Positions 1 through 64,000 of a stretch of DNA of 64,000 nt are shown in pieces. Source of the stretch: an uncultured Parcubacteria group bacterium. GTDB lineage: Bacteria > Patescibacteriota > Patescibacteriia > UBA9934 > CAMTUG01. The notes below the pieces were generated by a model that was not told the origin of the DNA, searched no databases, and was given only the letters and a program-made list of their open reading frames with translations. Numbering within the stretch: the first letter of the stretch is position 1; each line of letters starts with the position of its first letter. The translations under genes and the position numbers were made by a program. The stretch covers positions 276,206 through 340,205 of the forward strand of contig CAMTUG010000001.1 of NCBI GenBank assembly GCA_947084965.1. The letters run 5' to 3'.

Positions 1-907
1 AAAGATCAAGAAGCACGCCTTTCACCTGTTGATCTTTTCGATCCTTCTCCTGATCCTAGTTTTTATCCCAGGGATCGGATCGAGCTTTGGAACTTCGCAT
101 AGCTGGATTACGCTTGGCGGACTGTTTTCGATTCAGCCGGCCGAGATCGTCAAGCTGACCTTTTTGTTTTATCTCGCGGCCTGGCTGGAAAAGCGCGGCG
201 GGGTTGTCAAAGATCTGGATGGACTGATGCCGTTTCTGATCGCCCTTGGATCGGTGCTTTTTCTGATCGCCCTTCAGCCAGATACCGGCACCATGGCGGT
301 GATCGCGGGGATGTCGTTCATCGTCTACTTTGTCGCCGGCGCTCCGATTCTTCATTTGGCTGGACTTGGAGGGATTGGGGCGGTCTTTTTGCTCATCCTC
401 ATTAAATCATCGACCTATCGCGCCGAACGATTCATGGCTTTTTTACACCCCGAGCTTGATCCCCAGGGGATCGGGTATCATATTAACCAGGCACTTCTGG
501 CGATTGGCTCTGGTGGGTTATTCGGTTTGGGCTACGGCTTGTCGCGTCAAAAGTTCGAGTACCTGCCGGAAGTCGTCGGAGACTCGATCTTTGCAGTGAT
601 CGCTGAAGAGATGGGATTCGTGATCGCCGCCGGTTTGGTCGTTCTCTTCGTCGCCTTTTTGTGGCGCGGCATGAAAATCGCCAAAGCAGCGCCCGACGCT
701 TTTGGGAAATATTTGGTCGTCGGGGTTGTTTCGTGGATTACGATTCAGGCCTTTGTGAACATCGGTTCGATGACCTCGATCATGCCGATGACCGGAGTGA
801 CGCTGCCATTCGTCAGCTACGGCGGAACGTCGCTCGTAGTGTGTATGTCGGCGGTCGGGGTGGTGCTTAGTGTGTCACGTGGAAACTATGGGAATGCAAA
901 ATCCTAA
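1..907 (+). CDS. ftsW: SEDS-family peptidoglycan polymerase FtsW/RodA, 5'-truncated by the window edge
   Basis: The frame is open from base 2 to TAA at 905-907. The product is a polytopic membrane protein with the C-terminal SEDS-like 'MPMTGVTLPFVSYGGTSL'. It lies directly upstream of murG. Confidence 0.85.
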   Translation, partial: KIKKHAFHLLIFSILLLILVFIPGIGSSFGTSHSWITLGGLFSIQPAEIVKLTFLFYLAAWLEKRGGVVKDLDGLMPFLIALGSVLFLIALQPDTGTMAVIAGMSFIVYFVAGAPILHLAGLGGIGAVFLLILIKSSTYRAERFMAFLHPELDPQGIGYHINQALLAIGSGGLFGLGYGLSRQKFEYLPEVVGDSIFAVIAEEMGFVIAAGLVVLFVAFLWRGMKIAKAAPDAFGKYLVVGVVSWITIQAFVNIGSMTSIMPMTGVTLPFVSYGGTSLVVCMSAVGVVLSVSRGNYGNAKS

Positions 908-1018
908 ATACGAAACACGAAACACGAAACAATCGGAAAGTTCGAATAGGAAATGTTTGAATATTTTTGATTTACGATTTGATTTTGTTTCGTATTTCGT
1001 ATTTCGTATTTCGTATTT
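906..1018. repeat. AT-rich heptad-repeat hairpin (family A/B) filling the ftsW-murG junction
   Basis: The 5' arm 'aaatacgaaacacgaaacacgaaaca' (906-931) is near-complementary to the 3' arm 'tgtttcgtatttcgtatttcgtatttcgtattt' (986-1018). Both arms are tandem 7-mers. The element ends one base before the murG ATG. Confidence 0.7.
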
Positions 1019-2098
1019 ATGAAAGTCATGCTCACAGGCGGAGGAACGCTCGGTCCGGTGACGCCGCTTTTGGCGATCGCCGAAGTCTGGCGTCGGGAAG
1101 ATATCCGTGCGGAGTTTGTCTGGATCGGCACACCTGGCGGACCGGAACGGAGCGTTGTCGAAGCGGCCGGGATCCCATTTCATCCTTTGTTTGTTCCTAA
1201 GCTTGATCGTTATGCTCCCGGGAAGTGGGTGTTCATTCCCTTTCGGTTGCTTTGGTCGATGAAGATGGCCCTGCACCTGATTCAACGCGAGCGGCCGGAT
1301 GTGGTGGTGACGGCTGGGGGGTATGTCAGCGTTCCGCTCCTGTGGGCCGCCAAGCTGTACGGCATCCCAACCTGGGTGCATCAGCAAGATGTGCGCGCCG
1401 GACTTGCCAATAAACTCATGGCGCCGTTTGCGACCAAGATTTCCGTCGCTTGGACGCGGTCGCTGCACGCGTTTGATGAGAAAAAGACGATCCATATCGG
1501 GAATCCGGTACGGGATTCTGTTTTGCACGGATCGCAGCAACGCGGGGCGGAGCGATTCGGATTTGATCTGTCGCGTCCAACGGTTCTGGTTTTTGGTGGT
1601 GGCACGGGCGCGGCCTGGATCAATCACGCGATCGCTCAGGTCGTTCCTGAATTGTGTATGACCGCGAATGTTCTGCATATCACCGGGCGAGGGAAGTTGA
1701 CGTCGGTCGAGCCTCGACCAAACTATCAGGCCGTAGAGTTACTCACGACCGAGATGCCGGATGCGCTCGCTCTCGCCGATCTGGTCGTCTGTCGTGCTGG
1801 CATGGCCACGATTTCCGAACTTGCCGCATTAGCCAAACCGGCGATGGTGATTCCGATCCCAGATTCGCACCAAGAAGATAACACCGCCGCCCTAGAAGAA
1901 CTCAGTGCTGCGGTGATTGTTCACCAGGCGCAGACAACGCCGCAGATGCTCTTGCAGCACATCCTTGGTTTTCTTGAGAATCCAGAAGAACGACGTAAGC
2001 TCGGTGCGCGACTGCACGCCGCGTTACCAACCACGGACGTTGCCCTCAAACTGGCGCATCATTTGGAAGCTATGGTAAAACAAGGATCCTCCCGCTAA
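1019..2098 (+). CDS. murG: UDP-GlcNAc:lipid I GlcNAc transferase MurG
   Basis: 359 aa. N-terminal 'GGGTLGPVTP' G-loop and C-terminal 'CRAGMATISELAALAKPAMVIP', typical of MurG (GT28). dcw-type context. Confidence 0.9.
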   Translation: MKVMLTGGGTLGPVTPLLAIAEVWRREDIRAEFVWIGTPGGPERSVVEAAGIPFHPLFVPKLDRYAPGKWVFIPFRLLWSMKMALHLIQRERPDVVVTAGGYVSVPLLWAAKLYGIPTWVHQQDVRAGLANKLMAPFATKISVAWTRSLHAFDEKKTIHIGNPVRDSVLHGSQQRGAERFGFDLSRPTVLVFGGGTGAAWINHAIAQVVPELCMTANVLHITGRGKLTSVEPRPNYQAVELLTTEMPDALALADLVVCRAGMATISELAALAKPAMVIPIPDSHQEDNTAALEELSAAVIVHQAQTTPQMLLQHILGFLENPEERRKLGARLHAALPTTDVALKLAHHLEAMVKQGSSR

Positions 2099-2154
2099 CC
2101 AGAAAAGCTCCCCATAAACATGAGAAGCTTTTCTGGTGCGCTGGGCGGGGATCG
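2091..2154. repeat. Direct repeat copy 1 (64 nt): murG stop, hairpin, and CCA plus the last 18 nt of tRNA-Lys
   Basis: Read base by base, it is identical to 2265-2328 ('cccgctaaccagaaaagctccccataaacatgagaagcttttctggtgcgctgggcggggatcg'). Confidence 0.9.
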
Positions 2155-2264
2155 TCCGTCGTGAGCCTCCCCATAGGGGCTTCCGCCCCTCTGGTCGTCG
2201 CTTCGCTCCTGTCACCCCCGGCATGTAAGGGGAGTGCCTCCCCTTACCATCCCCTCGTCCGATC

Positions 2265-2328
2265 CCCGCTAACCAGAAAAGCTCCCCATAAACATGAGAA
2301 GCTTTTCTGGTGCGCTGGGCGGGGATCG
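2265..2328. repeat. Direct repeat copy 2 (64 nt), overlapping the 3' end of the intact tRNA-Lys
   Basis: Perfect copy of 2091-2154, offset by 174 bp. It continues into the complete tRNA-Lys on the minus strand. Confidence 0.9.
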
Positions 2329-2382
2329 GACCCGCGACCTTGGGCTTAAAAGGCCCCTGCTCTACCACTGAGCTACCAGCGC
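2308..2382 (-). tRNA. tRNA-Lys (anticodon UUU), CCA encoded
   Basis: The reverse complement reads GCGCTGG-TA-GCTC-AGTGGTA-GAGC-A-GGGGC-CTTTTAA-GCCCA-AGGTC-GCGGG-TCCGATC-CCCGC-CCAGCGC-A-CCA. This folds as a cloverleaf with one A/G mismatch at the base of the anticodon stem. Confidence 0.85.
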
Positions 2383-2433
2383 ATGCGCCCGAGATTATCA
2401 GAAAATAATGTGATTGGCAAGTGAAAGACCTCT

Positions 2434-3114
2434 ATGGGACTCAAGCATTTAGCAATGATCCTGGACGGCAACCGTCGGTGGGCAAAATCTAAGGGCTTAC
2501 CGACGCTCGAAGGCCATCGCCGCGGGTACGATAATGTGAAGACGATCGGGCTCGCTGCCCTCGAACGTGGGGTTGAGCAGTTCACTGTTTTTGCCTTTTC
2601 CACGGAAAACTGGAAGCGCTCCGAAGAGGAGGTTGGTTATTTGATGGATCTGTTGCACCACGCCCTCACGGCCGAAGTTGATTTTTACATGAAGCACAAC
2701 GTGCGCTTACGCGTGGTCGGTCGGCGCGAAGGATTGTCGGAAAAGATGATCACGGCGATTGGTGCGGCAGAGGCAAAGACGGCAGGGAACACGGCAGGAC
2801 AGATCAATTTGTGTATCAATTACGGCGGGCGGCCAGAGATCGTCGATGCGGTCAAGGCGCTCGTGGCCGACGGGGTTAAGCCAGAGGACGTGACCGAGGA
2901 TTTGCTCGCTTCGAAGATGTGGATGGCCGGGATCCCGGACCCTGATCTGATCGTGCGTACTTCGGGTGAACAGCGTCTGTCTGGGTTTCTCACGTGGTCA
3001 GGGGTGTACAGCGAACTATTATTTGTAGATAAACACTGGCCGGATTTTTCCGTTGAAGATTTAGATGCTGCGCTTGCCGAGTTTGATCAGCGTGGACGAA
3101 GGTTTGGCAAGTAA
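2434..3114 (+). CDS. uppS: Undecaprenyl-diphosphate synthase (cis-prenyltransferase)
   Basis: 226 aa with the 'ILDGNRRWAK' and 'RTSGEQRLSGFLTWS' motifs. Confidence 0.9.
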   Translation: MGLKHLAMILDGNRRWAKSKGLPTLEGHRRGYDNVKTIGLAALERGVEQFTVFAFSTENWKRSEEEVGYLMDLLHHALTAEVDFYMKHNVRLRVVGRREGLSEKMITAIGAAEAKTAGNTAGQINLCINYGGRPEIVDAVKALVADGVKPEDVTEDLLASKMWMAGIPDPDLIVRTSGEQRLSGFLTWSGVYSELLFVDKHWPDFSVEDLDAALAEFDQRGRRFGK

Positions 3115-3120
3115 GGGGAC

Positions 3121-3149
3121 TTGTCAGTGCCAGTTGCTTTTGATACGTT
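3121..3149 (+). promoter_or_regulatory. Sigma70-like promoter for the zinc-finger ORF
   Basis: TTGTCA (3121-3126), a 17-nt spacer, then TACGTT (3144-3149). AAAGGAG at 3161-3167 precedes ATG 3172. Confidence 0.45.
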
Positions 3150-3171
3150 CCTGCCGTCCCAAAGGAGTCCC

Positions 3172-3741
3172 ATGCCCCCTCGTTCTTCCGCCCCCGCCGG
3201 TCTCTCCTGCTCCTTCTGCACCAAGGCCGCCAACACCCCTGAGGTGAAGAAGGTCATCGCCGGCGTAAACGTCTACATCTGTGACGTCTGCGTCAAGGGG
3301 ATGGTCGCGCTCGTCGTTGTCCAACGTCCGGCTGACGCATCCTACCTCCTGCGTCGGCCCGAGCTCGATCTGCGCACCTTCACCATGACCGTCACGGGGT
3401 CGACGACGCTCGGTGACGTGCTCGGCTGGTACCTGCGTGTCTACCGTACGTTCCCTCACCTCCCCAAGGAGACCGGGACGGTCATCACGAGTGCTGCCTG
3501 CCGATTCTGCAGCCGGGTCGACCAGGTCGTGATCAGCCGCCTCGCGGCCAACATCTGCCTCGACTGCCTGCGGGACGTCGCCAAGATCCTGCTCAAGGAC
3601 GACCCTGCGCCGTCCTACCTGGTGCGTGATGCGGTGCTCGACTTGTGCCCGTTCGCCACCCTCCGCCTCGACGTGGATGAGCCGCACACCATCGGCGATG
3701 TTCTCAACGCCTACACGACCGCATCTCCGCCGCTGAACTGA
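3172..3741 (+). CDS. Two-module protein with tandem ClpX-type C4 zinc fingers (orphan, GC3-rich)
   Basis: The motifs 'CSFC...YICDVC' and 'CRFC...NICLDC' are each followed by a related module ('LDLRTFTMTV..TLGDVLGWY' and 'LDLCPFATLRL..TIGDVLNAY'). Hand counts give 42/60 G+C in the first 60 nt and 25/30 G/C at codon position 3. AAAGGAG lies upstream. The track start at 3121 falls inside the putative promoter, so ATG 3172 is preferred. Confidence 0.7.
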   Translation: MPPRSSAPAGLSCSFCTKAANTPEVKKVIAGVNVYICDVCVKGMVALVVVQRPADASYLLRRPELDLRTFTMTVTGSTTLGDVLGWYLRVYRTFPHLPKETGTVITSAACRFCSRVDQVVISRLAANICLDCLRDVAKILLKDDPAPSYLVRDAVLDLCPFATLRLDVDEPHTIGDVLNAYTTASPPLN

Positions 3742-3778
3742 TCTTCGGCAGCTCACCTCGGCCGCCGATCTATACGGA

Positions 3779-3860
3779 ACGCCGCTCGGAATACTCCCGG
3801 GCGGCGTCTGAACTTAATTGAATTTCAAACCGCGCTCGTCCAGGACGGAGAGCGCGGATT
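3779..3860. terminator. Two GC-rich hairpins between convergent genes
   Basis: The first hairpin is 'acgccgctcgg-aatact-cccgggcggcgt'. The second is 'ccgcgctc-gtccaggacgg-gagcgcgg', which is followed by TTT on the minus strand. Confidence 0.55.
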
Positions 3861-3863
3861 TGA

Positions 3864-5048
3864 TTACGGTCGTTCCTTGGGGCGGAGGAAGTAGAGGACG
3901 ATCGCGAGAATGACGAGCAGTCCGCCGGAAGCGAGCCAGACGTCAGCGATGTTCGCCGGCGTGTCCTCGCGGCCGGACATGTAGAAGGCGAGTGAGAAGA
4001 GGACGATCGCGGCGCCGATCTCTTCCATCAGCGACTGCAACGATCCGAACGTCGAGCGGTATTCGCTCGTAACGTGGTGGTTGGTGTAGCTGTCGAGGAG
4101 CGGTCGGAACGCCCCGCGGCCGACTTCGTGCACCACGCCCATCACGAGGACCAGTCCAAGCCCAGGAACTTGCCCGATGAGCGCCAGGCCAACCCCAGCG
4201 ACGACGAGGGCGATCATCACGGCTTTGGCTTCGGCCCCTGAAGCGATCTTCGCTTTGCGAATGATCATCCCGGCGATGAAGAGCGCCAGATAGAGCGGGC
4301 TCCAGATCAGTCCGAGCTGGCTGGTGGCCACAAACTGCTCGAAGTACTTCGGCCAGTAGTGGTTGAACGCCACGACCAGACCGCTCACCATCCCTACCGC
4401 CACGGCCCAGCGCAGCGCCGAGCTGTTGCGCAGGGCATTGACGCTCCGCTTGAGCGCCTCTTTCTCGCTGACCTTTTCGTGGGCCAGTACTTCGCCGTCG
4501 CCGTTCATGTAGCGGGTGACGACAAAGAGTCCGACGAGAGCAAAGAACGCACTAGCGATCCACGGCCACCGAAGGCCGAAGGTCGATCCGATCCACGAGC
4601 CAAAGATCGCCGCCGGTGCGGCCAGCAATCCTTTGACGATCGCGGCGTTGGCGAACGTCTGCCCCTTTTCGTTTTCGCGATTGTGCAACTTCAAGGCGTC
4701 GACGATCCAGGCCTGCTGAATCCCCGAGAGGAAGGTGAAGGCCAAACCGTTGACCACTTCGGCCGCCAGCGCCCACCAGACGTTCTCTGCCAGGAAGTAG
4801 ATCGCGTTGCCCAGAGCGAAGATCAGGAAGCCGATGCGCAAGGACCAGGCGCGGGAGCGGGCGTCGGCCCACATCCCGGTCGGGACTTCGAAGAGGATGA
4901 TCGCCACCCAGAACCAACCGTTGACCATCGAAACCTGGCTCAAGGTGAGCCCGATCGAGGTGAGGAACGGAACGTAGGTCGCCGTGGTGACCATGAACAT
5001 CAGGCCCAGGGCGGCGGAGAAGAGGATGTAGGCGCGGGAAGGGGACAT
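3864..5048 (-). CDS. MFS-type transporter (GC3-rich)
   Basis: 394 aa, hydrophobic, with roughly 12 TM segments of MFS type. 28/30 G/C at codon position 3 in the first 30 codons. GGAGG lies just upstream of the ATG. Confidence 0.8.
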   Translation of the reverse strand: MSPSRAYILFSAALGLMFMVTTATYVPFLTSIGLTLSQVSMVNGWFWVAIILFEVPTGMWADARSRAWSLRIGFLIFALGNAIYFLAENVWWALAAEVVNGLAFTFLSGIQQAWIVDALKLHNRENEKGQTFANAAIVKGLLAAPAAIFGSWIGSTFGLRWPWIASAFFALVGLFVVTRYMNGDGEVLAHEKVSEKEALKRSVNALRNSSALRWAVAVGMVSGLVVAFNHYWPKYFEQFVATSQLGLIWSPLYLALFIAGMIIRKAKIASGAEAKAVMIALVVAGVGLALIGQVPGLGLVLVMGVVHEVGRGAFRPLLDSYTNHHVTSEYRSTFGSLQSLMEEIGAAIVLFSLAFYMSGREDTPANIADVWLASGGLLVILAIVLYFLRPKERP

Positions 5049-5065
5049 AGAGCCTCCGGAGAGTC

Positions 5066-5103
5066 AAAAAAAGAACACGACCCGGGATGATTCCCAGGTC
5101 GTG
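5066..5103 (-). promoter_or_regulatory. Intrinsic-terminator-like hairpin inside the 5' leader of the MFS gene (candidate attenuator or riboswitch expression platform)
   Basis: The minus strand reads 'cacgacctggg-aatcat-cccgggtcgtg' followed by 'ttcttttttt'. GGAGG and the ATG follow about 10 nt later. Confidence 0.4.
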
Positions 5104-5311
5104 CGAGGACTCATTATGCAAAAAATCATGCAATCAGTGCTCGACCACCTGAGAAATACAACGCTTTCGGCATATCGCAGCCGACGAACGCGCGTCCGGT
5201 AATGTGGAGAGACTGATAATTCATACTGTTTTTAGTAGACAGGACTTTGTGAGTGATGTCAAGTGACGGAGTCTATATAAAAGCCAGCGGTTACGGTAAA
5301 CTGTCCCCAGT

Positions 5312-6424
5312 ATGAAAATCGCCTTTATTGGGCAGAAAGCAATGGGAGTTGGAGGGCGAGGGGGTGGCATTGAACGGCATGTGACCGAAATTGCTACGCG
5401 GTTGGTTCGGCGCGGGCACGAAGTAACGGTCTATGCACGCAAGCTGTACATGCCAGACAAGGTGCGTGAATTTCGTGGGGTGAGGATTGTGTATGTGCCG
5501 ACGATCTACACCAAAAATTTTGAAGCGATCATTCACACATTTTTTTCAACGCTCCACGCCCTGTTTAAAAATTTTGATGTCTATCACTATCACGGCGTCG
5601 GTCCGGCAACGCTTGCTTGGATGCCGCGGCTTTTTCGTCCTCACGCTCGGGTGGTCGTCACCTTTCATTCGCAAGATCGTTTTCACAAAAAGTGGGGATG
5701 GTTCGCACGGAACTATCTGCACTTCGGCGAATGGGCCAGTGTCTGGTTTCCGCACGCTTGCATCGCGGTGTCTCATGTGATTCAGGTTTATGCGCGTAAT
5801 GTGTATAAACGCCAGGTGATTTACATTCCAAACGGTGCAGATGTGCAGAGCGTTTCGTCTGATCGTGAACTGGAAACGTTCGGCCTGACCAAAGGCGAAT
5901 ACATCGTCAACGTTGGGCGCATCGTGCCGCAGAAAGGACTGCAGTATCTCCTTGCGGCGTATCAAAAACTCGAGACGCAGAAAAAGCTTGTGATTGTCGG
6001 GACTCCAAGTTTTTCTGAACGCTACGCCGATGAATTAAAACGGATGGCGGCAGGAAATCCGAACATCCTTTTTGTTGGACATCAAGTTGGGGAAGCATTG
6101 CGACAGCTTTACGGCCATGCGTATCTTTTCGTGCAGCCGTCTGAATCAGAAGGCCTTTCGATCGTCGTGTTAGAAGCGATGAGCTACGGCCTTGCTCCTT
6201 TGGTTAGCGACATCCCGGAAAATCTTGAAGCGATTAAGAATACGGGATTCACCTTTAGTAATCGTGACGCGGATGATTTAGCGATGCGGTTGCGACAGCT
6301 CCTGCAGCATCCTGAATTGGTTGTTGAGATGGGCGTCAAGGCGCGCGAGCTGGTGCGCACCGATTTTAATTGGGATGTTATTGCGGATCGCACGGAAGGG
6401 ATTTATGTTTCGATTCGGCATTAG
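5312..6424 (+). CDS. GT-B glycosyltransferase (family 4-like)
   Basis: 370 aa. N-terminal 'KIAFIGQKAMGVGGRGGGIERHV' and the C-terminal 'PSESEGLSIVVLEAMSYGLAPLVSD' EX7E-type motif. Confidence 0.8.
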   Translation: MKIAFIGQKAMGVGGRGGGIERHVTEIATRLVRRGHEVTVYARKLYMPDKVREFRGVRIVYVPTIYTKNFEAIIHTFFSTLHALFKNFDVYHYHGVGPATLAWMPRLFRPHARVVVTFHSQDRFHKKWGWFARNYLHFGEWASVWFPHACIAVSHVIQVYARNVYKRQVIYIPNGADVQSVSSDRELETFGLTKGEYIVNVGRIVPQKGLQYLLAAYQKLETQKKLVIVGTPSFSERYADELKRMAAGNPNILFVGHQVGEALRQLYGHAYLFVQPSESEGLSIVVLEAMSYGLAPLVSDIPENLEAIKNTGFTFSNRDADDLAMRLRQLLQHPELVVEMGVKARELVRTDFNWDVIADRTEGIYVSIRH

Positions 6425-6550
6425 TATGAAAATACGAAATCCGGAAATCGAAATTCGAAACAAATCAGAATCGGAAAGGGAAAATTTCAAACCTTTCACT
6501 TTTTTCTCTTTTCCGATCGTTTCGAATTTCGATATTTGAATTTCGAATAT
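6425..6550. repeat. AT-rich hairpin (family A/B) filling the GT4-ATPase junction
   Basis: 'atcgaaattcgaaac' (6447-6461) pairs perfectly with 'gtttcgaatttcgat' (6519-6533). 'atcggaaag' pairs with 'ttttccgat'. It shares 'aaatacgaaa' and 'aatcggaaag' with the element at 906-1018 and ends at the ATG of the next gene. Confidence 0.7.
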
Positions 6551-8998
6551 ATGAACAAGGAAGTCCTGTTAAAAAATGAGCTCCCCTCAACGCCTCCTCC
6601 GGGGTACGGCGTGTTAGTGCTGAATCAACTGAAGTCGCCCCTGGTTTATATTTTGCTCGTCGCGGCTGGGTTGTCGGTTGCCGTTCATGAATATTTTGAT
6701 GCCGGCGTTATCTTATTCGCGGTTTTATTGAATACATCGTTAGGGTTTTTACAAGAGTTTAAGGCTTCGCGAGCGCTCGATGCCTTAAAAGCACTGGTGC
6801 AACCGGAAGCTCGGGTCAAGCGAGATGGTAAGATCGTCACGATCGCGGCGCGTGATGTGGTTGTGGGCGACACGCTCGTGCTTGAGACGGGGGATCGTGT
6901 CGCTGCAGATGCAAGAGTTTCCGTCGCGGTTGAATTACAGGTCAACGAATCAACGCTGACCGGAGAATCGATGCCGGTCACCAAAGTTTTTGATGGAAAG
7001 GAACAGGTCTTCATGGGCACAACGATTGTGGCCGGGCGCGGAGAAGCCGTGGTGACAGAGATCGGGATCAATACGCGCCTTGGACAGACGGCGGAGCTGG
7101 TTGCATCGATGGAAGAAGAAGATACACCGCTGCAAACGGAACTTGGGCGACTGTCACAGACGTTGTCGATCGCGGTTTTGGTGATCGGGCTCGTAGTGAT
7201 CGTGATCGGGGTGTCCAAAGGGGGCGAGGTGATCGAGATGGTTACGCTCGCCGCCGCCCTCGCCGTGGCTGCGATTCCCGAAGGACTGCTCGTCGGGCTG
7301 ACCGTTATTTTAGCGATCGGCATGCAGCGGATGCTCAAAGCCAAGGCATTGACGCGGCGTCTCGTCGCGGCTGAAACGCTGGGGAGCGTCTCTGTTATTT
7401 GTACAGATAAAACAGGAACGATCACTAAAGGCGAAATGGAAGTGACCGTAATCGAATCCGAGGATCGAAAAAAAGCGCTCAGGGTTGCCGCGCTCTGCAA
7501 CAACGCCGAACTTGAAGGGATGCAGGTGCGTGGAACGATGACGGAAATGGCCTTACTTACCGCAGCCATGCATGAAGGGTTGGTCAAGGAAGCGCTCGAG
7601 GCAGATTATCCGCGTCTGGATGAACGACCGTTTTCTTCGTCCGCTAAGTTTATGGCGACGCTGCATCGTCACGGGAGTCATAACATGATTCTGTTAAAAG
7701 GGGCTCCAGAGGTCGTTGCCAGTTTTTGTTCGAAGGGAGGAGAGATTGTGTCGCATCATGCCCCGAAGATGACAGAAAAAGGATTGCGGGTGATCGCTTT
7801 GGCGATGAAAGAGGTAGGACAGACAACAACCACGCTGCGGGATGAAGATCTGCACGGGTTGACCTGCGTAGGATTGATCGGGCTCAGCGACCCGATTCGT
7901 CCTGAAGCAGCGCAAACGATCAAAGAAGCCAAGGTCGCCGGGGTGCGCACGATTATCATTACCGGAGATCATCCAAGGACGGCCCAAACGATCGCTGAAC
8001 AGGCGGGGTTTGGTCCAGAGAATAAGCGCGTGATCACAGGTGAGGAACTGGACGCCCTTTCTGAATCTGATTTTGCGCGGCGTCTTTCTTCGATCGATAT
8101 TTATGCCCGTGTGTTGCCGGCGCACAAAGTTCGTATCGTTCAGGCATGGCGTCACGCCGGGGCGTCTGTGGCCATGATCGGAGATGGGGTCAACGATGCG
8201 CCTGCCCTCAAAGCCGCCGACATCGGTGTCGCTTTGGGCAGTGGGACAGAGGTGGCCAAGCAGACAGGGGATATGGTTTTGCTCGATAATAATCTGTCGA
8301 CGTTGGTTCATGCGATCGCTCAGGGCCGAGTCATTTTTGACAACATCCGTAAGGTCGTTGCGTATCTGCTGACAGATAGCTTTACGGAACTGCTCCTGAT
8401 CATCGCCACGTTTCTCATCGGATTGCCGATCCCGATCTTTCCGGCGCAGATTTTGTGGATCAACTTGGTGACCGATGGATTTCCACACATGGCCCTGACG
8501 ATTGAAAAACCTGAACGCGGAATCATGAACGAACCGCCGCGGCCACGCACCGAGCGCGTCATAAACAAAGAGATGCGGGTCATTATTTCGCTCGTCGGTC
8601 TCACCACGGTCGTTCTGCTTCTCGGTCTGTATATCTACCTTCTTTCCACAGAGATGCCGATCGAAAAGATCCGCACGGTCATCTTCACGGCCCTCGGATT
8701 AAACTCGCTTCTGTACGTTCTTTCGATCCGGACCTTCCGTTCATCGATGTTCACCTCAAATCCGTTACAAAATCCTTGGCTCGTCGCATCGATGTTCGTT
8801 GGATTCCTCTTTTTGCTCGCCCCACTCGTGATCCCATCGTTCCGTACTCTGTTCGGTTTTGTGCCGCTGACCTTCCTAGAATTCGGGGCATTAGTTATGC
8901 TAGCCTTAGGACGCCAGCTCTTAACAGAAGCGATCAAGTTTTACTACCATTATGGAAAACGAAAAGAATCCCGAACCGGCATGGCTCTTTCAGCGTAA
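6551..8998 (+). CDS. P-type cation-transporting ATPase (type II, Ca2+/cation-like)
   Basis: 'CTDKTGTIT' phosphorylation site, 'TGDHPRTA' and 'GDGVNDAPALK'. Multiple TM helices. ATG 6551 is preferred over the track start at 6536. Confidence 0.9.
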   Translation: MNKEVLLKNELPSTPPPGYGVLVLNQLKSPLVYILLVAAGLSVAVHEYFDAGVILFAVLLNTSLGFLQEFKASRALDALKALVQPEARVKRDGKIVTIAARDVVVGDTLVLETGDRVAADARVSVAVELQVNESTLTGESMPVTKVFDGKEQVFMGTTIVAGRGEAVVTEIGINTRLGQTAELVASMEEEDTPLQTELGRLSQTLSIAVLVIGLVVIVIGVSKGGEVIEMVTLAAALAVAAIPEGLLVGLTVILAIGMQRMLKAKALTRRLVAAETLGSVSVICTDKTGTITKGEMEVTVIESEDRKKALRVAALCNNAELEGMQVRGTMTEMALLTAAMHEGLVKEALEADYPRLDERPFSSSAKFMATLHRHGSHNMILLKGAPEVVASFCSKGGEIVSHHAPKMTEKGLRVIALAMKEVGQTTTTLRDEDLHGLTCVGLIGLSDPIRPEAAQTIKEAKVAGVRTIIITGDHPRTAQTIAEQAGFGPENKRVITGEELDALSESDFARRLSSIDIYARVLPAHKVRIVQAWRHAGASVAMIGDGVNDAPALKAADIGVALGSGTEVAKQTGDMVLLDNNLSTLVHAIAQGRVIFDNIRKVVAYLLTDSFTELLLIIATFLIGLPIPIFPAQILWINLVTDGFPHMALTIEKPERGIMNEPPRPRTERVINKEMRVIISLVGLTTVVLLLGLYIYLLSTEMPIEKIRTVIFTALGLNSLLYVLSIRTFRSSMFTSNPLQNPWLVASMFVGFLFLLAPLVIPSFRTLFGFVPLTFLEFGALVMLALGRQLLTEAIKFYYHYGKRKESRTGMALSA

Positions 8999-9638
8999 CG
9001 AACTTGATCTCCTGGAGCAGGATTTTCGTGCCGCCTGGGCGGATGCTCTTGGAGCGGAACGACCGTTGACCGAAGTCGAAGAAGAAGTCATGGCCGAAGT
9101 CGATCAAATAGATGGCGCAGCGCATGCTGATCTTGAAGTCCTGTTTGCTGAGGCGGGGGTGGAAGACGATCGCTGTCCGGTGCACGGTGCCGATTGCCAT
9201 GGGGGGGAGGGGGACGCTTCAATCGCCGAGATGTTGGATGCGACGATCACCCACGATCCTCTCTCGTCGCGAGCGTTTCAGTTGGAGCGCGCGGTAGCCG
9301 ATTGGTGTCGGACGGCGGCGGTCCCGCAACCGATGTATCGTGATCTCTTTCGTTTGCGAATCAATGCTCCGCTCTTTGCCGCGAAGATCGTCTTTGCTGC
9401 ACAGGAAGAAGCGGTAGGGGATGCTCTCTCTATTCGGGTGGCGATAAAAGAATTAGAGGTAGGGGTCGCTTATCTGCGCCGCGCGACCGATGCGTTGAAC
9501 GTCTTGATGCATGGTGAGGCGCTCTCGCAAGGGATCGGGAGTGAGTGGCTACGCGAAGCCGAGGCGTTGTTGGTGCAGGCGCAAGAAAGACAACAACGTC
9601 TGCAATGGTTCATTCGTTTTCGTGGCAATGCGTTATGA
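8952..9638 (+). CDS. Acidic hypothetical protein
   Basis: 228-aa ORF. It overlaps the 3' end of the ATPase gene by 47 nt. Its TGA overlaps the ATG of the next gene (ATGA at 9635-9638). I see no recognisable motif. Confidence 0.5.
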   Translation: MENEKNPEPAWLFQRNELDLLEQDFRAAWADALGAERPLTEVEEEVMAEVDQIDGAAHADLEVLFAEAGVEDDRCPVHGADCHGGEGDASIAEMLDATITHDPLSSRAFQLERAVADWCRTAAVPQPMYRDLFRLRINAPLFAAKIVFAAQEEAVGDALSIRVAIKELEVGVAYLRRATDALNVLMHGEALSQGIGSEWLREAEALLVQAQERQQRLQWFIRFRGNAL

Positions 9639-10297
9639 CCAGTATTGCGGCGATCGTGCCGGCCTACAATGAAGCACAGACGATTGCGGACGTCGTAGCG
9701 ACGCTCCGTCAGAGTGTATTGGTGCAGGAGGTGATCGTCGTTTCTGACGGTTCAACCGATGATACGGAAGCGTTGGCGGCCTCTGCGGGGGCGCGGGTCA
9801 TTCGTCTGTCAAAAAAAGGAGGGAAGGGAGCGGCGATGCTCCATGGACTCACACAGACCGATGCCCAGATTATTCTGTTTACTGACGCGGATTTGATTGG
9901 ATTTACCACTGAGCATGTTGAACGCCTCTTACTTCCGATCCTAAACGGAGCGCGGGTTATGAACGTCGGTTTGCGTGACCGAGGGCGCTTGATTACGGCT
10001 CTGGGAAGGTTCTTGCCTCTCATTGGCGGCGAGCGGGCGATTCGGCGATCGGTCATTGAACAGATTCCTCCTCACTTTTTGCAAGGATTTATGATAGAAT
10101 CTGCTTTGAACTACTTCTGTCGATCGCGGCGCTTGGCGTACGGTTCCGTAGCCCTGCCTGGGCTTACCATTCGACGCAAGTATCAAAAAGTGGGTTGGAA
10201 GGAAGGATTTAAACAATATGCTCGGATGTCGGGCCAGATCGTGACCGCTATGGTTCGTGTCCGTATCGCCCATTTGACTGGAACATTTCACGTATGA
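9635..10297 (+). CDS. Family 2 glycosyltransferase
   Basis: 'AAIVPAYNEAQTI', 'VVSDGSTDDT' and 'TDADL' are GT-A/GT2 signatures. ATG 9635 is in frame with the longer track ORF. Confidence 0.8.
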   Translation: MTSIAAIVPAYNEAQTIADVVATLRQSVLVQEVIVVSDGSTDDTEALAASAGARVIRLSKKGGKGAAMLHGLTQTDAQIILFTDADLIGFTTEHVERLLLPILNGARVMNVGLRDRGRLITALGRFLPLIGGERAIRRSVIEQIPPHFLQGFMIESALNYFCRSRRLAYGSVALPGLTIRRKYQKVGWKEGFKQYARMSGQIVTAMVRVRIAHLTGTFHV

Positions 10298-11733
10298 AGA
10301 TCGAAGATTTTAAAGATGCAGTCGTAACCGTGATGGGACTCGGTCGCTTTAAGCAAGGGAGCGGTGTTGGCGCCACCAAATGGTTGATGCGCCATGGGGC
10401 GCAGGTGATTATCACGGATCTGAAGTCTGAGGCTGAGCTGAAAGAATCCGTTGATGAAGTGACGAATTGGTACGAGCAGTATCGCAAAGATCATCCTGAT
10501 CGCGAGATTTACCATCCGTTGTTTGTGCTTGGGGAACATCGCGAGGAGGATTTCACCGAATGCGCCGCTGTGCTGCAAAATCCAGACGTCAAACGAGAAG
10601 ATAAATTCGTCGCTTTAGCTCGGGCACACAACATCCCGATCTTTTCCGACGTCAGTCTGTTTTTTCACTTCTGTCCGTTTCCGATCACTGGCGTAACCGG
10701 TACGCGCGGAAAGACCACGACCACAGCATTGATTGGCGAAATGTACAAAGCGATGGATCCGCGAGCGATTACGGCTGGCAACATCAAAGTGTCTCCGCTG
10801 GAATATTTGGACGAGATTTTGAAGGATGAAAAGCCGCGCCCGATCGTCCTTGAATTATCATCGTCATTGATTGAAAGTTTGGGGGATTCTGGTCGTGGAC
10901 CAGATATTGGAGTTTTGACCAACATGTTTCCGGACCACCTCAATCGTTACGGATCGTATGAAGAATACCGACTGGCCAAAGAGATGATGTTTAAGATGCA
11001 AAAGCCCGACGCCTTCGCCATTATCAACAAAGACAACCTAGATGCTTCGGCGATCGCCCCGCGTGTCCCGAGCAAGCTGTATTGGTTCACCCGCGGCGAG
11101 GATTTAGCGGGGGTCGGAGGGACGTTTGTCAAAGATGGAATGCTCTTTTTCCGTCAGGGAGGAACAGACGAAGCCATCATCTCCGTCGCCGACATTGCCC
11201 TGGAGGGCGAACATAACCTTGAGAATGTGTTAGCGGCCGTTTGTGCGGCCAAAGTGCACGGAACGCCAAATGCGGCGATCGTGACCGCACTGAAGACCTT
11301 TAATGGGATGCCAGAGCGTCAGGAGGTGGTACGCGAAGTGAACGGCGTGACGTATGTTGATGACACGACGGCGACGTCACCAGAGGGGGCGATGGCTGCC
11401 CTCAAGCGCTTCGGACAAAAGGGGAAGGTGGTGTTGCTTGCGGGGGGTGCGTCCAAGAATTTGCCGCTCGATGATCTGGGAAAGATGATCCGTACGACCT
11501 GCAAGTACGTCGTGTTGTTTGAAGGGACCGCGACCGATGATTTTATGAAAGCGATTGGAGATTCTGTCCCGACCGTGCGGGTGAATTCGATGGTCGAAGC
11601 GATGCAGGCCGCTTCGAGTGTGGCGCAGTCGGGTGACATCGTTTTGCTTTCACCGGGCACGGCCAGTTTCGGGATCTTCAAAAATGAATTTGACCGCGGG
11701 GCCCAGTTTAAAGACGCGGTTGCCAAGCTCTAA
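10294..11733 (+). CDS. murD: UDP-MurNAc-L-Ala:D-Glu ligase MurD
   Basis: 479 aa. Rossmann-like N-terminus, the 'GVTGTRGKTTTTALIGEM' P-loop and Mur ligase C-terminal features. ATGA overlap with the upstream gene. Confidence 0.85.
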   Translation: MKIEDFKDAVVTVMGLGRFKQGSGVGATKWLMRHGAQVIITDLKSEAELKESVDEVTNWYEQYRKDHPDREIYHPLFVLGEHREEDFTECAAVLQNPDVKREDKFVALARAHNIPIFSDVSLFFHFCPFPITGVTGTRGKTTTTALIGEMYKAMDPRAITAGNIKVSPLEYLDEILKDEKPRPIVLELSSSLIESLGDSGRGPDIGVLTNMFPDHLNRYGSYEEYRLAKEMMFKMQKPDAFAIINKDNLDASAIAPRVPSKLYWFTRGEDLAGVGGTFVKDGMLFFRQGGTDEAIISVADIALEGEHNLENVLAAVCAAKVHGTPNAAIVTALKTFNGMPERQEVVREVNGVTYVDDTTATSPEGAMAALKRFGQKGKVVLLAGGASKNLPLDDLGKMIRTTCKYVVLFEGTATDDFMKAIGDSVPTVRVNSMVEAMQAASSVAQSGDIVLLSPGTASFGIFKNEFDRGAQFKDAVAKL

Positions 11734-11780
11734 TCGGGCTTTCTTTATCGATTGAACGTAAGGGGATTTTCTGCTAAGTT

Positions 11781-13073
11781 GTGATGGCTATGGTTAAAGC
11801 CTTGTTGCGAAAAGTCCTCCCAACATCGTTGCTGAGCCTCTATCACTTCTGCCTTGCTCGGGCGGCAGCGTTTGTTTATGGCAACCCTTCGGAAAAGATG
11901 ATTGTGATTGGTGTCACGGGAACGAGCGGTAAGTCCACCACCGTTTCATTTATCGGGCAGATTTTAGAGCATGCGGGTCATCGGGTGGGATGGACCTCCA
12001 CCGCGACCTTTAAAGTTGGCTCGAAGGAATGGGCCAATGATCGCAAGATGACGAGTCTCGGTCGCTTTCAAACACAAAAGTTGCTCAAGGAGATGGTCAA
12101 CGCGGGTTGCACCCACGCTATTGTCGAAGTGACGTCTCAGGGGATCGTGCAGCACCGCCATCAGGGGATTAATTTTGATGTCGCCGTTTTTACTAATTTG
12201 TGGCCAGAACATATTGAATCGCACGGAAGTTTTGAGAATTACAAGCAAGCCAAGCTGAAGTTATTTCAACACCTGACCGCTCGTCCGCATAAACATCTTT
12301 TCGGAAAAGAAATTCCAAAGGTGATCGTTGCGAACGGCAACGATCCGCACGCCAATGATTTTCTTGCTCATAAGGCCGATCGAAAAGTTGCGTTCGAGGT
12401 AGATCCGGATCTTGAACTTACCGCAGCCGGTGCATCCTTTAGCGCTCTTGGCGTTGAGATGGACCTGCCTATACTCGGCGCCTTCAATGTACAAAATGCT
12501 TTGGCAGCTGCTTCGGTGGCGATGGTGCTCGATGTGCCCGTTTCTATTATTAAAGATGCTGTGGCGCGTTTGCGCGGGGTTCCAGGACGGCTCGAAAGAA
12601 TCGACGAAGGCCAGTCGTTCGGGGTGATCGTTGACTATGCCTTTGAACCTGTGGCCATGAAACGCATCTATGAGACGCTTTCCCTTTTGCCCTACGAACG
12701 GTTGATTCATGTGTTTGGCAGTTGTGGGGGTGGACGGGATGCCGCTCGGCGCCCAATTTTGGGGCGTATGTCTGGGGAGTTTGCTGATATCTGCATCGTC
12801 ACCAACGAAGATCCGTATGATGATGATCCGATGCAGATTATTCGAGAGGTGGCAGCCGGAGCGCGAGAAGTGGGAAAGAAGGATGGCGAAGACCTTTTTG
12901 TGATCGAGGATCGCGGAGAGGCGATTAAGAAAGCGATCCAGATGGCTGCGTCAAATGACCTCGTGCTTGTGACGGGCAAGGGGAGCGAACCTGTTATGGC
13001 GGTCGCTCATGGTAAACTGATCCCGTGGGACGATCGCGTTGAGGTAAGAAAAGCATTGCATGAACGTCAGTAA
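11781..13073 (+). CDS. murE: Mur ligase, MurE-like (UDP-MurNAc-dipeptide:diamino acid ligase)
   Basis: 'GVTGTSGKSTT', 'VEVTSQGIVQHRHQGINFDVAVFTNLWPEHIESHG' and 'TNEDPYDDDP'. The start is ambiguous (GTG 11781, ATG 11784 or 11790). Confidence 0.8.
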   Translation: MMAMVKALLRKVLPTSLLSLYHFCLARAAAFVYGNPSEKMIVIGVTGTSGKSTTVSFIGQILEHAGHRVGWTSTATFKVGSKEWANDRKMTSLGRFQTQKLLKEMVNAGCTHAIVEVTSQGIVQHRHQGINFDVAVFTNLWPEHIESHGSFENYKQAKLKLFQHLTARPHKHLFGKEIPKVIVANGNDPHANDFLAHKADRKVAFEVDPDLELTAAGASFSALGVEMDLPILGAFNVQNALAAASVAMVLDVPVSIIKDAVARLRGVPGRLERIDEGQSFGVIVDYAFEPVAMKRIYETLSLLPYERLIHVFGSCGGGRDAARRPILGRMSGEFADICIVTNEDPYDDDPMQIIREVAAGAREVGKKDGEDLFVIEDRGEAIKKAIQMAASNDLVLVTGKGSEPVMAVAHGKLIPWDDRVEVRKALHERQ

Positions 13074-13569
13074 ACTCGTCCAATTAAAGCCCGAAGAAGA
13101 GGTCATCCTGGTCGTCCATCAGTCGCTCATTCCTTGGTGGCCCAAGTTTTTGTTGGCGATATTGTGGGTGTTACTGCCGTTTTTTCTGCTTTTTCCCCTC
13201 TTTCAGATGCGCTTTTGGGGGGTGATGATCTTTCTTGCACTTCTGGCGAGCGGCGCGATCTACGCTTGGCGTACCTTTTTGGCTTGGCATCGATCCATTT
13301 TCATCATCACTGACCGCCGCATCATCGATCACGACCAGCGTGGACTATTCAGTCGTGTCGTTTCCGAAGCCCCCTTTTCGACCATTCAGGACGTCAGCTA
13401 TAAGATTAGCGGTTTCTGGCCGACCGTTCTGCGCTACGGCGATGTGACGGTGCAGATTCGCGGCAATGCGGTGAATCTGGAGATCTTTCATGTCCGACGA
13501 CCGCACCACGTCCATGATTTGCTCAATGATCTGCGTCTGGATCTCGAAGAAAATTCGGAAAACCCATAA
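13060..13569 (+). CDS. Membrane protein with a bacterial PH (YdbS/DUF304-like) domain
   Basis: 169 aa. Two N-terminal TM helices followed by 'IITDRRIIDHDQRGLFSRVVSEAPFSTIQDVSYK'. Confidence 0.6.
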   Translation: MNVSKLVQLKPEEEVILVVHQSLIPWWPKFLLAILWVLLPFFLLFPLFQMRFWGVMIFLALLASGAIYAWRTFLAWHRSIFIITDRRIIDHDQRGLFSRVVSEAPFSTIQDVSYKISGFWPTVLRYGDVTVQIRGNAVNLEIFHVRRPHHVHDLLNDLRLDLEENSENP

Positions 13570-13572
13570 TCC

Positions 13573-14043
13573 ATGGCTACCACAAACTTCATTCGCCGCC
13601 TGCTCGAACTACGTCTCTTCCTTGTGATTAACTTGGTGGCGCTCTTTTTCCTTTCACTTTCGTTCGGCCGCGAATATCTCCGTAATGCATCGATTGAGTC
13701 AGAAATTGCTTCGCTTAAAGCAGAAGAGTCAGCTCTTTCTGCCCGTAACCTAGAAATCATTGCTCTCTCTGAGTCTGTCCAAACTCAGTATTTTGTCGAA
13801 GGTGAGGGACGGGTCAAATACGGTTTACGCAAACCGGGGGAGGAATTGGTCGTTGTGACTCAAACGGAAACCGCCCAGCCACAGGCAACGGTGACGGACG
13901 GCCAGTCGGCCACGTCGAGCGACACAGGACCGACGGAATCAGAGGGGGAGGAGAACCGGGTAGGCAATCCGACGCGTTGGTGGTATTTCTTGTTCGATCA
14001 CCCGGCTTACGATCAACTGATCACAGACTATGGAAACGGCTGA
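13573..14043 (+). CDS. Septum-formation initiator (FtsB/DivIC-like)
   Basis: 156 aa. A single N-terminal TM helix, then the coiled coil 'IESEIASLKAEESALSARNLEI'. Confidence 0.6.
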   Translation: MATTNFIRRLLELRLFLVINLVALFFLSLSFGREYLRNASIESEIASLKAEESALSARNLEIIALSESVQTQYFVEGEGRVKYGLRKPGEELVVVTQTETAQPQATVTDGQSATSSDTGPTESEGEENRVGNPTRWWYFLFDHPAYDQLITDYGNG

Positions 14044-14935
14044 AGTCATCATTCATCCAAAACAGAAAACGCGCGCGCCTCGCTGGCCCTTCGCGATTTT
14101 ATTCGCGATCGCCTGTGTCGTGTTTGTTTGGTACGGCATGATGTATGGCCATAAGAGTGGTTGGGTCACGCGGTTTATCAGTGTTGTTCTCCCTGTGCCG
14201 GCGGTTGTGGTGAATGATGATACGATCACCTATCGCGATCTGCTGGTGCGGACGGATACGCTGTTATGGTTGAAGGGGGAGGACGCCGATCGCGAAGAGA
14301 CCTTTGCTCAGGCGATTAATGTGCTGATCGAGCAAGCACTTATTGAACAGATCGCTCGTGATTACGACGTCGAAGTGACCCGGGATGATAAGGATGCGGC
14401 GCTCTTGATGCTTGCAGGAGAGCTCGATGAAGATGCGTTTGCAGAAAAGATTCGCGACGAGTTGGATATGAGCTTGCGTCAGTTTGCGCGGGTGGTGGTC
14501 GAACCGCTCGCCTTGGCACAGAAACTTGAAATAGCGATTCATGAAGACGAGGCGACGCAAGCCGAAGTCCAGGCTAAGGCTGAAGAGGCGAGGGATAAGG
14601 TGTTGGCAGGGATGAGTTTTTCTGAAGCAGCAGCGCTCTATTCGCAAGATCCTTCGGGAGCAGAGGGCGGGGATGTTGGCTATATCACCAAAGCGACATT
14701 ACCAGCCGGTTGGGATATGTTGCTGACGTTACCAGAGGAGGGGGTGAGTGGGGTGATTGAAACAGAAGGGGAGTTCGTAATTTTGAAAGTCGCCTGGTTG
14801 GTTGGGGTCGGCGAAGATACACAGATCCGCACTCAGGCGATTATTCTCAAAAAGAAGACACTGTCAGAGATTGTTGCGTCGCGCCGCGAAACGAGTGATA
14901 TTTCGTACGTGGTGAAAAATGTTGATGGGCTCTAG
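14030..14935 (+). CDS. PpiC-type peptidyl-prolyl isomerase (PrsA/SurA-like), membrane anchored
   Basis: 301 aa. N-terminal TM helix and the C-terminal parvulin-like 'FSEAAALYSQDPSGAEGGDVGYITKA...GEFVILKV'. Confidence 0.7.
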   Translation: METAEVIIHPKQKTRAPRWPFAILFAIACVVFVWYGMMYGHKSGWVTRFISVVLPVPAVVVNDDTITYRDLLVRTDTLLWLKGEDADREETFAQAINVLIEQALIEQIARDYDVEVTRDDKDAALLMLAGELDEDAFAEKIRDELDMSLRQFARVVVEPLALAQKLEIAIHEDEATQAEVQAKAEEARDKVLAGMSFSEAAALYSQDPSGAEGGDVGYITKATLPAGWDMLLTLPEEGVSGVIETEGEFVILKVAWLVGVGEDTQIRTQAIILKKKTLSEIVASRRETSDISYVVKNVDGL

Positions 14936-14955
14936 TTGGAGGTGCTTCAAAATAC

Positions 14956-15006
14956 TGTTTTACAGTTCGTTTGAGCACATAATGTCGTCAAACGAACTGT
15001 AAAAGT
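14956..15006. repeat. Conserved-loop hairpin, family C, copy 1
   Basis: Stem 'tacagttcgtttga'/'tcaaacgaactgta' (14 bp perfect, extendable by tttt/aaaa). The 13-nt loop is 'gcacataatgtcg'. I aligned about 64 nt by eye with the copy at 59881-59940, and most positions match. Confidence 0.75.
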
Positions 15007-15034
15007 ACTTTTTAAGACACCCAACCTCGCGCGT

Positions 15035-15451
15035 ATGAAATCCATTCTTTATTTTGACTTCTTTGGCACGATCTACGACGGCACCCGGATCCCTCCGTCT
15101 ATGATTGATGTCATTCGAGAGCTTTCTAAAAGCTCTACCCTTGTGATCGTTTCATCAGCAGGAACTTCGTACATACGTGCGATCGTTGAACGCGAAGGGA
15201 TCGCCAATCATTTCCTCCACATCATGGGCGGTGACACGGGCGGATCAAAGTCAGACAAAATGATCGCGGTCGGGGTGACAGATGCCGTCATGATTACGGA
15301 TACGGCTGGGGATATCCGCGAAGCCAAAAAGGCTGGGGTTCGCGCGATCGGTGTCACCTGGGGATCAGATGCCGCTGAAGACCTTCTGGTGGCGGGGGCG
15401 GATGCTCTTGCTTCGGATGTGAAGGATCTTGCGGGCCTCTTGGCAAAATAA
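15035..15451 (+). CDS. HAD-superfamily hydrolase-like protein (short)
   Basis: 138 aa. 'FDFFGTI', 'VIVSSAG' and 'ITDTAGDIREAKKAGVRAIGVTWG' are HAD motifs I, II and IV. Confidence 0.6.
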   Translation: MKSILYFDFFGTIYDGTRIPPSMIDVIRELSKSSTLVIVSSAGTSYIRAIVEREGIANHFLHIMGGDTGGSKSDKMIAVGVTDAVMITDTAGDIREAKKAGVRAIGVTWGSDAAEDLLVAGADALASDVKDLAGLLAK

Positions 15452-15481
15452 GCGCCTCCCGATATACTGACGCCGCCGTAT

Positions 15482-15555
15482 GCGGGATTAGTACAGTGGT
15501 AGTATGCAAGCTTCCCAAGCTTGAGAGGCGAGTTCGATTCTCGTATCCCGCTCCA
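15482..15555 (+). tRNA. tRNA-Gly (anticodon CCC), CCA encoded
   Basis: GCGGGAT-TA-GTAC-AGTGGTA-GTAT-G-CAAGC-TTCCCAA-GCTTG-AGAG-GCGAG-TTCGATT-CTCGT-ATCCCGC-T-CCA. Confidence 0.85.
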
Positions 15556-15685
15556 GGAACATCGTAAATTTTGGAACACTGCTTTGTTGCGGGTCCCTGC
15601 CACCTTCGTCGACGCACCTTTCAGTGCGCCTCCTCGGATGGCATCCCGCGCCTCGCATTGTTCTCAAAATTGACGATGTTCCTGG
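15553..15685. repeat. 21-bp inverted repeat enclosing a 91-bp GC-rich structured core between two tRNAs
   Basis: 'ccaggaacatcgtaaattttg' (15553-15573) against 'caaaattgacgatgttcctgg' (15665-15685), complementary at 20 of 21 positions. The first arm starts in the CCA of tRNA-Gly. The core holds nested stems ('gcggg..tgcc'/'ggcatcccgc' and 'cgcac-ctttca-gtgcg'). Confidence 0.7.
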
Positions 15686-15715
15686 AAGCCAGTCCCGATG
15701 ACTGTTGATTTTGAT

Positions 15716-15790
15716 GCCGATGTAGCTCAGTGGTAGAGCAATGCTTTCGTAAAGCAGAGGTCGCGAGTTCGACTCTCGCCATCGGCTCCA
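15716..15790 (+). tRNA. tRNA-Thr (anticodon CGU), CCA encoded
   Basis: GCCGATG-TA-GCTC-AGTGGTA-GAGC-A-ATGCT-TTCGTAA-AGCAG-AGGTC-GCGAG-TTCGACT-CTCGC-CATCGGC-T-CCA. Confidence 0.85.
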
Positions 15791-15803
15791 AAAAATCTTC
15801 ACT

Positions 15804-15832
15804 TTGGTGGAGATTTTTTGTTGTGCTATACT
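15804..15832 (+). promoter_or_regulatory. Promoter of ftsE, apparently giving a leaderless transcript
   Basis: TTGGTG (15804-15809), a 17-nt spacer, then TATACT (15827-15832). The GTG start at 15841 is only 8 nt downstream and there is no SD. Confidence 0.45.
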
Positions 15833-15840
15833 GTTGGCGT

Positions 15841-16521
15841 GTGATTCACTTTAAGAACGTGACCAAAACATATCCACCGAACGTGGTGGGGCTGAAGGAC
15901 TGCTCCTTGCACATCAAACCAGGGGAGTTTGTTTGCATCGTCGGGAGGAGCGGAACGGGGAAGTCTACTCTCGCCAAATGTCTGTTTGCAGAAGAGCGCG
16001 CGGAGCGTGGAACGGTGGAGATTGGCGGCTGGGATATTACCAACATTAAAGCGAGTGAAGTTCCGTTGCTGCGTCGTCAGATCGGTGTCGTCTTCCAGGA
16101 CTTTAAATTATTGCCGAAAAAAACGGCGGAGGAGAACGTTTCCTTTGCCCTGGAAGTTGCCGGCGAACGTCCCAAGCGTATCCGCGAAGTGGTGCCGAAC
16201 GTGATGCGGATCGTCGGGCTGGGGGACAAAATGCACCGCTATCCACATCAGCTTTCCGGAGGGGAACAGCAGCGCATTTCAATCGCTCGTGCCTTGGTGC
16301 ATCGTCCGAAAGTGCTCGTCGCCGATGAACCAACGGGAAATTTAGACACGGTCAACACGCACGAAATCATCGAACTGCTCAAAAAGATTAACGACTTTGG
16401 GACAACGATCGTGCTCGTGACCCACAATCGCGAGGTAGTCAACAAGTTAAAAAAACGGGTCGTCACGCTCGAGGGGGGAAAGATCATCTCCGACGTTGAA
16501 GAAGGAAAATACAAACTGTGA
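15841..16521 (+). CDS. ftsE: Cell-division ABC ATPase FtsE
   Basis: Walker A 'GRSGTGKST', signature 'LSGGEQQR' and Walker B 'VLVADEPTGNLD'. The GTG start gives 'MIHFKNVTKTY'. The track ORF start at 15730 would overlap tRNA-Thr. Confidence 0.9.
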   Translation: MIHFKNVTKTYPPNVVGLKDCSLHIKPGEFVCIVGRSGTGKSTLAKCLFAEERAERGTVEIGGWDITNIKASEVPLLRRQIGVVFQDFKLLPKKTAEENVSFALEVAGERPKRIREVVPNVMRIVGLGDKMHRYPHQLSGGEQQRISIARALVHRPKVLVADEPTGNLDTVNTHEIIELLKKINDFGTTIVLVTHNREVVNKLKKRVVTLEGGKIISDVEEGKYKL

Positions 16522-17429
16522 TTACAGTTTATCGCATCGGAAAATTTGCGTTCCAGAACTTCTGGAGGAATATCTGGCTCTCGATCATCACCGTGACCAT
16601 TTTGGTGTTGACGTTGCTCACCGTGAACATCCTTTTGGTGTTGAATGTGATCGGACAGACGGCGGTCAAGACGATTGAAGCGAAGATCGACGTCTCCGTG
16701 ACGTTCACTCCGGAGACGAGTACAACCCTGATCGGCAACGCTCGCGGATATTTGCTCTCCTTGCCGCAAGTTAAGGATGTGCGCACGCTCTCTCCAGAGG
16801 AGGTGTTGCGGGACTTCCGTGCAGACAACGCGGGGAATCCAGATGTCCTCGCTTCGCTCGATGAGGTCGAAGGCAATCCATTCGGTGGTCAGTTGGTGAT
16901 CCTCGCCAACAATCCGGAGGATTTCGATTTCATTCTGGAGGCGCTGGAAAGTCCAGAATACAAACCGTCTATCGCGGACAAAGATTTTGAAGATCATCAG
17001 GTGGTGATTCAGAACATCACGACGACCTTCGACAAGATTCGTACGGGGGGGATTATTCTCGGTGGAATCTTTTTGTTGATCACCGTTCTTATTATCGTGA
17101 ATACGATCCGGGTTGCTATTTATACCCACCGAGAAGAGATCGGCATTATGCGCCTCGTCGGTGCACCAAACTTCTTCATCCGCGCTCCATTCCTCGTCGA
17201 GGCGATGCTGTATACCTTGATCGCTGTGCTCGTAACGATCGCGATCGTCTATCCGACGATCAGCCTGATTGAGCCGGCTCTTGATGCCTTCTTCCAAACC
17301 ACGCCTACCGGTTTGCTGAGCTATTTCACCGCCAACTTTGAGCTTATTTTCGGCTTGCAGCTGGCGGCGCTCTGTATCATCAACATGGTTGCGACGGGGT
17401 TTGCTATGCGCAAGTACCTTCAGGTTTGA
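16518..17429 (+). CDS. ftsX: Cell-division permease-like FtsX
   Basis: 303 aa. Four TM helices with a large first extracytoplasmic loop. 4-bp overlap with ftsE. Confidence 0.85.
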   Translation: MITVYRIGKFAFQNFWRNIWLSIITVTILVLTLLTVNILLVLNVIGQTAVKTIEAKIDVSVTFTPETSTTLIGNARGYLLSLPQVKDVRTLSPEEVLRDFRADNAGNPDVLASLDEVEGNPFGGQLVILANNPEDFDFILEALESPEYKPSIADKDFEDHQVVIQNITTTFDKIRTGGIILGGIFLLITVLIIVNTIRVAIYTHREEIGIMRLVGAPNFFIRAPFLVEAMLYTLIAVLVTIAIVYPTISLIEPALDAFFQTTPTGLLSYFTANFELIFGLQLAALCIINMVATGFAMRKYLQV

Positions 17430-17556
17430 TGAAACGAGGTAAATTCCTCGATTTGCTGCGTTATGGGGCCCCGACGACTCCTCAACGTACCGGCCATGTA
17501 CGTCTTGATCGTCGTCCTCCCCATGCCTTGCAACTCGAGTTTTTACCTCGTTTCAT
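17429..17556. repeat. Long imperfect palindrome, family D, copy 1
   Basis: The ends 'atgaaacgaggtaaa' and 'tttacctcgtttcat' are complementary. The GC-rich centre carries 'gacgac'/'gtcgtc' and 'acgtac-cggccat-gtacgt'. It starts at the ftsX stop codon. Confidence 0.7.
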
Positions 17557-17584
17557 TGACTTAGCATCATCATTGTAGTACTAT
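17556..17584 (+). promoter_or_regulatory. Promoter of the DEAD-box helicase gene
   Basis: TTGACT, a 17-nt spacer, then TACTAT. ATG 17594 lies 9 nt after the -10 element and there is no SD. Confidence 0.45.
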
Positions 17585-17593
17585 CCGATCCTT

Positions 17594-19048
17594 ATGACAG
17601 AGAACACGTTTTTCGGGTTAGGGATTGCGCCAAAGCTGCTCGACGTTTTGCAAGCCAATAAATACGTCACGCCAACGCCGATTCAGCAAAAGGCGATCCC
17701 GATCGCCATTGAAGGGAAGGATATCGTTGGAATCGCACAGACCGGAACGGGAAAGACGCTCGCTTTTTCCATCCCGATGCTTCAGCGACTGGCCGCCACC
17801 GGGGGAAAAGGGTTGGTGATTTTGCCAACCCGCGAATTAGCGTTGCAGGTCGAAGAAACGGTCATGAAGATCGGCCGCACGGCTGGGATTCGCACCGCTG
17901 TTTTAATTGGTGGTGCGTCGATGGGGTTACAGAAGAAGATGATCGAACGCAAGCCGCACGTGATCGTGGCCACCCCAGGTCGCTTGAATGATCATTTGCA
18001 GCAGGGGACGGTCAAGCTCGATGACGTCCGAGTTTTGGTGCTCGATGAAGCGGATCGCATGCTCGATATGGGCTTTGCTCCGCAGATCAACAAGATCATG
18101 GTCAAGTTGCCAAAGGATCGCCAGACGATGTTGTTTTCGGCAACGATGCCGCAGGAGATCGCCAAGATGGCCGCGGAATTTATGAAGCTCCCGTTGCGCG
18201 TCGAGATCGCCCGTCAAGGGACGACGGCTGAGCGGGTGGTGCAAGAAATGTTTGTGGTCAACAAAGAAGACAAGCAGCGTCTGCTCGAAAAATTACTCAC
18301 GGAATATAAAGGTACGGTTCTTGTCTTTTCACGCACCAAGCACGGGGCAAAAAAGATTTGCAAAGCGATCCAGACGATGGGGCACACCTCGGCCGAAATC
18401 CATTCCAATCGCTCACTTGCCCAGCGTAAAGAGGCGTTGAATGGATTTAAGAGCGGGAAGTATCGCGTCCTTGTAGCCACCGACATCGCTGCTCGCGGGA
18501 TCGACGTTACGGGGATTGAACTGGTCATCAACTTTGATCTTCCGGATGCTTCCGAAGACTACGTCCATCGCATCGGCCGCACCGGCCGCGCCGGCATGGC
18601 TGGTCGCGCTATTTCCTTTGCTACACCAGATCAACGCGGAGACATTCGCCAGATCGAGCGCTTAGTGCGTACCCAATTCAACTTGTTGAAACCAGAAGGG
18701 TTGCCAGAGCGCCGTGCTGCGCCGCCTGCTGATCCTAAGGATCAACGCACCCATGGCGGTCCTGCGCGTCATGGTGGAGGCCCATCACGCCACGGCCGTT
18801 CGCCACAAGGCGGCCGCCCGAATCGTGATGCTTCCCGTTTTGAACAAAAATCTCATCCAGCCCCACAGCATCACGCTTCGACCGGCGGATCGTCCGCTCC
18901 TCGTCGTGACGACGCTCGTCCACCGCGCCGAGACGATTCGCGTCCACCCCGCCGCGAAGGCGGTCACGGCCGCTCATCCGGCGCCGGCAATCCAAACCGC
19001 CCACCCAAGCGCGGCCCCAAGAAGTATTTTTACGGTTCAGCCTGGTAA
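17594..19048 (+). CDS. DEAD-box ATP-dependent RNA helicase with an Arg/Gly/Pro-rich C-terminal tail
   Basis: Q motif, 'AQTGTGKT', 'PTRELA', 'VLDEADRMLDMGF', 'SAT' and 'HRIGRTGRAG'. Confidence 0.9.
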   Translation: MTENTFFGLGIAPKLLDVLQANKYVTPTPIQQKAIPIAIEGKDIVGIAQTGTGKTLAFSIPMLQRLAATGGKGLVILPTRELALQVEETVMKIGRTAGIRTAVLIGGASMGLQKKMIERKPHVIVATPGRLNDHLQQGTVKLDDVRVLVLDEADRMLDMGFAPQINKIMVKLPKDRQTMLFSATMPQEIAKMAAEFMKLPLRVEIARQGTTAERVVQEMFVVNKEDKQRLLEKLLTEYKGTVLVFSRTKHGAKKICKAIQTMGHTSAEIHSNRSLAQRKEALNGFKSGKYRVLVATDIAARGIDVTGIELVINFDLPDASEDYVHRIGRTGRAGMAGRAISFATPDQRGDIRQIERLVRTQFNLLKPEGLPERRAAPPADPKDQRTHGGPARHGGGPSRHGRSPQGGRPNRDASRFEQKSHPAPQHHASTGGSSAPRRDDARPPRRDDSRPPRREGGHGRSSGAGNPNRPPKRGPKKYFYGSAW

Positions 19049-19060
19049 TCTCTGCTTCGT

Positions 19061-19384
19061 ATGCCCGTCATCCGCATTGATTTCGACAACGAAAAAGTTT
19101 CGGAGGCGGAGGTGAAATCGCTTTCAGAAGCGACGCGTATGATTGTCCTCGAGACGACCGGCACAGATGATGTGATGGTCTACGCCAACAGCGCACAGAT
19201 CAAAGTCAACGTGCACCCGATCGAGATCTTCGTACAAATGAGTGCGCATAAAGTGAAGGATCTCGAGGAACTCGTGGCCACCATCAAATCTCGCCTCGCG
19301 GAGTGGAAGCAAACAAACAACTTTACCCACCCGATCAATTTTACCTTCATGCCGATGCAGTGGAAGATCGAAATTGGGATTTAG
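19061..19384 (+). CDS. Small hypothetical protein, possibly of the tautomerase superfamily
   Basis: 107 aa beginning 'MPVIRIDF', so Pro-1 follows Met as in tautomerase-like families. The assignment is tentative. Confidence 0.5.
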   Translation: MPVIRIDFDNEKVSEAEVKSLSEATRMIVLETTGTDDVMVYANSAQIKVNVHPIEIFVQMSAHKVKDLEELVATIKSRLAEWKQTNNFTHPINFTFMPMQWKIEIGI

Positions 19385-19509
19385 CCGATCTCTTGATCGA
19401 TTTAAGATTTTGTCGTACGATCCCCACGCATTCCGGGAGCCGACTGCATCGGCCCCGTCGTTCGCTCGGGAATGTCGAAGCGGTGAGTTTCTCCATTGCG
19501 CTCACTCAC

Positions 19510-19583
19510 TCCGGGATCGTCTAATGGCAGGACAGCGGCCTTTGAAGCCGTGAATCGTGGTTCGAATCCACGTCCCGGAACCA
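19510..19583 (+). tRNA. tRNA-Gln (anticodon UUG), CCA encoded
   Basis: Acceptor TCCGGGA/TCCCGGA, anticodon arm GCGGC-CTTTGAA-GCCGT and T arm CGTGG-TTCGAAT-CCACG. Confidence 0.85.
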
Positions 19584-19591
19584 AGAAAAAT

Positions 19592-19616
19592 GACCAGCGC
19601 GTGCTGGTCGTTTTTC
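19592..19616 (+). terminator. Intrinsic terminator after tRNA-Gln
   Basis: 'gaccagc-gcgt-gctggtc' followed by 'gttttt'. Confidence 0.8.
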
Positions 19617-19662
19617 TTTGTCGACGTGGATTCGAATGGGAAGAGGTGCCTCGCCCTGGGCC

Positions 19663-20061
19663 TTACACAGCAACTTGTGTACAAAAAGAACACCGTTTTG
19701 CTTGGCGTGGAATTTCACTCAGGCATTCCTTGCATTTTTTTGTTGTAGGGTCTTCTGAAGGTTTGTTGCGAGATTTGGAAACGAGTAGATTCATGGGTTT
19801 GACCACGAAAAAGAAGACAGCGGTGGCTACAAGAAAGAATCCAATGAGGGCATTAATAAAGTGACCGTAAAGGAATTGACTGCCGTTAATCGTAAATGTG
19901 AGTTCACTAAAATCAGGTACTTTGGCAACAGCGGCGATGAGCGGAGTAAGGAGGTCATTTACGAGAGACGAGACCACTGTTCCAAATGCCGTACCTATGA
20001 TGACCCCAACCGCCAGGTCTACGACATTTCCCCTCAATAAAAACTGCTTAAATTCATGCAT
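19663..20061 (-). CDS. mscL: Large-conductance mechanosensitive channel MscL with a C-terminal CxxC...CxxC tail
   Basis: 'MHEFKQFLLRGNVVDLAVGVIIG' is the canonical MscL N-terminus. The internal ATG at 20061 is preferred over the track start at 20094. Confidence 0.85.
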   Translation of the reverse strand: MHEFKQFLLRGNVVDLAVGVIIGTAFGTVVSSLVNDLLTPLIAAVAKVPDFSELTFTINGSQFLYGHFINALIGFFLVATAVFFFVVKPMNLLVSKSRNKPSEDPTTKKCKECLSEIPRQAKRCSFCTQVAV

Positions 20062-20155
20062 ATATTCTATGGTGTATAAGTAAACAACCCACATCCTAAT
20101 TATACAGGAGCTTCCTAAGTTTCAACACGTCTGTTTGTGTTATACTTCGATATAT

Positions 20156-20644
20156 ATGAAAAAAATTCTGCTTTTAACTCTTGCTGTTTTTATTCTTGCG
20201 GTGGCCTACTGGCTCTTGTCACCATTTTTTATCGATAAGCAGGTTTCAGAAGATTCTCCTCTGTTGGAGCAGGGGACAGTAGAGATAAGCGATGAGACGG
20301 ATCCAGAACGCGTTCTTCCGCAGCAAGTCGCCAGCGGGATGTTTGTCGGTTTTGATGACATTCATCACGGGAGTGGTACGGCATCGCTCATAAAAACTGA
20401 CAGCGGCTATGTGTTGCGTTTCGAGGAGGACTTTGTTGTGGCCAATGGCCCTGATCTGTACGTAGGATTGGGAACTGATGGTCAGTATGTGAAGGATTCC
20501 GAGATCTCAAAACTAAAAGGTAATATCGGATCTCAGAATTACGAGCTCCCACCAGATTTCGACATCACCACGACGAACGAAGTTTGGATTTGGTGCCGAG
20601 CGTTTTCAACCCCGTTTGCGAGAGCCGTTCTGGATCAAAGATGA
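20156..20644 (+). CDS. Secreted or anchored DM13-domain-like protein
   Basis: N-terminal signal/TM 'MKKILLLTLAVFILAVAYWLL'. 'GMFVGFDDIHHGSGTASL...FVVANGPDLYVGL' resembles a DM13 domain. Confidence 0.55.
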   Translation: MKKILLLTLAVFILAVAYWLLSPFFIDKQVSEDSPLLEQGTVEISDETDPERVLPQQVASGMFVGFDDIHHGSGTASLIKTDSGYVLRFEEDFVVANGPDLYVGLGTDGQYVKDSEISKLKGNIGSQNYELPPDFDITTTNEVWIWCRAFSTPFARAVLDQR

Positions 20645-21124
20645 TTATTTTTTGCCCGGAGTCAGGGCGAGCATCCAGCGAATGCGTAATTGAGAAGATT
20701 TTTTGATCCAAGGGAAAGGAAAGTCAAACCAAATGCGCATGAACGTTTCGTGATCCAGGGATCGCCGCTTTCCATTTTCTGGATCAATAAAGATCACACG
20801 CAGATCCGTTACGCCGACAACGACAGAATAATGGCCTTCGTTAACAGAAAACCAGTTAAAAATAACAGGAACGCCTTTTTCACAGTACGCACGTATATCA
20901 GCGATCGTGGAGTGCTTTTTCCATCGCCCGCGAAAACCGTAGTGGTGTGCTGCGGTGAGCATCTGTGAAGGAGATGTTCCGTGGGAAACGGTCGTTTTGG
21001 CGAGGCGGCCAATTTCGCGTTGGGTAGCGACAACTCCATAATACGCGAAGACCATCTGCAGGCTTGCAGGACCACAATACGAGGGATATTGACGATAGGC
21101 GGGAACGTCTAGGTTTTTTGACAT
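20645..21124 (-). CDS. Stand-alone peptidase C39-like (papain-fold) protein
   Basis: 159 aa. Candidate catalytic Cys in 'SYCGPASLQM' and His in 'NEGHYSVVVG'. Last gene of a tight minus-strand operon. Confidence 0.6.
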   Translation of the reverse strand: MSKNLDVPAYRQYPSYCGPASLQMVFAYYGVVATQREIGRLAKTTVSHGTSPSQMLTAAHHYGFRGRWKKHSTIADIRAYCEKGVPVIFNWFSVNEGHYSVVVGVTDLRVIFIDPENGKRRSLDHETFMRIWFDFPFPWIKKSSQLRIRWMLALTPGKK

Positions 21125-21136
21125 ACGAAACTCAAA

Positions 21137-21715
21137 TTAGTGCAGTTGTTTCTTTCTGCCGAGGAGGATCGCGGCTACGACGGCAAAGTTACAGATGAAA
21201 ATATAGAACGGGTAGGCGAGGAGGGGGAGGTCAATGACGCCGACAGCTAACAGGCCAAAGAATCCTCCGGTGCCAGAAAGGGCCCAAGTGATTAACGTTT
21301 CGCTCTCTGGATGTTCGTAGGATTTGATGACGGTCAGCCAGGCGCCCATGGCGTCAATCAATACGGTTAAGTAGACGGCGATGACCGCATTATCGGTAAA
21401 GTACCAGATGAGCAACGTTACCGCGGCCGCAAGAAGGGTGATTACATCGCGTTTGAGGAGTCCGCCGAATCCGTAGCGGATCGAGAGGAGAAGAACAATG
21501 ATCACGCCGATCCCTTGAATGCCTGGGAGCCAGAGGGAATGGGTAGCACCCACGGCGAGTTGGGTAAAGAACCCCATGGCAGTGAGCACGCTCCAAATTA
21601 GCCACGACGCACGTTCTGGCCTCACAGTCCCTTTCACGATGGCGATGATGTACGGCGGATAGGAGATCGCACTAAAAACTCCTGCCAGGATGCCGAAAAT
21701 AGCGAGAATGTTCAT
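21137..21715 (-). CDS. Polytopic membrane protein, function unknown
   Basis: About 192 aa with about 6 hydrophobic helices. The start 'MNILAIFGIL' lies 4 nt after the stop of the upstream gene. Confidence 0.6.
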   Translation of the reverse strand: MNILAIFGILAGVFSAISYPPYIIAIVKGTVRPERASWLIWSVLTAMGFFTQLAVGATHSLWLPGIQGIGVIIVLLLSIRYGFGGLLKRDVITLLAAAVTLLIWYFTDNAVIAVYLTVLIDAMGAWLTVIKSYEHPESETLITWALSGTGGFFGLLAVGVIDLPLLAYPFYIFICNFAVVAAILLGRKKQLH

Positions 21716-21719
21716 ATAG

Positions 21720-22739
21720 TTACAACCCACGCTTTAAGCGGCGGAACGTTTCGATGGCGAAGTTGAGCCAGTACTTTTTGGTGAGCGGCAGGTCTTGGGC
21801 GTGAACGTACTCTTCGGGGAATCCACCGAATCCTTTTTTGAAAAGCGACAGTCCGGCCCAGGGGTGTTTGGGTTTGTTGTCCGGGGAGATTCCCCAGAAG
21901 TTATAGAGCGTACAGCCCCGGCGCTTGGCTTCTTGAATCGCTCGCCATTGCAAAAGCGATGAGGCGTTCAAGTGAGGGAAGATCTGAAGTGAACCGCTGT
22001 GGTGATAGTAGGCGGAACCGTTGTAGAAGATAATGATCGAGGCGGCGATGATCGTCCCTTGATAGGTGCCAAAGAAAAAGGCGGCCTGGTTGTCTTTAGC
22101 AAAAAGGTCAAACTCTTGTTTGAGGTAGGACTTGCTGAACGGCGTGTAGTGCTGACGATCCGCTGTCGCTTTGTACACTTTCCAAAAATCTTCCATCGCT
22201 TCCGGGTCGGTGCGCATGGTGATTTCGATCCTGTCCTTTTCTGACTTTTTGATCAGGTAGCGTGTTGTTTTGCGCATCTCTTTCAATAGCGTTTCCTCAT
22301 CTTTGGTGATGTCGAGGAGCCAGGAGAGTTCTGGATGCATGTGAATCGGTGCAGGGCGGAATCCTAGTGATGCGTAGAGACTTTTTTCCGTCACGGGTTG
22401 TAGTGGACAGATGCGAATGAAATCGCAGCGCTCGCGTTGTCCGATGTTAAGGAGTTCCTCGACGAGCACCTTGAGAATCCCAGCTGCGTCTGCATCTCTG
22501 GCGACCGTCGGACCGTGTGGACAGAGCAAAAAGGCTCCACGACGGGCGTTAATCTTAATGAGCAGAGCTACAGCCATCAATTGCTCCGCGCGATACACAC
22601 CCAGGCGGAAGATCTTTGATCCTGAGTGCTCGTACTGCAACCCCCATTTCCAGGAATGCAAAAACGTATGCGGACGCTGTTCTTGCATGAACGCTTCCCA
22701 ACGTTGTTCATCCTTTATTTCTGCAACGGAATAGTTCAT
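21720..22739 (-). CDS. FemAB-family aminoacyl-tRNA-dependent peptidoglycan peptide-bridge transferase (FemX-like)
   Basis: 339 aa. 'HTFLHSWKWG' and the overall FemAB/GNAT-duplication look. ATGA overlap with the upstream DegT-like gene. Confidence 0.7.
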   Translation of the reverse strand: MNYSVAEIKDEQRWEAFMQEQRPHTFLHSWKWGLQYEHSGSKIFRLGVYRAEQLMAVALLIKINARRGAFLLCPHGPTVARDADAAGILKVLVEELLNIGQRERCDFIRICPLQPVTEKSLYASLGFRPAPIHMHPELSWLLDITKDEETLLKEMRKTTRYLIKKSEKDRIEITMRTDPEAMEDFWKVYKATADRQHYTPFSKSYLKQEFDLFAKDNQAAFFFGTYQGTIIAASIIIFYNGSAYYHHSGSLQIFPHLNASSLLQWRAIQEAKRRGCTLYNFWGISPDNKPKHPWAGLSLFKKGFGGFPEEYVHAQDLPLTKKYWLNFAIETFRRLKRGL

Positions 22740-23935
22740 ACCTCGTGTTGAGTGGCAAACCAGGCGTTCACTTCGCGTACAATGCGCTCGGCGTCGGCCT
22801 TGGAGATCGAACGGTGCGTCGGTAAGTTGAGAATCTGCTCAGAAACGAACTCCGACTGCGGGCACGTCCCGGTATAATCGGTCAGGTACATGTATTTTTT
22901 AGGTGCGATTGGAGCATCGTACCAAATGTCGCTGATGTAGATACGGCGCTTGCGCAGATAGGTGATCAGACCTTCTCGCTGTTTTACGAGAATCGGGAAG
23001 CGCAGATAGATCGCATCGTTATGATTCGCGGCTAACATTAAAAGATCTTTGCTAAGACCTGATTGATATATTTCGGTAATCATCTTGCGATGCGTAATCA
23101 TCTTCGGAAGAACGGTGTATTCATGCATCGCTTGCACGGTGTACCAACTCGGAAGTTCGTGCGCTTCGACCGTCATGCCAGGAGGAAGAGGTTTGGAAAG
23201 CAGATGCAAGGATCGGCAGACTTTGTGAAGTAGTTTCCCAATACCTAGCGCATGAGTGAGCCGAATTTTATAGGTGAGGGTCGGATAAAAACGATCGCGC
23301 AGTTGCTGTGAGCGAGAGATCTGTTTTGCTGGAGCGTGCGTTTTGTCGCTGTACTGCTTCGAACGGGTGATCAGCGCGCCGCCGGAAACGGCATCAATCA
23401 CTTTGTCTTGGCTAAACGAAAGGATCGTGAAGTCGCCGATCGTTCCGGCTTCTTCACCAGATGTGTATTGAACGCCGATCGAATGAGCCAAGTCCTCGAT
23501 CAACACCAACTGTTTTGATCGACAGAACTCGGCGATCTCTCGCGCTTCACACGGCTCGCCAAGCGTATTTTGAATGATGACAACGGTGATATCTGGGTTT
23601 GCTTCCACGGCGGTTTTCAACGCATCAAGGGAGAAGTTCAGCGAACCTGGTTCAATATCGAGGAGCTCGGCACGATATCCGCTGTTCACAATGGCCTGAT
23701 AGACGGCATAACAGGTGAAGCCGTTGATGATGACCGTACTTCCAGGCTTAGTGATTTTATTCAGAGCGAGGGCGATCGCTTCGCGGCCTTTGTAGGTGAG
23801 GGTCACTTCGCCGCCATAGCGTGACGATAAGAAATCAATAAAGCGCTGGCGTCTGGCCGGTGTGCCAACAGCCAGAAACGTTCGCCAAGCGTCGAAGAAT
23901 CCGTAGTTTGATCCGAGAGAGTTGAAGATGCTCAT
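22736..23935 (-). CDS. DegT/DnrJ/EryC1-type PLP-dependent (sugar) aminotransferase
   Basis: 'SFSQDKVIDAVSGGALI' carries the PLP-lysine motif. The internal ATG at 23935 avoids overlap with the upstream gene. Confidence 0.7.
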   Translation of the reverse strand: MSIFNSLGSNYGFFDAWRTFLAVGTPARRQRFIDFLSSRYGGEVTLTYKGREAIALALNKITKPGSTVIINGFTCYAVYQAIVNSGYRAELLDIEPGSLNFSLDALKTAVEANPDITVVIIQNTLGEPCEAREIAEFCRSKQLVLIEDLAHSIGVQYTSGEEAGTIGDFTILSFSQDKVIDAVSGGALITRSKQYSDKTHAPAKQISRSQQLRDRFYPTLTYKIRLTHALGIGKLLHKVCRSLHLLSKPLPPGMTVEAHELPSWYTVQAMHEYTVLPKMITHRKMITEIYQSGLSKDLLMLAANHNDAIYLRFPILVKQREGLITYLRKRRIYISDIWYDAPIAPKKYMYLTDYTGTCPQSEFVSEQILNLPTHRSISKADAERIVREVNAWFATQHEV

Positions 23936-23936
23936 A

Positions 23937-24623
23937 CTAGGCGAGCTCCTGAATGATCTGTTCAGCGACAACTTCCGGATGCGTAACGTGTGGGGAGTGT
24001 CGCGCATTTGGAATCACAAAAAGCTTTGAATTCTCAATCGATCGGTGCATCAACTCACCGTCACTAAGCGGGGTGCTGCCGTCGTTCGCGCCCCAAATGA
24101 GGAGTGTTGGTGCTTTGATGCTTGATAAAACGGAACGCAGATCAACGCCGATCAGGTTAGCCATCGTTTTGCGCATGGCGGGACTTGCCTTCTCATAATC
24201 GCGTTCGCGGGCGGCACGATAGAGAAGTTTGCGTAGGCGATCGGATGAACTGAAGAGCTTTCCGACTTTGGCGAGGAGCCAAAAGACGCTGCGCTTGATG
24301 CGAATTTTTAAACCGTTCGGATAGATCCCGGCGCTGTCGATCAAAATCAATCGCTCAACTTTTTCTGGATATCGTGAAGCAAAAGCGATCGAGATGCGCC
24401 CGCCGTTTGAGTGGCCGACTAAGATGACCTTCTCTTCGTCTTTGAGTTCTGACTTCAACCAATCAACGTAATCATCGAGCGTCCAGGTGCGATCGGTGCC
24501 GTCGGTTAAGCCCGGAACGGGCAACAATTGCGAATCAATCCCGCTTTGCTTAAGCAGGGCGATGAGCGGATTCCAGGTGTCGGTGGTGTACGTCCAACCG
24601 TGGAGGATGTAAATCTTTTTCAT
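23937..24623 (-). CDS. Alpha/beta-fold hydrolase
   Basis: 'ILHGW' and the nucleophile elbow 'GHSNGG'. About 228 aa. Confidence 0.7.
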   Translation of the reverse strand: MKKIYILHGWTYTTDTWNPLIALLKQSGIDSQLLPVPGLTDGTDRTWTLDDYVDWLKSELKDEEKVILVGHSNGGRISIAFASRYPEKVERLILIDSAGIYPNGLKIRIKRSVFWLLAKVGKLFSSSDRLRKLLYRAARERDYEKASPAMRKTMANLIGVDLRSVLSSIKAPTLLIWGANDGSTPLSDGELMHRSIENSKLFVIPNARHSPHVTHPEVVAEQIIQELA

Positions 24624-25894
24624 AATGACCACTGCTTACGGCGAATCTGCCAGATCTGTTCGCGGCGGCAGAGCTTGTTTACATCGTCAGGGGAGGCAAG
24701 GAGATGTTCGATGACCCCTTCGAGGAATCGCGCGCCCTTAAATAGCAAAACCTCATCGCCTTTGATCGCAGACGAAAGATAATCAAGTGCGTCCTTCGGT
24801 TGGATGAATGATTCAATGTGCACTCCACGTTCTTCAAGTTCAGCTAACTTTGGCAGAGTGTACTTGGTGAGGCGTGGACCGACAAGAATGATCTGTTCGA
24901 AGTCGCTATCCACCAGGAGTTCAGCGAGGCCTTCGTGCTCGGTTTGCTCCTGTTCACCTTGCTCGATCAGATCACCAAGGATCGCCCACTTTTTTTCTGC
25001 TCGAAGTTGATTGACCATCGATACAATGACAGAGACAGAAGCGAGGTTGGCGTTATAGCTGCTGTCGATGATCGTTGTGTTTTTGATTCCAGCAAACAAC
25101 GAGCTCCGTCCTGGGGGCATGACAAGGCGTGAGAAGTGTTCGTCCGTTTGCTGTCCAAAGTATTCACAAATAACAGGCGTGGCAGCGATCGCATAGAACG
25201 TTTCTTTTGGAAGAAGATAGGGGAGATGATACGCGCGCCCACTGATCACAAATCCTGTCCCGGTCGTGGCAACGGAATATTCTTCGAGGTGGTCATCCTC
25301 GCGCACTTCGCGCCATTCGGCGGTCGTGCGTTTTTTCTGATCAACGATTAGTTTGTTGTCACCGTTCGTGATAACGAGTTTTGATGCCTGTTCGACGAAA
25401 TACCCAAACTCGTAGGCGATCGCCTCGTCTACGTTAGTAAACTTTCCTGTGCGCAGTAATTTTTCAAACTGCTGGCTGTGCGTTCGAGCACAGCTGAGCC
25501 AGATAACAATTTCTGGCTTGAGTAAAGCACTCAGGAAGCGACCTTCTCCTGGACGTTCCGCATCGGCTTCGACAACATAGATTTTCTCTGTCGGCGGTTT
25601 TTTCCAGGCCCGAATCGGAGCGAGAAGAAAAAGACCGATCCACTCAACGGGAGAAAACGTCGTACGTTTCAACCCGAGAATATCAAACGGAATTCCGTAA
25701 GTGCTGTTAGCGTGATGAGAATACTTGGCCGCTGTCTGCAGCTGCGATTCGAGCAGATGGAGGGCGGTCGTCTTTCCGTTTGATCCGGTAACAACAACAA
25801 TGCGCGGCTTCCAGAGGTGCAATTGAATCAACGCGCAATACTTAAAATAATGCGCGATAAAAAAATACAGTTTGTGCTTGATTTTCCTGAACAT
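24620..25894 (-). CDS. Mur ligase family protein, MurF-like
   Basis: 'VVVTGSNGKTT' P-loop, 'ILGDLIEQGEQEQTEHEGL' (compare MurF 'LGDMLELGE') and 'LLFKGARFLEG'. Hydrophobic N-terminus. First gene of the operon. Confidence 0.7.
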   Translation of the reverse strand: MFRKIKHKLYFFIAHYFKYCALIQLHLWKPRIVVVTGSNGKTTALHLLESQLQTAAKYSHHANSTYGIPFDILGLKRTTFSPVEWIGLFLLAPIRAWKKPPTEKIYVVEADAERPGEGRFLSALLKPEIVIWLSCARTHSQQFEKLLRTGKFTNVDEAIAYEFGYFVEQASKLVITNGDNKLIVDQKKRTTAEWREVREDDHLEEYSVATTGTGFVISGRAYHLPYLLPKETFYAIAATPVICEYFGQQTDEHFSRLVMPPGRSSLFAGIKNTTIIDSSYNANLASVSVIVSMVNQLRAEKKWAILGDLIEQGEQEQTEHEGLAELLVDSDFEQIILVGPRLTKYTLPKLAELEERGVHIESFIQPKDALDYLSSAIKGDEVLLFKGARFLEGVIEHLLASPDDVNKLCRREQIWQIRRKQWSL

Positions 25895-25968
25895 TTCGGC
25901 TGGTTATAGCCCCCCCGTGAACACCCTAAACCTTTCAGAGAATAACAGAATTCGAGCATTTTGACCAC

Positions 25969-26025
25969 AAAAATCAGAAGCCGCCCTCGGGAGAGTGTGT
26001 CGCGAAGGCGACTTCCGAGAGCGGC
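25969..26025 (-). terminator. GC-rich terminator of the zinc-ribbon cassette
   Basis: The minus strand reads 'gccgctctcgga..gtcgc-cttc-gcgac..cccgagggcggc' followed by 'ttctgattttt'. Confidence 0.6.
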
Positions 26026-26035
26026 GTGAGCCGGG

Positions 26036-26329
26036 TCAGTGGTAGAGGATGGTCGGATCGTCCGAACCGTCCGTGCCGGTGGTGGCGACCCTCCAGGCTC
26101 GGAGGATGCGTTGTAGTACCTCGTCTGGTTCGGCGGCCTTCGGCGTGACCGGAGGGTTCGAGGGCGTCATCGCGGCGTATCGATGACCGCAGTCCTCGCA
26201 GACGTACTCCGTCGTTGGGCGATCCGCCCCGAAGTTCACGATCTCCACGAGCTGGGTGTTCCGTCGCGGGCACCAGTCGCAGTCGCCGGTACACAGAGGG
26301 TTGCTCTGAAGCAGGCGGGTCTTAGACAT
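26036..26329 (-). CDS. Zinc-ribbon protein with a Thr/Ser/Asp-rich C-terminus (orphan, GC3-rich)
   Basis: 97 aa. 'CTGDCDWC...CEDC' four-Cys ribbon and the C-terminus 'VATTGTDGSDDPTILYH'. 25/30 G/C at codon position 3. AGGAG lies 5 nt before the ATG. Confidence 0.65.
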   Translation of the reverse strand: MSKTRLLQSNPLCTGDCDWCPRRNTQLVEIVNFGADRPTTEYVCEDCGHRYAAMTPSNPPVTPKAAEPDEVLQRILRAWRVATTGTDGSDDPTILYH

Positions 26330-26349
26330 GAGGTCTCCTGGTTGAACTA

Positions 26350-26378
26350 GGAATATCAGTTTCGATTGAGGCCGTCAA
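26350..26378 (-). promoter_or_regulatory. Promoter for the zinc-ribbon ORF, embedded in the 3' end of the rimK-like gene
   Basis: The minus strand reads TTGACG, a 17-nt spacer, then TATTCC. Confidence 0.35.
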
Positions 26379-27252
26379 CTGTTTTGACAGCAAAGTCAAC
26401 GATCGCGCCAGCGACATCGACGCCCGATGCGCGTTCTAATTCTTCAAATCCTGGATTGGCGTTGACTTCGATCACCAGCGGTCCTCGTTTTGAGCGAAGG
26501 ATATCGACGCCGGCGATTTCAAGGCTGAACGCTTTTGCCGCCTCGATCGCCATGCGCATCTCTTCTTCTGTCAGTTCAACCGCTGTGCCAACTCCACCAA
26601 GCGACGCGTTGGCACGAACGTCACCGATGATTGCGGTGCGTTCCATCGCTGCAATCACTTGGTCACCAACAACAAAGGCGCGCAGATCTTTGCGACCCGC
26701 TTCGGCGATAAACTCCTCAACGATGATCGGGTTTTTGTCACGAATATGTAAATATTCAACGATCGGGGAGAGCGTTTCCACGTTCTCGGCGTAAAAAATC
26801 CCTTTGCCGTGGGTACCGAAGGCAACTTTTAAAATGATCGGATAGCCGATTTTGGCCGCCTCCGCTCGGGCATGATCCGAGGTGCGGCAGATCGCCCAGC
26901 GCGGCATGGCCACGCCAGCACGCGAGAGAATGAAATGTTGCGCCAGCTTATTTTTGGCGATCCCTCCGAGCGGGGAGTGGTTGATCACGCGAAAACCAAG
27001 AGCAACGAGCGCGTCCGTCGTAACGGCGTGCAAGCTCGGCTCTTCGACGAACCCTGGTCGGTTAATAATCACATCGAGCTTCGGTAACTCAGCTCCCATG
27101 TGCGTGACGATGCCTCCGGCGATGACGATCTCCGGCTCATGGAGCATCGTCACCTCGTGTCCCATCGCTCGTGCGGCCTGAATCAACCGCGGTGCGAGCG
27201 CTGGGTCGTCGATCTGTTTTGGGCGGCCGCTGGTTAAGATTCCAATGTGCAT
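26356..27252 (-). CDS. RimK-family ATP-grasp ligase
   Basis: 298 aa. 'YPIILKVAFGTHGKGIF', 'EEFI' and 'AGVDILRSKRGPLVIEVNANPGF' are ATP-grasp signatures. Confidence 0.8.
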   Translation of the reverse strand: MHIGILTSGRPKQIDDPALAPRLIQAARAMGHEVTMLHEPEIVIAGGIVTHMGAELPKLDVIINRPGFVEEPSLHAVTTDALVALGFRVINHSPLGGIAKNKLAQHFILSRAGVAMPRWAICRTSDHARAEAAKIGYPIILKVAFGTHGKGIFYAENVETLSPIVEYLHIRDKNPIIVEEFIAEAGRKDLRAFVVGDQVIAAMERTAIIGDVRANASLGGVGTAVELTEEEMRMAIEAAKAFSLEIAGVDILRSKRGPLVIEVNANPGFEELERASGVDVAGAIVDFAVKTVDGLNRN

Positions 27253-27256
27253 AATG

Positions 27257-27380
27257 TGGATCTTTAGAAAACTGCGTCTTTTCGTTTCACGGGTCCCGTC
27301 GACCCACTCAACGTAGAATCCCTACGTCTCGCGGGCTCGACACCCGTTCAACGAAAATACATCAGTTTTCTAAAGATCCA
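27257..27380. repeat. Long imperfect palindrome, family D, copy 2
   Basis: 'tggatctttagaaaactg' (27257-27274) is perfectly complementary to 'cagttttctaaagatcca' (27363-27380), which encodes the last codons of dus. The core shares 'ctcaacgta..tacgtct' with copy 1. Confidence 0.7.
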
Positions 27381-28348
27381 AGAGCTAGTTCGAGATCTTC
27401 GATCGTCGAGATCGCGTGGAGTTTTTCGCGCATCATTTTGGCTCCGGGCAGGCCTTTGAAGTACCACATCAAATGCTTCCGGAAAGAGACGATCCCTTTG
27501 GGGCCGTACTGTTCAACGTGAAGTTCTGCATGACGGCGGATGACGCGCAGGCGTTCTTCAAAGCTCACTGGTGTTGGTGTTTTCCCATTCAATATTTCGT
27601 GCATCTGCGAAAAGATCCACGGATTGCCGAGCGCTCCGCGGGCGATCAGTACGCCGTCGCAGCCGGACGCTCTGAGCGCTTCGGGCATCAACTCGGCTTT
27701 ATGAATGTCACCGTTACACAATACAGGAATCGACACGGCAGACTTTACCTTACCAACCTGCACCCAATCAGCGGTACCAGAATAGCCTTGCATTTTCGTG
27801 CGTCCATGAACGGTGATCAGATCAGCTCCGGCCGCTTCAAGCACCTTAGCAAACTCCACGCACTGTTCAGGGTCGTTCCATCCAAGACGGATTTTGACTG
27901 AAAGTGGAACGTTGATCACCGCCTTCATCGCTTTTATAATCTCGCCGGCTAACTTTGGTTCTTTCATCAGCGCCGCGCCATTAAAGTTGTGGACGATTTT
28001 ATACACCGGGCATCCCATGTTGATGTCGAACCCTTCCGGGTTATGCTCAGCCGCGATGATCCGTGCCGACTCGGCCATCGTGGCCGGGTCGCTTCCAAAG
28101 ATCTGCTGCACCAAAGGCCGTTCCGCTGGGTGAATCTCGGTCATCCCGAGCGTTTTGTCCGATCCGCGTACCACCGCTTCGGCCGAAACCATCTCACGAA
28201 ATTCAACCAAGTTCACTTCCGGAGGAGTGACTTCGCGCACCACGCGACAAAAGGCCGAGTCGGTCATGTCGGCCATCGGCGAAAGCGCAATGATCGGGCG
28301 TGGGAGAGATTTCCAATCGAGCATAGCAAGGCAGGATGATACATCCAC
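27362..28348 (-). CDS. dus: tRNA-dihydrouridine synthase
   Basis: 'LSPMADMTDSAFCRV', 'DINMGCP' and 'TVHGRT'. An alternative start lies at 28324. Confidence 0.85.
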   Translation of the reverse strand: MDVSSCLAMLDWKSLPRPIIALSPMADMTDSAFCRVVREVTPPEVNLVEFREMVSAEAVVRGSDKTLGMTEIHPAERPLVQQIFGSDPATMAESARIIAAEHNPEGFDINMGCPVYKIVHNFNGAALMKEPKLAGEIIKAMKAVINVPLSVKIRLGWNDPEQCVEFAKVLEAAGADLITVHGRTKMQGYSGTADWVQVGKVKSAVSIPVLCNGDIHKAELMPEALRASGCDGVLIARGALGNPWIFSQMHEILNGKTPTPVSFEERLRVIRRHAELHVEQYGPKGIVSFRKHLMWYFKGLPGAKMMREKLHAISTIEDLELALGSLEN

Positions 28349-28405
28349 AGGACGCGTCAGTCAATTCTGTGCTATACTTTTAGCAATTAATCTAACGTCA
28401 TTTTT

Positions 28406-29245
28406 ATGCGTACGCGAGGCATGACAAACGGCGGCAACGGGGGATGCCCCGAATGCCCCGAGCATAAATCATTTTGGCCGAGCTGGCACGGCAACACGCC
28501 GTTCGCCCTCGTCCTTCTTCTGATCGGTGCGTTCACCGTCGTTTACTTGATGGCACGCATCACTCAGATTCAGACCGAAACAAAAGAGATCGGTAAGCCG
28601 ATGCCGTATGAACATCAGATTACCGTTGATGGTCAGGGTCGCGTTGTTGGTACGCCAGACGTGGCAACGGTGAGCATGTCGGTGGAAACAAAGGGTGATG
28701 ACGTGGCGGCTACACAAACGCAGAACTCAGCAACGATGACGGCATTGATCGAAAAGATCAAAGCGCTCGGCGTCGCCGCGGCGGACGTGCAGACCAGTTC
28801 CTACAGTGTCTACGAAAACACAGTTTGGAACGCGGAGACACAGACGTATGATGCAAACGGTTGGGTCGTCAGTCAGTCGCTGACCGTCAAGGTACGCGAC
28901 ACGGCCAAGATCGCTTCGGTTCTTGAAACAGCTGGTCAGAACGGCGCGACGAACATCTACGGTCCGAATTTCGAGATCGATGACACCACAGCGTTGAAGA
29001 ATGAGGCCCGCGAGGAAGCGATGCAAAAAGCGCAGGAGAAGGCGATGATGCTTGCAAGCAAACTCGGTGTCCGCTTGGAAAAAGTGGTTGGCTACAGTGA
29101 ATGGGAAGACATGGGACCTTATCCGTACTACGATGGTTACATGGTGGGAGAATCGAGCGCGTCATTGAAAGCCGCTCCAGCGATCGAAGCCGGTTCGCAG
29201 GAGGTGACGCTGAACGTTTCGATCACCTACAAGTTGGTGGACTAG
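28406..29245 (+). CDS. SIMPL/DUF541-domain protein, membrane anchored
   Basis: One TM helix, then 'VATVSMSVETKGDDVAATQTQNSATMTALIEKIKALGV...VQTSSYSVYE'. An alternative start lies at 28421. Confidence 0.7.
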   Translation: MRTRGMTNGGNGGCPECPEHKSFWPSWHGNTPFALVLLLIGAFTVVYLMARITQIQTETKEIGKPMPYEHQITVDGQGRVVGTPDVATVSMSVETKGDDVAATQTQNSATMTALIEKIKALGVAAADVQTSSYSVYENTVWNAETQTYDANGWVVSQSLTVKVRDTAKIASVLETAGQNGATNIYGPNFEIDDTTALKNEAREEAMQKAQEKAMMLASKLGVRLEKVVGYSEWEDMGPYPYYDGYMVGESSASLKAAPAIEAGSQEVTLNVSITYKLVD

Positions 29246-29345
29246 CGAACAGGATTCAATAAGGCGGGGCACATTTGATGTCGCTCCGTCTTTTGATTTT
29301 GTATCTCGCGCATGTCTGAGTGTCTCAAAGTACTCGCATTCAAAA

Positions 29346-29372
29346 TTTTTGAGCACGAAAAGTAGTCAAAAA
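29346..29372. repeat. Diverged family C hairpin, copy 3
   Basis: 'tttttga-gcacgaaaagtag-tcaaaaa'. It has the same 13-nt loop length, GCAC loop start and ttga/tcaa closing pairs as copies 1 and 2. Confidence 0.45.
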
Positions 29373-29456
29373 GTTTGAAATCAACAATTTTTAAAGTCCA
29401 CATTTCCTTGCACTACACACAACGATCGACTACCCTATGAGTAATTAATTATCACT

Positions 29457-30290
29457 ATGAAAAATATTGGCTTGTGGATCGTGCTTGTCCTCGCTGTGGT
29501 TCTTGGTGCCTGGGTGTGGATGGAAACGTCGGACACCACGGAGGATCAGGAGGTCCAGGAAATGGTGTTGAATGAAACCGAGGACAGGGTCGAAGATGAG
29601 GAAGACGTGGCACCACAGGAGGCTGTCTGTACGCCATCGGATGCTAAGGTGGTCGTTGTGTCGAATGATGACATGACCTCACACACGGTGATGGTAAACG
29701 GAACGGCGGTTGGCACGCTTAGGGCGAGTGACAACGAATGGACAGAGTCCGCGGCCGAAGTTTGGCGCCAGACAGATTGCTACACGTTCATTGACTTCTC
29801 CCCAACCGGTCTCGGTGGCGCCATTTATTATGGCGGGCCATTCCGTCTGTACGTCGTAGATAAAGCCGAAGGAACGATGCGTTCTATTCCGACCGAAGGA
29901 TTCGTTGCCGACATTTCTCCAGACGGGCAGTGGGTGGCGGCGCGGGCGGAGTTCGACGGAAAGCAGTCTGTTGTTGGTGTGCAAATCGTCGGGACGGCTG
30001 CCGGGAGCGTCGCTCAACTGATCGCTCCGCCGGATGATTCCGGATTCGATGACGGGATCAGTGCGAAGTTTTCTCCGGACGGGACGAAACTTGCATATAC
30101 GGTAGCCGCACGCTGGAGTTGTGTTGAAGGAGATGGTGTTGATGTCTGTGATGTGGGTGCCTATATCATTGATTTAGACACCGGTTTGCAGACGGAATTA
30201 GAGATCAGTTCAACGATTCGAGATGGCTATCCTGTTTACGTCAGTGGTTGGAGTGATAACAACACCCCAATGATCACAGACGAGATGTAA
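29457..30290 (+). CDS. Secreted or anchored protein with TolB/PD40-like beta-propeller repeats
   Basis: N-terminal TM/signal 'MKNIGLWIVLVLAVVLGAWVW'. Repeats 'ISPDGQWVAARA' and 'FSPDGTKLAYT'. Confidence 0.6.
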   Translation: MKNIGLWIVLVLAVVLGAWVWMETSDTTEDQEVQEMVLNETEDRVEDEEDVAPQEAVCTPSDAKVVVVSNDDMTSHTVMVNGTAVGTLRASDNEWTESAAEVWRQTDCYTFIDFSPTGLGGAIYYGGPFRLYVVDKAEGTMRSIPTEGFVADISPDGQWVAARAEFDGKQSVVGVQIVGTAAGSVAQLIAPPDDSGFDDGISAKFSPDGTKLAYTVAARWSCVEGDGVDVCDVGAYIIDLDTGLQTELEISSTIRDGYPVYVSGWSDNNTPMITDEM

Positions 30291-30305
30291 GATTTTGAAA
30301 TGCCG

Positions 30306-30332
30306 AACCCCACCTGCGTTCCAGGTGGGGTT
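30306..30332. terminator. Hairpin between convergent genes
   Basis: 'aaccccacctg-cgttc-caggtggggtt' (11 bp perfect). Confidence 0.6.
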
Positions 30333-30348
30333 TCGTGCGTCAGGTCGG

Positions 30349-30726
30349 CTAGCGTGCGACGACCACGTAGATGCCGTCGCGGTACTGACCGAGGAGGTAG
30401 AAGATCAGACCCTCGACCGTGATCCGCAGCGGGCGCAAGTGCGGCTCGAGCGGGACCGTGCCAAGGAGCATCCTTTCGACCGTGGCGGTGGTGCCGCCCA
30501 GCCGCAGGATGTGCACGGCGCTGATGGCGGGGTGGACCTGGGCCTGCAGCGTCCGGATGATCGCTGTGATGATCGGGTTGGGCGTGCCAGGCTTCGTGCC
30601 GGCCAGCTCGCCAGACGCGAGCTCCTCGCGCCGGATCGCGAGGGTGACCATGATCGGTCGGATGCGCAGCTCGGCCTCGGGCCCGAGCGTGGTACGAAGG
30701 TGGTTGCGCAGTCGGGCGGTGTCCAT
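30349..30726 (-). CDS. Orphan soluble protein (GC3-rich)
   Basis: 125 aa starting 'MDTARLRNHL'. 42/60 G+C in the first 60 nt and 26/30 G/C at codon position 3. ACGGAG lies 7 nt before the ATG. The longer track ORF (to 30780) would run through its own promoter. Confidence 0.6.
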   Translation of the reverse strand: MDTARLRNHLRTTLGPEAELRIRPIMVTLAIRREELASGELAGTKPGTPNPIITAIIRTLQAQVHPAISAVHILRLGGTTATVERMLLGTVPLEPHLRPLRITVEGLIFYLLGQYRDGIYVVVAR

Positions 30727-30751
30727 GGCAGATCTCCGTTGGGGACCCTGG

Positions 30752-30793
30752 ATCATATGCGTTTTTGACGTTCGCGTCAAGGATTGCTAGGAT
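30752..30793. promoter_or_regulatory. Back-to-back divergent promoters sharing palindromic -35 boxes
   Basis: The minus strand reads TTGACG (30780-30775), 17 nt, TATGAT (30757-30752). The plus strand reads TTGACG (30765-30770), 17 nt, TAGGAT (30788-30793). Together they form 'ttgacg-ttcg-cgtcaa'. Confidence 0.45.
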
Positions 30794-31313
30794 GAAAACA
30801 TCAATTATGTCGAACACCTGTCTTTTTATCGGTCGCTTCCAGCCCTTTCATCGCGGGCATTTGATGGTCGTGCAAGGGATGCGCAAAGTGTGCGGGCGGA
30901 TTATTATCGGCGTTGGTTCGGTTCATGCGCCAGAATCGGCGGCAGATCCGTTTAATGTTCAGGAACGTCACGAAATGATCAGTGCTGCGTTGCTTGACGC
31001 GGACATCCCAGACGCCGACATTTACGATATTCCAGATATTGAACACGACCAGGAATGGGTCGATCATGTGGTGAAGATCACGGGCCCGATCGACACGGTT
31101 TGGACCGGAAATGATCAGGTGGAGAAGTTGTTTGTTGAGAAGGGGATCAACGTCCAAAAAATCAAAGAGGTGCCGGGAATTAGTTCCACCGAAATCCGCG
31201 CTCGGTTGCTGAACGGTGATGATTGGCGCGAACTCGTTCCAGACGGTGTGGCCAGTGTGTTATCGAAGATCGCAGCGATGGATCGCATGCGCACGTTAGC
31301 AAAGCGCGGCTAG
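30792..31313 (+). CDS. Nicotinamide-nucleotide adenylyltransferase (archaeal/NadM type)
   Basis: 'CLFIGRFQPFHRGHL' is the (H/T)xGH nucleotidyltransferase motif. The start is ambiguous (30792 or 30807); the -10 box overlaps 30792. Confidence 0.8.
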   Translation: MKTSIMSNTCLFIGRFQPFHRGHLMVVQGMRKVCGRIIIGVGSVHAPESAADPFNVQERHEMISAALLDADIPDADIYDIPDIEHDQEWVDHVVKITGPIDTVWTGNDQVEKLFVEKGINVQKIKEVPGISSTEIRARLLNGDDWRELVPDGVASVLSKIAAMDRMRTLAKRG

Positions 31314-31322
31314 CTCGCGTGT

Positions 31323-32132
31323 ATGAAGATCGTCTCGTTGAACTGTTTCATGGGGCACGTCTTCGAGTCCCTGTTAGATTTTTTAGTACGTGAGTCGGCA
31401 ACAACCGACGTTTTTTGTTTGCAGGAGATGCAGAGTAATCCGAAAGGGGACCTGTCCGTACTCCCAAGACACGGCCGGGCCGATATTCTAGAGCAGATTA
31501 AAAAACGATTGCCGGGATTCGTCTGTTATTTCGCTCCGGCGCAGGATGATTTTGATATAGAACCGGCCTATCGAGGACAGATGCAGCTTGGCAACGCGAC
31601 CTTTTATCGTCCGTCGCTTCCTGTGTCTGAAGCAGGGAGCTTTTTTATCTACAACGGATTCAATACGTACACCGGAGCAAAGCAGTGGGAAACGCTCGGG
31701 CACGTCGCCATCTCCCTTTCCATCGACGGACCAACACCGTTGACGATCGTCAATGTGCACGGTAATTCTCAGCCGGCAGACAAACTTGATTCGCCGAAGC
31801 GTTTGGAACAGTCACAAAAGATTATTGATTTCTTGGCAGAGCGAACGGGCGAAAAGATCGTCATGGGGGATTTTAATTTGCTCCCGGATACAGAGAGTGT
31901 GCGGGTGTTTGAACGCTCGGGATATCGCAACTTGGTGGCGGAATATAAGATTTCGACGACACGCGGTTCACATATGCGCAAGCTCTTCCCGGAGTATGAG
32001 CACGGGCCGTACGGGTTCCAGGAATTTGCAGATTATACGTTTGTTTCTCCAGGGATAAATGTGTCCAAATTTGAAGTTCCAGACGTTCCGATCTCCGATC
32101 ATCTTCCGATGATCCTAGAGATTGATGGTTGA
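31323..32132 (+). CDS. Endonuclease/exonuclease/phosphatase (EEP) family protein
   Basis: 'VFCLQEM', 'GDFNL' and 'SDHLPM' motifs. Confidence 0.75.
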   Translation: MKIVSLNCFMGHVFESLLDFLVRESATTDVFCLQEMQSNPKGDLSVLPRHGRADILEQIKKRLPGFVCYFAPAQDDFDIEPAYRGQMQLGNATFYRPSLPVSEAGSFFIYNGFNTYTGAKQWETLGHVAISLSIDGPTPLTIVNVHGNSQPADKLDSPKRLEQSQKIIDFLAERTGEKIVMGDFNLLPDTESVRVFERSGYRNLVAEYKISTTRGSHMRKLFPEYEHGPYGFQEFADYTFVSPGINVSKFEVPDVPISDHLPMILEIDG

Positions 32133-32213
32133 CCCTGGTCTCTCTTTTTGTTACTGTGGCCTTACAATTTGCTTATGACCCCCTAGAGCGCACGCTCTCG
32201 GGGCATTTGCTGT

Positions 32214-34304
32214 ATGGAGTTTAAAATCCATTCGAAATACAAGCCGGCGGGGGATCAGCCAGTAGCGATTGCGCAATTGGTTGATGGGGTGAATAAAGGT
32301 CTCAACATGCAGACCTTGCTTGGTGTTACCGGTTCGGGGAAGACGTTTACGATGGCGAACGTGATTGAAAAGACGCAAAAACCAACGCTGATCATCGCGC
32401 ACAACAAAACGCTCGCCGCCCAGCTATGCAATGAGTTTCGCGAGTTTTTTCCGGAGAACGTCGTGGAATACTTTGTTTCGTACTACGACTACTACCAGCC
32501 GGAGGCGTACATGCCGCGGACGGACACATATATTGAGAAAGAAGCGATGATCAACGACGAGATCGATCGGCTGCGTCACGCCGCGTCCCAGGCGTTGTTG
32601 ACCCGGCGCGACGTGATCATCGTTGCCTCTGTTTCGTGTATTTACGGTTTGGGCTCGCCAGTAGAGTATGAACGCTCGGTGTTGCATTTAGTGTCCGCGA
32701 AAGAGGAAAGAGGTGAGAGGAAAGAGGAAGGACTCGGACGTGCCGAACTATTGCATCGTCTGATCGATATGCAGTTTGAGCGGACGAATGCAGATTTAAA
32801 GCGCGGAAGTTTCCGTGCTCGTGGGGAGGTGATTGAAATCATGCCGATGCAAGAGGAGGTCGTCTATCGATTGATTTTCGAAGGCGATGTTATTCGCGAG
32901 ATCTTTTTGCTTGATCCTGTGTCGCGAGCAGAAAAGAGCAAAACGCAAGATGTTTGGATCTTTCCTGCCAAGCATTATGTTGTTTCACCAAAACAGAAGT
33001 CCACGGCGTTAGCGCAAATTCGCGCCGAGTTAAAAGCTCAGCTGGAGAAGTTCGATAAAGAAGGCAAGGTGCTGGAAGCCGAACGTCTGTCGCGTCGCAC
33101 TCGTTATGACATCGAAATGATTGAACAGGTCGGCTACTGCAACGGGATCGAAAATTACTCGCGCCATTTTGATGGTCGTGCTCCGGGCGAACCACCGTTT
33201 ACGTTAATGGATTATTTCCCGGATGACTTTTTGACGATCATCGACGAATCACATGTGACGGTGTCACAAGTTGGTGGGATGTTTAACGGCGACCAGGCGC
33301 GCAAAAACATGCTGATCGAGCACGGATTTCGTTTGCCGTCGGCGCGCGATAACCGTCCGCTCAAGTTTGAAGAGTTTGAAGAGCGCTTGGGGCAGACGAT
33401 CTTTACCTCAGCAACACCTGGGGAATACGAAGGAGAGCATTCTGAACAGATCGTTGAGCAGATTATTCGTCCAACAGGGTTGGTTGATCCAGAAGTAGAC
33501 GTGCGACCGGTAACTGGGATCGGCGGGAAAAAGGGGCAGGTGGATGACTTGATCGGTGAAATCGAAGAGCGGGTCAAGCTCGGCGAGCGCACGTTGGTCA
33601 CCACACTCACCAAAAAGATGGCCGAAGATCTGACGACGTTTTTGATTGAGAGGAAGATCAAGGTGCAATATCTGCACTCAGACGTCGACACATTGGAGCG
33701 CATTACCGTTCTGACCGATCTACGCAAAGGGAAGTACGACGTGCTCGTTGGAGTCAACTTGTTGCGCGAAGGGCTCGACTTACCAGAAGTTACGCTGGTG
33801 GCGATTCTTGACGCGGATAAAGAAGGGTTCTTGCGTTCAGACACGTCGATCATTCAGACGATCGGGCGTGCGGCGCGCAACGTCAAAGGGAAAGTTATTC
33901 TGTACGCGGACGTGATGACCGGTTCGATGAAGCGAGCGATCAAAGAAACGGATCGTCGTCGTGTCAAACAATTGGCGTATAACAAGGAACACGGCATTAC
34001 GCCGAAGAGCGTTGAAAAGGGGATCAAAGATATTCGCGCCATGCTCGGGGTCAGCGAGGAGGTTGATATCAAGTCCATTCTCAAACTGGAATTGACTGTA
34101 GAGCCACATGAGATTGACGAGGTGATCAAGCAGAAGGGGATCGAGATGCGATTAGCGGCCCGCGATTTGGACTTTGAACTGGCGGCGCTTCTACGTGATG
34201 AGATCGAGCTCTTAAAAAACGAACAGAAACAAAAAAAACGCACGGGCGCGAAAGATAAGGAGACTGCCACCCCGAAGAAGTTTTCCTCGGGGGGCAGGGA
34301 GTGA
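32214..34304 (+). CDS. uvrB: Excinuclease ABC subunit B
   Basis: '[10 protein letters not shown]', 'DESH' and the C-terminal UVR motif '[13 protein letters not shown]'. Confidence 0.95.
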
Positions 34305-34352
34305 TGTAGTGAGTCGATCTTGCACTCAGTCAGACGCCTTCGGGGCCTGGAG

Positions 34353-34517
34353 TCAGTTCCAGATGACGGGCGGTGCCGGGACCTTGCGGCCGCTGCTCTG
34401 CTCGTTCGGACGATTCTTCCTCTTCGGCCACCAGTCGGGAAATCCGCCTGGACACTTGATCGGCTCCGCCGGAAGGTGGGAACTTGCGCCCCCGCCGCCG
34501 ACGTGAACGCTGTTCAC
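34353..34517 (-). CDS. Candidate 54-aa Trp-rich basic peptide in a GC-rich insert (below the ORF-track cut-off)
   Basis: The GTG start is preceded by GAGGAGAG. The product reads 'MNSVHVGGGGASSHLPAEPIKCPGGFPDWWPKRKNRPNEQSSGRKVPAPPVIWN'. This frame has much higher G/C at codon position 3 than the two overlapping track ORFs. Confidence 0.3.
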   Translation of the reverse strand: MNSVHVGGGGASSHLPAEPIKCPGGFPDWWPKRKNRPNEQSSGRKVPAPPVIWN

Positions 34518-34605
34518 GGTACTCTCTCCTCACCCAACGGAAGGGTTGGGCTACACCTAATTACATCAAAAAAATTCATCTTCGAAAAATTGTTTGTGGA
34601 TAAGT

Positions 34606-37128
34606 ATGCACGATAAGATCACCATCAAAGGCGCGCGCGAGCACAACCTAAAAAACATCTCGCTTGAGATGCCACGCAATAAACTTGTGTGCATCACCGG
34701 GCTTTCTGGATCAGGAAAGTCGAGTTTAGCGTTCGATACAATCTTTGCCGAAGGCCAGCGTCGTTACGTGGAGTCGTTGTCGGCCTACGCTCGGCAGTTT
34801 TTGGGACAGATGCAGAAGCCAGATGTCGATGAAATCGAAGGGTTATCCCCGGCGATTTCTATCGATCAAAAGGCGCATTCCGCCAACCCGCGTTCGACCG
34901 TGGCGACGATCACCGAAGTGTACGACTATCTGCGTGTGTTATTTGCGCGCGTCGGTCATCCCCACTGTCCCATCTGCAAGCGCGAGATTCAGAAGCTGAC
35001 CGTGGATGAGATGGTTGATTTGGTTATTGAAGAAAGTGGTAAGCAGAAAGGAGTAAGGACAGACACAAAAGGAAAGGAACTTCTCGTCCTGGCGCCGGTC
35101 GTGCGTGGTCGCAAAGGGAATTACTTTCAGTTGCTCTACGATCTTTATAACTCTGGGTTTGCTCGCGTCCGCATCGATGGCAAGGTTTTTTCTTTGTCCG
35201 AACGTATTGATCTCGCTCGATTTAAACAGCACACGATTGAAGTGATCGTCGACACGATCCCGGTGGTTGATCTTGCCACCAAGGAAGGTCGTCAGCGCTT
35301 GGCCGAAGCGATCGAAACGTCGATCAAGCACGGCGAAGATACGGTGCAAGTCATCTTCCCTGACAAAACTGAGCGCTTACTGTCAGCTAAGTTTTCTTGT
35401 CCGGATGATGGATTCTCGTTCCCGGAAATCGAACCGCGCCTGTTCAGTTTCAACTCACCGTATGGAGCCTGTCCTGATTGCACCGGGCTCGGCACGAAGG
35501 AGCTTTTTTCTGAGGACCTGTGCCCGAGCTGTCTTGGGATGCGTCTGCGTCGCGAATCGATGTTCGTGTGGCTTCCAGGTAATCGCTCGATTGTGGACGT
35601 GACGTTCATGTCGATAGACGAAGCGGTCAAATACTTTGATGAACTGACACTTAGCGAAAAGGAGATGGAGATCGCCACGACGATCTTAAAAGAGATCCGC
35701 AATCGTTTGCAATTCATGCTTTCGGTCGGGTTGCACTATCTGACACTCAATCGTATGGCTGGAACGCTTTCGGGTGGAGAAGCACAGCGTATTCGTTTGG
35801 CTTCACAAGTTGGAACGCGCCTGACAGGAGCGATGTATGTCCTTGATGAACCGACGATCGGCCTGCATCAGCGCGATAACGAACGGTTAATCGAAACGCT
35901 TCTCGAACTGCGCGACTTGGGCAACACCGTGATCGTTGTCGAACATGATGAAGACACGATTCGCGCTTCGGATTACATGATCGAAATCGGTCCGGGTGCT
36001 GGCGTCCACGGTGGGAATGTCATGGCGAGCGGCACCGTGCCGGAGATTTTTAAGGATAAAAAGTCGTTGACGGCGGCCTATTTGCGCGGGGACAAAAAGA
36101 TCCCAGTTCCAGAAAAGCGCCGCGCGCCGGGGCATGATGCGATCAGGATCCAGGGAGCGAAAGAAAATAACTTGAAGAATATCGACGTGGAAATTCCATT
36201 GCGTCGGTTTGTCTGCATCACCGGCGTCTCTGGTTCAGGGAAGTCGTCGTTGACCCGCGATATTTTGTATCGCGAACTGTCGCGTCGTTTGTACAGCTCG
36301 CGCGAAAAGCCTGGGGAGCACAAAGCCGTATTCGGAACGGATTACATCGATAAGTGTATTCTTGTGGACCAGTCAGCGATCGGCCGCACGCCGCGTTCAA
36401 ATCCAGCGACCTACACCGGTGCCTGGGGCCCGATTCGCGATATCTTTGCTGCTACGGCTGAAGCACGCTACCGCGGCTACAAGCCAGGACGGTTTAGTTT
36501 TAACACTCCGGGTGGACGCTGTGAAAACTGCGAAGGTCACGGGCTAATCGCCATTGAAATGCACTTCTTGCCAACGGTCTATGTGACCTGCGAGGTCTGC
36601 AAGGGCAAGCGCTTTGATCGTGAAACACTCGAGATCGAGTTCAAAGAAAAAAATATTCACGATATTTTGGAGATGACGATCGAAGAAGCCGAAGTTTTTT
36701 TCCGCGAGATTCCGTTGGTGCACGACAAACTCAAGACGCTCGTTGAAGTCGGACTCGGTTATCTGAAAGTCGGTCAAGGGGCGCCAACGCTTTCCGGTGG
36801 GGAAGCACAGCGTGTTAAACTCGCGGCGGAATTATCAAAGCGCCAAACGGGGCGGACGTTATATTTGCTCGATGAGCCGACGACCGGTCTGCACTTCGAG
36901 GACGTTAAGAATCTTCTGGAGGTGTTGCACAAGTTAGTCGATAAAGGAAATTCCGTCTTGGTGATCGAACACAACTTGGACGTGATCAAAACCGCGGACT
37001 GGATTATCGACCTCGGCCCCGAGGGGGGCGATCGCGGGGGCGAATTGGTTGCCTTCGGCACACCAGAAGATATTGTGCGATCTGCGCGATCGCACACGGG
37101 ACGCTATTTGAAGAAGTATCTAGCTTAG
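34606..37128 (+). CDS. uvrA: Excinuclease ABC subunit A
   Basis: Two ABC modules ('GLSGSGKSS', 'GVSGSGKSS', 'LSGGEAQR' twice) and zinc-finger Cys clusters. ATG 34606. Confidence 0.95.
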
Positions 37129-37340
37129 CAACGTCGGCGGCGGAGGTGCGAGCTGACGAGTTCTCTTTTCGCGCGCAGTCGTGTCCTTTCTTAGAGACGA
37201 GCACGAAAAGAGTGTCAGCGAGACCGAGTACGACGACGTTTGGTCGCCCTCTCCACGCGCTTCGCAGAATCCCGCCGCGACATAGATTCTTGGCCATTAA
37301 TGTCGCGGACGTGATCCTGCTTCGCGGTGGATCGGGCGAC

Positions 37341-37736
37341 TTAGCTCGTTTTTGCTTTGTGCTTGAGCATTGTTTTGTGTCTTTCCGGCAGCGATTGCCA
37401 GAACAGAGCGATCGTTCCGGTGGCGAGTCCGATGTCGCGGACAGTAATTTCGTTGATACCAGAAACAATCAGAATGCCGACGAGATGCACGGTGGCGAGA
37501 AGGGCGACGACCCACGGCAACAGGTTGATGAGCATCATGAATCCGAGGATGATATCAAAAACCGCTGTGCCGAGAATCGTTTGCACCGGATCGATTGGGA
37601 TCAGTTCACGCACCCAAGGATTGATGAACGCGGCCCAAGTTTGTGGATCGCGGAAGATCAACACCCCGATCCAGATAAAGGTGATCCCCATCCCGACCCG
37701 CAAGATGTGATACGACGCGTTTGGTTTACCGTCCAT
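37341..37736 (-). CDS. DoxX-like small membrane protein
   Basis: 131 aa with 4 hydrophobic helices. 'LRVGMGITFIWIGVLIF'. Confidence 0.6.
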   Translation of the reverse strand: MDGKPNASYHILRVGMGITFIWIGVLIFRDPQTWAAFINPWVRELIPIDPVQTILGTAVFDIILGFMMLINLLPWVVALLATVHLVGILIVSGINEITVRDIGLATGTIALFWQSLPERHKTMLKHKAKTS

Positions 37737-37742
37737 AATATG

Positions 37743-38177
37743 TTAGATGCGTGAAGTTAGAGCGGCGACGTCAAAGCCGCTGATGATAATGATCAGAGCC
37801 ATCAGACCGACGGTGAGCGAAGACATCAAGCACCAAAAGCACCAGTGTTTGACAATCTTCCATTGGATAAAGATGAGGACGAGCGACATGATCGCCGAGC
37901 CACCGACCATGAGTATCAGAAGTTTATTCCACAGATCTGTTGGTCCAACTTGGACGACGAACAGGCCGGAGATGATGCAGACGGCGACATAAAACCCAAA
38001 TCCGAGGATGTCGTTATGCACCCCGAACATACGGTTATACTTGCTTTCCAGGACCGCACGGCATCCGCCGCCGATCGGGCAGACCGGTTTCTCAGATGCG
38101 TAGCGTTTCTCGATAAGGTATGCTGTTTCTGCGATCCCGAACGCGGCCAGGGTGAAAAGAAGGGCGAGTGATGTCAT
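37743..38177 (-). CDS. Vitamin K epoxide reductase (VKOR) family membrane protein
   Basis: 144 aa with 4 TM helices. Loop cysteines 'CPIGGGC' and the active-site 'CFWC'. Confidence 0.7.
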   Translation of the reverse strand: MTSLALLFTLAAFGIAETAYLIEKRYASEKPVCPIGGGCRAVLESKYNRMFGVHNDILGFGFYVAVCIISGLFVVQVGPTDLWNKLLILMVGGSAIMSLVLIFIQWKIVKHWCFWCLMSSLTVGLMALIIIISGFDVAALTSRI

Positions 38178-38197
38178 AATGGGCTTATTGTAACACT

Positions 38198-38635
38198 ATG
38201 GAAGATGTACGAAAACTCGTGACCGAAGTTCTTGATGCTGGCTATTTGATGAGTTTAGCAACGATCGATGCATCCGGAGCGTGGGCGAGTGTCGTCGTTT
38301 TTATCCACGATGCGGATTTTAATTTGTACTGGTTGTCTCTCCCAACGCGCCGTCATTCCGTTGCTGTTGAGAACGATCCCCGTGCCGCGGCGACGATCAC
38401 GTTGGCTCAAAAACATGGCGACGAAAAAATCGGTTTGCAAGTTTCTGGTCGTGCGGAGCGACTCAGTTCTGCTCCAGCGGAGATCGTGGAAGCATATGGG
38501 CGTCGCATGCAAAAGACCTCGATCGACGGACAAGTTTTCGCGCCGGGTCAAGCTTGGTACGTCCTTCGCCCAACAAAGATCGACCTTATCCATCAACCGC
38601 TCTTCGGGTACGAAAAAAAGTTTCTTGAGCTGTGA
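38198..38635 (+). CDS. Pyridoxamine 5'-phosphate oxidase-like (split-barrel flavin-binding) protein
   Basis: 145 aa. 'MSLATIDASGAWASVVVF' and the overall PNPOx-like pattern. Tentative. Confidence 0.55.
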   Translation: MEDVRKLVTEVLDAGYLMSLATIDASGAWASVVVFIHDADFNLYWLSLPTRRHSVAVENDPRAAATITLAQKHGDEKIGLQVSGRAERLSSAPAEIVEAYGRRMQKTSIDGQVFAPGQAWYVLRPTKIDLIHQPLFGYEKKFLEL

Positions 38636-39627
38636 TTGAATTTGTTTCACAACGCGCTGTGAGTGATTGGCTCCAAGACCATGTTGCGAAGTCAAAGGTT
38701 GTGTTGAAGCCTCTAACCGGCGGATTGTTAAATCAAAACTTGTTGGCGGACGTCGGTGATTCTCGTGTGGTGGTAAAAGTTTACGACGTCATGATGGACA
38801 CAGTAAAGGTGAAAGAGCTTCATCGAATGCTTGCCCACGCAGTGAAGGACGGTATTCCCGTCGCTCAACCAATTTTGGAAGGAAAGATTGATCGTCATGT
38901 TGTGGCCGTCTATCCGTTTATCAATGGAAAGCACCCGCCGCGTTATCGAAATACGCAATCAAGGATTCGAACGATGGGTGCGATGCTTGGAAAGATCGAT
39001 ACTTCACTCGAGTCGTTTCACTCTAAGGTGGAGCAGACAGATCGAGCGAAGCTTTTGCTGAGAATTAATCCTGAACGTTTTTTGTCGGAGATCAAAGACG
39101 TGCGAGCTTCACTGCGGGGCAAGCCGTCGTCATTGCAACGCATCGTGCGAGAAAATCTTGATCGACTTCAGAGAATCGCGGAAACGCATGACTGGCTGGA
39201 GCAGGGGATGGATAAGCTCCCGTTGCGGATGTGTCACGGTGATTATCACATCAAAAATGTGTTGATGCGCGGCGAGGAGATTACGGCGGTCCTCGATTGG
39301 GATAAAGCCGGGAAGGACTGGCGTGGCTTCGAGATCATGCGTTCGGTGATGTTTAATTGTCGACGTGACGACTCACATTTAAGCTGGCCGTTGGTCGAAA
39401 CGTATCTCAAGAGCTACAAGCGTCACGCACCTGCGCTCAGTGAGCTCGAGAAAGTTCTGGTTTTTGAATGTGGATTTCGCCGCGCGTTGTTTTCTTTGTG
39501 GTCGGTCAAGCAATACATTGCCGGAGAACAGAGCGTAGTCAGTAACTTTATCCGTCGCGTGCATTTGTTTCAGTCACTGGCAGAACATCGTGCTGAATAC
39601 GCCGAACGCATCGCGAAGTTGCTTTGA
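38632..39627 (+). CDS. Aminoglycoside/choline-kinase-family phosphotransferase
   Basis: 'MCHGDYHIKNVL' and 'VLDWDKAG' form the Brenner-type catalytic loop and DxD. GTGA overlap with the upstream gene. Confidence 0.7.
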   Translation: MIEFVSQRAVSDWLQDHVAKSKVVLKPLTGGLLNQNLLADVGDSRVVVKVYDVMMDTVKVKELHRMLAHAVKDGIPVAQPILEGKIDRHVVAVYPFINGKHPPRYRNTQSRIRTMGAMLGKIDTSLESFHSKVEQTDRAKLLLRINPERFLSEIKDVRASLRGKPSSLQRIVRENLDRLQRIAETHDWLEQGMDKLPLRMCHGDYHIKNVLMRGEEITAVLDWDKAGKDWRGFEIMRSVMFNCRRDDSHLSWPLVETYLKSYKRHAPALSELEKVLVFECGFRRALFSLWSVKQYIAGEQSVVSNFIRRVHLFQSLAEHRAEYAERIAKLL

Positions 39628-39644
39628 TTGTGCACAATTTACAA

Positions 39645-39674
39645 TTGACAAATGGAGTTTTTTCTGGTTAAATA
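39645..39674 (+). promoter_or_regulatory. Promoter of the non-coding unit
   Basis: TTGACA (39645-39650), a 17-nt spacer, then TTAAAT/TAAATA. The 10-bp palindrome 'ttgtgcacaa' lies just upstream. Confidence 0.45.
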
Positions 39675-39679
39675 GAGTG

Positions 39680-39944
39680 ACAATAAGGTAGTAGGGTGCA
39701 AAGGAAGACCCTCGAAATCATTTGATGATCTCGGGGGATTTTGTTTGTCGAGACTTGGGATCCGTGGGCCCTGATACGGTTATCCTGCTGAACCTCATCA
39801 ATTCGGCACGAGGGGTTCGACTCCCCTAGGGTCCACGGCTTCAGGTCTTGACCAAATGTCACTTTTTCTAGTAGGTTTAAATCGATGAGGTTCAGCTGAT
39901 GATACCTATCAGAAACAAAACAGAGCGCAATGGCGCTCTGTTTT
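39680..39944 (+). ncRNA. Candidate structured ncRNA of about 265 nt, class unknown, bounded by a promoter and a terminator
   Basis: There is no credible ORF. Visible structure includes the hairpin 'ccctcgaaatcat..atgatctcgggg', a tRNA-like domain, the 13-bp long-range helix 39787-39799/39884-39896, and the terminator 'cagagcgc-aatg-gcgctctg-tttt' at 39921-39944. Confidence 0.5.
39766..39835 (+). ncRNA. tRNA-like domain (acceptor stem with G3:U70, T arm, no anticodon arm)
   Basis: 5' 'gggccct' pairs with 3' 'agggtcc', with a G:T wobble at the third pair. The T arm is 'agggg-ttcgact-cccct', with the same T loop as tRNA-Thr in this window. The discriminator is A. The D and anticodon arms cannot be folded. 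Confidence 0.5.
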
Positions 39945-39968
39945 GCAACTCCGTGATAAAATAGTTTC

Positions 39969-41294
39969 ATGATTCCCAAATTCATCACCACCAAAAACGC
40001 TGAGCTTCCGGATAATCCGGGGGTGTATTTTTACTATGATACGAAAGGGAAGTTGCTGTACATCGGCAAGGCGACGAGTTTGAAAAAACGCGTGGGATCA
40101 TATTTCACCAAAGCGCATGATAATCGCATCGCCGATTTGGTAACGAAGATTGCGCGGATTGATTACATCGAAACACCGACCGTTATCGAAGCGCTAGTGC
40201 TTGAAGCGAATCAGATCAAAGCGCATACGCCGCCGTACAATGTTTTGCAGCGCGATGACAAAAGTTTTCTGTATGTGGCGATCACCAATGAAGACTTTCC
40301 CAAGCCGACGTTGCTTCGCGGGTTGGAGTTGCAGCGCATGGGAGTTGATCCGTTTGCGCCGACGCTCTCGCTCAAAGCCAAGCGCAAGTTCAAGGCGATT
40401 TATGGTCCGTACACCAGCGGGCATTCGTTGAAGATCGCTCTCGATCTGATTCGTAAGAGCATTCCTTGGACAACCTGTGAACCGCCAGAAGTGACGGGAG
40501 TAGCCAAAGCCTGTTTTTATCGCCACCTTGGCCAGTGTCCAGGAGTTTGTACAGGAGAGATCACCAAGCGTGATTATGCGAAGATTATTCGCAGTCTGAT
40601 GCTGTTTTTTGAGGGCAAAAAGGAACAGATCATACGCCAGATGCGTCGGGAGATGAAGTCTGCGGCGAATGATTTAGATTTTGAACGCGCCGCGGAATTG
40701 AAGCGTAAGACTTTCGCGTTAACGCATATTCAAGACGTGGCGTTGGTGAGTCACGAAGAGCCGTTGCCGTACAATCGCGAGTCGAAGCCGTACATTGATA
40801 TTCTCGGGCGCATCGAAGCGTACGACATCAGTAATATTTCTGGCACCTCCGCAGTTGGATCGATGGTTGTGTTTGATGACGGGAAGCCAGCCAAACAGCA
40901 CTATCGCAAGTTTAAAATCAAAACCGTGGTTGGCGCGAACGACGTGGCGTGTTTAGAGGAGGTGATGCGTCGTCGTTTGGCGCGTGCGGAGCTGCAGCCA
41001 AAAGCTTGGCCGTTGCCAGAGCTGATGGTGATTGATGGCGGCAAGCCGCAAGTCAATCGGGTGCAAGAAGTGCTCGATGAGTTGCAGGTTGCACTGCCGA
41101 TTGTTGGGCTGGCCAAAGGATTTGATCGCAAGCAGGACGTGTTGATTTTTGATCCTGCCAATCGCGAGTTAAAGCGTGTCGTCGAAACGAACAAAGAGAT
41201 CCTCCAGCGCGCCCGCGACGAAGCGCATCGCTTTGCTATCAGCTACCATCGTAAACTACGAGGAAAACGCTCATTATTGGGCCCTCATACTTGA
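39969..41294 (+). CDS. uvrC: Excinuclease ABC subunit C, short form ending where the (HhH)2 domain normally begins
   Basis: GIY-YIG 'GVYFYYDTKGKLLYIGKA', UVR 'DLDFERAAELKRK' and endonuclease region 'RDEAHRFAISYHRKLRGKR'. 441 aa. Confidence 0.9.
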   Translation: MIPKFITTKNAELPDNPGVYFYYDTKGKLLYIGKATSLKKRVGSYFTKAHDNRIADLVTKIARIDYIETPTVIEALVLEANQIKAHTPPYNVLQRDDKSFLYVAITNEDFPKPTLLRGLELQRMGVDPFAPTLSLKAKRKFKAIYGPYTSGHSLKIALDLIRKSIPWTTCEPPEVTGVAKACFYRHLGQCPGVCTGEITKRDYAKIIRSLMLFFEGKKEQIIRQMRREMKSAANDLDFERAAELKRKTFALTHIQDVALVSHEEPLPYNRESKPYIDILGRIEAYDISNISGTSAVGSMVVFDDGKPAKQHYRKFKIKTVVGANDVACLEEVMRRRLARAELQPKAWPLPELMVIDGGKPQVNRVQEVLDELQVALPIVGLAKGFDRKQDVLIFDPANRELKRVVETNKEILQRARDEAHRFAISYHRKLRGKRSLLGPHT

Positions 41295-41319
41295 CAGGGA
41301 TCGATTTTTGCTTTATCTT
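41291..41319 (+). promoter_or_regulatory. Promoter of the orphan ORF; the -35 box overlaps the uvrC stop codon
   Basis: TTGACA (41291-41296), a 17-nt spacer, then TATCTT (41314-41319). AAGGAG at 41333-41338. Confidence 0.45.
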
Positions 41320-41343
41320 TACCCTCCACCCCAAGGAGTCTCA

Positions 41344-41688
41344 ATGTCCGAGTCCGTCACCGCCTTCCGTCCCGATCCGGCCAAGATCTACGAGATCACG
41401 CTCCTCGAGGGCGACGTGGATCAGATCTGGAACCTCGCCCACGAAGGGGGTCGTTCGATCCTGCTTCTCGTGCGAGACCAGGCCGATCCCGCCGCGCCCG
41501 AGCAGGGGCTCTCCCTCATCCTCTACTCCGTCGCCTGGGAGGGCGGCGACAAGGAAAACCACCCGAACGAGGTCGTCGTCCGCGGCCGCATCCACGGCCG
41601 TACCGCGGACGAGCCGAACCCGGTGATCGGGTTTTGCTGGGACGACAAGTCCCGGACCGGTCTCCTCAACGTGGTCCTCCCGGTCTAG
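41344..41688 (+). CDS. Orphan soluble protein (GC3-rich)
   Basis: 114 aa starting 'MSESVTAFRPDPAKIYEITLLEG'. 27/30 G/C at codon position 3. AAGGAG lies 5 nt before the ATG. The longer track ORF from 41176 is out of context because it overlaps uvrC. Confidence 0.65.
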   Translation: MSESVTAFRPDPAKIYEITLLEGDVDQIWNLAHEGGRSILLLVRDQADPAAPEQGLSLILYSVAWEGGDKENHPNEVVVRGRIHGRTADEPNPVIGFCWDDKSRTGLLNVVLPV

Positions 41689-41743
41689 ACGTCCGGGCCT
41701 CGCCCTGCACGTCCGACCGGCTGCGATTCTCGCACCCGCCCCG

Positions 41744-41790
41744 GCATGAGCCCCTCGCTCACACTGCCGCGGTGGGTGCTCATGCTTTTA
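41744..41790 (+). terminator. Terminator of the orphan cassette
   Basis: 'gcatgagc...gctcatgc' followed by 'ttttatcgtcttttttt'. Confidence 0.65.
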
Positions 41791-41828
41791 TCGTCTTTTT
41801 TTGAATGCCGTGTTACATTGTCCCTACT

Positions 41829-42983
41829 ATGAAACATTATCTTTCTGGTCCGTTATTTTTGGGACTTATCGTGACTATGGGCTTTATTCCAATGTCGGTT
41901 TGGGCGGCGAGTGCCTGGCCGGCGTCCACGCAAGGGACGAGTATTGGCGGAGGGTTTGCGGGGATGACTCCGGCATTTGAACCGAGTGGGATTGAATGGT
42001 TGAGTGGGCGTTCTCAATTTGTCGTGGTCGGGGACGAAGGTCAGGTGGCGACGATGAATGCGGACGGAAGTGCTGCCAAGGTCTGGGATCTCGGTCGCAG
42101 CTATGACTTAGAAGGGGTCGCCGTAGCAGATGGGAATTCGAGCCGCGTCTATCTACTCGATGAAAACACCAGCTCGGCATTGGAGTTTGATTTGACGACC
42201 GGAACGCTGACCGGAAAAGTTTGGAGCTTTGCTGACAAACTTTCTGAAATCGACGGTTCTGGAGCGGAAGCTCTCGCTTATGCCAACGGCGCTTTCTATG
42301 TTGGCTGGCAGTACGACGGCGACATTTACGTCTATCCCGCAGATTTGGCGGTTAGTGGCTCGCAAGTTTTTGAACGCGAAATTCACATGACCTCTGGATA
42401 CGTTGATCTTGCTGGACTCACCTACAACAGCGACACCCAAAGACTCTACGCGCTATATGACGGGCTTAACTTGATCGAAGAGCGCTCGCTTAGTGGGGAA
42501 TTGCTCGCTTCCTACACAGCCCCTGGTGTGAATCAGGAGGGTATTGCTTTTGTGAACAACTGCGCTGGATCAAATGCAACGGTGGCGATCGCGGAAGATT
42601 CGGGGAATGTGGTGAGTTACGCGGGGTATCCGATCTCCTGTATTTCTCCGGCCCCAGCTCCTGCCCCTGCACCAGAACCTACGCCAGAGCCAACCCCGGA
42701 GCCAGCTCCTGAACCAGAGCTCATTACGATCACCTCCGTTTCCGGCGTGCGCGATGGGGACATTCTCGTTGCTTACTCCGACGGATCAACGGTGCGTTAC
42801 TCGATCTGGAGCAAAACAACTCGCACCAAGACCTCTGTTCAGCCGCTCACAGATCCGACCCATTACTTAGTGATCCTTGGGAAACAGGTCGCGGTCGTTG
42901 ATGCGATGGATGGTACGATTCTTGGTACGCGCAGCAAACCGCGATCCTCGTCAGTGCTGTACAGCTGGGCCAATTCGTTCTAA
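41829..42983 (+). CDS. Secreted beta-propeller-like protein with a Pro/Glu/Thr linker (possibly SdiA-regulated/YjiK-like)
   Basis: Signal peptide 'MKHYLSGPLFLGLIVTMGFIPMSVWA'. 'FEPSGIEWL' and 'SGAEALAY' repeats. 'PAPAPAPEPTPEPTPEPAPEPE' linker. Confidence 0.55.
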   Translation: MKHYLSGPLFLGLIVTMGFIPMSVWAASAWPASTQGTSIGGGFAGMTPAFEPSGIEWLSGRSQFVVVGDEGQVATMNADGSAAKVWDLGRSYDLEGVAVADGNSSRVYLLDENTSSALEFDLTTGTLTGKVWSFADKLSEIDGSGAEALAYANGAFYVGWQYDGDIYVYPADLAVSGSQVFEREIHMTSGYVDLAGLTYNSDTQRLYALYDGLNLIEERSLSGELLASYTAPGVNQEGIAFVNNCAGSNATVAIAEDSGNVVSYAGYPISCISPAPAPAPAPEPTPEPTPEPAPEPELITITSVSGVRDGDILVAYSDGSTVRYSIWSKTTRTKTSVQPLTDPTHYLVILGKQVAVVDAMDGTILGTRSKPRSSSVLYSWANSF

Positions 42984-43000
42984 AGAAATTCAAGAGAAAC

Positions 43001-43032
43001 AAATCCGGCTCACGGGGCCGGATTTGTGTTTT
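43001..43032 (+). terminator. Intrinsic terminator
   Basis: 'aaatccggc-tcacggg-gccggattt' followed by 'gtgtttt'. Confidence 0.8.
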
Positions 43033-43074
43033 GGAGTTATCCACATTTTGCAACTTTTCTAAGGGAAAAAGGTG

Positions 43075-43103
43075 TTGACGCGTGTCACTGAGTGGAATAG
43101 AAT
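43075..43103 (+). promoter_or_regulatory. mraZ (dcw) promoter
   Basis: TTGACG (43075-43080), a 17-nt spacer, then TAGAAT (43098-43103). Confidence 0.6.
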
Positions 43104-43136
43104 GGGGTTACAGGGAACGAAGTGGGTAACTGTGGG
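43092..43136 (+). promoter_or_regulatory. Array of five 10-bp-phased (G/A)TGG(G/A) boxes (MraZ operator-like)
   Basis: gtgga 43092, atggg 43102, aggga 43112, gtggg 43122 and gtggg 43132, overlapping and just downstream of the -10 box. MraZ is known to bind phased TGGGN repeats at its own promoter. Confidence 0.6.
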
Positions 43137-43247
43137 GAAGGTCGATCAACGCGTCGGCGTCCTCATTTTTATTCTCCTGTGGGGTACAAAGCAATCGCAA
43201 AACAAAAACAAAAAGTGCCTGCTAAGTAACGTGACCGTGAGTCCACT

Positions 43248-43679
43248 ATGTTTCTCGGAGAATATCATCACTCCATAGACGAGAAAGGCCGACTGGCAGT
43301 GCCAGTGAAGTTTCGGGCTGACTTGTCGAAGGGGGCGGTGATCACTCGGGGACTCGACGGCGCGTTATTCTTGTTTCCCCAGGAGGAGTGGGGAAAGCTT
43401 GCAGAGAAATTGGCAAGCTTGCCCTTGGGGCGAGCAAACTCACGTGCATTCGCCCGGCTCATGCTTGCGGGCGCAATGGACGCTTCACTCGATAAACAAG
43501 GCCGCGTCGTCGTCCCCGAGTTCCTCCGGGAGTATGCGGGTATTGCCAAAACGGTGGTAATCGCTGGTCTCTATAACCGTCTGGAAATTTGGGATGAAGC
43601 GAAGTGGGCTTTATACAAAACCGAAACAGAAGGGGAGGCAGGCGGGATTGCAGAACAGTTGGGTGAGCTTGGGCTCTAG
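43248..43679 (+). CDS. mraZ: Transcriptional regulator MraZ
   Basis: 'MFLGEYHHSIDEKGRLAVPVKFR' and a second SpoVT/AbrB-like repeat, 'DKQGRVVVPEFLR'. Confidence 0.95.
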   Translation: MFLGEYHHSIDEKGRLAVPVKFRADLSKGAVITRGLDGALFLFPQEEWGKLAEKLASLPLGRANSRAFARLMLAGAMDASLDKQGRVVVPEFLREYAGIAKTVVIAGLYNRLEIWDEAKWALYKTETEGEAGGIAEQLGELGL

Positions 43680-43681
43680 CT

Positions 43682-44614
43682 ATGCAACACATCCCCGTTT
43701 TAGCCGAAGAAGTCCTCCGCGCCCTGCATCCAGAACCTGGGCAGGATTTTATCGACGGTACGGTCGGACTTGGTGGACATGCCAAGCTGATCCTCGAAGC
43801 CACGGCCCCGAACGGACGATTGCTCGCCTTTGATAAGGATGCGGCCAATCTGGCGACCGCGAAAGAACATCTGAAATCGTTTGGCGACCGTGTCGTTTTT
43901 GTAAACGCCTCGTACGCCACTTTGAAAGAAAACGTGTATGTACATGGATTTGGTGAAGCTCGCGGTTTACTCTTGGACCTTGGCTTCAGCTCAGTTCACA
44001 TCGAAGATCCAGAACGCGGATTTTCTTTCCAAAGTGCAGGACCTTTGGACATGAGGTATGACCTCCGCCAGGAACTCACAGCCGAAACGATTGTGAATTC
44101 ATGGCGGGCGGAAGATCTGACCGATATCTTCCGTGTCTACGGAGAGGAACGACATGCCGGGAAGATTGCCAGACGCCTCGTGGAGGAACGCCGACGCGAA
44201 CGGATCCAAACAACGGATCGTCTCGCCCAAATCATCTCAAGCGTCGTGCCACGCAGCGGAAAAATTCATCCAGCCACTCGCGTTTTCCAAGCGCTCCGCA
44301 TTGCGGTAAATGACGAGCTCAATGAGCTCGAAACAGTACTGCCTGAGACGCTAGACGTATTACCGGCTGGGGCAACCCTTGCCGTCATATCGTTCCACTC
44401 CCTCGAAGACCGCATCGTCAAGCAATTCATGAAGGCGCATGCGGGGAACGGGTTGGAGGTGAAGACAAAAAGACCGATCGAACCGAGCGAAGCAGAAATC
44501 AAAAAAAATCCGCGGGCACGGAGCGCTAAGCTTCGGGTCGCGGAAGTCACTGGGGGATATGAACGCGCAAACAAAAATCAACACATCGAGAATCGTCCTC
44601 CTGAACACTGTTAG
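43682..44614 (+). CDS. rsmH: 16S rRNA (cytosine1402-N4)-methyltransferase RsmH
   Basis: 'HIPVL', 'DGTVGLGGH', 'LLDLGFSS' and 'ISFHSLEDRIVK'. Confidence 0.95.
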   Translation: MQHIPVLAEEVLRALHPEPGQDFIDGTVGLGGHAKLILEATAPNGRLLAFDKDAANLATAKEHLKSFGDRVVFVNASYATLKENVYVHGFGEARGLLLDLGFSSVHIEDPERGFSFQSAGPLDMRYDLRQELTAETIVNSWRAEDLTDIFRVYGEERHAGKIARRLVEERRRERIQTTDRLAQIISSVVPRSGKIHPATRVFQALRIAVNDELNELETVLPETLDVLPAGATLAVISFHSLEDRIVKQFMKAHAGNGLEVKTKRPIEPSEAEIKKNPRARSAKLRVAEVTGGYERANKNQHIENRPPEHC

Positions 44615-44870
44615 CTTCTGTCTTGTCATTGTGATGGGGGTCGGCTATATTGCTCAAATCAACCGGAGCGCCAGTCACGGGTTCGAGATGAAGGCGCTTG
44701 AGGAACGGATTGCCGCACTGAACGTAGAGAACGAAGGACTGGAATTTGCGGTTGCAGAACATCAAAGTGTGGACACGGTGACGCGCAAATTAAAGATGCT
44801 CGGGATGGTCCCCGTTGACCAGATCGCCTATACGAGCGGCGCAACGTCTTCCGTTGCCATCAATCGATAA
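44559..44870 (+). CDS. FtsL-like cell-division protein
   Basis: 103 aa. A single TM helix, then the coiled coil 'KALEERIAALNVENEGLEF'. It occupies the canonical position after rsmH and overlaps rsmH by 56 nt. Confidence 0.6.
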   Translation: MNAQTKINTSRIVLLNTVSFCLVIVMGVGYIAQINRSASHGFEMKALEERIAALNVENEGLEFAVAEHQSVDTVTRKLKMLGMVPVDQIAYTSGATSSVAINR

Positions 44871-44872
44871 AC

Positions 44873-45910
44873 ATGAAATCGTTTACTACTTCGCACGGGA
44901 CAATTCAGTTTCCAGAGTTCATGCCGATCGCCACCAAAGGCGCGGTCAAAACGCTGGATGTGGGGGATCTGCGACACTTAGGTGCGCAGATCATTTTGTC
45001 GAATACGTATCATTTGCTGTTGCGTCCTGGGCTTGAAGGGATGAAGAAACTTGGCGGTCTGCATCGTTTTATGGGTTGGGATGGGCCGATCTTAACGGAT
45101 AGCGGTGGATACCAAGTATTTTCTCTGCCCAACAAAACGACCGAAGAAGGGGTGGAGTTTAAATCCCCGATCGACGGAGCCAAGATTTTTTTGACTCCGG
45201 AATTGTCGATGGAGATGCAGACCGCGATCGGTTCAGACATTGTGATGCAGTTTGATGACGTTGCGGCAGGAGATTCTGATCGTGTGCGCTACGAAGAAGC
45301 GATGCAGCGATCACTGCGATGGGCCAAGCGATGCAGAGAATCGTACAACGGTCCTGGAAAACTGTTTGGGATTGTTCAAGGGGGGACGCATGAAGATTTG
45401 CGCGAGAGATCAGCGACAGAGTTGATGAAGATCGGCTTTGATGGCTACGCCATCGGCGGTCTTTCCGTAGGGGAAAAACGCGAGGATGCATTTCGTATTG
45501 CCAAGCACGTGGCGGCGATGCTTCCGGCGGACAAGCCGCGGTATTTTATGGGCGGCGGGTTTCCGGAGGAGATCGTCTATTATGTTTCTGTTGGCATCGA
45601 CATGTTTGATTGTGTTCTCCCGACGCGTAATGCACGGCACGGAACGTTATTTGTGTGGAAAGGGGAGCCAGGAGAGTGTGTGCGAAAGGCGTATGATTTG
45701 GCGTTGTCGGGGGGACCAGATAAAGAAATAGCGGCCGTTTTGTACGAACAGTTGCATGTGACGAACGAAAAGTTCGCGTTCGATGAACAATGGGGCTACT
45801 TGCGGCATCTGTTTATGGTCGGGGAGCCGCTGGCGATGCGATTGGCCACTCTCCACAACCTGAAGTTTTATTTGCAGCTGATGGAAGAGTTGAGAGGTAT
45901 CAAAAAATAA
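44873..45910 (+). CDS. tgt: Queuine tRNA-ribosyltransferase
   Basis: 'ILSNTYHL', 'LTDSGGYQVFSL' and 'GLSVGE'. It is short (345 aa) and I do not see the usual C-terminal zinc cluster. Confidence 0.85.
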   Translation: MKSFTTSHGTIQFPEFMPIATKGAVKTLDVGDLRHLGAQIILSNTYHLLLRPGLEGMKKLGGLHRFMGWDGPILTDSGGYQVFSLPNKTTEEGVEFKSPIDGAKIFLTPELSMEMQTAIGSDIVMQFDDVAAGDSDRVRYEEAMQRSLRWAKRCRESYNGPGKLFGIVQGGTHEDLRERSATELMKIGFDGYAIGGLSVGEKREDAFRIAKHVAAMLPADKPRYFMGGGFPEEIVYYVSVGIDMFDCVLPTRNARHGTLFVWKGEPGECVRKAYDLALSGGPDKEIAAVLYEQLHVTNEKFAFDEQWGYLRHLFMVGEPLAMRLATLHNLKFYLQLMEELRGIKK

Positions 45911-45920
45911 TGCCGAATCG

Positions 45921-45944
45921 AATATGCCTCTCGAGAGGCATATT
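45921..45944. terminator. Bidirectional hairpin between convergent genes
   Basis: 'aatatgcctctc-gagaggcatatt' is a perfect palindrome. Confidence 0.6.
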
Positions 45945-45955
45945 GCTATGGGCCA

Positions 45956-46585
45956 TTATTTTGCTACAGCCACCTCGGATTCGCGTTCAGAGTATTGGCG
46001 ATCACTAAGCCGTTTGAGTTCAAGGAGAAGGCGAGCGATTTTGGTCGCCTCTGGGACGAGCGCTTCTTCGAGTCCTTGAATCGATTTGGTGATGCGGGTA
46101 ACGGCGGCAGGGTCGTCTGACTTTTCTTTTAGGAGTTCACGCTTCATCTCTATTGCAGAAAGGATTGGGAAGTATCCGTTCAATTTCTGGGCGAGATAAT
46201 TTGTGATCGTTGGGAGATTGGCAGAGGTGCTGACATCGGCCAGTGAGGAATTGCGATAAAGTTCCTCGATCGATTTCGGATACGGAAGCGGATGACCGTG
46301 TTCGTCGTCGCGTTTAAAAAGCTCGAGATCTCGGGTGAAAAGTTGATCGATCTGTTCTTGGTCCATCAGTTCTGTTGAACGGAGGATTTCCTGAAAGAGC
46401 GGCTGGGCGAGGAGCGTTTCGAGGTTTGCTTGGAGCTGACGGGTGGTGAATTCTGTCCCTTCTTTTGCTCGCTCTATCTCCCAAACATGGTTAAGGGCCG
46501 GCAGGTGTGCATAATCAACCGGCGGCGCATTGGGTGCCTCTGGTGCTGTAAACATCTGTTCTGAAAAACCTTCTTCTCCGGACAT
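45956..46585 (-). CDS. Hypothetical protein
   Basis: About 209 aa starting at 'MSGEEGFSEQ'. No motif recognised. Confidence 0.5.
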   Translation of the reverse strand: MSGEEGFSEQMFTAPEAPNAPPVDYAHLPALNHVWEIERAKEGTEFTTRQLQANLETLLAQPLFQEILRSTELMDQEQIDQLFTRDLELFKRDDEHGHPLPYPKSIEELYRNSSLADVSTSANLPTITNYLAQKLNGYFPILSAIEMKRELLKEKSDDPAAVTRITKSIQGLEEALVPEATKIARLLLELKRLSDRQYSERESEVAVAK

Positions 46586-46627
46586 AGTGTGGTGATTATC
46601 GCACAGGGATGGTAAAATAGGCAACGT

Positions 46628-47005
46628 ATGGCACAGAACGCGGTTGCCCTTAGTGCGAAGTATTTTGTGGTCGATCTCATCGGTGGGATCGTCCTTTTTC
46701 CGGTCTGGTGGTACACGCGCGGATTGGTGAAAATGGGGAGCGGTGTGTTGGACTTTTGGACAGCGGAGCGCAGTTCGCTAGCGATCGGTGTTTGGATCAA
46801 GAACATCTTCACCCCCATGTACGGTACGCACGATATCGCTGGGCGATTGATCAGCTTTTTCATGCGCATCGTGCAGATCATCGGTCGAACGATTGTGCTC
46901 CTGATTTGGACCGTGCTCTTGCTCCTCTTTTTTGTGGCCTATCTCGTTTTTCCTGCCTTTGTCGCTCTGGAAGTAGTCTATCACCTTGTTGGATCGCTTT
47001 TATGA
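46628..47005 (+). CDS. Small membrane protein
   Basis: 125 aa with 3-4 hydrophobic helices. ATGA overlap with the ClpC-like gene. Confidence 0.55.
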   Translation: MAQNAVALSAKYFVVDLIGGIVLFPVWWYTRGLVKMGSGVLDFWTAERSSLAIGVWIKNIFTPMYGTHDIAGRLISFFMRIVQIIGRTIVLLIWTVLLLLFFVAYLVFPAFVALEVVYHLVGSLL

Positions 47006-49593
47006 AGGGACTTGTTGTAAACAGTAAGCCGTTCGCCTTCACGGAACGCGTCGATGAAGTATCTATCATGTTGAAGCACGCACGTGATGGGGTGCAGAAA
47101 CTGATCGATCTCGTTGTGTTAGCTGGTGTCGTGCTCCTTCTGGCAATTTTTGCTCTCGGTACATTCGTGCTTAGCGATCCGGCAGAGATGATTGAACTTC
47201 TCTTTTGGACGACCCCAAGCGCTTATCTGTTCTGCTTCTGGTCTGCCATCTTTTTGATTCTGTTCTTCATCTATCGTCGGCTTGAGGCACGCCGCGAACA
47301 CGCCGTTCTGCCGACGCTCGAGCCTGACGCCGCTGCAGCGCTCGCACCAACCGATCTTTCTCACGGCCACAATATTCGCCAGTTCATGGATGACGAGGCG
47401 GTCAAATCCGTTGAACAAGGATTTGAAACGGCGCATAAGTTCAAACATGGAAGCGTTGATGCCCTTCACCTGTTTATCGGATCGCTGACCACACGTGAGG
47501 CATCCATCGTCTTTGCGCGCCTCGGATTATCATTCGATACGATGCGTGATGCGGTTGTGCGTCGACTTGCTTCCTTGCCCGCGGCGGGTGGAACGACTCT
47601 CGGTGACAACGCGCAGAAGATTTTGGCGCAGGCCATGAAGTCCGCTATCGTCCATCGACGCCGTCACATTACCCCGGTTGAGCTGATGATCGCTGCGTAT
47701 GACGCAGACGAATTTTTACAGGAGTTATTGTACAGTAAAAAAATTGAACGCCAGGATTTCGAAAACGTCTTGCAGTGGATTCGCATCAACGACGAACAGC
47801 GCCGCCGGATCAAAGAGTTTTCTCGGGCCGCGTCCCTCAAGCCAAAGGGGCCGGTCAACCGTGCCTACACGTCGGTGGCGACACCGTTTCTTGATTCTGT
47901 TTCGGACGACCTGACGCGTGCCGCGGCTTGGGGGCAGTTGCCAATGCTGGTTGGACGCGCTCAGGAATTGACCTCTGTGTTTCGGGCGATCGAAGGGGGG
48001 AATCAGAGCGTTGTTTTGGTTGGGCTACCAGGAGTGGGAAAGGACGCGTTGATTTCGGGGATCGCCGAAGCGATGGTTGAAGAGCGCGTGCCAGAGATTT
48101 TACAAGACAAGCGCTTAGTGAAAATTTCTCTGCCACACATTATTGCCGGATCAAGCGGTACGCAGGCTGAGGCTAAGCTTCTGCAAGCTCTGCGCGAAAT
48201 TGCGATTTCTGGAAACATCGTTACGGTCATCACCGACATCGACCAGATGATCGGGCAGGGGCTCGATCTTTCGGCAATTTTGTCGCAAGAGCTGGATCGT
48301 CGCTACACGTTTGTGATCGCTACCACAACGCCGGAAGGGTATGCCAGCAAGGTGGAGCGCTCGGTGCTCGGACAGAAGCTGATTAAAATTGACGTTCAAG
48401 AGCCGAAGCAAAACGAAGCCATTCATATCCTTGAAGCCAAGATCGGATCGATTGAATATAAGCACAACGTCGTCTTTACGTATGAAGCGGTCAGCCGTGT
48501 CGTTTCCTTAACCGATCGCTACATGCACGATCGTCAGTTGCCAGAAAAGGCGATCGAAGTGGCTCAAGAAGTTGCCCTCGAGGTGCATAAAAAGAAGGGC
48601 GACGGAGCGCGGGTGGTTGGGGAAGATGTTGCCGCGATCATCAGCGAAAAAACGCGTGTGCCGGTGACCGAAGTCGCCAGCGAGGAAAAAGAGAAGTTGC
48701 TGCACTTGGAAGAGCGGATGCACGGCCGTGTCGTTGGTCAAGACGAGGCGGTCAAAGCGATTGCGGCGGCGTTGCGTCGCGCCCGTGCGGACTTGCGTTC
48801 CCAAGATCGTCCGATCGCCAACTTTTTGTTTCTTGGGCCAACCGGGGTCGGAAAAACGGAGCTGGCCAAAACGGTCAGTGAAGTGTACTTCGGCAGCGAA
48901 GGGGCGATGCTTCGCTTTGATATGTCGGAATATCAGGAGCAGGGGAGCATTAATCGTCTGATCGGTGCGGCCGGGCAAGGGGGGTTGATTACTGAAGCGG
49001 TGCGTAAAGCTCCGTTCTCTTTATTGCTCCTCGATGAACTTGAGAAGGCGCATCCAGATATTTTGAACCTCTTCCTGCAAGTGATGGATGACGGCCGTTT
49101 GACCGACGGCGCGGGTCGCACGATCGACTTTACCAACGTTATTTTGATCGCCACGTCAAACGCCGGGGCGCAGTATCTGCAGCAGGCGGTCCGTCAGAAC
49201 ATTCCAATGGAGCAGATCAAGGAGAACCTGATCGAAAACGAACTCAAGGGCATTTATCGTCCAGAGTTTTTGAACCGCTTCGATGGAATTATCGTTTTCA
49301 AGCCGCTTGGGATGGAAGAGGTTGTGCAGATCGCTTATCTCATGATTTCTAAAGTTACGGAACGATTGAAGGCGAAGGGGATTACGTTCCGCGCCAGCGA
49401 CGAAGCGGTGTACGAATTGGCGCAAAAAGGATTTGATCCAAAGTTTGGTGCGCGTCCGTTGCGCCGAGTGATTCAGGAAGAGGTCGACAACGCCGTGGCG
49501 ACCGTCCTTTTGAAAGGGGAAGTGGGACGTCGCGATACGCTGGTGCTTGAAGCAGGGGGCAAGATTCACGTCGAAAAGGCGGCCGAGCTGTAG
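47002..49593 (+). CDS. ClpC/ClpB-like AAA+ chaperone with an N-terminal membrane anchor
   Basis: TM helices at about residues 35-95. Clp_N-like 'VDALHLFIGSLTTREASIVFARLGL'. D1 has an atypical P-loop, 'GLPGVGKD'. D2 has the canonical 'GPTGVGKTELAK' and 'GARPLRR'. The start is taken at ATG 47002. Confidence 0.8.
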   Translation: MKGLVVNSKPFAFTERVDEVSIMLKHARDGVQKLIDLVVLAGVVLLLAIFALGTFVLSDPAEMIELLFWTTPSAYLFCFWSAIFLILFFIYRRLEARREHAVLPTLEPDAAAALAPTDLSHGHNIRQFMDDEAVKSVEQGFETAHKFKHGSVDALHLFIGSLTTREASIVFARLGLSFDTMRDAVVRRLASLPAAGGTTLGDNAQKILAQAMKSAIVHRRRHITPVELMIAAYDADEFLQELLYSKKIERQDFENVLQWIRINDEQRRRIKEFSRAASLKPKGPVNRAYTSVATPFLDSVSDDLTRAAAWGQLPMLVGRAQELTSVFRAIEGGNQSVVLVGLPGVGKDALISGIAEAMVEERVPEILQDKRLVKISLPHIIAGSSGTQAEAKLLQALREIAISGNIVTVITDIDQMIGQGLDLSAILSQELDRRYTFVIATTTPEGYASKVERSVLGQKLIKIDVQEPKQNEAIHILEAKIGSIEYKHNVVFTYEAVSRVVSLTDRYMHDRQLPEKAIEVAQEVALEVHKKKGDGARVVGEDVAAIISEKTRVPVTEVASEEKEKLLHLEERMHGRVVGQDEAVKAIAAALRRARADLRSQDRPIANFLFLGPTGVGKTELAKTVSEVYFGSEGAMLRFDMSEYQEQGSINRLIGAAGQGGLITEAVRKAPFSLLLLDELEKAHPDILNLFLQVMDDGRLTDGAGRTIDFTNVILIATSNAGAQYLQQAVRQNIPMEQIKENLIENELKGIYRPEFLNRFDGIIVFKPLGMEEVVQIAYLMISKVTERLKAKGITFRASDEAVYELAQKGFDPKFGARPLRRVIQEEVDNAVATVLLKGEVGRRDTLVLEAGGKIHVEKAAEL

Positions 49594-49594
49594 T

Positions 49595-50650
49595 ATGCAA
49601 TTCTTCTGGTTTCTTTGGGCGGGTCTCGGGTTTCTCGTTGCCTTCCTAGCGATCCCGTTGATCGCTAGGTTTGCCGAACGCGCCGGAGTGGTAGCTCGGC
49701 CTTCTGGACACCCCAAAGAGGTGCACAAAAGCCCCGTTCCATTGCTTGGTGGGCTCGCAGTTTTTTTAGGTGTCGGTGTGCCCCTCCTGTTGATCTTAGC
49801 GACGAGTGACGCTCTGACCGACGGATTGATCCATGCCAGTCACTATCTTGGGTTTCTTCTTGGCGGTGCGGTTCTCATGATCGGTGGATTTTTAGACGAC
49901 AAATACAACCTCCCTCCCAAGGTCACGATTCTTTTTCCCATGATCGCCGCGGCCACGGCCGTCCTTTTCGGGATCGGGGTTGATCGACTGACAAATCCCT
50001 TTGGTGAAACGCCGTTTTTTCTCGCAGACTGGCAATCTTCTTTGCTGACGTTTGTCTGGTTGATGGTCGTCATGTACACCACAAAGTTTCTTGATGGTCT
50101 CGACGGCTTAGCAAGTGGCGTCAGTGGGATCGGTGCGTTTATGATGTTCTTGCTGGCTGTCACGGTGACGTATTTTCAACCGGACGTGGCATTATTCTCG
50201 TTGATTGCGGTCGGGGCGCTGGCAGCATTTTTTGTCTGGAACTTTCATCCGGCCGTTATTTTTCTTGGTGAAGGCGGGAGTACGTATGTCGGATTTTTAC
50301 TCGGCGTGCTTTCGGTCATCGGTGGAGCCAAACTCGGTACACTCCTTCTCGTTCTGGCTATTCCGTTCCTTGATGTGTTGTGGGTCGTGTTGCGCCGTGT
50401 GTTCGTTGAGCATAAATCACCGACGTCCGGTGACCGCAAGCATCTTCATCATCGTCTGCTTGATCTTGGATTGTCTCAGCGTCAAGTGGTCGTCCTCTAC
50501 GTCGGTGTCGCTGCCGCGTCCGGTATGTCGACCCTTCTGCTTCAAAGTCGCGACAAGATTATTACCTTTGGCGTCATCGCTACGCTGATGATCATCGCCG
50601 CGACCTATATTGTTATCACCAGTCGCAAGCGCCTTGAGCACAACGTATGA
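49595..50650 (+). CDS. Polyprenyl-phosphate N-acetylhexosamine-1-phosphate transferase (WecA/TagO-like, MraY superfamily)
   Basis: 'VHKSPVPLLGGLAVF', 'DDKYNL', 'KFLDGLDGLA' and 'HLHHRL'. 10-11 TM helices. Confidence 0.8.
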   Translation: MQFFWFLWAGLGFLVAFLAIPLIARFAERAGVVARPSGHPKEVHKSPVPLLGGLAVFLGVGVPLLLILATSDALTDGLIHASHYLGFLLGGAVLMIGGFLDDKYNLPPKVTILFPMIAAATAVLFGIGVDRLTNPFGETPFFLADWQSSLLTFVWLMVVMYTTKFLDGLDGLASGVSGIGAFMMFLLAVTVTYFQPDVALFSLIAVGALAAFFVWNFHPAVIFLGEGGSTYVGFLLGVLSVIGGAKLGTLLLVLAIPFLDVLWVVLRRVFVEHKSPTSGDRKHLHHRLLDLGLSQRQVVVLYVGVAAASGMSTLLLQSRDKIITFGVIATLMIIAATYIVITSRKRLEHNV

Positions 50651-51114
50651 TCAAACGCTCTTGGCGATTGTTGATTCTTCTCGCTGCTATCGTGATCATC
50701 GCGATCATGGTGATGAGGATGTCGTCGCCGTCGATCGGTGTGCCCGATGACGGATCTGTTGCATTCGAAGGTGGACCGATCGTTCCGGTGGAGATCTCGG
50801 ATTCACAAGACGAACAGGTTCGTGGACTCTCGGGGCGCGATGGGCTCGCTCCAGGATCAGGAATGCTCTTTGTCTACGATGATCAAAAGGTCCGGACATA
50901 TTGGATGAAAGAGATGCGTTTCTCGATCGATATTATTTGGATTGCGGACGGACAGGTGATCGGGTTTGTCGAGCGCGCTGTGCCGCCGATCGGTCCGGGC
51001 GACCCGCTTGATCTGTACCGGTCCCCAGAACCCGCTGATCGTGTTCTTGAAGTTGAGGCGGGTTTTATCGAAGAACACGGGGTCTTCATCGGGCAGACGG
51101 TGGTAACCAATTGA
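50647..51114 (+). CDS. DUF192-family protein
   Basis: 'GLSGRDGLAPGSGMLFVY' and 'FSIDIIWI'. N-terminal TM helix. ATGA overlap with the upstream gene. Confidence 0.65.
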   Translation: MIKRSWRLLILLAAIVIIAIMVMRMSSPSIGVPDDGSVAFEGGPIVPVEISDSQDEQVRGLSGRDGLAPGSGMLFVYDDQKVRTYWMKEMRFSIDIIWIADGQVIGFVERAVPPIGPGDPLDLYRSPEPADRVLEVEAGFIEEHGVFIGQTVVTN

Positions 51115-51215
51115 CGTTTTTCGTCTTCTTTGCTACTATTTTCGCGTCATTCACAGCGCTGGCCAATGGGTTTCAAGAGCTGAAAAGCCCCCAGGTGCCG
51201 CGGTAATTTAAGAGT

Positions 51216-51524
51216 ATGTTCGCAGTTATTAAGACGGGTGGTAAGCAGGAGATCGTCCGCGAAGGACAGCTTTTGACCACCGAAAAGCTCGAGATCGAAG
51301 TCGGTAAGCCCGTAGAATTCGAGGTATTGCTCACCGCCGAAGATGACGGATCGTCGGTCGAAGTCGGCAAGCCGGTGCTCAAAACGGTGGTCAAAGGGAC
51401 GGTCGTTGAACACGGTAAGGGCGATAAAGTGTCGGTTATCAAATACAAAGCCAAGTCGCGTTACCGCCGCAACGGCAGCCACCGACAGCCATTCACCAAA
51501 GTCAAAATCGAAAAGATCGGATAA
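51216..51524 (+). CDS. rplU: 50S ribosomal protein L21
   Basis: 'MFAVIKTGGKQEIVREGQ' and 'VIKYKAKSRYRRNGSHRQPFTKVKIEKI'. Confidence 0.95.
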   Translation: MFAVIKTGGKQEIVREGQLLTTEKLEIEVGKPVEFEVLLTAEDDGSSVEVGKPVLKTVVKGTVVEHGKGDKVSVIKYKAKSRYRRNGSHRQPFTKVKIEKIG

Positions 51525-51528
51525 GGAG

Positions 51529-51553
51529 AGCGGGGTCATGCGCCCCGCTTTTT
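51529..51553 (+). terminator. rplU terminator
   Basis: 'agcgggg-tcatgcg-ccccgct' followed by 'ttttt'. Confidence 0.8.
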
Positions 51554-51559
51554 CGTTTC

Positions 51560-51609
51560 AAAAACAGAAGCGCGCACCCGGAGAGAGCGGCTAGCCGGGT
51601 GGGCTTCTG
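51560..51609 (-). terminator. Terminator of the membrane-anchored orphan
   Basis: The minus strand reads 'cagaagcccacccgg...ccgggtgcgcgcttctg' followed by 'ttttt'. Confidence 0.65.
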
Positions 51610-51632
51610 CCGCGCTTCAGGTGCGCGTGACC

Positions 51633-52100
51633 TCAGCCGTAGAAGCCGAGGCGTTGGTAGAGGTGGGGTGGGAAGGAGACGCTGGGGGTCAGCGCCTGGT
51701 CCTCTGTGGTCGAGGTGGCGACGACCTGGTTGGTGCCGAGGTCCGTGTTCACGAAGAACTGGAACTCGACCGCTCCGGTCCCGAAGAAGGTGGAGATCAC
51801 GGCCACGCCCTGCTCGTTCGAGCGGACGTACCCGTAGTAGTCGAACCCGCTGTAGCCGATCAGCGGGATCTCGAGCTTGAACCCGACCAGCGCGCAGAAC
51901 GGTCGGTCGCCCCTGAGGACGATGTTCTGCATGCTGCGCTCGAGCCCTTCCGCCTTCGCACCGCGGTAGGTGTAGCGGACCATCTGGTTGGAGTACTTGA
52001 TGAAGTCGGCCATGAAGCCGAACTTCTTCAGGAATTCCTTGCTGAGGAAGACCGCCAGTGTGGTGGAGAGGACGAGGCAGGTGGTGAGGAGAACGGTCAT
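51633..52100 (-). CDS. Membrane-anchored (or lipo-)protein, orphan, GC3-rich
   Basis: 155 aa. 'MTVLLTTCLVLSTTLAVFL' is a hydrophobic N-terminus containing a Cys. 27/30 G/C at codon position 3. AGGAAGG lies before the ATG. The other long ORFs here are off-frame shadows. Confidence 0.65.
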   Translation of the reverse strand: MTVLLTTCLVLSTTLAVFLSKEFLKKFGFMADFIKYSNQMVRYTYRGAKAEGLERSMQNIVLRGDRPFCALVGFKLEIPLIGYSGFDYYGYVRSNEQGVAVISTFFGTGAVEFQFFVNTDLGTNQVVATSTTEDQALTPSVSFPPHLYQRLGFYG

Positions 52101-52145
52101 CGGAACCTTCCTGTAAGCCGCGGCGGGGATGCCATGCGGGGGATG

Positions 52146-52174
52146 AATATAGCATATTTTGGGCAAAAAGTCAA
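52146..52174 (-). promoter_or_regulatory. Promoter of the membrane-anchored orphan
   Basis: The minus strand reads TTGACT (52174-52169), a 17-nt spacer, then TATATT (52151-52146). Confidence 0.5.
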
Positions 52175-52238
52175 CGGTTCAGAAAGGTGATTTCTACAAA
52201 AAGTAACAAAAAACAGCCCTTTCTTAACGAAAGAACTG

Positions 52239-52841
52239 TTAAACTTCTTTTCTGCCAGTCAGTGATTCGCCTAACGTCACTTCGTCGGCGAATTCGAGCT
52301 CGGCGCCGAGCGGGAGACCGCGGGCGAGGCGAGTGACTTTGCGCCCGAGGGGACGCAGGAATTTTGATAAATAGTGGGTCGTCGTTTCGCCGTGGACGTT
52401 GGGAGAAACAGCAAGGATGATTTCGGTGATTCCCGGTTCGGCTTCAAGACGAACGACCAATTCACGGATATTCAAAACGTCAGGTGTGACCCCTTCGACA
52501 GGATTCAACAACCCACCAAGAACGAAGTAGCGGCCGCGGAATTCGCCGGTGTCTTCGATCGTGGCGATGTCGCGCGGTTCGGCGACCACACAGAGTGTCT
52601 GGGTTACGCGCTTAGGGTCACCGCAAATTTCGCACGGCGTGCGTTCGGAGTAGGTGCGACACAGATCGCAAACGGTGATGTCGCGTGTCAACGCCACAAG
52701 CGAACGGGCGAAGTGCTCAACTTCACCTTTGGGCTGGCGCAGCAAGGCAAAAACATACCGGAGGGCGGTTTTTGGACCGACCCCCGGAAGCGTGGAAAAT
52801 GCTGCCACGAGATTATGAATAGGAGCGGGAAACTTTCGCAT
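52239..52841 (-). CDS. recR: Recombination protein RecR
   Basis: 'LPGVGPKTALR' HhH, 'CDLCRTYSERTPCEIC' zinc finger and a Toprim region. Confidence 0.95.
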   Translation of the reverse strand: MRKFPAPIHNLVAAFSTLPGVGPKTALRYVFALLRQPKGEVEHFARSLVALTRDITVCDLCRTYSERTPCEICGDPKRVTQTLCVVAEPRDIATIEDTGEFRGRYFVLGGLLNPVEGVTPDVLNIRELVVRLEAEPGITEIILAVSPNVHGETTTHYLSKFLRPLGRKVTRLARGLPLGAELEFADEVTLGESLTGRKEV

Positions 52842-52870
52842 GTCGTTAACCTTTTTCTCTCACCTCTAAC

Positions 52871-53170
52871 TTATAATCCAAGATCCTTGAATGCATCAAG
52901 CCCTCCCATCTCTTTCATCTTGCCGGCGAGTTCTTTATGTAGCTTTTTGAGAGCGTCGTTGAAGGCGTCCTTGATCCCTTGCTGAAGTTTGACGACATCG
53001 TTCATCATCTCTGGGTCGATCTTTACATTTTCGACCTGTTGATTCCCGTCGATCATGACCGAAACTTTTCCCCAGCAGGCCGAGCCTTCGCAGTGAACTT
53101 CGGCGAGCACGGACTGCATGCCTTTGGCTTTGTCGCGTAAGTCCTTAATCGCTTTAATTTTGTTGAACAT
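52871..53170 (-). CDS. ybaB: Nucleoid-associated protein YbaB/EbfC
   Basis: 99 aa. The position upstream of recR is conserved. 'GKVSVMIDGNQQVENVKIDPEMM'. Confidence 0.85.
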   Translation of the reverse strand: MFNKIKAIKDLRDKAKGMQSVLAEVHCEGSACWGKVSVMIDGNQQVENVKIDPEMMNDVVKLQQGIKDAFNDALKKLHKELAGKMKEMGGLDAFKDLGL

Positions 53171-53179
53171 AGGTAGTGA

Positions 53180-54643
53180 TTAGAATGGGTGAGCTGGCGG
53201 GGCCGGTGGCGGTGGGGGCGGCGGTGGCAATGCACGTCCGCCGTTCGGCCCGATCCCCGCAGGGATCGCGGCACCTGGTGGCGGAGGGGTATTGCTTCGG
53301 CGTTCGAGATTTTTAAAGCTGGCGCGGGTAGAGTCAAAAAAGACGTTGACCACCCCGGTCGGGCCGTTACGATGTTTGCTGATATGGATTTCAGCCAAAT
53401 TTTTCTCTTCTGGGGCCAAATCTTCGAGCCGGAAGTTCTTATCCGCCGCTTTGCGGTAGATAAATAATACCACATCGGCGTCCTGTTCAATGGAACCGGA
53501 TTCACGCAAGTGAGCGAGTTTTGGAATGGCCGGTTTTACCAGTTCCACGGCACGGTTCAGCTGGGAGAGGCAGAGCACAGGGATGTTCAACTCACGAGCA
53601 AGTTGTTTGAGCGAACGGCTGATTTCAGAAACTTCTTGCACGCGGTTGTCACCCCCGTTGTACTTATGCGATTCCATCAGCTGTAAGTAGTCGATGATGA
53701 TCAATCCCAAGCCGTGTTCTGCCTGCAAACGTCGGGCTTTGGTGCGAATTTCAAGCGCCGTACAGCCGGCGGAGTCGTCGATGAAGATCGGTGCTTCGGA
53801 CAAAACCCCGAGCGCCTGGCCGATCCGCGGAAAATCATCATCGCGTTCGGAAAGTTTACCGGTGCGCAATCGCCACAAGTCGATTCCGGCTTCGGCACAG
53901 ATCATACGATCCACCAGCTGTTCTTTGGACATTTCCAGTGAAAAGATCCCCACCGCCTTTTTTGTTTTAACCGCGGCGTTGCGGGCAATGTCCAAAGCCA
54001 GCGACGTCTTTCCAACCGAAGGACGGGCAGCGAGAATAATCAGGTCCGAGTTTTGCAGACCGGCCAAAATATTGTCGAGTTCGGTGAATCCCGTTGTCAG
54101 GCCACGTAACTTGCCGCGTTCTTTGTGCAGTTCGTCGATGCGTTCGAAAGCGTCAGAAAGGACAGAGCGAATGGGGGAGAAGGACTGCTTCAAAAAGTTA
54201 CTGGAGACGTTGAAAAGTTTTTGTTCCGCCCCGTCAAGCAGAACGTCAGTGTCTTTTTCTTCATCATAGCCCATTTCGGTGATCTCGCTTGCGGTACGAA
54301 TCAACCGCCGCAGTGTCGCCTTCTTCTGAATAATTTTGGCGTAGTGGGCGCAGTTGCCAGACGTAGCCACGGCGTTCGCGAGCTCAGCGAGAAAAGACCG
54401 TCCGCCAATCTGGGTTAGCATCCCGCGTTCGTCCAAGCGGTTTCCCACAGATAGCAGATCGATCGGCTCGTGCCGTTCGAACAATTCAATAATCGTCTCA
54501 AAAACCATCCGGTGGGCGTCTTTATAAAAATCGTCCGCCCGCACCAGGTCGGCCACTTTAATGATCGCATCCGGATCGATCAAAATCGACCCGATCAGTG
54601 AGATCTCAGCTTCCAGGTTTTGTGGGGGGATGCGGTCTGCCAT
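53180..54643 (-). CDS. dnaB: Replicative DNA helicase DnaB with a Pro-rich C-terminal extension
   Basis: 'PPQNLEAE', the 'AARPSVGKTS' P-loop and 'IIIDYLQLM'. The last roughly 45 aa read 'NTPPPPGAAIPAG...PPPPPPPPAPPAHPF'. Confidence 0.95.
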   Translation of the reverse strand: MADRIPPQNLEAEISLIGSILIDPDAIIKVADLVRADDFYKDAHRMVFETIIELFERHEPIDLLSVGNRLDERGMLTQIGGRSFLAELANAVATSGNCAHYAKIIQKKATLRRLIRTASEITEMGYDEEKDTDVLLDGAEQKLFNVSSNFLKQSFSPIRSVLSDAFERIDELHKERGKLRGLTTGFTELDNILAGLQNSDLIILAARPSVGKTSLALDIARNAAVKTKKAVGIFSLEMSKEQLVDRMICAEAGIDLWRLRTGKLSERDDDFPRIGQALGVLSEAPIFIDDSAGCTALEIRTKARRLQAEHGLGLIIIDYLQLMESHKYNGGDNRVQEVSEISRSLKQLARELNIPVLCLSQLNRAVELVKPAIPKLAHLRESGSIEQDADVVLFIYRKAADKNFRLEDLAPEEKNLAEIHISKHRNGPTGVVNVFFDSTRASFKNLERRSNTPPPPGAAIPAGIGPNGGRALPPPPPPPPAPPAHPF

Positions 54644-54717
54644 AAGCGACGGTATCTTACCACTGGCCCCTGCCGGGACAAGTGTAAAACGTGTGGGTAG
54701 TGTATACTGTGGTCATT

Positions 54718-55866
54718 ATGCTCAAGGTTTTGGAAGGTCGATCGTTTCGTGCTGTGCTACTGATGACGAGTGGGGTTGTTGGGGTGGGGGTTTTGGGTCT
54801 GCCGTACGTCATGAGTCAGTCCGGCTATTTGGTCGGATTTTTGCAGTTGGTCTTGATTACGATGGTGATGGTGATCATCGCCCTCATGTACGCTGAGATC
54901 ACCGTCCAGACAGAAGGGAAGCACCGGTTCGTCGCCTACATCGGTCGATTTTTAGGGGAACGTGGGAGAAAGGTCGCCACCTTTGCCTTTTTGTTCAGTA
55001 CGCTTGGGGGGTTGACCGCGTTCGTTATCCTTTCCGGAGAAGCACTTTCATCTGTCACCCACGGGGCGCTCACCCCCTTTTGGGCGTCGATCACGGTAAC
55101 GGTCGCTGTGGCGCTCATCGCCTTTCAAGGGCTTTTCTTCGTTTCAAAAATCGCCAGCTGGGCGATCGGATTCATCTTGATTTTTTACGTGGCACTCATC
55201 GTCGCTGCGTTGCCGTCGCTGCAGGTTCCTCACATGACAGTCATTGGCGAATCGTGGCGCGAACTGCTGATGCCCTACGGGGTGTTAATCTTTTCCCTGG
55301 CAGGGATGGGAGTTATTCCTGAAGTGCATGACCTGTTAGGCAGGCAGGTGAAAAAGCTTTCTGGAGCGATTATGGTGAGTTATGCCATGATCTTTGTGTT
55401 GTACGCCGTGTTTCCACTGGCGATGATCGGTGCACTCGGGGATCGTGTTTCTTCGGTAGCGTTGACGGATCTGCCGCAGATCGTTTCCGCACCGTTGGCC
55501 ACGGTCGGAACACTCCTCGGATGCCTGTCGGTCGCCTCGATCTTCCTCGTTCTTTCTTGGGAGTTGATCGCCACCTTGACGATCGATTTCAAACTGAGCA
55601 AACCGCTTGCTTGGTTGACGACCTTCGGCGTGCCCCTCATCCTCTTTTTCCTCGGCGTGCGGGAATTCATCGATACGATCGGGTTTGTTGGCAGTATCTT
55701 TGGTGGAACGACCGGTATCTTAGTGATCCTTGCGTACGAAAAGTTAAAGCGCACGCGCGGGTGTGAACAGCACAAGTGCTTCCGTCTCCCCACAAGTATT
55801 TCCATGATCGTCGGCGCGGCATTTCTTTTCGGCATCTTGATTGAAATTTGGTATACTCTTACCTAG
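54718..55866 (+). CDS. Amino-acid permease (aromatic/Trp-Tyr permease-like)
   Basis: About 382 aa with 11 TM helices. 'TSGVVGVGVLGLPYV'. Confidence 0.65.
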   Translation: MLKVLEGRSFRAVLLMTSGVVGVGVLGLPYVMSQSGYLVGFLQLVLITMVMVIIALMYAEITVQTEGKHRFVAYIGRFLGERGRKVATFAFLFSTLGGLTAFVILSGEALSSVTHGALTPFWASITVTVAVALIAFQGLFFVSKIASWAIGFILIFYVALIVAALPSLQVPHMTVIGESWRELLMPYGVLIFSLAGMGVIPEVHDLLGRQVKKLSGAIMVSYAMIFVLYAVFPLAMIGALGDRVSSVALTDLPQIVSAPLATVGTLLGCLSVASIFLVLSWELIATLTIDFKLSKPLAWLTTFGVPLILFFLGVREFIDTIGFVGSIFGGTTGILVILAYEKLKRTRGCEQHKCFRLPTSISMIVGAAFLFGILIEIWYTLT

Positions 55867-55867
55867 T

Positions 55868-56290
55868 ATGACAGCAAAACGTTTTGCCGCTTTTTGGGCC
55901 ATCGATTATGTCGTTGCCGGAGTGATCGTCTTCACCCTTGTGAATGGGGCTGTCCTTCTTGGCTTGCCGACGATCCTGCGACAGGCGATCGCTGTGTTTG
56001 TTCCGCTCTCAACGTTGTTTTTTGCCTGGGTCGCTTTTCATGGATCAACAAAAGAGCCCGCCCATCGTTATACGGTGGCGGCGCTTTGGCTCGGGCTCTC
56101 GATCTTCCTTGATGTGTTGACGGTCGCGCTTTTTTATCAAGCGTCGCCACTGGTGTTGTTCACTTCACCGCCGACGATCCTTGCCTATGGCTTTAAGTTT
56201 TTTGCGGTCGTTGGAGCCGGTACGCTTTCACGACGTTCAGCATCAGCATCGCTACCGTCACCGGACCTACTCCCCCCGGCACAGGCGTAA
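55868..56290 (+). CDS. Small membrane protein
   Basis: About 140 aa with 4 hydrophobic helices. Its 3' end overlaps folD convergently by 98 nt. Confidence 0.45.
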   Translation: MTAKRFAAFWAIDYVVAGVIVFTLVNGAVLLGLPTILRQAIAVFVPLSTLFFAWVAFHGSTKEPAHRYTVAALWLGLSIFLDVLTVALFYQASPLVLFTSPPTILAYGFKFFAVVGAGTLSRRSASASLPSPDLLPPAQA

Positions 56291-57029
56291 GGGCGCCAGC
56301 CACCGGTTCAACGGACTCAAATTCCACGTCCCCGAGCACTTGATCGCCCACTTTGGTGGTGCCAACGTCAATGACGATGGCCCCTTTTTTGATCATCGAC
56401 CCTTTGATCCGTTTCGGCTGACCAACAGCGACGATCAGCACATCTGCTTCGAGGCAGATGGCTGCGAGCTCCGCTGAGTCGGGGTGCACGATCTTGCTTT
56501 CGATTCCACCTTCCTTCAACAAAGCGACGAGAGGCCGAGCGAAGATTTCGGAGCAGACGAGTGTGGCTCGCTTCACGTGTGTTTGATGCGCTGTATCGAT
56601 CAGCTTCATCACCCCCATCGCTACAGGTGAAATCAATCCTGGAAGCCCATGCTCCAATCGGCGTAGGTTTTCTGGATGAAATCCGTCAATATCTTTGTTG
56701 GGATCGATCGCGCGAATGACGTCATCTGGGTTTTGATGGGGGAGGGGGAGCTGAACTAAGATGCCCTGGATATCTTCGCGAGCGTTCAAGGCATGGATCT
56801 TTGCGATTAAATCAGTTTGAGAAATCGTGGCGTCAAATACGTGCTTCTCAAAGCGAATCCCAACTTCATTACACGCCTTTTCTTTTAATGACACGTACAG
56901 ATGTGACGCCGGATCGTCGCCAACTAAAAGCGCGGCCATGCCCGGGGTGTCGGGAGAGCCTTTAATCATCTCTTTGACTTTGTCGCGGATGCGCGCGGCG
57001 ATCTCGCGGCCGTTCAATATCTGCGCCAT
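56193..57029 (-). CDS. folD: Methylenetetrahydrofolate dehydrogenase/methenyl-THF cyclohydrolase FolD
   Basis: 'ILNGREIA', 'LVGDDPASHLYV' and 'TPVPGGVGPVT'. Confidence 0.95.
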   Translation of the reverse strand: MAQILNGREIAARIRDKVKEMIKGSPDTPGMAALLVGDDPASHLYVSLKEKACNEVGIRFEKHVFDATISQTDLIAKIHALNAREDIQGILVQLPLPHQNPDDVIRAIDPNKDIDGFHPENLRRLEHGLPGLISPVAMGVMKLIDTAHQTHVKRATLVCSEIFARPLVALLKEGGIESKIVHPDSAELAAICLEADVLIVAVGQPKRIKGSMIKKGAIVIDVGTTKVGDQVLGDVEFESVEPVAGALTPVPGGVGPVTVAMLMLNVVKAYRLQRPQKT

Positions 57030-57030
57030 G

Positions 57031-58272
57031 TTAGTAGGAAAGCCCGGGATAGAGCGGGAATTTCGAAGTCATCTCTTTAACCTGATTTCTGATTTCCGTC
57101 AATGCGGTTTCGTCGTTCGTGTGCGTGATGGCGAGGTCGATCCAAGCAGCAATCAATTTCATCTCTTCTTCCTTCATCCCGCGGGTGGTGAGCGCCGGCG
57201 TGCCGAGGCGGATGCCGGAAGGATCCATCGGTCCGCGTGGGTCGTCTGGAATCGCGTTTTTATTGACCGTGATTCCGGCGGCGTCGAGGGCGATCTGGGC
57301 TTGCTTACCCGTGACGTTTTTGTTGGTGAGGTCGAGCAAGAGCAAATGATTTTCTGTGTGACCAAAACAAATGGAGTATCCGCGGGCGATGAATTCTGCT
57401 TCAAGCACTTTGGCGTTTGCCTTGATCTGCCTTGCATACGCCTTGAATTCCGGCAAAAGGGCTTCTTTGAACGCCACGGCTTTGGCGGCGATAACATTTT
57501 CGTGCGGTCCGCCTTGTAATCCCGGGAAGACTGCCTTGTCGATCGCTTTGGCATGGATTGCCTTGCACATGATCATCCCGCCGCGAGGGCCGCGGAGTGT
57601 TTTGTGTGTGGTTGTTGAAACAACGTCGAAGATCGGCACCGGGTTGTTCATCTCACCCGCGGCGATGAGTCCAGCGATGTGGGCGATGTCGGCCATCGTC
57701 AGCGCGCCCACTTCATCAGCAATCTCTTTGACCCGGGCGTAGTTAATCTCGCGCGAATAAGCGCTGTAGCCGACCAGGATCAACTTCGGCTTATGCTCGA
57801 GCGCCATCTGACGTAAGTTGTCGTAATCAATCGAACCATCGGCCACTGTTTTGTAGCGGATGAAGTTGTAGATGCCTGCGCTGAACGTCACCGGGTGCCC
57901 GTGCGTTAAGTGGCCGCCGTGAGACAAGTCCATCCCGAGGACGGTATCGCCTGGGGAGAGAAGAGCGGCATAGACGGCGATGTTGGCTGGTGCACCGGAA
58001 AGCGGCTGGACGTTGACGTGTTCCGCACCAAATAATTGCTTGGCACGTTCAATCGCCAGGCCCTCCATCACATCGATGAATTCGCAGCCGCCGTAGTAGC
58101 GTTTGCTGATATACCCTTCAGAATATTTGTTTGTGGCGACGCTACCGAGGGCTTCAAGGACTGCTCGTGAAACGAAGTTTTCACTTGGAATCATCTCTAA
58201 TCCTTCACGTTCACGATCGAGTTCATTTTGTAATGCTCCAGCGATATCAGGATCAAATTGTTTCAAAAACAT
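57031..58272 (-). CDS. glyA: Serine hydroxymethyltransferase
   Basis: 'IPSENF', '[15 protein letters not shown]' and more. The start is taken at 58272; the alternative is 58290. Confidence 0.95.
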
Positions 58273-58419
58273 ACAAGCGTTAAAGATCATGGATTATCCG
58301 TTACAGTTTGTACATTCTACAACATATTCCTGACTTGCACCTGCAAATTTTCTGGCCGGTGACGTACTTCGTTGGCTTATTTAGGCCTCGGTTGAATGAA
58401 AGAAAATGTAAAAAAGTTG

Positions 58420-58448
58420 AGGCGGCCGCGCACGTGGGGCGGCCGCCT
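58420..58448 (-). terminator. Minus-strand terminator at the left edge of the GC-rich element
   Basis: 'aggcggccgc-(9 nt)-gcggccgcct' (10 bp perfect), followed on the minus strand by 'caactttttt'. Confidence 0.7.
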
Positions 58449-58501
58449 GGGAGCTGGCTTGGTATCTGCAGACGTGGGGACCGTGAAGCGGTCCCCGGGA
58501 C

Positions 58502-58522
58502 TCAGGCGACGCAGGTCGTCAT
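58502..58522 (-). CDS. Six-codon sORF (MTTCVA) behind a perfect SD; coding status uncertain
   Basis: AAGGAGG (58534-58528), 5 nt, then ATG ACG ACC TGC GTC GCC TGA. The same frame is open upstream to a TTG (26 codons) but has no SD there. Confidence 0.25.
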   Translation of the reverse strand: MTTCVA

Positions 58523-58570
58523 GCGATCCTCCTTGCCGTTCGGCTCGGGGGTTGCTGGCTGCGGGTTGCA

Positions 58571-58604
58571 CGCACCGAACAAGCTGTATTCGGTGCGATT
58601 TTTA
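58571..58604 (+). terminator. Plus-strand terminator at the right edge of the GC-rich element
   Basis: 'cgcaccgaa-caagctgta-ttcggtgcg' followed by 'attttta'. Confidence 0.7.
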
Positions 58605-58646
58605 CTCTAGCAGGCGTTCGCAATTCTTGCTAGAGTTTGTGTGGAT

Positions 58647-59867
58647 ATGTTTGAGTCAGTACAAAAGGCCCATTTAATCGGTGTGGGAGGGATAGGCGTT
58701 TCGGCGCTCGGGAAGTTGTTTTTGCATTTGGGGAAAGTGGTTAGCGGATCGGATAGCTATCCAAACGAGCAGGTCGATGCCTTGCGTGCGCTTGGGGCAC
58801 ACGTGACGATCGGTCAGAGTGCAGACAACATCACCGAAGATATCGATCTGATTATTTACTCGCCGGCCGTGCCGGTTGATAATGCTGAACGTGCTCGAGG
58901 ACGAGAACTCGGGTTGATTGAGATGAGCTATCCAGAAGTGCTCGGCGAGATCTGCAAACAAAAACGTTGTGTGGCGATCGCGGGCACGCACGGCAAGTCG
59001 ACCACCACGGCGATGATCGGATTGGTCCTCGAAGCAGCTGGTCTCGATCCACTCGTGATCGTTGGATCAAAAGTGCCGACGTGGAAAGACGGCAACTTGC
59101 GCATGGGGCACGGCGAGATCTTCGTTGTCGAAGCGTGCGAGCACATGGCGAGCTTTCTGAAGCTGCATCCAGAGATCGCGGTCGTTACCAACATCGAAAT
59201 GGATCACCCAGATTTTTATCGCGACCTGGCGCATGTGCAGGAAACGTTTGCGAAATTTAAATTGCAATCTAAGCGCGTGATTGATGCTGGGACATGGTCT
59301 GGTAATCTGTCGCTCAAAGTTCCTGGTGCATTCAATATCGAAAATGCGCGACTGGCCGCGACCGTTGCCAAGGAATTTGATGTGCGTGATGAAGTCATCA
59401 CTGATGCGCTCAACACGTTTACTGGCTTGTGGCGCCGATTTGAGCGCGTCGGGCAGTATCGTGGTGCGGATGTCATCAGTGACTACGCCCATCACCCAAC
59501 GGCGATCGCGAAAACACTTCAAGCGACACGCGAGGCTTTTCCGAATCGACGCATCGTCCTTTGTTTCCAGCCACACCAACACGCTCGCACGAAGGAATTG
59601 TTCAATGCATTTGTTCCTGCGTTTGATAACGCGGATCGGATTATCCTGGTAGAGATTTACGCGGTTGCTGGACGGCTTGAGGTGGCAGGGGAGGTTTCCA
59701 GTAAGGACCTTGCTCGGTCCATTAAGGAACGGGGGAAGGATGTCTCATACGCAGTGGATCTCGTAGATGCGGAGAAACAAGTAAGAGATGTGGTCCAGGC
59801 GGGAGATGTCGTGCTGATCATGGGGGCGGGGGACGTCGATGATGTTGCGCGGAGGATCATAGAATAG
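58647..59867 (+). CDS. murC: UDP-MurNAc:L-alanine ligase MurC
   Basis: 'HLIGVGGIGVSALGK', 'IAGTHGKSTTTAM' and 'DYAHHPT'. ATG 58647; the track start is GTG 58641. Confidence 0.9.
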   Translation: MFESVQKAHLIGVGGIGVSALGKLFLHLGKVVSGSDSYPNEQVDALRALGAHVTIGQSADNITEDIDLIIYSPAVPVDNAERARGRELGLIEMSYPEVLGEICKQKRCVAIAGTHGKSTTTAMIGLVLEAAGLDPLVIVGSKVPTWKDGNLRMGHGEIFVVEACEHMASFLKLHPEIAVVTNIEMDHPDFYRDLAHVQETFAKFKLQSKRVIDAGTWSGNLSLKVPGAFNIENARLAATVAKEFDVRDEVITDALNTFTGLWRRFERVGQYRGADVISDYAHHPTAIAKTLQATREAFPNRRIVLCFQPHQHARTKELFNAFVPAFDNADRIILVEIYAVAGRLEVAGEVSSKDLARSIKERGKDVSYAVDLVDAEKQVRDVVQAGDVVLIMGAGDVDDVARRIIE

Positions 59868-59886
59868 TTGGGTACGCAAAAATCAC

Positions 59887-59932
59887 TTTTACAACTCGTT
59901 TGAGCACAAAATGTATTCAAACGAACTGAAAA
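59887..59932. repeat. Conserved-loop hairpin, family C, copy 2
   Basis: 'ttttacaactcgtttga-gcacaaaatgtat-tcaaacgaactgaaaa'. Closely similar to copy 1 at 14956-15006. Confidence 0.75.
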
Positions 59933-59940
59933 CTTACTTT

Positions 59941-60360
59941 ATGGACACACCCATCACTCTCTTCACAAAATTTCTTAATCGCGTCGGCGAGACGTCGGGT
60001 CAGCTTCTCTATCTTTCCTGCGGGGATGAACCGGCAATGAAGGAGCTTGCGGAAAAGGGGTATGACGTCGAAGCGTTCTGCCCGACCGTCACCGATGCGT
60101 GGCCGCAAAAAGATGACACCTACCATCTCGCGGTCGACACGTCGTTCTTCAAAAATCTTACGGATCCAGAAGAACGCGCTTACTGGCGCCGTGAGTTAAC
60201 CCGCGTTCTTCGAGAAGATTCTCTCGCTCTGGTTGTTCTTGGTGACATGATTGATCTCGATGATGCGGAAGCATTACTTGCTCCAGAGTTTAAAGTCGTC
60301 AACTACGATGGCCCGGCGTTCATCTTCAAAAAAGACGCGATCACCGTTTCTCAGGAGTAA
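59941..60360 (+). CDS. Small hypothetical protein, weakly methyltransferase-like
   Basis: 139 aa from ATG 59941. The track start at 59911 lies in the hairpin loop. 'LLYLSCGDE' weakly resembles SAM motif I. Confidence 0.5.
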   Translation: MDTPITLFTKFLNRVGETSGQLLYLSCGDEPAMKELAEKGYDVEAFCPTVTDAWPQKDDTYHLAVDTSFFKNLTDPEERAYWRRELTRVLREDSLALVVLGDMIDLDDAEALLAPEFKVVNYDGPAFIFKKDAITVSQE

Positions 60361-60362
60361 GT

Positions 60363-60794
60363 ATGGCAGACGAAACGATGCAGTTCGGTGAACCAAAAGG
60401 AGAGTACCCGACGCGGCGAAGCGCCTACGCGGTCGTGATCGATGACCGTAAGATTCTCTGCCTTTTGGTGCGCGGAAAGTACCATCTTCCAGGCGGGGGG
60501 ATTGATGAAAACGAAGATGCCGAGGAAGCGCTCAAACGCGAGATGCGGGAAGAGACGGGTTATCAGGTCATGGCACTGACAGAGATTGGTAAGGCGAATC
60601 AGTTTTTCGAAATGACAAAAGAAGGCCATCCACTCAACAAACTTGGTACGTTCTATACAGCGACCGTTGATCTTACGCACGTCGGACAAGGTCAGGAGGC
60701 AGATCATGAGCCGTGCTGGATTCCCGTTGATGCCTTTCTCAACTCGACCGCGGGCGACTTTCAGAAGTGGGCGGTTAAACAAGCGATGCTATGA
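60363..60794 (+). CDS. NUDIX hydrolase
   Basis: NUDIX box 'GGGIDENEDAEEALKREMREETG'. Confidence 0.85.
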   Translation: MADETMQFGEPKGEYPTRRSAYAVVIDDRKILCLLVRGKYHLPGGGIDENEDAEEALKREMREETGYQVMALTEIGKANQFFEMTKEGHPLNKLGTFYTATVDLTHVGQGQEADHEPCWIPVDAFLNSTAGDFQKWAVKQAML

Positions 60795-61348
60795 AGCTCC
60801 CAGAATCAGCGGTGCGGGTGTTCAAAGGAGTTATCTTTGATGTCTATCAATGGCCGCAGAAGATGTTTGATGGAAGCACGGAAACGTTTGAGATGTTGAA
60901 GCGCCCGAGTACGGTCACCGTTCTGGCGACGCATGGAGAATCGATCATCGTTCACGAAGAAGAGCAGCCAGGGAAGCCGCCGTTTGTGACAATCCCTGGC
61001 GGACGGCGCGAGGAAGGGGAAGATCCGCTGGCTACAGCAAAGCGCGAGTTGCTCGAGGAGTCGGGGATGGAGTCAGACGATTGGGAAGAATTGCGTGTCT
61101 ACTCACCGGCGACGAAGATCGATTGGGAGATCTATGTTTTTGTTGCGCGTAACTGTCGTAAGGTGGCGGACCAGATGCTCGACGTTGGAGAGAAGATTCG
61201 TGTGCGCGAAGTAAGCTGGGAAGAGTTCTTGCAGATCGCTTGCGGAGAGCGGTTCTCGGAGACCGAGCTGGGCGCAGAGATCATGCGTCTGCGATTAGAT
61301 CCTGATCAGAGTAAGATGGACGCGTTCCGCAAAAAGATTTTTAGATAG
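60791..61348 (+). CDS. NUDIX hydrolase (ADP-ribose pyrophosphatase-like)
   Basis: NUDIX box 'GGRREEGEDPLATAKRELLEESG'. ATGA overlap with the preceding NUDIX gene. Confidence 0.85.
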   Translation: MKLPESAVRVFKGVIFDVYQWPQKMFDGSTETFEMLKRPSTVTVLATHGESIIVHEEEQPGKPPFVTIPGGRREEGEDPLATAKRELLEESGMESDDWEELRVYSPATKIDWEIYVFVARNCRKVADQMLDVGEKIRVREVSWEEFLQIACGERFSETELGAEIMRLRLDPDQSKMDAFRKKIFR

Positions 61349-61349
61349 T

Positions 61350-62216
61350 ATGACGATCAAAGAAAACGAAGTGATGAGCAAACACACAACGTTCCGTATT
61401 GGCGGACCGGCGAGGTTGTATGTTGAGGTGGCGAACGTTGATGAGTTAAAGCAAGCGATCGCGTTAGCTGACGAAAAACAACTTCCATGGTTTGTACTCG
61501 GTGGCGGGAGCAACACCCTCGTGGCAGACAAAGGTTACGACGGCGTAGTGATCGCGATGGCCAATCGTGACGTGTCGATTGATGGTGATCGTGTGACGGC
61601 TGGTGCCGGAGCGATTTCGGTCGCTGTGGCGCGTGCCGCTGGTGGTGCAGATCTCGCAGGGATTGAATGGATGGTCTCTTTGCCAGGAACGATCGGCGGC
61701 GCGGTGCGCGGAAATGCTGGATGTTTTGGTGGGGAGATGCAGCAGGTCGTAGAGACAGTCCGCGTGTTTCGTAATGGGGAAGTTGTCGAGGTGTCTAACA
61801 GTGACTGTCAGTTTGGCTATCGCGAATCGATCTTTAAGCATAATGGCGACGTGGTGATCGATGTGACACTGAAACTTGCGAAGGGTGATCCTGCGGCGAT
61901 CAAAGCCAAGATGGACGAAGTGCTCAGCAAGCGTAAATCGACACAACCTACGGCGAGTGGCACAGCCGGATGCGCCTTCAAAAATCCTCTTGTCGACGGT
62001 AAATTGCAATCGTGTGGAAAAATTATCGACAACCTTGGTCTGAAAGGAACACAGATCGGCGGGATCAGTATTAGCGATGTGCACGGCAATTTTTTGATCA
62101 ACGACGGCACCGCCACGGCCGACCAAGTGCTTCAGCTCGTGAGCCTTATCAAAATGCGCGCTCGCGACGAACTTGGTGTACACTTACAAGAAGAGATTCA
62201 ATATCTAGGATTTTAG
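61350..62216 (+). CDS. murB: UDP-N-acetylenolpyruvoylglucosamine reductase MurB
   Basis: 'HTTFRIGGPA', 'VLGGGSN' and 'GCAFKNP'. Confidence 0.9.
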   Translation: MTIKENEVMSKHTTFRIGGPARLYVEVANVDELKQAIALADEKQLPWFVLGGGSNTLVADKGYDGVVIAMANRDVSIDGDRVTAGAGAISVAVARAAGGADLAGIEWMVSLPGTIGGAVRGNAGCFGGEMQQVVETVRVFRNGEVVEVSNSDCQFGYRESIFKHNGDVVIDVTLKLAKGDPAAIKAKMDEVLSKRKSTQPTASGTAGCAFKNPLVDGKLQSCGKIIDNLGLKGTQIGGISISDVHGNFLINDGTATADQVLQLVSLIKMRARDELGVHLQEEIQYLGF

Positions 62217-62218
62217 CT

Positions 62219-63334
62219 ATGGAGCGCAGCGGCGAATTTCATACAGGGCAAGCAGATGAAGAACGTCGCCAGGCCGTTGGTGAACATCTTCGCGTGCTTC
62301 ACGAACATCCGATGATCAAAAAGTATCAACCGACCTTGTTGGGCGAAGGGATGCACCACGCCGTCTTTACAGTAGAAAATCAAAAAGGACTTCCTCGGAA
62401 CGTGGTAGCCAAAGTGCGTCGTTGGCACGCCATCAGGTCGATTGAAGAAGCCGGTAATGAAGATTTCCCCAAGGTACTTCAGGAAACGTTAGAACGAGAG
62501 AAAGAAAGCGTTCGTGTGTTTAAAGAGTACTTCGGTCGGGCGGCCCTTGCGGAAAAAGTAATGATACAGAACGTTCCGGTAACGGCAGAGCTTCTTCGGA
62601 CCGCTTCTCCGGAGGACGAGCCGATGGGACGCATCCCTGCCGGAGTGCATGAAGCAGCGACCTTGGTCACCATTCAGGAAAAGGCTCCCGCAGAAGCGTT
62701 TGGTGCCGAATCGATTGGAGTACAAACATTTTATTTGGAAGACCATCCGTATATCATTGATGGCACGGCCTTGGATGATTATCAGACGTTGAATCGTGCG
62801 TTTATCGATAATGTCCCACAGAATGATCCGGCGTTCGCTAGTTCACTTACCCCCGAGGAAGGGGACGCGGCGACGTTGTTTGAACAGATCGACCGTGAAC
62901 CGAAGTTGCGCGAGGCCCTGAGCGAAGTGGTGCGCAATGCTATTCAGTACAGCGCGGAAACAGGTGAGTATCTTGATTTTGTCGGCGATAATAATATTCG
63001 GGTGTATCCGGAGCAAAAAGATGGGGAGAAGCAGTGGAGGGTCGTGTTGATCGATGCACGCGTGTCAGGGAACGTTTTTGGAGAGGGGCGCGCAGCCCTC
63101 AAGAAAATGCTCAATCAGGAACCGCTTAGCGATCGGGAAATTGCGAAAGCCGAAATGGCGATGACGTACACCCGTTTTGTGAATGCTTTGGCGAGCCGAT
63201 TGGGGATGAGCGAACGTCTTACGATCAGCGATCGGCCGGTTGCTGAGCAAGGAGCGTTTTTGATGGGTTACTTCAATATGCTGCGAGAGCATCAGGAGGA
63301 AATGTTGAAAGAGGCCACCGCGCAAGGTGGGTAA
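62219..63334 (+). CDS. Hypothetical protein with protein-kinase-like fold signatures
   Basis: 'LGEGMHHAVF..VVAKV' resembles a Gly-rich loop plus Lys. 'DFVGDNNIRV' and 'LIDAR' resemble a catalytic loop and Mg loop. Tentative. Confidence 0.5.
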   Translation: MERSGEFHTGQADEERRQAVGEHLRVLHEHPMIKKYQPTLLGEGMHHAVFTVENQKGLPRNVVAKVRRWHAIRSIEEAGNEDFPKVLQETLEREKESVRVFKEYFGRAALAEKVMIQNVPVTAELLRTASPEDEPMGRIPAGVHEAATLVTIQEKAPAEAFGAESIGVQTFYLEDHPYIIDGTALDDYQTLNRAFIDNVPQNDPAFASSLTPEEGDAATLFEQIDREPKLREALSEVVRNAIQYSAETGEYLDFVGDNNIRVYPEQKDGEKQWRVVLIDARVSGNVFGEGRAALKKMLNQEPLSDREIAKAEMAMTYTRFVNALASRLGMSERLTISDRPVAEQGAFLMGYFNMLREHQEEMLKEATAQGG

Positions 63335-63361
63335 GGAGATTATTCTTAGGGGTACATCATT

Positions 63362-64000
63362 ATGCAACGCCTGTTCACCGTTCTCTGTATCTGCACGCCG
63401 CTCATGCTTGGTGGATTTGGATGTGAAACAGCGATCGAATCATCGAAGACGTTGACTTCAGATTTTGTGCCGCCAACCGGGAAGGCGAGCAACCCGCCGC
63501 CCGCCAGCGCGGGGGAACGTCGATTGCTCACAGCAACATCGACAGACGGTATGACATTTACTCCCACCGGCGAAGTTTTTACAGATCAGGCTAACGTTTC
63601 TGACATGGTCGTGGCGGATGATGGCACAATCTACGTTTATTACATTGGGCAAGGGGTCGGAATTGAACCGGAATGGACCGTTGTCGCTATCTCGACTGAC
63701 AACGGCGCAACTTGGGTGTACAAACATCTCGTTTTGGAAGATTGGCCATCACAACGTGCCCCGAGCGATCCGGATGTCGTTTTGCTCGAAGATGGCACGT
63801 TCCGTATGTACTACACCGGGGAAGTGAATCCGCGCCCCGACAATCAACTCGGCATCAATTACGGCACCTCAACCGACGGCATTCACTTTACGTACGGCGG
63901 CACAGCGCTCAAAATGGATTTCACCGTCATTGATTCAACAACGTTCTATTTTAATGGGATGTGGCACATGTACGTTCTCGACGAAAAACAGCCGCGGCAA
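63362..64000 (+). CDS. Lipoprotein-like BNR/Asp-box repeat protein, 3'-truncated by the window edge (not in the ORF track)
   Basis: ATG 63362 opens a frame with no stop through base 64000 (213 codons). 'MQRLFTVLCICTPLMLGGFGC' is a signal with a Cys. Asp-box-like repeats 'TSTDGMTF', 'ISTDNGATW' and 'TSTDGIHF'. Confidence 0.65.
   Translation, partial: MQRLFTVLCICTPLMLGGFGCETAIESSKTLTSDFVPPTGKASNPPPASAGERRLLTATSTDGMTFTPTGEVFTDQANVSDMVVADDGTIYVYYIGQGVGIEPEWTVVAISTDNGATWVYKHLVLEDWPSQRAPSDPDVVLLEDGTFRMYYTGEVNPRPDNQLGINYGTSTDGIHFTYGGTALKMDFTVIDSTTFYFNGMWHMYVLDEKQPRQ

Follow-up and report, generated by a model that had tools for sequence, protein, structure and literature searches.

Four adjacent genes in a 64-kb stretch of Parcubacteria DNA (the window) encode a short MurF-type ligase (g1), an alpha/beta hydrolase (g2), a pyridoxal phosphate (PLP) enzyme (g3) and a FemX-type transferase (g4), and they recur as a unit in many lineages of the CPR. 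The chances seem to us roughly even that these genes act as one peptidoglycan-precursor cassette, standing in for MurF and Ddl (in some cases also Alr), which builds and adds positions 4-5 of the stem peptide via an aminoacyl-tRNA/PLP route. If so, ultra-small Patescibacteria (CPR) may complete the peptidoglycan stem peptide by an undescribed tRNA-dependent route, a possibility raised because the cassette occupies the slot that in some relatives holds the enzymes of D-Ala-D-Ala synthesis.

An earlier note on this DNA had described six tightly packed minus-strand genes separated by gaps of at most 12 nt or by ATGA overlaps, and this layout was borne out coordinate for coordinate (Table 1). The stop of g1 overlaps the start of g2 at 24623-24620 and the stop of g3 overlaps the start of g4 at 22739-22736, both as ATGA, and the remaining junctions are gaps of 1 nt (g2-g3), 4 nt (g4-g5) and 12 nt (g5-g6). 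Its domain calls all agreed with Pfam and NCBIfam, and the membrane protein it had given six transmembrane helices has seven. At the operon, the search for a sigma-70-like promoter and for an intrinsic terminator gave nothing above the level of shuffled sequence, no consensus promoter was seen upstream of g1, and an Rfam search of 20000-27500 returned zero matches.

Table 1. Positions of the operon features and of the other mur genes in the 64-kb window.
Feature	Position	Strand	Description
g1	24620-25894	-	Short MurF-type ligase, 424 aa
g2	23937-24623	-	Alpha/beta-fold serine hydrolase or acyltransferase, 228 aa
g3	22736-23935	-	DegT/DnrJ/EryC1-type fold-type-I PLP enzyme, 399 aa
g4	21720-22739	-	FemAB/FemX-type (double-GNAT) aminoacyl-tRNA-dependent transferase, 339 aa
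g5	21137-21715	-	7-TM membrane protein, PQ-loop/SWEET/KDEL-receptor fold
g6	20645-21124	-	Stand-alone C39-like papain-fold cysteine peptidase, 159 aa
Upstream intergenic region of g1	25895-26035	-	141 nt; presumed operon promoter and 5' UTR
MurD	10294-11733	+	NCBIfam murD, 330 bits (cutoff 212)
MurE, N-terminally short	11781-13073	+	NCBIfam murE, 350 bits (cutoff 257)
MurC	58641-59867	+	NCBIfam murC, 390 bits (cutoff 335)
MurB	61350-62216	+	NCBIfam, 304 bits (cutoff 259)

The conserved unit is g1-g4 alone, not all six genes. Conservation was read in the best 80 of 157 related loci, each with 10 kb flanks, and 70 CPR loci of that set extend 3.1 kb or more downstream of g1. In 66 of these, g2, g3 and g4 follow g1 with order and strand unchanged. 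The other 4 lack all three genes, and a partial set was found in 0 of the 70. The ratio of loci with the cassette to loci without it (76:4) is biased, since one of the two scan patterns used, FKGARF[LM]EG, catches the cassette-type loop alone and the set comprises the best 80 of 157 loci. Genes flanking the cassette vary between lineages, and g5 and g6, which the earlier note had counted in the unit, are lineage add-ons found in none of the best 80 of 157 loci. In 11 full-length cases among the same 80, g3 forms the N-terminal part of a fusion with the FemAB domain; g3-g4 fusions also occur in more than 60 protein clusters, some merely 29-41% identical to the query. One locus (L172) has the rearranged order g2-g1-x-g3g4 with all four functions still together, and one lineage (L171) has added an extra, separate FemAB gene. 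The earlier note had named lack of conservation in relatives as what would refute the cluster; g1-g4 are strongly conserved as a unit across many CPR lineages, and the note was right to doubt that this is a textbook peptidoglycan module.

In two separate syntenic contexts the place of g2-g4 is taken by Ddl, alone or together with Alr. The first runs from an M24 peptidase through three small genes, DnaB and g1 to the slot, followed by Maf and five further common families; the slot holds g2-g3-g4 in L026, L047, L054 and L074, and Ddl with or without Alr in L065, L078, L081, L084, L173 and L174, where g1 orthologues form g1-Ddl operons. In the second (GyrB-MurC ... DUF6580 ... Def-GyrA), L032 has g1-g4 and L087 has Alr-Ddl, and L031 and L053 carry g1-g4 inside the same outer flanks. 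Genomes that bear the cassette may thus lack Ddl, although the view is limited to the 10 kb flanks. Ddl is frequent among CPR, with examples from lineages labelled Nomurabacteria, Parcubacteria and Roizmanbacteria, and in L085 and L175 it lies distant from MurF, which leaves room for both systems in those genomes.

The ligase changes with its partners. All 76 cassette-type g1 proteins have the KGSR-type loop FK[GS][AS]RF[LM][ED][GA], two residues shorter, which reads FKGARFLEG as the C-terminal loop of g1 in the window, and in all 7 from loci that lack the cassette the loop is as long as in canonical MurF (FKG[SA]QSxxLEG or FKASGSQTIE); this co-variation with the partner genes is perfect (76 vs 7) and represents few independent events, because the Ddl-type g1 proteins are essentially one clade plus L057. 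Seven positions with 90% or higher conservation among cassette-type g1 proteins are changed in the Ddl clade, and all lie at residues 307-418, in the C-terminal third of the protein.

As the fourth Mur ligase beside MurC, MurD and MurE, g1 is most likely the MurF of the lineage, a probable housekeeping enzyme. Its Pfam domains are Mur_ligase_M and Mur_ligase_C, with the P-loop at residues 37-43 and the N-terminal UDP-binding domain absent; its top NCBIfam family is murF (128.7 bits, under the 288.6 cutoff), and its relatives of solved structure are MurF without exception. The family is spread CPR-wide at 47-75% identity, and elsewhere in CPR g1 comes immediately after MurC-MurD or MurE-MurC-MurD. 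The earlier note's fallback, that with a housekeeping MurF the novelty would lie in the genes coupled to it, holds, with MurF the most likely assignment.

Those coupled genes belong to recognizable folds. The g2 protein matches Abhydrolase_1, Abhydrolase_6 and Hydrolase_4 in Pfam and zero NCBIfam families at or above cutoff, and its motifs GHSnGGR, WG..D and HsP are kept across 74 homologues. For g3, the Pfam match is DegT_DnrJ_EryC1 (134 bits) and all of 71 homologues keep the PLP lysine motif lSFsQDK unchanged; it falls in no characterised NCBIfam subfamily, the top equivalogs scoring at most 89.5 bits against cutoffs of at least 375. The g4 protein (Pfam FemAB, 135 bits) has the size of the Weissella viridescens enzyme FemX_Wv, lacks a coiled-coil insert and retains the catalytic Lys as F-K-K, aligned with the FK of FemX_Wv and FemX_Sa. 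Arg211 of FemX_Wv, also Arg in S. aureus FemX, is replaced in g4 by a Phe (F201) that is invariant in 69 homologues; in FemX_Wv, Arg211 and Lys36 bind the phosphates and D-Ala-D-Ala of the precursor (PMC2655667).

In the cassette model, g3 would supply or stereochemically adjust an amino-acid amine, and g4, often fused to it, would couple the aminoacyl group of an aminoacyl-tRNA to that amine, yielding a dipeptide with no ATP-grasp chemistry. The g1 ligase, with its altered substrate loop, would then join the predicted dipeptide to UDP-MurNAc-tripeptide, and g2 would be an obligatory accessory that may edit or release the product. Residues carried by tRNA are L-amino acids or Gly and DD-transpeptidases require a D-centre at stem position 4, so such a route would need epimerisation, Gly or an unusual terminus.

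The closest known systems each share part of this arrangement. In the canonical D-Ala-D-Ala branch, exemplified by the B. subtilis ddl-murF operon, an ATP-dependent Mur ligase likewise adjoins genes supplying its incoming substrate, and both sets contain one PLP enzyme and one peptide-bond-forming enzyme; some CPR have g1-Ddl(-Alr) operons built on g1 orthologues. The partners differ: the canonical branch uses a racemase of fold type III with an ATP-grasp ligase, the cassette a DegT-like PLP enzyme of fold type I with a FemX-like aminoacyl-tRNA transferase and a serine hydrolase, and g1, unlike canonical MurF, lacks domain 1 and has the shortened KGSR-type loop. A PLP domain is joined to a FemX-like domain in DhpH of dehydrophos biosynthesis, a likeness to g3-g4 at the level of domain descriptions. 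Bougioukou et al. 2013 are said to have found that the N-terminal domain of DhpH is PLP dependent and produces the accepting amine. The FemX-like C-terminal domain transfers the aminoacyl group of aminoacyl-tRNA to a small amine, making a dipeptide, and other FemX-like enzymes that aminoacylate small amines are DhpK, VlmA and Orf11 (PMC12945691). Unlike the cassette, DhpH belongs to Streptomyces secondary metabolism, acts on a phosphonate and has no Mur ligase or hydrolase partner. MurD2/MurL, which add L-Glu and then epimerise it, offer a precedent for alternative placement of a D-amino acid in the stem peptide and occur in L087, at the very slot in which the cassette gives way to Alr-Ddl; in contrast to the cassette they act at position 2, pair a Mur ligase paralogue with a dedicated epimerase and use neither tRNA nor PLP.

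A more ordinary explanation, which we regard as less likely but as a serious competitor, is that g1 is a housekeeping MurF using D-Ala-D-Ala made by a Ddl encoded elsewhere, that g4 is a FemX_Wv-like enzyme placing the initial residue of a cross-bridge on position 3 of the nucleotide or lipid precursor, and that g3 and g2 perform an associated but distinct modification of the precursor or bridge. Source annotations do call these proteins MurF and FemA/FemB, Ddl is widespread in CPR, and murA-G, femX and mraY are listed for Patescibacteria MAGs (PMC12992704). FemX_Wv, a UDP-MurNAc-pentapeptide:L-Ala transferase, resembles g4 in its double-GNAT FemAB fold, its length (~335 aa) without a coiled coil, its catalytic Lys and its cytoplasmic, Mur-pathway-linked role. 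The MurE of the window has EDPY in place of the DNPR of mDAP-type enzymes, so its substrate could be a diamino acid, for instance the Lys that Fem enzymes usually accept, and L171 resembles systems with multi-residue bridges in having two FemAB genes. Left unexplained, however, are the fusion of the PLP enzyme to the Fem domain, the all-or-none presence of g2-g4 with MurF, the appearance of Ddl/Alr in their exact slot in two contexts and the partner-dependent ligase loop. So is the invariant Phe at the Arg211 equivalent, in which g4 departs from FemX_Wv, as it does in its frequent fusion to a PLP enzyme, its fixed genomic association with MurF and its alternation with Ddl. The earlier note had proposed a non-canonical stem peptide or cross-bridge; the Ddl/Alr alternation and the loop shift the weight toward the former, and we infer from these comparisons, rather than demonstrate, that stem-peptide positions 4-5 are a better assignment than a Lys cross-bridge.

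Improbable in our estimation is an amino-sugar route, in which g3 would aminate a nucleotide keto-sugar, g4 would aminoacylate the resulting amino sugar and g1 would extend the peptide, giving an amino-sugar-peptide unit for a glycan strand variant or secondary envelope polymer. All solved relatives of g3, TlmJ, perosamine synthase and QdtB among them, are nucleotide-sugar, inosose or other keto-sugar/cyclitol aminotransferases or dehydratases, and glycylation of an amino sugar is known from the FemAB-like Orf11 of BD-12 (PMC12945691). Yet g3 lies outside every characterised sugar-aminotransferase equivalog, the genes that alternate with the cassette are those of amino-acid enzymes (Ddl/Alr) rather than sugar genes, and no dehydratase or oxidoreductase that would make a keto-sugar is conserved beside the DegT gene, where the flanks are lineage-variable, which leaves the earlier suggestion of an amino-sugar-peptide polymer unsupported. 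It is very doubtful that g1 is instead a MurT/CapB-like ligase without the N-domain whose acceptor would be lipid II or some other molecule, with a canonical MurF encoded at a different place in the genome: the missing N-terminal domain, as in MurT, and the score far under the murF cutoff would fit, but the MurE of the same window is likewise N-terminally short (its NCBIfam murE match begins at model position 69), MurF is the sole family and solved relative along the length of g1, relatives place g1 after MurC-MurD or MurE and before Ddl, and the MurT and CapB models gave no match to g1.

The last two genes, g5 and g6, are co-transcribed extras in this organism, outside the conserved core. The seven helices of g5 share the fold of PQ-loop/SWEET/KDEL-receptor 7-TM proteins, with no sequence-family match in Pfam or NCBIfam. 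In g6, which matches Peptidase_C39_2, C39 and C70 in Pfam, no N-terminal hydrophobic signal-like segment was seen by eye; it has no ABC transporter attached and shares the Cys/His pair of C39/PeiR-type peptidases (Cys17 in YCGPASL and the His in EGHYSVV), its closest solved relative being the pseudomurein endoisopeptidase PeiR (8z4h, E 8.4e-7).

The six minus-strand open reading frames (g1-g6) that an earlier note had described were recovered at identical coordinates by ORF calling (see table), and their layout is that of a single translationally coupled operon. Read on the reverse strand, the g1/g2 and g3/g4 junctions are ATGA stop/start overlaps, the remaining junctions have spacers of 1, 4, and 12 nt, and a 141-nt spacer lies upstream of g1. 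A scan of the operon region detected no sigma-70-like promoter or intrinsic terminator above chance, and an Rfam search of the same region returned no element. At the other end, the g6 stop codon (20645-20647) lies flush against that of a convergent gene with a DM13 domain (region 20135-20645; last base, 20644), which leaves zero spacer for a terminator. Directly upstream on the same strand, a RimK-family ligase and a Cys-rich ORF occupy a segment (26036-27252) with a GC content of 0.556, compared to about 0.50. This ligase was considered as a cryptic Ddl and rejected, as it scored 207 bits with RimK models versus 29 bits with Ddl models.

Coordinates of the operon genes and other features of the window
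Feature	Position	Strand	Basis or description
g1	25894-24620	minus	ORF call; short MurF-type ligase
g2	24623-23937	minus	ORF call; alpha/beta hydrolase
g3	23935-22736	minus	ORF call; DegT-family PLP enzyme
g4	22739-21720	minus	ORF call; FemAB transferase
g5	21715-21137	minus	ORF call; family-less membrane protein
g6	21124-20645	minus	ORF call; stand-alone C39-like peptidase
MurD	10294-11733	plus	score above curated cutoff
MurE, N-terminally short	11781-13073	plus	score above curated cutoff; 430 aa
MurC	58641-59867	plus	score above curated cutoff
MurB	61350-62216	plus	
RimK-family ATP-grasp ligase	26356-27252	minus	207 bits vs cutoff 143
Cys-rich ORF, 97 aa	26036-26329	minus	

Species-representative genomes were scanned for related loci (L-numbers), and the best 80 of 157 were kept with 10-kb flanks. 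Seventy loci have 3.1 kb or more of sequence downstream of g1. In 66 of them g1 is followed by g2, g3, and g4, with order and strand conserved; the other four lack all three, and a partial set was found in none of the 70. In the 10 loci at contig ends, the genes were present as far as the sequence extended. Neighbors outside g1-g4 varied with lineage, and none of the 80 loci yielded g5 or g6. The unit that is conserved thus has four genes, g1-g4 (hereafter the cassette), and not six: the gene-neighborhood comparison across genomes of the CPR (Patescibacteria) upholds the proposed unit for its first four members, which stay together across lineages, and not for the last two. The products of g3 and g4 are joined in one polypeptide, across a linker of 4 to 12 residues, in 11 full-length proteins from the genome loci. 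More than 60 protein clusters contain such DegT-FemAB fusions, with DegT at the N terminus in every match listed and in some instances with only 29 to 41% identity to the query. Two divergent lineages depart from the usual layout but still have the four functions together. In L172 the order is g2-g1-x-g3g4, and in L171 (an 877-kb contig; 12243-15869) a second FemAB paralogue, which stands alone, comes after the fusion, with leucyl-tRNA synthetase behind it. Many TPA_asm metagenome-assembled genome records titled "uncultured Gammaproteobacteria" (L017, L019, L021, L024, L027, L034, and others) contain a CPR-type cassette in CPR synteny, as does one titled "Limnocylindrales"; the organism labels of these records look wrong.

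Pfam and NCBIfam profile searches bore out the domain calls made earlier for the annotated genes. In g1, Mur_ligase_M (32.5 bits) and Mur_ligase_C (45.8 bits) both exceed the Pfam cutoff, a P-loop of the GxxGKT type is present (TGSNGKTT, residues 37-43), and the motifs are invariant in 26 homologues. Its best NCBIfam family is murF (TIGR01143), at 128.7 bits and thus below the cutoff of 288.6, and all solved relatives that it matched are MurF enzymes. The N-terminal domain of the three-domain MurF architecture was not found by Pfam or by alignment to solved MurF enzymes; residues 96-160 of 2am1 are matched by g1 residues 26-87, and about 70 to 95 N-terminal residues are missing. Because MurC, MurD, and MurE are also encoded in the window, g1 is the fourth Mur ligase. 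Among the matches listed, its homologues are 47 to 75% identical over their full length and come from Kaiser-, Kerfeld-, Davies-, Levy-, Roizman-, Doudna-, and Nomurabacteria and from Saccharimonadia; the window itself belongs to a CPR bacterium. The gene lies directly downstream of MurC-MurD(-MurE) in L002, L017, L024, L031, L032, L055, and L083, and its orthologues adjoin Ddl in some CPR loci. Judged from these comparisons, the g1 family is most likely the CPR MurF, in a form without domain 1. The window MurE is also short at its N terminus, its match to TIGR01085 beginning at model position 69, which suggests that domain 1, the UDP-binding domain, has been lost generally from CPR MurE and MurF. 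This MurE has EDPY where mDAP-type MurE enzymes carry DNPR, suggesting that stem residue 3 is other than mDAP.

Ddl was sought in all ORFs with an E. coli DdlB query sequence, and matches were confirmed by Pfam annotation. It was present in 3 of the 80 loci (10-kb flanks), all three among the four that lack g2-g4. Two genomic contexts allow the position downstream of g1, or slot, to be compared between otherwise similar loci. In the first, an M24 peptidase, three small genes, DnaB, and g1 precede the slot, and Maf and five more shared gene families follow it; these flanks are the same in cassette-type and Ddl-type loci. The slot holds g2-g3-g4 in L026, L047, L054, and L074, Ddl-Alr in L078 and L081, Ddl alone in L084, L173, and L174, and an aminotransferase plus Ddl in L065; L022 and L052 share the upstream flank. 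The L065 enzyme is a class I/II aminotransferase (11890-13062; Aminotran_1_2, 192 bits) located where L078 and L081 have Alr, and it may serve as one more alternative source of D-Ala. In the second context, GyrB-MurC ... DUF6580 ... Def-GyrA, the interior is MurD-g1-g2-g3-g4 in L032 and MurD2/MurL-Alr-Ddl in the Microgenomates locus L087, and L031 and L053 carry g1-g4 inside the same outer flanks. This is the pattern expected for in-place displacement of one functional cassette by an analogous one.

In the L087 genome, two branches of the precursor pathway have been exchanged together: Alr-Ddl stands in place of g1-g4, and a MurD2-like ligase and MurL epimerase (PF26299/PF26298; 5768-8223, GCA_016182045.1) replace MurI/MurD in the GyrB-to-GyrA slot. 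The MurD2/MurL system is a precedent for alternative routes to D-residues in the stem. A 391-aa protein that follows Ddl in L087 was considered as a divergent MurF and rejected because it resembles neither g1 nor any Pfam family.

Ddl is common in CPR, and it lies far from MurF in L085 and L175, so both systems may coexist in some genomes. Among the best 120 matches to the L081 Ddl, no Ddl at least about 56% identical to it came from the 1.14-Mb or 894-kb cassette contigs. The only contigs common to the Ddl and cassette lists were those of Ddl-type L078 and L081, in what is a weak comparison of the best 120 matches each. A metagenome scan with a CPR Ddl alignment returned 80 loci, none with a CPR-type MurF and none with g2-g4. 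The RRF-M50-Ddl region, the parcubacterial Ddl neighborhood, is absent from the window.

The ligase itself differs according to the company it keeps. Near the C terminus, canonical MurF enzymes have the motif F-K-[GA]-S-R-x3-[MI]-E (for example, FKGSRFTHME or FKASRAVRIE), and the corresponding loop of the window g1, FKGARFLEG, is two residues shorter. All 76 cassette-type g1 proteins have the short loop (FKGARF[LM]EG, with the variants FKSARFMEG, FKGARFLEA, and FKGSRFLDG), and all seven without the cassette have a loop of canonical length (FKG[SA]QSxxLEG in six and FKASGSQTIE in L057). Conservation reaches at least 90% at 107 positions of cassette-type g1; seven of these are altered in the Ddl clade, every one within residues 307-418, the C-terminal third. 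The equivalent loops of MurD and MurE suggest by analogy that the g1 loop contacts the incoming amino acid or dipeptide. The 76:4 ratio in favor of the cassette is inflated, because one scan pattern matches the short loop only and because the best 80 of 157 loci were kept. The Ddl-type g1 proteins form one clade plus L057, so there have been few independent transitions, two or three.

The g2 product is an alpha/beta hydrolase in which GHSnGGR, Asp, and His are kept in 74 homologues. The DegT Pfam domain of g3 scores 134.1 bits, above the cutoff, and its PLP-binding lysine motif, SFSQDK, is invariant across homologues; against characterized equivalogs (PseC, LegC, WecE, ArnB, DesI, and others), it reached at most 89.5 bits, with none of the cutoffs of 375 to 650 attained. 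The g4 product has a FemAB (double-GNAT) domain (135.1 bits versus a Pfam cutoff of 24), is the size of FemX_Wv, and has no coiled coil. In FemX_Wv, Arg211 and Lys36 hold the phosphates and D-Ala-D-Ala of the precursor (PMC2655667). The residue aligned with Arg211 is also Arg in S. aureus FemX (FemX_Sa) and is Phe201 in g4, invariant throughout the CPR family; the comparison of precursor binding is confined to this position, as the alignment is unreliable at Lys36. The catalytic lysine (Lys305 of FemX_Wv) is kept, SLFKKGFGG of g4 aligning to VFKHVF in FemX_Wv and AFKKVWG in FemX_Sa, and F.K.GFGG is invariant in 69 homologues.

Fem reactions acylate an amine and cannot lengthen a peptide at its C terminus. 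A contribution of g4 to the linear stem would therefore require it to make, beforehand, the unit that MurF adds, and for this reason we propose a three-step scheme, which we regard as about as likely as not. The g3 enzyme would supply or stereochemically adjust an amino-acid amine, either through stereo-inverting transamination of a 2-oxo acid or through epimerization of the product at its free N-terminal residue; g4 would condense an aminoacyl group from aminoacyl-tRNA with the amine supplied by g3; and g1 would ligate the resulting dipeptide to UDP-MurNAc-tripeptide. The obligatory serine hydrolase, g2, perhaps acts in editing or release. We infer all three chemical steps from the genomic pattern, which alone was observed. 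FemX-like enzymes that aminoacylate small amines (DhpH-C, DhpK, VlmA, and Orf11) offer a precedent (PMC12945691). A broader form of this model, which we regard as quite possible if short of probable, is that most Patescibacteria do not use Ddl or Alr and that a four-enzyme cassette finishes the stem peptide: the PLP enzyme and the FemX-like transferase would make a terminal dipeptide, possibly not D-Ala-D-Ala, and a domain-1-less MurF with a remodeled loop would attach it.

A more ordinary interpretation has a plain MurF, a cross-bridge of the FemX type attached to residue 3, and two enzymes in accessory roles. The window MurE without DNPR and the two Fem genes in L171 fit such an arrangement, and we consider it plausible, though less likely than the cassette scheme. 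It leaves unexplained the DegT-FemAB fusion, the all-or-none linkage of g2-g4, the alternation of the slot with Ddl/Alr, the co-variation of the ligase loop, and the loss of Arg211 in g4. An amino-sugar route for the cassette is improbable, as no gene making a keto-sugar substrate is conserved beside g3, where only g1, g2, and g4 are conserved neighbors across the best 80 of 157 loci. A MurT-like role is at odds with the position of g1 in the pathway and is very improbable.

Databases and papers label g1-g4 as MurF, hydrolase, DegT, and FemA/FemB. Our literature search found no paper on the g1-g4 cluster, the DegT-FemAB fusion, or a link to Ddl/Alr, and none on Ddl or Alr in CPR. The enzyme families themselves are well known, and what sets them apart here is their arrangement as a conserved and apparently self-contained alternative to the D-Ala-D-Ala branch. 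That branch (Alr, Ddl, and MurF) is regarded as near-universal; D-cycloserine acts on it, and glycopeptides act on its product. CPR make up a large part of bacterial diversity, and to our knowledge their wall chemistry is essentially unmeasured. If a cassette-made dipeptide does complete the stem, it would represent the first tRNA-dependent step in the linear stem peptide and a new role for Fem-type enzymes and for a DegT-type PLP enzyme, altered sensitivity to D-cycloserine and vancomycin would be predicted across a large bacterial radiation, metabolic reconstructions of CPR that tick "murF, femX" would need revision, and the cassette would provide a lineage-specific marker and target. Should the cross-bridge interpretation hold instead, CPR wall synthesis would still have a conserved, unexplained feature in the DegT-FemAB fusion and the obligatory MurF-hydrolase-DegT-FemAB linkage.

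In the window genome, g5 and g6 are probably cotranscribed with g4, given their spacers of 4 and 12 nt. The g6 product retains its Cys/His pair (YCGPASL and EGHYSVV; Peptidase_C39_2, 58 bits; C39, 52 bits) and, unlike the N-terminal domain of C39 ABC exporters (PCAT), is a stand-alone protein of 159 aa. Among solved structures it is closest to PeiR, a pseudomurein endoisopeptidase (8z4h; E value, 8.4e-7), and not to a bacteriocin-processing domain; one speculative reading of g6 is a cysteine endopeptidase akin to a cross-link isopeptidase, which would be compatible with an envelope role. A Pfam search of g5 at E values up to 10 gave only noise and no family. The protein had been described as having six transmembrane segments, but its AlphaFold2 model, built with 51 homologues (pLDDT, 94.8), has seven helices in a predicted 3+1+3 arrangement of the PQ-loop/SWEET (TOG) superfamily, and g5 could, again speculatively, be a PQ-loop-fold transporter or flippase-like protein. 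Its family comprises 2748 representative clusters and has no Pfam entry. Some g5 homologues carry SH3_3 or DUF4384 domains, and another, P0501, combines the PQ-loop-fold membrane domain in one protein with an MprF-type LPG_synthase_C domain, that of an aminoacyl-tRNA-dependent lipid aminoacylase.

What the first reader, a model, noticed from the sequence alone, without database searches (positions are those of the whole stretch)
39645..39944. Promoter-to-terminator non-coding unit containing a tRNA-like domain with a G3:U70 acceptor stem and a 13-bp long-range helix
The 340-bp gap between the kinase-like gene and uvrC has a TTGACA-17-TTAAAT promoter, no credible ORF and a clean terminator at 39921-39944. 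Inside it, 39766-39835 folds as a 7-bp acceptor stem ('gggccct'/'agggtcc') with a G:U wobble at the third pair. It continues directly into a canonical T arm ('agggg-ttcgact-cccct') and a discriminator A, but it has no D or anticodon arms. The strand that replaces the anticodon arm ('gctgaacctcatc', 39787-39799) pairs perfectly with 39884-39896, which lies downstream of the acceptor 3' end.

G3:U70 is the alanyl-tRNA synthetase identity element used by tRNA-Ala and tmRNA. A TLD tethered by a long helix to a second segment recalls two-piece tmRNAs. The 48 nt before the downstream strand contain an open frame ending in TAG TAG ('...gtc ttg acc aaa tgt cac ttt ttc tag tag').

The topology does not match known standard or permuted tmRNAs, and the tag is atypical. 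Alternatives are a tRNA-derived att remnant or a new tRNA-like sRNA.
Basis: partly seen in the sequence, partly recalled or inferred. Interest (0 to 1): 0.6.

Follow-up and report, generated by a model that had tools for sequence, protein, structure and literature searches.

The report
Self-masked alanine-type tRNA-like small RNA
The gap upstream of uvrC holds a real, conserved small-RNA gene of an undescribed family in Uhrbacteria: a tRNA-like RNA that keeps the alanine charging signals but has no working anticodon end, encoded next to an RNA segment that base-pairs with its body.

Summary
The promoter, the terminator, the 7-bp acceptor stem with G3:U70, the T arm, discriminator A and the perfect 13-bp long-range complement are all at the stated coordinates. 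They are far beyond chance.

The element is one member of a family with six complete members, one cut-off member and two remnants. All lie in Candidatus Uhrbacteria (Patescibacteria), in spacers of the uvrB-uvrA-uvrC-mraZ cluster. Rfam 15 has no matching family.

- In all six complete members G1:C72, G2:C71, G3:U70 and A73 are invariant, while acceptor pairs 4-7 and the T stem covary.
- The "anticodon" arm differs completely between members. It is always matched by 12-16 nt of complementary sequence in the same transcription unit: in the 3' trailer in the window type, in the 5' leader in the cloverleaf type.
- An outer stem, a leader hairpin with a U tract, and a TTGACA plus extended -10 promoter are also conserved.

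The two-piece tmRNA reading is not supported. The tag frame is not conserved, both acceptor strands lie within 70 nt in normal order, and no tmRNA model matches.

Best reading: an independently transcribed alanine-identity tRNA mimic, whose D/anticodon half is clamped by a co-encoded antisense RNA. Its function is unknown. Aminoacylation, processing and the role of the clamp are inferred.

The parts
39646..39674 (+). P1 promoter: TTGACA (39646-39651), 17-nt spacer, TGG-TTAAAT (39666-39674, extended -10 spacing)
   Evidence: Sequence. The same TTGACA-N14-TG(G/A)-TNNAAT block stands upstream of six members: L086, L015, L059, L031, L067 and the remnant L085. The simple consensus scanner does not list it, because position 2 of the -10 is T.
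39681..39747 (+). Leader: an A-rich stretch, hairpin 39709-39737 (CCCUCGAAAUCAU-UUG-AUGAUCUCGGGGG), then the U tract AUUUUGUUUG (39738-39747). It looks like an intrinsic terminator.
   Evidence: Folds. It is almost identical in L086 and L082. The 3' arm plus U tract (GGGGGAU(C)UUUU(G/A)UUU) recurs in L015, L059 and L067, and more loosely in L031. Termination here is inferred, not shown.
39747..39759 (+). Outer stem, 5' strand (GUCGAGACUUGGG)
   Evidence: Pairs with 39840-39852 (13 bp, 4 of them G-U). An outer stem encloses the tRNA-like domain in all complete members, with different sequences: CCCGGGA/UCCCGGG in L015, CCCGAGCCA/UGGCUCGGG in L059, CUCGGUUA/UAACCGAG in L031.
39762..39765 (+). 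Extension of the acceptor helix (CCGU), pairing with ACGG at 39835-39838
   Evidence: It becomes UCAGU/ACUGA in L086, a compensatory change.
39766..39835 (+). tRNA-like domain, 70 nt. Acceptor 5' strand 39766-39772; D-loop-like GAUACGGUUAUCC 39773-39785 with no D stem; arm hairpin 39786-39808 (7 bp, 9-nt loop CCUCAUCAA); T arm 39811-39827; acceptor 3' strand 39828-39834; A73 at 39835; no encoded CCA.
   Evidence: Fold. Sub-threshold Rfam match (tRNA-Sec, 24.1 bits, E 0.017). Model R1 scores it 61.8 bits, against 19 bits or less for real tRNAs. Covariation counts.
39787..39799 (+). Arm strand of the long-range helix (GCUGAACCUCAUC)
39840..39854 (+). Outer stem, 3' strand (UUCAGGUCUUGAC, 39840-39852), overlapping a conserved ACCA (39851-39854)
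   Evidence: The outer stem is followed directly by ACCA in L015, L059 and L031. The aligned position reads ACCA in the window, ACCC in L086 and ACCG in L082.
39848..39877 (+). Putative internal promoter P2: TTGACC (39848-39853), 18-nt spacer, TAGGTT (39872-39877)
   Evidence: TTGACC or TTGACT, then 17-18 nt, then TANNNT is kept in all five window-type copies: TAGGAT in L086, TATTAT in L082, TAATAT in the L086 remnant, TACCTT in the L085 remnant. It survives in the two remnants where the pairing partner of the stem is gone. Inferred promoter. The -10 in the window is weak (3 of 6).
39884..39946 (+). Predicted 3' antisense sRNA of about 63 nt: a 5' seed GAUGAGGUUCAGC (39884-39896; extended complement 39880-39912), then terminator hairpin 39916-39945
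   Evidence: In four of the five copies (window, L086, L082, L085 remnant) the predicted start, 6-7 nt after the -10, coincides with the first base of the complementary strand; in the L086 remnant the gap is about 18 nt. Co-folding with the tRNA-like domain gives ddG -14.4 kcal/mol. Terminator (pair I3).

Best explanation
This is an independently transcribed small-RNA gene. It belongs to an undescribed family in Candidatus Uhrbacteria that sits in the spacers of the uvrB-uvrA-uvrC-mraZ cluster.

Shown or directly read:
- A strong promoter (perfect -35, extended -10) drives a leader with a terminator-like hairpin.
- A long outer stem follows, and on top of it sits a 70-nt tRNA-like domain.
- The domain keeps the full alanine identity set (G1:C72, G2:C71, G3:U70, A73) and a canonical T arm. 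It has lost the D stem and has a non-canonical 'anticodon' hairpin.
- Downstream there is a second, internal promoter-like site. It would start a roughly 63-nt RNA whose first 13 nt (about 30 nt with bulges) are complementary to the D/arm half of the domain. A terminator ends the unit.
- In the sister subgroup the domain is a full cloverleaf, and the complementary segments lie in the leader, just before the leader hairpin.

Inferred mechanism:
1. The tRNA-like domain is cut out of the outer stem (RNase P at G1, 3' trimming, CCA addition).
2. Alanyl-tRNA synthetase can charge it, because only the acceptor/T minihelix is needed for that.
3. It cannot decode.
4. The co-encoded antisense RNA is always made in excess: as the terminated leader in one subgroup, or from its own promoter in the other. 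It clamps the D/anticodon half. This controls the domain's fold, its stability (the duplex would be a substrate for double-strand RNases) or its access to the ribosome.

The end use is unknown. Candidates are a non-ribosomal alanine donor, a tmRNA-TLD-like ribosome ligand, or the toxic half of an RNA-RNA pair.
For: Organism and context:
- UvrC relatives are all Uhrbacteria or Patescibacteria.
- The window carries uvrB, uvrA, uvrC, mraZ and rsmH around the element.

Homologous elements:
- L082/L083 lie upstream of a UvrC that is 80% identical.
- L086/L087 lie upstream of a UvrC that is 75% identical.
- A profile search added L031, L015, L059 and two remnants. Model R1 added L067.

Covariation (family-only alignment):
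- 96% of cells are paired, against 74% in shuffles.
- 10 pairs have changes on both sides (0 of 500 shuffles reach this).
- G3:U70 is never replaced by G:C or A:U. G1:C72 and G2:C71 are invariant in the six complete members. Pairs 4-7 each show 2-3 pair types.
- RNAalifold on the three window-type sequences finds 21 compensatory pairs. They cover the outer stem, the acceptor extension, the arm, the T stem and the terminator.

Long-range complement in every member, each with a different sequence:
- Window, 13 bp (0 of 500 shuffles).
- L082, 12 bp.
- L086, 16 bp including 2 G-U.
- L031, 16 bp plus 12 bp.
- L015, 12 bp plus 9 bp.
- L059, 13 bp plus 11 bp.
- L067, 12 bp plus 11 bp plus 9 bp.
- The G-U pairs in these helices pair only on the + strand.
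- In the cloverleaf type the segments are in permuted order, which a simple inverted DNA duplication would not produce.

Controls: ordinary tRNAs and phage TLD-only genes have no such partner.

Other points:
- The predicted heteroduplex is favourable, ddG -7 to -18 kcal/mol.
- The promoter block is conserved in all units whose 5' end is present.
- uvrC has its own TGnTAAAAT element 7 nt before its ATG, after the terminator.
- Both remnants kept the antisense unit and lost the tRNA-like domain.
Against: - No expression data. Promoters, terminators, processing sites and aminoacylation are all inferred.
- The window's domain does not encode CCA, whereas all four ordinary tRNA genes of the window do.
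- Its acceptor helix is extended by 4 bp that pair A73 with U-1. That would hinder normal tRNA end processing, so the domain may stay embedded and uncharged.
- The -10 of the internal promoter is weak in the window (TAGGTT). Its -35 doubles as the 3' strand of the outer stem, so the conservation has two possible causes.
- The family is patchy: absent from the surveyed uvr neighbourhood in most of the 80 Uhrbacteria loci and in L001, L084 and L210-L212. It also decays, as the remnants show. It is therefore dispensable, or lies elsewhere in those genomes.
- Only seven sequences support the covariation, and they are related.
Confidence: 0.55

Rival explanations
1. RNA-only toxin-antitoxin (addiction or defence) module. 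Here the tRNA-like RNA would be harmful when free. It could be an alanine-charged mis-decoder in the cloverleaf members, or a dead-end tmRNA-TLD-like ribosome or AlaRS ligand in the window type. The co-varying antisense RNA would be its antitoxin.
For: - The antisense partner is built to be made in excess: a terminated leader, or its own promoter.
- Arm and antisense sequences fall into 'specificity classes' that do not follow the UvrC tree. GGUGACUAAC occurs in L082, in L085 and in the first copy of L086.
- Both remnants lost the tRNA-like domain but kept the antisense unit, as orphan antitoxins do.
- The family is patchy and sits in a variable spacer.
- The cloverleaf members have U33 and anticodons UGA, UGA, UAG and UGG on an alanine acceptor.
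Against: - No toxicity data.
- Position 37 is a pyrimidine and pair 31:39 is mismatched in most members, so decoding is doubtful.
- The window type cannot decode at all.
- Only two remnants are known.
- The module has no mobile-element context (no integrase or transposase in the flanks seen).
Confidence: 0.15
2. A dedicated alanine carrier for a non-ribosomal, aminoacyl-tRNA-dependent transferase (Fem-type cell-wall bridge synthesis). It would be kept away from the ribosome by loss or masking of its decoding half.
For: - The alanine identity set is invariant while the decoding end is free to vary or degenerate.
- The window encodes a FemAB-family protein at 21720-22739 (-), with Pfam E 4e-39 and PDB matches to FemX alanyl- and glycyl-transferases.
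- The element lies at the head of the cell-wall (mraZ-rsmH) cluster: directly before mraZ in L031 and just after rsmH in L067.
- From established knowledge: AlaRS and Weissella FemX need only the acceptor arm, and Staphylococcus keeps non-proteinogenic tRNA-Gly species for FemXAB.
Against: - The fem gene is 17 kb away, and no co-occurrence could be tested.
- A housekeeping donor would not be expected to be patchy or to decay.
- The elaborate covarying antisense partner is more than this role needs.
Confidence: 0.12
3. A novel two-piece tmRNA. The tRNA-like piece would be tethered by the long helix to a coding piece that supplies a tag frame.
For: - G3:U70 and A73.
- The window type has no D stem, and its D-loop-like GAUACGGUUAUCC / ACAGGUUUGUG resembles the 5' ends of phage tmRNAs such as GGGCCCGUACUGGUUUCGAU.
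- The long helix is real.
- No ssrA or smpB in the 64-kb window.
Against: - The tag frame is not conserved in length, sequence or stop.
- No pseudoknots. Both acceptor strands lie 55 nt apart in normal order.
- Four members carry the complementary strand in the leader and have D and anticodon arms.
- ARAGORN and the Rfam tmRNA, alpha, beta, cyano, mitochondrial and permuted models give nothing.
- The distribution is patchy and includes remnants.
Confidence: 0.05
4. A DNA-level feature rather than an RNA. It would be a tRNA/tmRNA-derived attachment-site remnant, or an invertible segment bounded by the 33-bp imperfect inverted repeats.
For: - It lies in a spacer with variable cargo genes (APH, PNPOx, NUDIX, VKOR, DoxX, peroxiredoxin, M23 peptidase) between uvrA and uvrC.
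- L086 has a 3'-half copy 1.3 kb upstream of the full copy.
- The inverted repeats 39771-39803 / 39880-39912 flank a promoter-like site.
Against: - Conserved promoter and terminators.
- Compensatory changes in four helices, with G-U pairs that are valid on one strand only.
- The permuted order of the leader segments cannot arise from an inverted duplication.
- In L086 the partial copy lies upstream of the full gene, not downstream as in classical tRNA-gene integration.
- No integrase or invertase in any flank.
Confidence: 0.05
5. A cis-acting leader that regulates uvrC (attenuator or riboswitch).
For: - It stands directly upstream of uvrC in the window, L082 and L086, and contains two terminator-like hairpins.
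Against: - In L015 and L059 it lies between uvrB and uvrA on the opposite strand. In L031 and L067 it lies downstream of uvrC.
- It ends in a strong terminator, and uvrC has its own TGnTAAAAT element right at its start codon.
- Close relatives have no spacer at all (L084, L004).
Confidence: 0.03

Closest known systems
tRNA-like domain of tmRNA (Rfam RF00023 and the permuted forms RF01849-51, RF04321), and the TLD-only mitochondrial tmRNA of jakobids (RF02544)
   Same: - G1-G3:U70 acceptor with A73, and a canonical T arm.
- No D stem in the window type.
- A D-loop analogue with GGUU.
- A short helix where tmRNA has P2.
- The acceptor GGGCCUG/CAGGUCC is the same as in many phage tmRNAs.
   Different: - No mRNA-like domain, no conserved tag frame and no pseudoknots.
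- Both acceptor strands lie within 70 nt in normal order.
- Sister members have D and anticodon arms.
- It carries a cognate antisense partner, which phage TLD-only genes lack.
- No tmRNA model matches.
- Not universally present.
tRNA (RF00005), in particular tRNA-Ala and non-canonical tRNAs that carry alanine identity with other anticodons
   Same: - The cloverleaf members pass the Rfam tRNA threshold (L031 44.1 bits, L015 39.9 bits).
- ARAGORN calls them tRNA-Pro(tgg) and tRNA-Ser(tga).
- G3:U70 and A73 are the alanine identity elements (established knowledge).
   Different: - The window member has no D stem and a 9-nt loop, and is found by neither tool.
- Anticodons differ between members (CAU-like, UGA, UAG, UGG).
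- Position 37 is a pyrimidine, and pair 31:39 is often mismatched.
- Each gene has its own promoter, a leader hairpin, an outer stem and a complementary partner.
- CCA is encoded in only 2 of 6 members.
Non-proteinogenic tRNA-Gly of Staphylococcus (donors for FemXAB)
   Same: The idea of a tRNA kept for a non-ribosomal aminoacyl transfer. A FemAB-family gene is present in the window.
   Different: Those are complete tRNAs with a cognate anticodon and no antisense partner. No link between this element and the fem gene has been shown.
mascRNA/MALAT1-type tRNA-like modules with a leader-trailer helix (PMC8457004), and bacterial Y-RNA-like YrlA
   Same: A tRNA-like module embedded in a longer transcript and enclosed by a leader-trailer stem. 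mascRNA gives a weak structural match (18.4 bits).
   Different: - mascRNA is eukaryotic.
- In YrlA the RNA ends enter through the anticodon-stem position, not through the acceptor stem.
- No Rfam YrlA match at the locus.
Antisense-RNA-controlled systems (type I and type VIII toxin-antitoxin pairs; sRNAs with a 5' seed)
   Same: - A short RNA with a 5' seed, an A/U-rich spacer and a terminator hairpin.
- It is encoded beside its target and covaries with it.
- Orphan antisense units survive after the target is lost.
   Different: The partner is on the same strand and inside the same unit. The target is a tRNA-like RNA, not an mRNA. Toxicity is untested.

Membership tests
tmRNA (one-piece or two-piece) | tRNA-like domain with G3:U70, A73 and a T arm | tested here: met
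   CCA is not encoded in the window member.
tmRNA (one-piece or two-piece) | mRNA-like domain: a conserved tag reading frame with a resume codon and stop, usually ending ...AA | tested here: not met
tmRNA (one-piece or two-piece) | Acceptor strands separated by the whole RNA, or circularly permuted; P2 helix and pseudoknots in between | tested here: not met
   The strands are 55 nt apart in normal order. Only one hairpin lies between them.
tmRNA (one-piece or two-piece) | Recognised by ARAGORN or by the Rfam tmRNA-clan models | tested here: not met
   The best clan match is tRNA-Sec at 24.1 bits, against a threshold of 47.
tmRNA (one-piece or two-piece) | SmpB binding and trans-translation; no other ssrA in the genome | not testable with these tools
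   No smpB or ssrA in the 64-kb window.
tRNA (RF00005) | Cloverleaf with a D arm, and a score above the Rfam gathering threshold | tested here: not met
   The window member has no D stem and no tRNA hit at threshold. The relatives L031 and L015 do pass.
tRNA (RF00005) | 7-nt anticodon loop with U33 and a purine at position 37 | tested here: not met
   The window has a 9-nt loop. The cloverleaf members have U33, but C or U at position 37.
tRNA (RF00005) | 3' end as in the genome's other tRNA genes (encoded CCA) | tested here: not met
   All four tRNA genes of the window encode CCA. The element has A-CGG.
Alanine-accepting RNAs (substrates of AlaRS) | G3:U70 with G1:C72, G2:C71 and A73 at the end of an acceptor/T minihelix | tested here: met
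   Invariant in the six complete members while pairs 4-7 covary. Charging itself was not tested.
Antisense sRNA with a 5' seed | Own promoter, a seed complementary to the target, and an intrinsic terminator | tested here: inconclusive
   The seed and terminator are clear. The promoter is inferred from a conserved TTGAC(C/T)-17/18-TANNNT in five copies. There is no transcript evidence.
Y-RNA-like (YrlA) | tRNA-like module entered through the anticodon-stem position, a Ro-binding stem, and linkage to rsr | tested here: not met
   The topology is the opposite. No Rfam YrlA match at the locus. No rsr was seen among the window genes that were scanned.

The most novel reading that the evidence does not exclude
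An RNA-only toxin-antitoxin or 'lock-and-key' module. The effector would be an alanine-accepting tRNA/tmRNA mimic: it would mis-insert alanine or jam stalled ribosomes. Its neutraliser would be a rapidly co-evolving antisense RNA made from the same locus. That would be a new class of tRNA-based selfish or defence element in the reduced genomes of Patescibacteria.
Probability: 0.15. Interest if true: 0.85.

Novelty: new variant of a known kind. Interest (0 to 1): 0.68.

Why it matters
If confirmed, this would add a new family of bacterial tRNA mimics. It combines three features:
- the alanine identity set shared by tRNA-Ala and tmRNA;
- a decoding end that is free to degenerate;
- a built-in antisense partner that covaries with that end.

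This would matter in three ways.
1. It would show that tRNA-like RNAs in ultra-small bacteria are used for something other than decoding or classical trans-translation.
2. It gives a directly testable system: charging by AlaRS, clamping by the antisense RNA, and toxicity or Fem-type transfer.
3. It flags a likely annotation error. Gene finders call some members tRNA-Ser or tRNA-Pro in public Uhrbacteria genomes, although their acceptor stems specify alanine.

Tried and rejected
- nhmmer with the window sequence alone against 80 Uhrbacteria uvrC loci found nothing. A three-sequence profile was needed.
- Relatives of the upstream APH-like protein are at most 50% identical, so they were useless for synteny.
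- An exact 24-mer of the T arm plus acceptor gave no hit in viral contigs.
- blastn against phages matched only generic T-arm sequence of phage tRNAs.
- The single metagenome scan, with a leader pattern, returned two chance matches.
- A degenerate T-arm/acceptor pattern in viral contigs returned ordinary tRNAs, tmRNA 3' ends and three TLD-only genes in phage tRNA arrays. None of those has an antisense partner.
- More UvrC relatives (L001, L084, L210-L212, and P0023 without DNA) lack the element.
The weak hit at 13573-14043 is a DivIC-like protein.
- Five literature searches (tmRNA or tRNA-like RNAs in CPR, Patescibacteria or Parcubacteria; phage tmRNA) found no description of such an element; a sixth attempt was rejected as a malformed query.
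- Rejected, minus-strand 108-codon ORF: no family match, and not conserved.
- Rejected, uvrC leader: the position and orientation vary.
- Rejected, tag ORF: not conserved.
Full report
**1. What is in the window**

- TTGACA at 39646-39651, a 17-nt spacer, and TTAAAT at 39669-39674, preceded by TGG.
- A 7-bp acceptor stem, GGGCCCU at 39766-39772 against AGGGUCC at 39828-39834, with G3 opposite U70.
- A T arm at 39811-39827, and A at the discriminator position 39835.
- A 13-nt strand at 39787-39799 whose exact reverse complement lies at 39884-39896.
- A 13-bp perfect terminator stem at 39916-39945.

The 265-nt unit is much more structured than shuffles (z = -6.4). No flank shuffle reached the 13-bp complement (0 of 500).

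Two refinements are needed. Folded on its own, the 70-nt domain has a 7-bp hairpin with a 9-nt loop in the anticodon-arm position, so only the D stem is missing. The complementarity to the trailer also extends to about 33 nt at 76%.

ARAGORN finds four ordinary tRNAs in the window but nothing at this locus. Rfam at gathering thresholds finds nothing there either. A permissive scan gives only a sub-threshold tRNA-Sec match (24.1 bits, E 0.017) that aligns the acceptor stem and T arm.

**2. Organism and neighbourhood**

All UvrC relatives come from Candidatus Uhrbacteria or Patescibacteria metagenome-assembled genomes. The window is part of a 476-kb contig. The same sequence was assembled independently from run ERR3478686.

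The local gene order is uvrB, uvrA, a hypothetical gene, DoxX(-), VKOR(-), PNPOx, APH, the element, uvrC, two unknown genes, mraZ, rsmH, TGT, ClpB, MraY. In many relatives uvrA abuts uvrC directly. In others the spacer holds different small genes, so it is a variable spot.

**3. Homologues**

A single-sequence nhmmer search found nothing. Contigs encoding the closest UvrC proteins did contain the element.
- L082/L083 (UvrC 80% identical) carry it upstream of uvrC.
- L086/L087 (75% identical) carry it too.

A profile built from these three sequences, a structure scan and covariance model R1 added cloverleaf-type members.
- L031 lies between uvrC and mraZ.
- L015 and L059 lie between uvrB and uvrA on the opposite strand.
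- L067 lies after rsmH and is cut off by the end of the locus.

Two remnants also turned up. L085 has the promoter and the start of the leader fused to the 3' unit, with the tRNA-like domain deleted. L086 385-562 has the 3' half of the domain plus the 3' unit.

Ordinary tRNAs score 19 bits or less with R1. Family members score 24-88 bits. In 680 kb of Uhrbacteria uvr neighbourhoods there are only two ordinary tRNA genes, against six to seven family members.

**4. What is conserved**

(a) Promoter. TTGACA-N14-TG(G/A)-TNNAAT stands at the head of every unit whose 5' end is present.

(b) Leader hairpin. A hairpin whose 3' arm and U tract read GGGGGAU(C)UUUU(G/A)UUU.

(c) Outer stem. It encloses the domain and has a different sequence in each member. 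It is followed directly by ACCA in the three complete cloverleaf-type members; the aligned position reads ACCA in the window, ACCC in L086 and ACCG in L082.

(d) Acceptor stem and T stem.
- G1:C72, G2:C71, G3:U70 and A73 are invariant in the six complete members.
- Pairs 4-7 each show two or three pair types, and T-stem pairs 49:65 and 50:64 covary.
- Over the model structure, 96% of cells are paired against 74% in shuffles. Ten pairs carry double changes (0 of 500 shuffles). Sliding the partners by one column collapses pairing to 51-57%.
- RNAalifold on the three window-type sequences gives 21 compensatory pairs. These include the 4-7-bp extension of the acceptor helix (CCGU/ACGG becoming UCAGU/ACUGA).

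A wobble pair kept at position 3:70, while the neighbouring pairs change freely, is the pattern expected for selection on the alanine identity element. That interpretation rests on established knowledge of AlaRS recognition. It was not tested here.

**5. The long-range helix is the family's hallmark**

The arm between the D region and the T arm differs completely between members. Each unit nevertheless contains a matching complement.

| Member | Location of partner | Complement |
|---|---|---|
| Window | trailer | 13 bp |
| L082 | trailer | 12 bp (GGUUAGUCACCU / AGGUGACUAACC) |
| L086 | trailer | 16 bp, 2 of them G-U |
| L031 | leader | 16 bp + 12 bp |
| L015 | leader | 12 bp + 9 bp (+ 7 bp) |
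| L059 | leader | 13 bp + 11 bp |
| L067 | leader | 12 bp + 11 bp + 9 bp |

In the cloverleaf type, the leader first carries the complement of domain positions about 21-33 (and 6-17). A few nucleotides later it carries the complement of positions about 34-48. An A/U-rich spacer and the leader hairpin follow.

That order is permuted relative to a simple inverted copy. The G-U pairs are valid only on the + strand. The constraint therefore acts on RNA, not on DNA.

Controls lack such a partner: six ordinary tRNAs (best 7-10 nt) and three phage TLD-only genes. Predicted heteroduplexes between the domain and its partner are favourable, with ddG between -7 and -18 kcal/mol.

**6. A second promoter in the window type**

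The same TTGAC(C/T)-17/18-TANNNT arrangement occurs in L086, in L082 and in both remnants. In the remnants the 5' partner of the outer stem no longer exists.

In four of the five copies the complementary strand begins 6-7 nt after the -10. In the L086 remnant the gap is about 18 nt. The predicted product in the window is therefore a roughly 63-nt RNA (39884-39946) with the seed at its very 5' end and a terminator at its 3' end.

In the cloverleaf type, the leader terminated at its hairpin would have the same layout: seed, A/U spacer, hairpin, U tract. These promoters and ends are inferred.

**7. Why it is not a tmRNA, a plain tRNA, a uvrC leader or an att scar**

- tmRNA. The tag frame is not conserved, and there are no pseudoknots. 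The acceptor strands are adjacent and in normal order, and four members have D and anticodon arms. No tmRNA-clan model matches. The family is also patchy, with remnants. The window type does resemble the tmRNA tRNA-like domain, with no D stem and a ...ACGGUU... loop (compare the phage tmRNA 5' ends). This places it between tRNA and tmRNA TLD in form.
- Plain tRNA. The window member lacks a D stem and a 7-nt loop. Cloverleaf members have a pyrimidine at position 37, a mismatched 31:39 pair, and anticodons (UGA, UGA, UAG, UGG) that disagree with their alanine acceptor. The window's real tRNA genes encode CCA and have no leader hairpin or outer stem.
- uvrC leader. The position and orientation vary between genomes. 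The unit ends in a terminator. uvrC has its own TGnTAAAAT element 7 nt before its ATG.
- att scar or invertible DNA. There is no recombinase nearby, and the covariation is strand-specific.

**8. Mechanism proposed, and its status**

Shown: a conserved transcription-unit-like architecture, an alanine-identity acceptor/T minihelix under selection, a decoding end that is not conserved, and a covarying complementary partner.

Inferred:
- The domain is excised. Its 12-bp acceptor/T helix positions RNase P at G1. The outer stem followed by ACCA may add a second RNase P-type site that releases the leader.
- It receives CCA where CCA is not encoded, and AlaRS charges it.
- The partner RNA is made in excess. 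It pairs with the D/arm half and leaves the acceptor/T minihelix free.
- This pairing blocks any codon reading, changes the fold, or triggers double-strand cleavage.

Main caveat for the window member: it has no encoded CCA, and A73 is paired with U-1. The domain might therefore never be released.

Possible end uses, none tested:
- A regulated non-ribosomal alanine donor. A FemAB-family transferase gene lies at 21720-22739.
- A TLD-only ribosome ligand.
- The harmful half of an RNA-RNA toxin-antitoxin pair. The last fits the patchiness, the shuffled specificity classes, and the two remnants that kept only the antisense unit.

**9. Novelty and verdict**

No Rfam 15 family matches. The literature searches found no description of such an element.

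I rate it a new variant of a known kind: a tRNA/tmRNA-like small RNA with a distinctive, covarying self-complement. It is a real feature supported by comparative evidence. Its function is still open.

Noticed in passing
window 21720-22739 (-), with neighbours 20645-25894 (-): A FemAB-family (aminoacyl-tRNA-dependent peptide-bridge transferase) gene. Pfam E 4e-39, with PDB matches to FemX. It sits in a minus-strand block with a C39 peptidase, a DegT-type aminotransferase, an alpha/beta hydrolase and a Mur-ligase-like gene.
   Followed up: partly
L106 12718-12796 (-); L125 6649-6725 (-); L187 7276-7348 (-): Viral contigs with tRNA gene arrays carry 73-79-nt 'TLD-only' genes. They have a G3:U70 acceptor, a tmRNA-type 5' end (GGGCCUGACAGGCUUCGAC...) and a T arm, but no mRNA-like part. 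ARAGORN and Rfam do not call them, and they have no nearby antisense partner.
   Followed up: partly
L015 587-660 (-), L059 651-727 (-), L031 5786-5861 (+), L082 56-125 (+): ARAGORN and Rfam call these family members tRNA-Ser(tga), tRNA-Ser(tga), tRNA-Pro(tgg) and tRNA-??? (4-base anticodon). Their acceptor stems nevertheless carry G3:U70 and A73. This is a probable mis-annotation in public Uhrbacteria genomes.
   Followed up: yes
window 37146-39627, and the uvrA-uvrC spacer in L001-L087: The uvrA-uvrC spacer is a variable spot. It ranges from 0 bp in many relatives to about 3 kb, with changing cargo: APH, PNPOx, NUDIX, VKOR, DoxX, peroxiredoxin, M23 peptidase.
   Followed up: partly
L082 position 1 and L083 position 1: Two independent assemblies (SRR8931243, SRR8931244) break at the same base, inside the leader hairpin of the element. 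This suggests strain heterogeneity or a repeat just upstream.
   Followed up: no
L067 9275-9359: In this member the sequence after the variable region (ACGGGUGUUGUUCUCACUUCG...) does not continue into a T loop and 3' acceptor strand within the 85 nt available. It may be an insertion (an intron?) or a degenerate copy. The locus ends before this can be resolved.
   Followed up: no
window 39954-39971: uvrC appears to have an extended -10 element (TGATAAAAT) only 7 nt before its ATG. The same is seen in L086 and L082. This implies a leaderless or nearly leaderless uvrC mRNA.
   Followed up: no
window 39969-41294: UvrC here and in all relatives is only about 435-465 aa long. Pfam finds the GIY-YIG, UVR and RNase H-like domains, and no match to a C-terminal helix-hairpin-helix domain was returned.
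   Followed up: no
window 15655-15664 and 15733-15742: The tRNA-Thr gene has a 10-nt complement (1 G-U) to its D/anticodon region about 60 nt upstream. It is the longest among the control tRNAs and is probably chance.
   Followed up: no

Follow-up and report, generated by a model that had tools for sequence, protein, structure and literature searches.

The 64-kb stretch of DNA analysed here, referred to as the window, carries a uvrC gene whose reading frame stops where the helix-hairpin-helix pair, (HhH)2, of the encoded nuclease should begin, and whose stop codon lies at the border of a GC-rich gene for a 114-aa protein. The initial annotation offered two readings of this junction, i.e. that insertion of a GC-rich cassette had removed the 3' end of uvrC, or that UvrC is naturally short in this lineage and the junction is coincidental. 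The locus thus raises the question whether uvrC is damaged or native, and what the gene beside it is.

UvrC of the window lacks the (HhH)2 domain

The uvrC gene (39969-41294, forward strand) codes for 441 aa ending in ...RDEAHRFAISYHRKLRGKRSLLGPHT. A Pfam scan assigned residues 17-91 to the GIY-YIG domain (PF01541, E = 1.6e-7), residues 219-245 to the UVR motif (PF02151), predicted to mediate UvrB binding, and residues 279-424 to the RNase H-like domain UvrC_RNaseH (PF08459, E = 1e-44), and returned no match for an HhH domain. The GIY-YIG domain carries its motif residues (GVY 18-20 and YIG 31-33), with residues 8-100 aligning to PDB 1yd6_A (E = 6.6e-24), four Cys are located at positions 170, 182, 190 and 194, and for the UVR motif matches were obtained with 2nmv_B and 2d7d_B, both chains of the UvrB C-terminal peptide. 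The RNase H-like domain aligns to 3c65_A, 2nrt_A and 8b0q_A, with D286 (AYDISN), D356 (VIDGG) and H421 (DEAHRF) at the positions of the DDH triad as defined for UvrC in PMC10085695. Against TIGR00194 the protein scores 374.2 bits, passing the equivalog cutoff of 285.45.

Alignment to the solved C-terminal halves of UvrC ends at query residue 434-436, leaving 5-7 residues of the window protein, and the solved chains run on for another 57 (3c65_A) or 66 residues (8b0q_A). The latter comprises residues 366-617 of Deinococcus radiodurans UvrC with (HhH)2 at 550-608 (PMC10085695), and the end of the uvrC frame, about 5 residues past the point at which (HhH)2 starts in canonical UvrC, thus corresponds to the expected start of the domain, as the initial annotation had stated. 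Judged from these alignments, the absence of (HhH)2 is a variant of domain architecture in a protein whose whole-length score still lies above the equivalog cutoff.

Canonical UvrC proteins, such as those of E. coli, T. maritima and D. radiodurans or the model TIGR00194, share the GIY-YIG domain, the four Cys, the UVR motif and the RNase H-like domain with its DDH triad with the window UvrC, but comprise about 560-620 aa, whereas the window protein lacks (HhH)2 and has a central region shorter by about 60-100 aa; these differences hold across the clade of its nearest relatives. Cho (NF007833) is likewise a UvrC-type nuclease of reduced length that has a GIY-YIG domain, and the window protein matches it weakly (56 bits). 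Cho lacks the entire C-terminal half of UvrC, including the RNase H-like domain, and because this domain is retained here the window protein is UvrC and not Cho.

The short form is a trait of the lineage

All 120 nearest UvrC homologues listed, which derive from Uhrbacteria/Patescibacteria and share 63-82% identity with the window protein, are 410-491 aa long, and an HhH Pfam domain was found in none of them. Each of the 120 contains the motif RDEAHRFAxxYHRxLR, followed by a tail of 5-25 aa to the C-terminus. Many of these relatives have Lys/Arg-rich tails; the window UvrC has none.

In relatives without the 114-aa gene, the UvrC proteins (434-464 aa) share the end point of the window protein and the absence of HhH. 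uvrC is directly followed by mraZ in L002 (82% UvrC identity in a global alignment), L007 (78%) and L010 (72%), by hrcA in L008/L009 (75%), and by a candidate non-coding RNA in L006 (78%), and the order APH-uvrC-mraZ of the window is kept in L007. The initial annotation had correctly placed the uvrC stop codon TGA (41292-41294) within a TTGACA hexamer (41291-41296). The same embedding of the stop in TTGAC, GCT-TGA-C, occurs in L006, and as this genome lacks the 114-aa gene the overlap in the window is incidental. Nor were HhH remnants, for which the initial annotation had proposed a search downstream of the cassette, recovered: a Pfam scan of 10 of the 22 forward-frame fragments of at least 25 aa from 41200-43250, picked to cover the non-genic stretches, gave no HhH match at E up to 10.

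Removal of the uvrC 3' end including (HhH)2 by the GC-rich insertion, leaving a truncated and possibly impaired gene, would agree with a frame that stops where HhH would start, with a stop codon that overlaps a -35-like hexamer belonging to the following unit, and with the sharp shift in composition at the junction. However, the 120 nearest listed homologues are all equally short, five relatives without the 114-aa gene share the end point, L006 has the same stop in TTGAC without the gene, and no HhH remnant lies downstream. Moreover, in L004 the -35 element of the homologous gene sits 40 nt past an equally short uvrC. We thus assign truncation a probability close to nil and adopt the second reading of the initial annotation, i.e. 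a naturally short UvrC and a coincidental junction. On this comparative evidence uvrC is intact and encodes a short form found throughout the lineage, and the adjoining GC-rich gene has had no effect on it; for annotation purposes uvrC is neither a pseudogene nor the casualty of an insertion.

Predicted excision repair with a UvrC lacking (HhH)2

Intact uvrB (32214-34304, forward strand, 696 aa) and uvrA (34594-37128, forward strand, 844 aa) are situated 5-9 kb upstream of uvrC, and because both products exceed their NCBIfam equivalog cutoffs the excision-repair gene set is complete. No insertion domain was detectable in UvrA. The domain content of the window UvrC equals that of an engineered D. 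radiodurans UvrC lacking (HhH)2, which binds UvrB and DNA and is still able to incise on both sides, more weakly on the 5' side (PMC10085695). By analogy, the short UvrC would still make both incisions together with UvrA and UvrB, the 5' cut probably receiving less help from DNA anchoring, as in the engineered protein. The D. radiodurans construct is a laboratory deletion with partly impaired 5' incision, whereas the architecture described here is natural and conserved. A whole clade of ultra-small bacteria with a natural UvrC devoid of (HhH)2 complements the deletion study and offers a test case from nature for the extent of DNA anchoring that bacterial excision repair requires; our literature search found no papers on HhH-less UvrC in Patescibacteria/CPR.

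The GC-rich island is a single-gene unit

The interval that separates uvrC from the mraZ cluster is variable and contains, in the window, a GC-rich island of about 0.5 kb (41295-41800) with one gene. This gene is preceded by a sigma-70-like promoter match on the forward strand (41291-41319; TTGACA, 17 nt, TATCTT at 41314-41319) that agrees with the consensus at 10 of 12 positions and is a consensus match only, such matches being near chance in this region (2 found, 1.2 expected). The arrangement of TTGACA, a T-run and CCACCCAAGGAG also stands upstream of the L004 and L001 homologues of the gene, and the AAGGAG ribosome-binding site (41333-41338, forward strand, 5 nt before the ATG) is embedded in CCACCC(C)AAGGAG, which is conserved in both. 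The gene itself extends on the forward strand from the ATG at 41344 to the TAG at 41686-41688; position 41176, given as the start in the initial annotation, is the GTG of a mechanically extended frame. With a GC content of 0.66 (0.51 in uvrC) and a GC3 of 0.886 it stands apart from the window ORFs of at least 250 aa, whose GC3 is 0.60 ± 0.05, and the AAGGAG as well as the G/C at the codon end in 27 of the first 30 codons, both reported initially, were recovered. GC3 is far above GC2, the periodicity expected for this reading frame.

On its 3' side the gene is followed by a conserved terminator-like element on the forward strand (41732-41802), a hairpin of the form GCACCCGC...GAGC...GGGTGCTCATGC with one compensatory pair and a T-rich run. 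The long hairpin (41732-41779; z = -4.0 against shuffles) precedes UCAUGCUUUUAUCGUCUUUUUUU, in line with the putative terminator that the initial annotation had given the unit; this hairpin is missing from the output of a simple terminator scan, the rules of which do not allow for such a loop and stem. In L004 and L001 the element follows both the 114-aa gene and an unrelated gene for a protein of 156/159 aa, and within the 64-kb window it occurs once. A search of metagenome contigs returned a single chance match, inside an unrelated gene (L011), and a search of viral contigs returned none. Given its promoter-like site, AAGGAG, 114-aa ORF and hairpin with T-run, the island is by its layout an independent single-gene unit. 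The term cassette is thus loosely apt for a self-contained unit, but it covers one gene only and the next gene is separate.

This next gene (41805-42983, forward strand) encodes a predicted secreted SdiA-regulated-domain protein, beta-propeller-like, of 392 aa (384 aa if translation starts at 41829). We excluded it from the cassette because its composition is normal (GC3 0.55) and because genomes without the 114-aa gene carry homologues of it ahead of mraZ; the family is a Patescibacteria one typical of the lineage, and in L013 and L015 its gene immediately precedes mraZ. A terminator-like hairpin with an 11-bp stem (42999-43027, no strand assigned) follows, and homology to the cassette-less relatives restarts on the forward strand at 43038-43103 with TTATCCACA, a DnaA-box consensus (43038-43046), and then an mraZ promoter match (43075-43103, forward strand; TTGACG, 17 nt, TAGAAT). 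mraZ (43248-43679, forward strand) is the first gene of the division/cell-wall cluster. The neighbours of the 114-aa gene are APH, uvrC, the SdiA-regulated-domain protein gene, mraZ and rsmH.

The 114-aa gene belongs to a very rare family

Two homologues of the 114-aa protein were identified, P0122 (48% identity) and P0123 from L004 (41%), each again of 114 aa, and all three have the motifs VAWEGGD, PV[IV]GFCWD and GLLN[IV]V in common. The dN/dS ratios range from 0.41 to 0.80 over the three pairwise comparisons that three members allow, on which the conclusions about selection and origin of the family rest. An AF2 model computed from a two-sequence alignment reached a pLDDT of 80 and predicts a small barrel formed by a strand, a helix and then five strands. 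Finally, an independent contig from Logan matches the window at 100% identity over 8345 bp and has the same junctions. As same-length homologues, a dN/dS below 1, the AF2 model and the second assembly coincide, the 114-aa ORF is, on sequence and model grounds, a real gene.

A chimeric assembly, or GC-rich DNA that encodes nothing and has a long ORF by chance, would account for long ORFs in several frames (41291-41626 on the forward and 41341-41595 on the reverse strand) and for the lack of a database family match. Two homologues of identical length with conserved motifs, dN below dS, GC3 far above GC2, a confident AF2 model and a second assembly with identical junctions are not expected from either, making this explanation very unlikely.

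The family is extremely small. An exhaustive HMMER search of 1.84 billion representative proteins gave 3 true members, and the giant repetitive proteins P0124 (14 weak stretches) and P0125 (6) were discounted as sums of weak repeat matches. In a search of GTDB genomes for the locus the L004 contig alone was returned, and no member was found in JGI metagenomes, phages or plasmids. The designation as an orphan in the initial annotation is thus nearly right, except that the family has three members.

The product had no match at E up to 0.1 in Pfam, NCBIfam, PHROGs and PADLOC, no phage or viral-structure (BFVD) match was found, and the best profile match among PDB sequences had E = 0.12 (SpoIIQ). 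The model resembles CBF-beta (1e50_B, 1io4_D), a subunit of a eukaryotic transcription factor, at 10-14% identity, a TM score of about 0.5 and Foldseek E values of at least 0.05, and this match of a predicted fold is a resemblance in shape and no evidence of homology or function. With a pI of 4.7 and no evident signal peptide, the protein might tentatively be regarded as a small acidic cytoplasmic protein-binding module, e.g. an immunity- or anti-effector-type factor in inter-organism conflict, an assignment we hold to be doubtful.

All three members are encoded directly downstream of an HhH-less uvrC, which could suggest that the 114-aa protein partners the short UvrC in trans and makes up for the missing DNA-binding module. 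Acidic proteins (pI 4.7-5.3 in the family) are, however, ill-suited to binding the DNA backbone, and neither HhH nor another DNA-binding signature is present. The gene comes with a promoter-like site and a hairpin of its own, is missing from almost every genome that encodes this short UvrC, and diverges far faster than UvrC (41% versus 76% identity), so that we give a partnership with UvrC very little credence.

Replacement and probable exchange of alleles of the 114-aa gene

A UvrC tree pairs the window with L002 as its sister and L004 with L008, and neither L002 nor L008 has the 114-aa gene. As read from these genomes, the family has a patchy distribution, with the gene absent from the closest relatives of either carrier lineage. 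L001 and L004 represent near-identical strains, and the flanks of their 114-aa genes are 94-100% identical: 194 of 207 positions agree across the uvrC 3' end and promoter, and 300 of 300 between the first hairpin and the signal peptide of the following gene, both included. In between, the coding sequences are 44-68% identical per 50 nt, with 51% protein identity and a dS of 1.19; L001 is a 1.7-kb metagenomic contig, and a strain-chimeric assembly could sharpen the edges of this mosaic but not create a divergent allele. Divergent alleles (51%, dS 1.2) between flanks of 94-100% identity therefore indicate allele replacement by recombination. The alleles would have been swapped by homologous recombination through the conserved flanks, i.e. 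on the left the 3' end of uvrC with the promoter and on the right the hairpin, and incoming alleles may stem from a pool that is GC-richer or maintains its GC content.

No homologue of the 114-aa gene was found in any high-GC organism that could have served as donor. Around 41295-41800 there is no convincing target-site duplication, terminal inverted repeat, flanking direct repeat or integrase, and no tRNA was found near the island.

Alternatively, the gene may be ancestral at this position and vertically inherited with repeated losses, its high GC3 and rapid divergence having been kept in place, e.g. by selection or by GC-biased gene conversion at a recombination hot spot, and without import from a GC-rich donor pool. 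The same position after uvrC in two non-sister lineages, the common arrangement of promoter-like site, ribosome-binding site and hairpin, and the lack of a donor homologue all fit such a history, and in L006 a TTGACG followed by a T-run resembles the left end of the unit and could be a deletion scar. On the UvrC tree, however, at least 3-4 independent losses would be required, at a dS of 0.7-1.2 between alleles a GC3 of 0.73-0.89 would be expected to have drifted toward the 0.60 of the host if nothing actively kept it up, and deeply diverged alleles in near-identical strains still demand recombinational exchange. We give vertical ancestry a fairly low probability. A natively short uvrC next to an independent GC-rich accessory unit exchanged by recombination is the explanation we favour for the locus as a whole, with a probability of roughly 0.85.

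Relation to known variable units and possible role

The unit resembles a phage moron in its matches of sequence and structure, namely one ORF with a promoter-like site, a terminator-like hairpin and a deviant composition, inserted between genes that are adjacent in relatives, but it is chromosomal and lies amid housekeeping genes, phage genes being absent nearby. As target of a diversity-generating retroelement it was rejected, substitutions between L001 and L004 affecting all bases along the entire ORF and not being adenine-specific, and neither blastn nor tblastn detected a second copy of the island that could act as template in the 64-kb window. It was also rejected as an integron gene cassette, since it has its own promoter-like site, its 3' hairpin region lacks the GTTRRRY core, and the element is single in the window.

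The 114-aa gene, its promoter layout and the GCACCCGC...GGGTGCTCWTGCTTT hairpin may instead exemplify tiny self-contained accessory units of Patescibacteria chromosomes, a class that may also take in the adjoining 156/159-aa secreted protein of L004 and L001. Hypervariable loci whose alleles are swapped often mark molecular conflict, and the GC-rich alleles may be kept through conflict between symbiont and host or symbiont and phage, e.g. as an immunity or anti-effector function paired with a variable secreted protein. Such an undescribed, conflict-driven class of recombination-swapped units is a reading we put forward as speculative, as is, separately, a clade-wide nucleotide excision repair by HhH-less UvrC and a UvrA without a detectable insertion domain. 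The uvrC-mraZ gap is a hot spot of very rare, GC-rich and fast-evolving small genes with alleles exchanged between near-identical strains, and to our knowledge almost nothing is known about such loci in uncultured symbiotic bacteria. The locus described in a paper on hypervariation in Gracilibacteria is an unrelated repeat locus.

The lack of (HhH)2 in UvrC is a trait of the lineage

The uvrC gene (39969-41294, + strand) encodes a protein of 441 amino acids that ends in ...RDEAHRFAISYHRKLRGKRSLLGPHT and comprises a GIY-YIG domain (residues 17-91), a UVR motif (219-245) and an RNase H-like domain (279-424), with no helix-hairpin-helix domain being detected in the Pfam scan. Residues 434-436 were the last to align to the C-terminal halves of Geobacillus, Thermotoga and Deinococcus UvrC, whose solved chains continue for another 57-66 residues, demonstrating that the open reading frame (ORF) finishes where the paired helix-hairpin-helix domain, (HhH)2, would begin, as noted in the initial annotation. 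With 374 bits, the protein scores above the cutoff (285) of TIGR00194, the curated equivalog for UvrC, and keeps four cysteines (170, 182, 190 and 194) as well as residues aligning to the DDH triad; uvrB and uvrA are full-length, score above their cutoffs and are located 5-9 kb upstream. We excluded that the protein is Cho, as Cho lacks the RNase H-like half, which is kept here.

Two explanations had been offered for the short UvrC, either that insertion of a GC-rich cassette removed the 3' end of uvrC or that the protein is naturally short and the junction coincidental. The 120 best homologues listed by BLASTP (63-80% identity; Candidatus Uhrbacteria, Parcubacteria or Patescibacteria where named) are all 410-491 amino acids long (median 443), none of them contains an HhH Pfam domain, and in each the C-terminus lies 5-25 residues past RDE[AS]HRFAxxYH[RK]xxR. 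Relatives without the 114-amino-acid gene of the cassette have UvrC proteins of 434-464 amino acids with the same C-terminus as in the window, uvrC being followed directly by mraZ (loci L002, UvrC 82% identical in a global alignment, L007, 78%, and L010, 72%), by hrcA (L008/L009, 75%) or by a conserved non-coding element (L006, 78%). L007 shares the order APH-uvrC-mraZ (APH, APH-family kinase gene) with the window and can thus be used as empty-site reference. Moreover, ten forward-frame fragments from the non-genic stretches of 41200-43250 gave no Pfam match of any kind at E values up to 10. An equally short UvrC in relatives without the cassette was the very outcome that the initial annotation had set as its refutation. 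Truncation by insertion is therefore rejected, and the second explanation holds: UvrC is a family member by every tested feature except (HhH)2 and represents a natural domain-architecture variant common to the clade. The uvrC stop of L006 likewise reads GCT-TGA-C within TTGAC, so that the overlap of stop codon and -35 box already exists in a genome without the gene. In L004, which carries the gene, TTGACA is found 40 nt past an equally short uvrC.

In Deinococcus radiodurans, an engineered UvrC without (HhH)2 retains UvrB and DNA binding as well as dual incision, the 5' cut being weaker (PMC10085695), rendering a natural HhH-less UvrC mechanistically plausible. By analogy, the UvrC of the window would work like this construct. 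We found no published description of an HhH-less UvrC in Patescibacteria. Many relatives (P0013, P0017, P0024, P0031, P0070 and others) have short UvrC proteins with Lys/Arg-rich tails (such as ...KKSKKRKKNSG or ...RPRKKKR), which might stand in for non-specific DNA binding by (HhH)2, whereas the tail in the window is only GKRSLLGPHT. UvrA (34594-37128, + strand) has only 844 amino acids compared to a profile of 943 positions, about 100 of which are absent before residue 303; Pfam places the UvrB-interaction domain at residues 155-255 and finds no UvrA_DNA-bind (insertion) domain. UvrA, like UvrC, thus appears to be domain-reduced in the lineage; UvrA of L006 has 841 amino acids. Upstream of uvrC, 340 nt that contain no convincing ORF (39628-39968) separate it from the APH-family kinase gene, whereas both genes overlap by 4 nt in L007; in L002, 59 nt upstream of uvrC match 39712-39768 with 86% identity.

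The GC-rich unit contains a real gene

All sequence features reported in the initial annotation are present. The stop codon of uvrC (TGA, 41292-41294) lies within TTGACA (41291-41296, + strand), which forms a sigma-70-like match (10/12) with TATCTT across a 17-nt spacer, such matches being near chance frequency in the region (2 found, 1.2 expected). AAGGAG (41333-41338, +) precedes the 114-amino-acid ORF (ATG 41344 to TAG 41686-41688, +), in which 27 of the first 30 codons have G or C at the third position, and a long hairpin at 41732-41779 (folding z-score -4.0) with a U-rich run behind it is a plausible terminator of the unit. From about 0.51 in uvrC, the GC content increases to 0.66-0.69 over 41300-41800 and then drops back, GC3 of the whole gene being 0.886 versus 0.60 ± 0.05 for window ORFs of at least 250 amino acids. 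An independent Logan assembly matches the window by 100% over 8345 bp, spanning both junctions.

The 114-amino-acid ORF is a real gene. Its homologues P0122 on the 1.7-kb metagenomic contig L001 (48% identity) and P0123 on L004 (41%) are each exactly 114 amino acids long and keep the blocks FRP, IW, VAWEGGD, E[VI]VVR, PV[IV]GFCWD and GLLN[IV]V; dN/dS is 0.41-0.80, and GC3 greatly exceeds GC2, the periodicity expected of the frame. The units share TTGACA, a T-run, CCACCC(C)AAGGAG, the ORF and hairpin arms GCACCCGC...GAGC...GGGTGCTC[AT]TGCTTT, with one stem pair co-varying from U-A to A-U. An AlphaFold model from a two-sequence alignment (pLDDT 80) has a strand, a helix and five more strands. 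The product is acidic (pI 4.7-5.3), reading of its sequence revealed no signal peptide, and it matched nothing in Pfam, NCBIfam, PHROG, PADLOC or PDB sequences. Searched exhaustively with a profile, 1.84 billion representative proteins yielded three family members in total, two giant repetitive proteins being discounted as summed weak matches, and pattern and tblastn searches found no others in GTDB genomes, JGI metagenomes, phages or plasmids.

We detected neither a target-site duplication nor terminal inverted repeats, an integrase or a tRNA at the island, and an integron cassette was rejected. The unit resembles a phage 'moron' in being autonomous, in holding a single gene of deviant composition and in lying between genes that adjoin each other in relatives; unlike a moron, it belongs to the chromosome and shows no connection to phages. 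The following 392-amino-acid gene (41805-42983; signal peptide, SdiA-regulated/propeller-like domain) does not belong to the island, as its GC3 is 0.55 and homologues lie directly upstream of mraZ in genomes without the 114-amino-acid gene. Five further window ORFs have a GC3 of 0.80-0.89 versus 0.60 for the genome (3121-3741, +; 3864-5048, -; 26036-26329, -; 30349-30780, -; 51633-52166, -), encoding a ClpX-type zinc finger protein, an MFS transporter and three small orphans; accessory genes rich in GC3 thus occur at scattered sites in this genome. The hairpin motif occurs in none of the five.

The gene is patchy and hypervariable

All three family members are located immediately downstream of a short uvrC. 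In a neighbour-joining tree of UvrC the window groups with L002 and L004 with L008, and as neither L002 nor L008 has the gene its distribution is patchy, as would result from multiple independent losses or from lateral placement at the same site. Two findings stand: UvrC lacks (HhH)2 throughout the lineage, and the variable intergenic gap holds a GC-rich accessory gene that is rare and hypervariable.

The genomes behind L001 and L004 are, judged by sequence, almost identical: 194 of 207 positions agree in the uvrC 3' end and promoter region, 300/300 nt in the stretch that starts with the first hairpin and includes the signal peptide of a second, unrelated gene, and 251/267 in the downstream non-coding element. 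The body of the 114-amino-acid gene, however, is only 44-68% identical per 50-nt window, and the proteins are 51% identical (dS 1.19, dN 0.48). The second gene (156/159 amino acids; L001:738-1217, L004:7940-8410), after which the hairpin recurs in both loci, is DNA-identical over its first 34 aligned codons (dS 0), whereas the mature part of the secreted protein diverges (dS 0.55, dN 0.26; 71% protein identity); the window holds no homologue of this gene. As the differences in the 114-amino-acid gene involve all four bases and extend over the entire ORF, and the window holds no second copy of the island, we excluded a target of a DGR-type mutator. The simplest explanation of the mosaic would be homologous recombination via the conserved flanks, installing deeply diverged alleles. 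GC3 remains at 0.73-0.89 in all three alleles despite saturated synonymous divergence, suggesting that high GC is either re-imported continually from a GC-richer pool or kept locally by biased gene conversion or selection. The leading, albeit doubtful, candidate for the functional class of the product is a conflict locus such as an immunity/effector pair, since a hypervariable small cytoplasmic protein beside a variable secreted one is typical of such loci. L004/L005 (contig CAZPQJ010000005.1) is labelled 'uncultured Gammaproteobacteria bacterium'; its gene order and UvrC (76% identical to that of the window, relatives named Uhrbacteria) are Patescibacteria-like, and the label is probably wrong.

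The uvrC-mraZ gap

Upstream of mraZ, relatives share a conserved non-coding element of about 230 nt, which is preceded by uvrC or by the accessory genes (L002:1690-1915, L001:1445-1665, L004:8660-8880, L006:6440-6670, L010:4295-4505; also at the uvrC 3' end of L008); it is absent from this position in the window and L007. Its 5' part, AAACUCCAC..CUGAAUUUGGC, pairs with 3' GCCCAAAUCAGU..GUGGAG, and RNAalifold predicted 63 pairs from five sequences, 22 of them with compensatory changes. Rfam gave no match even at E values up to 1, and the element could represent a structured RNA that has not been described. The mraZ promoter of the window is closely preceded by a perfect DnaA-box consensus, TTATCCACA (43038-43046), which is kept at equivalent sites in L002, L004 and L010 and reads ATATCCACA in L007. 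Downstream of the mraZ -10 element, spaced TGGGG/GTGGG repeats (43103-43140) resemble MraZ operator repeats.
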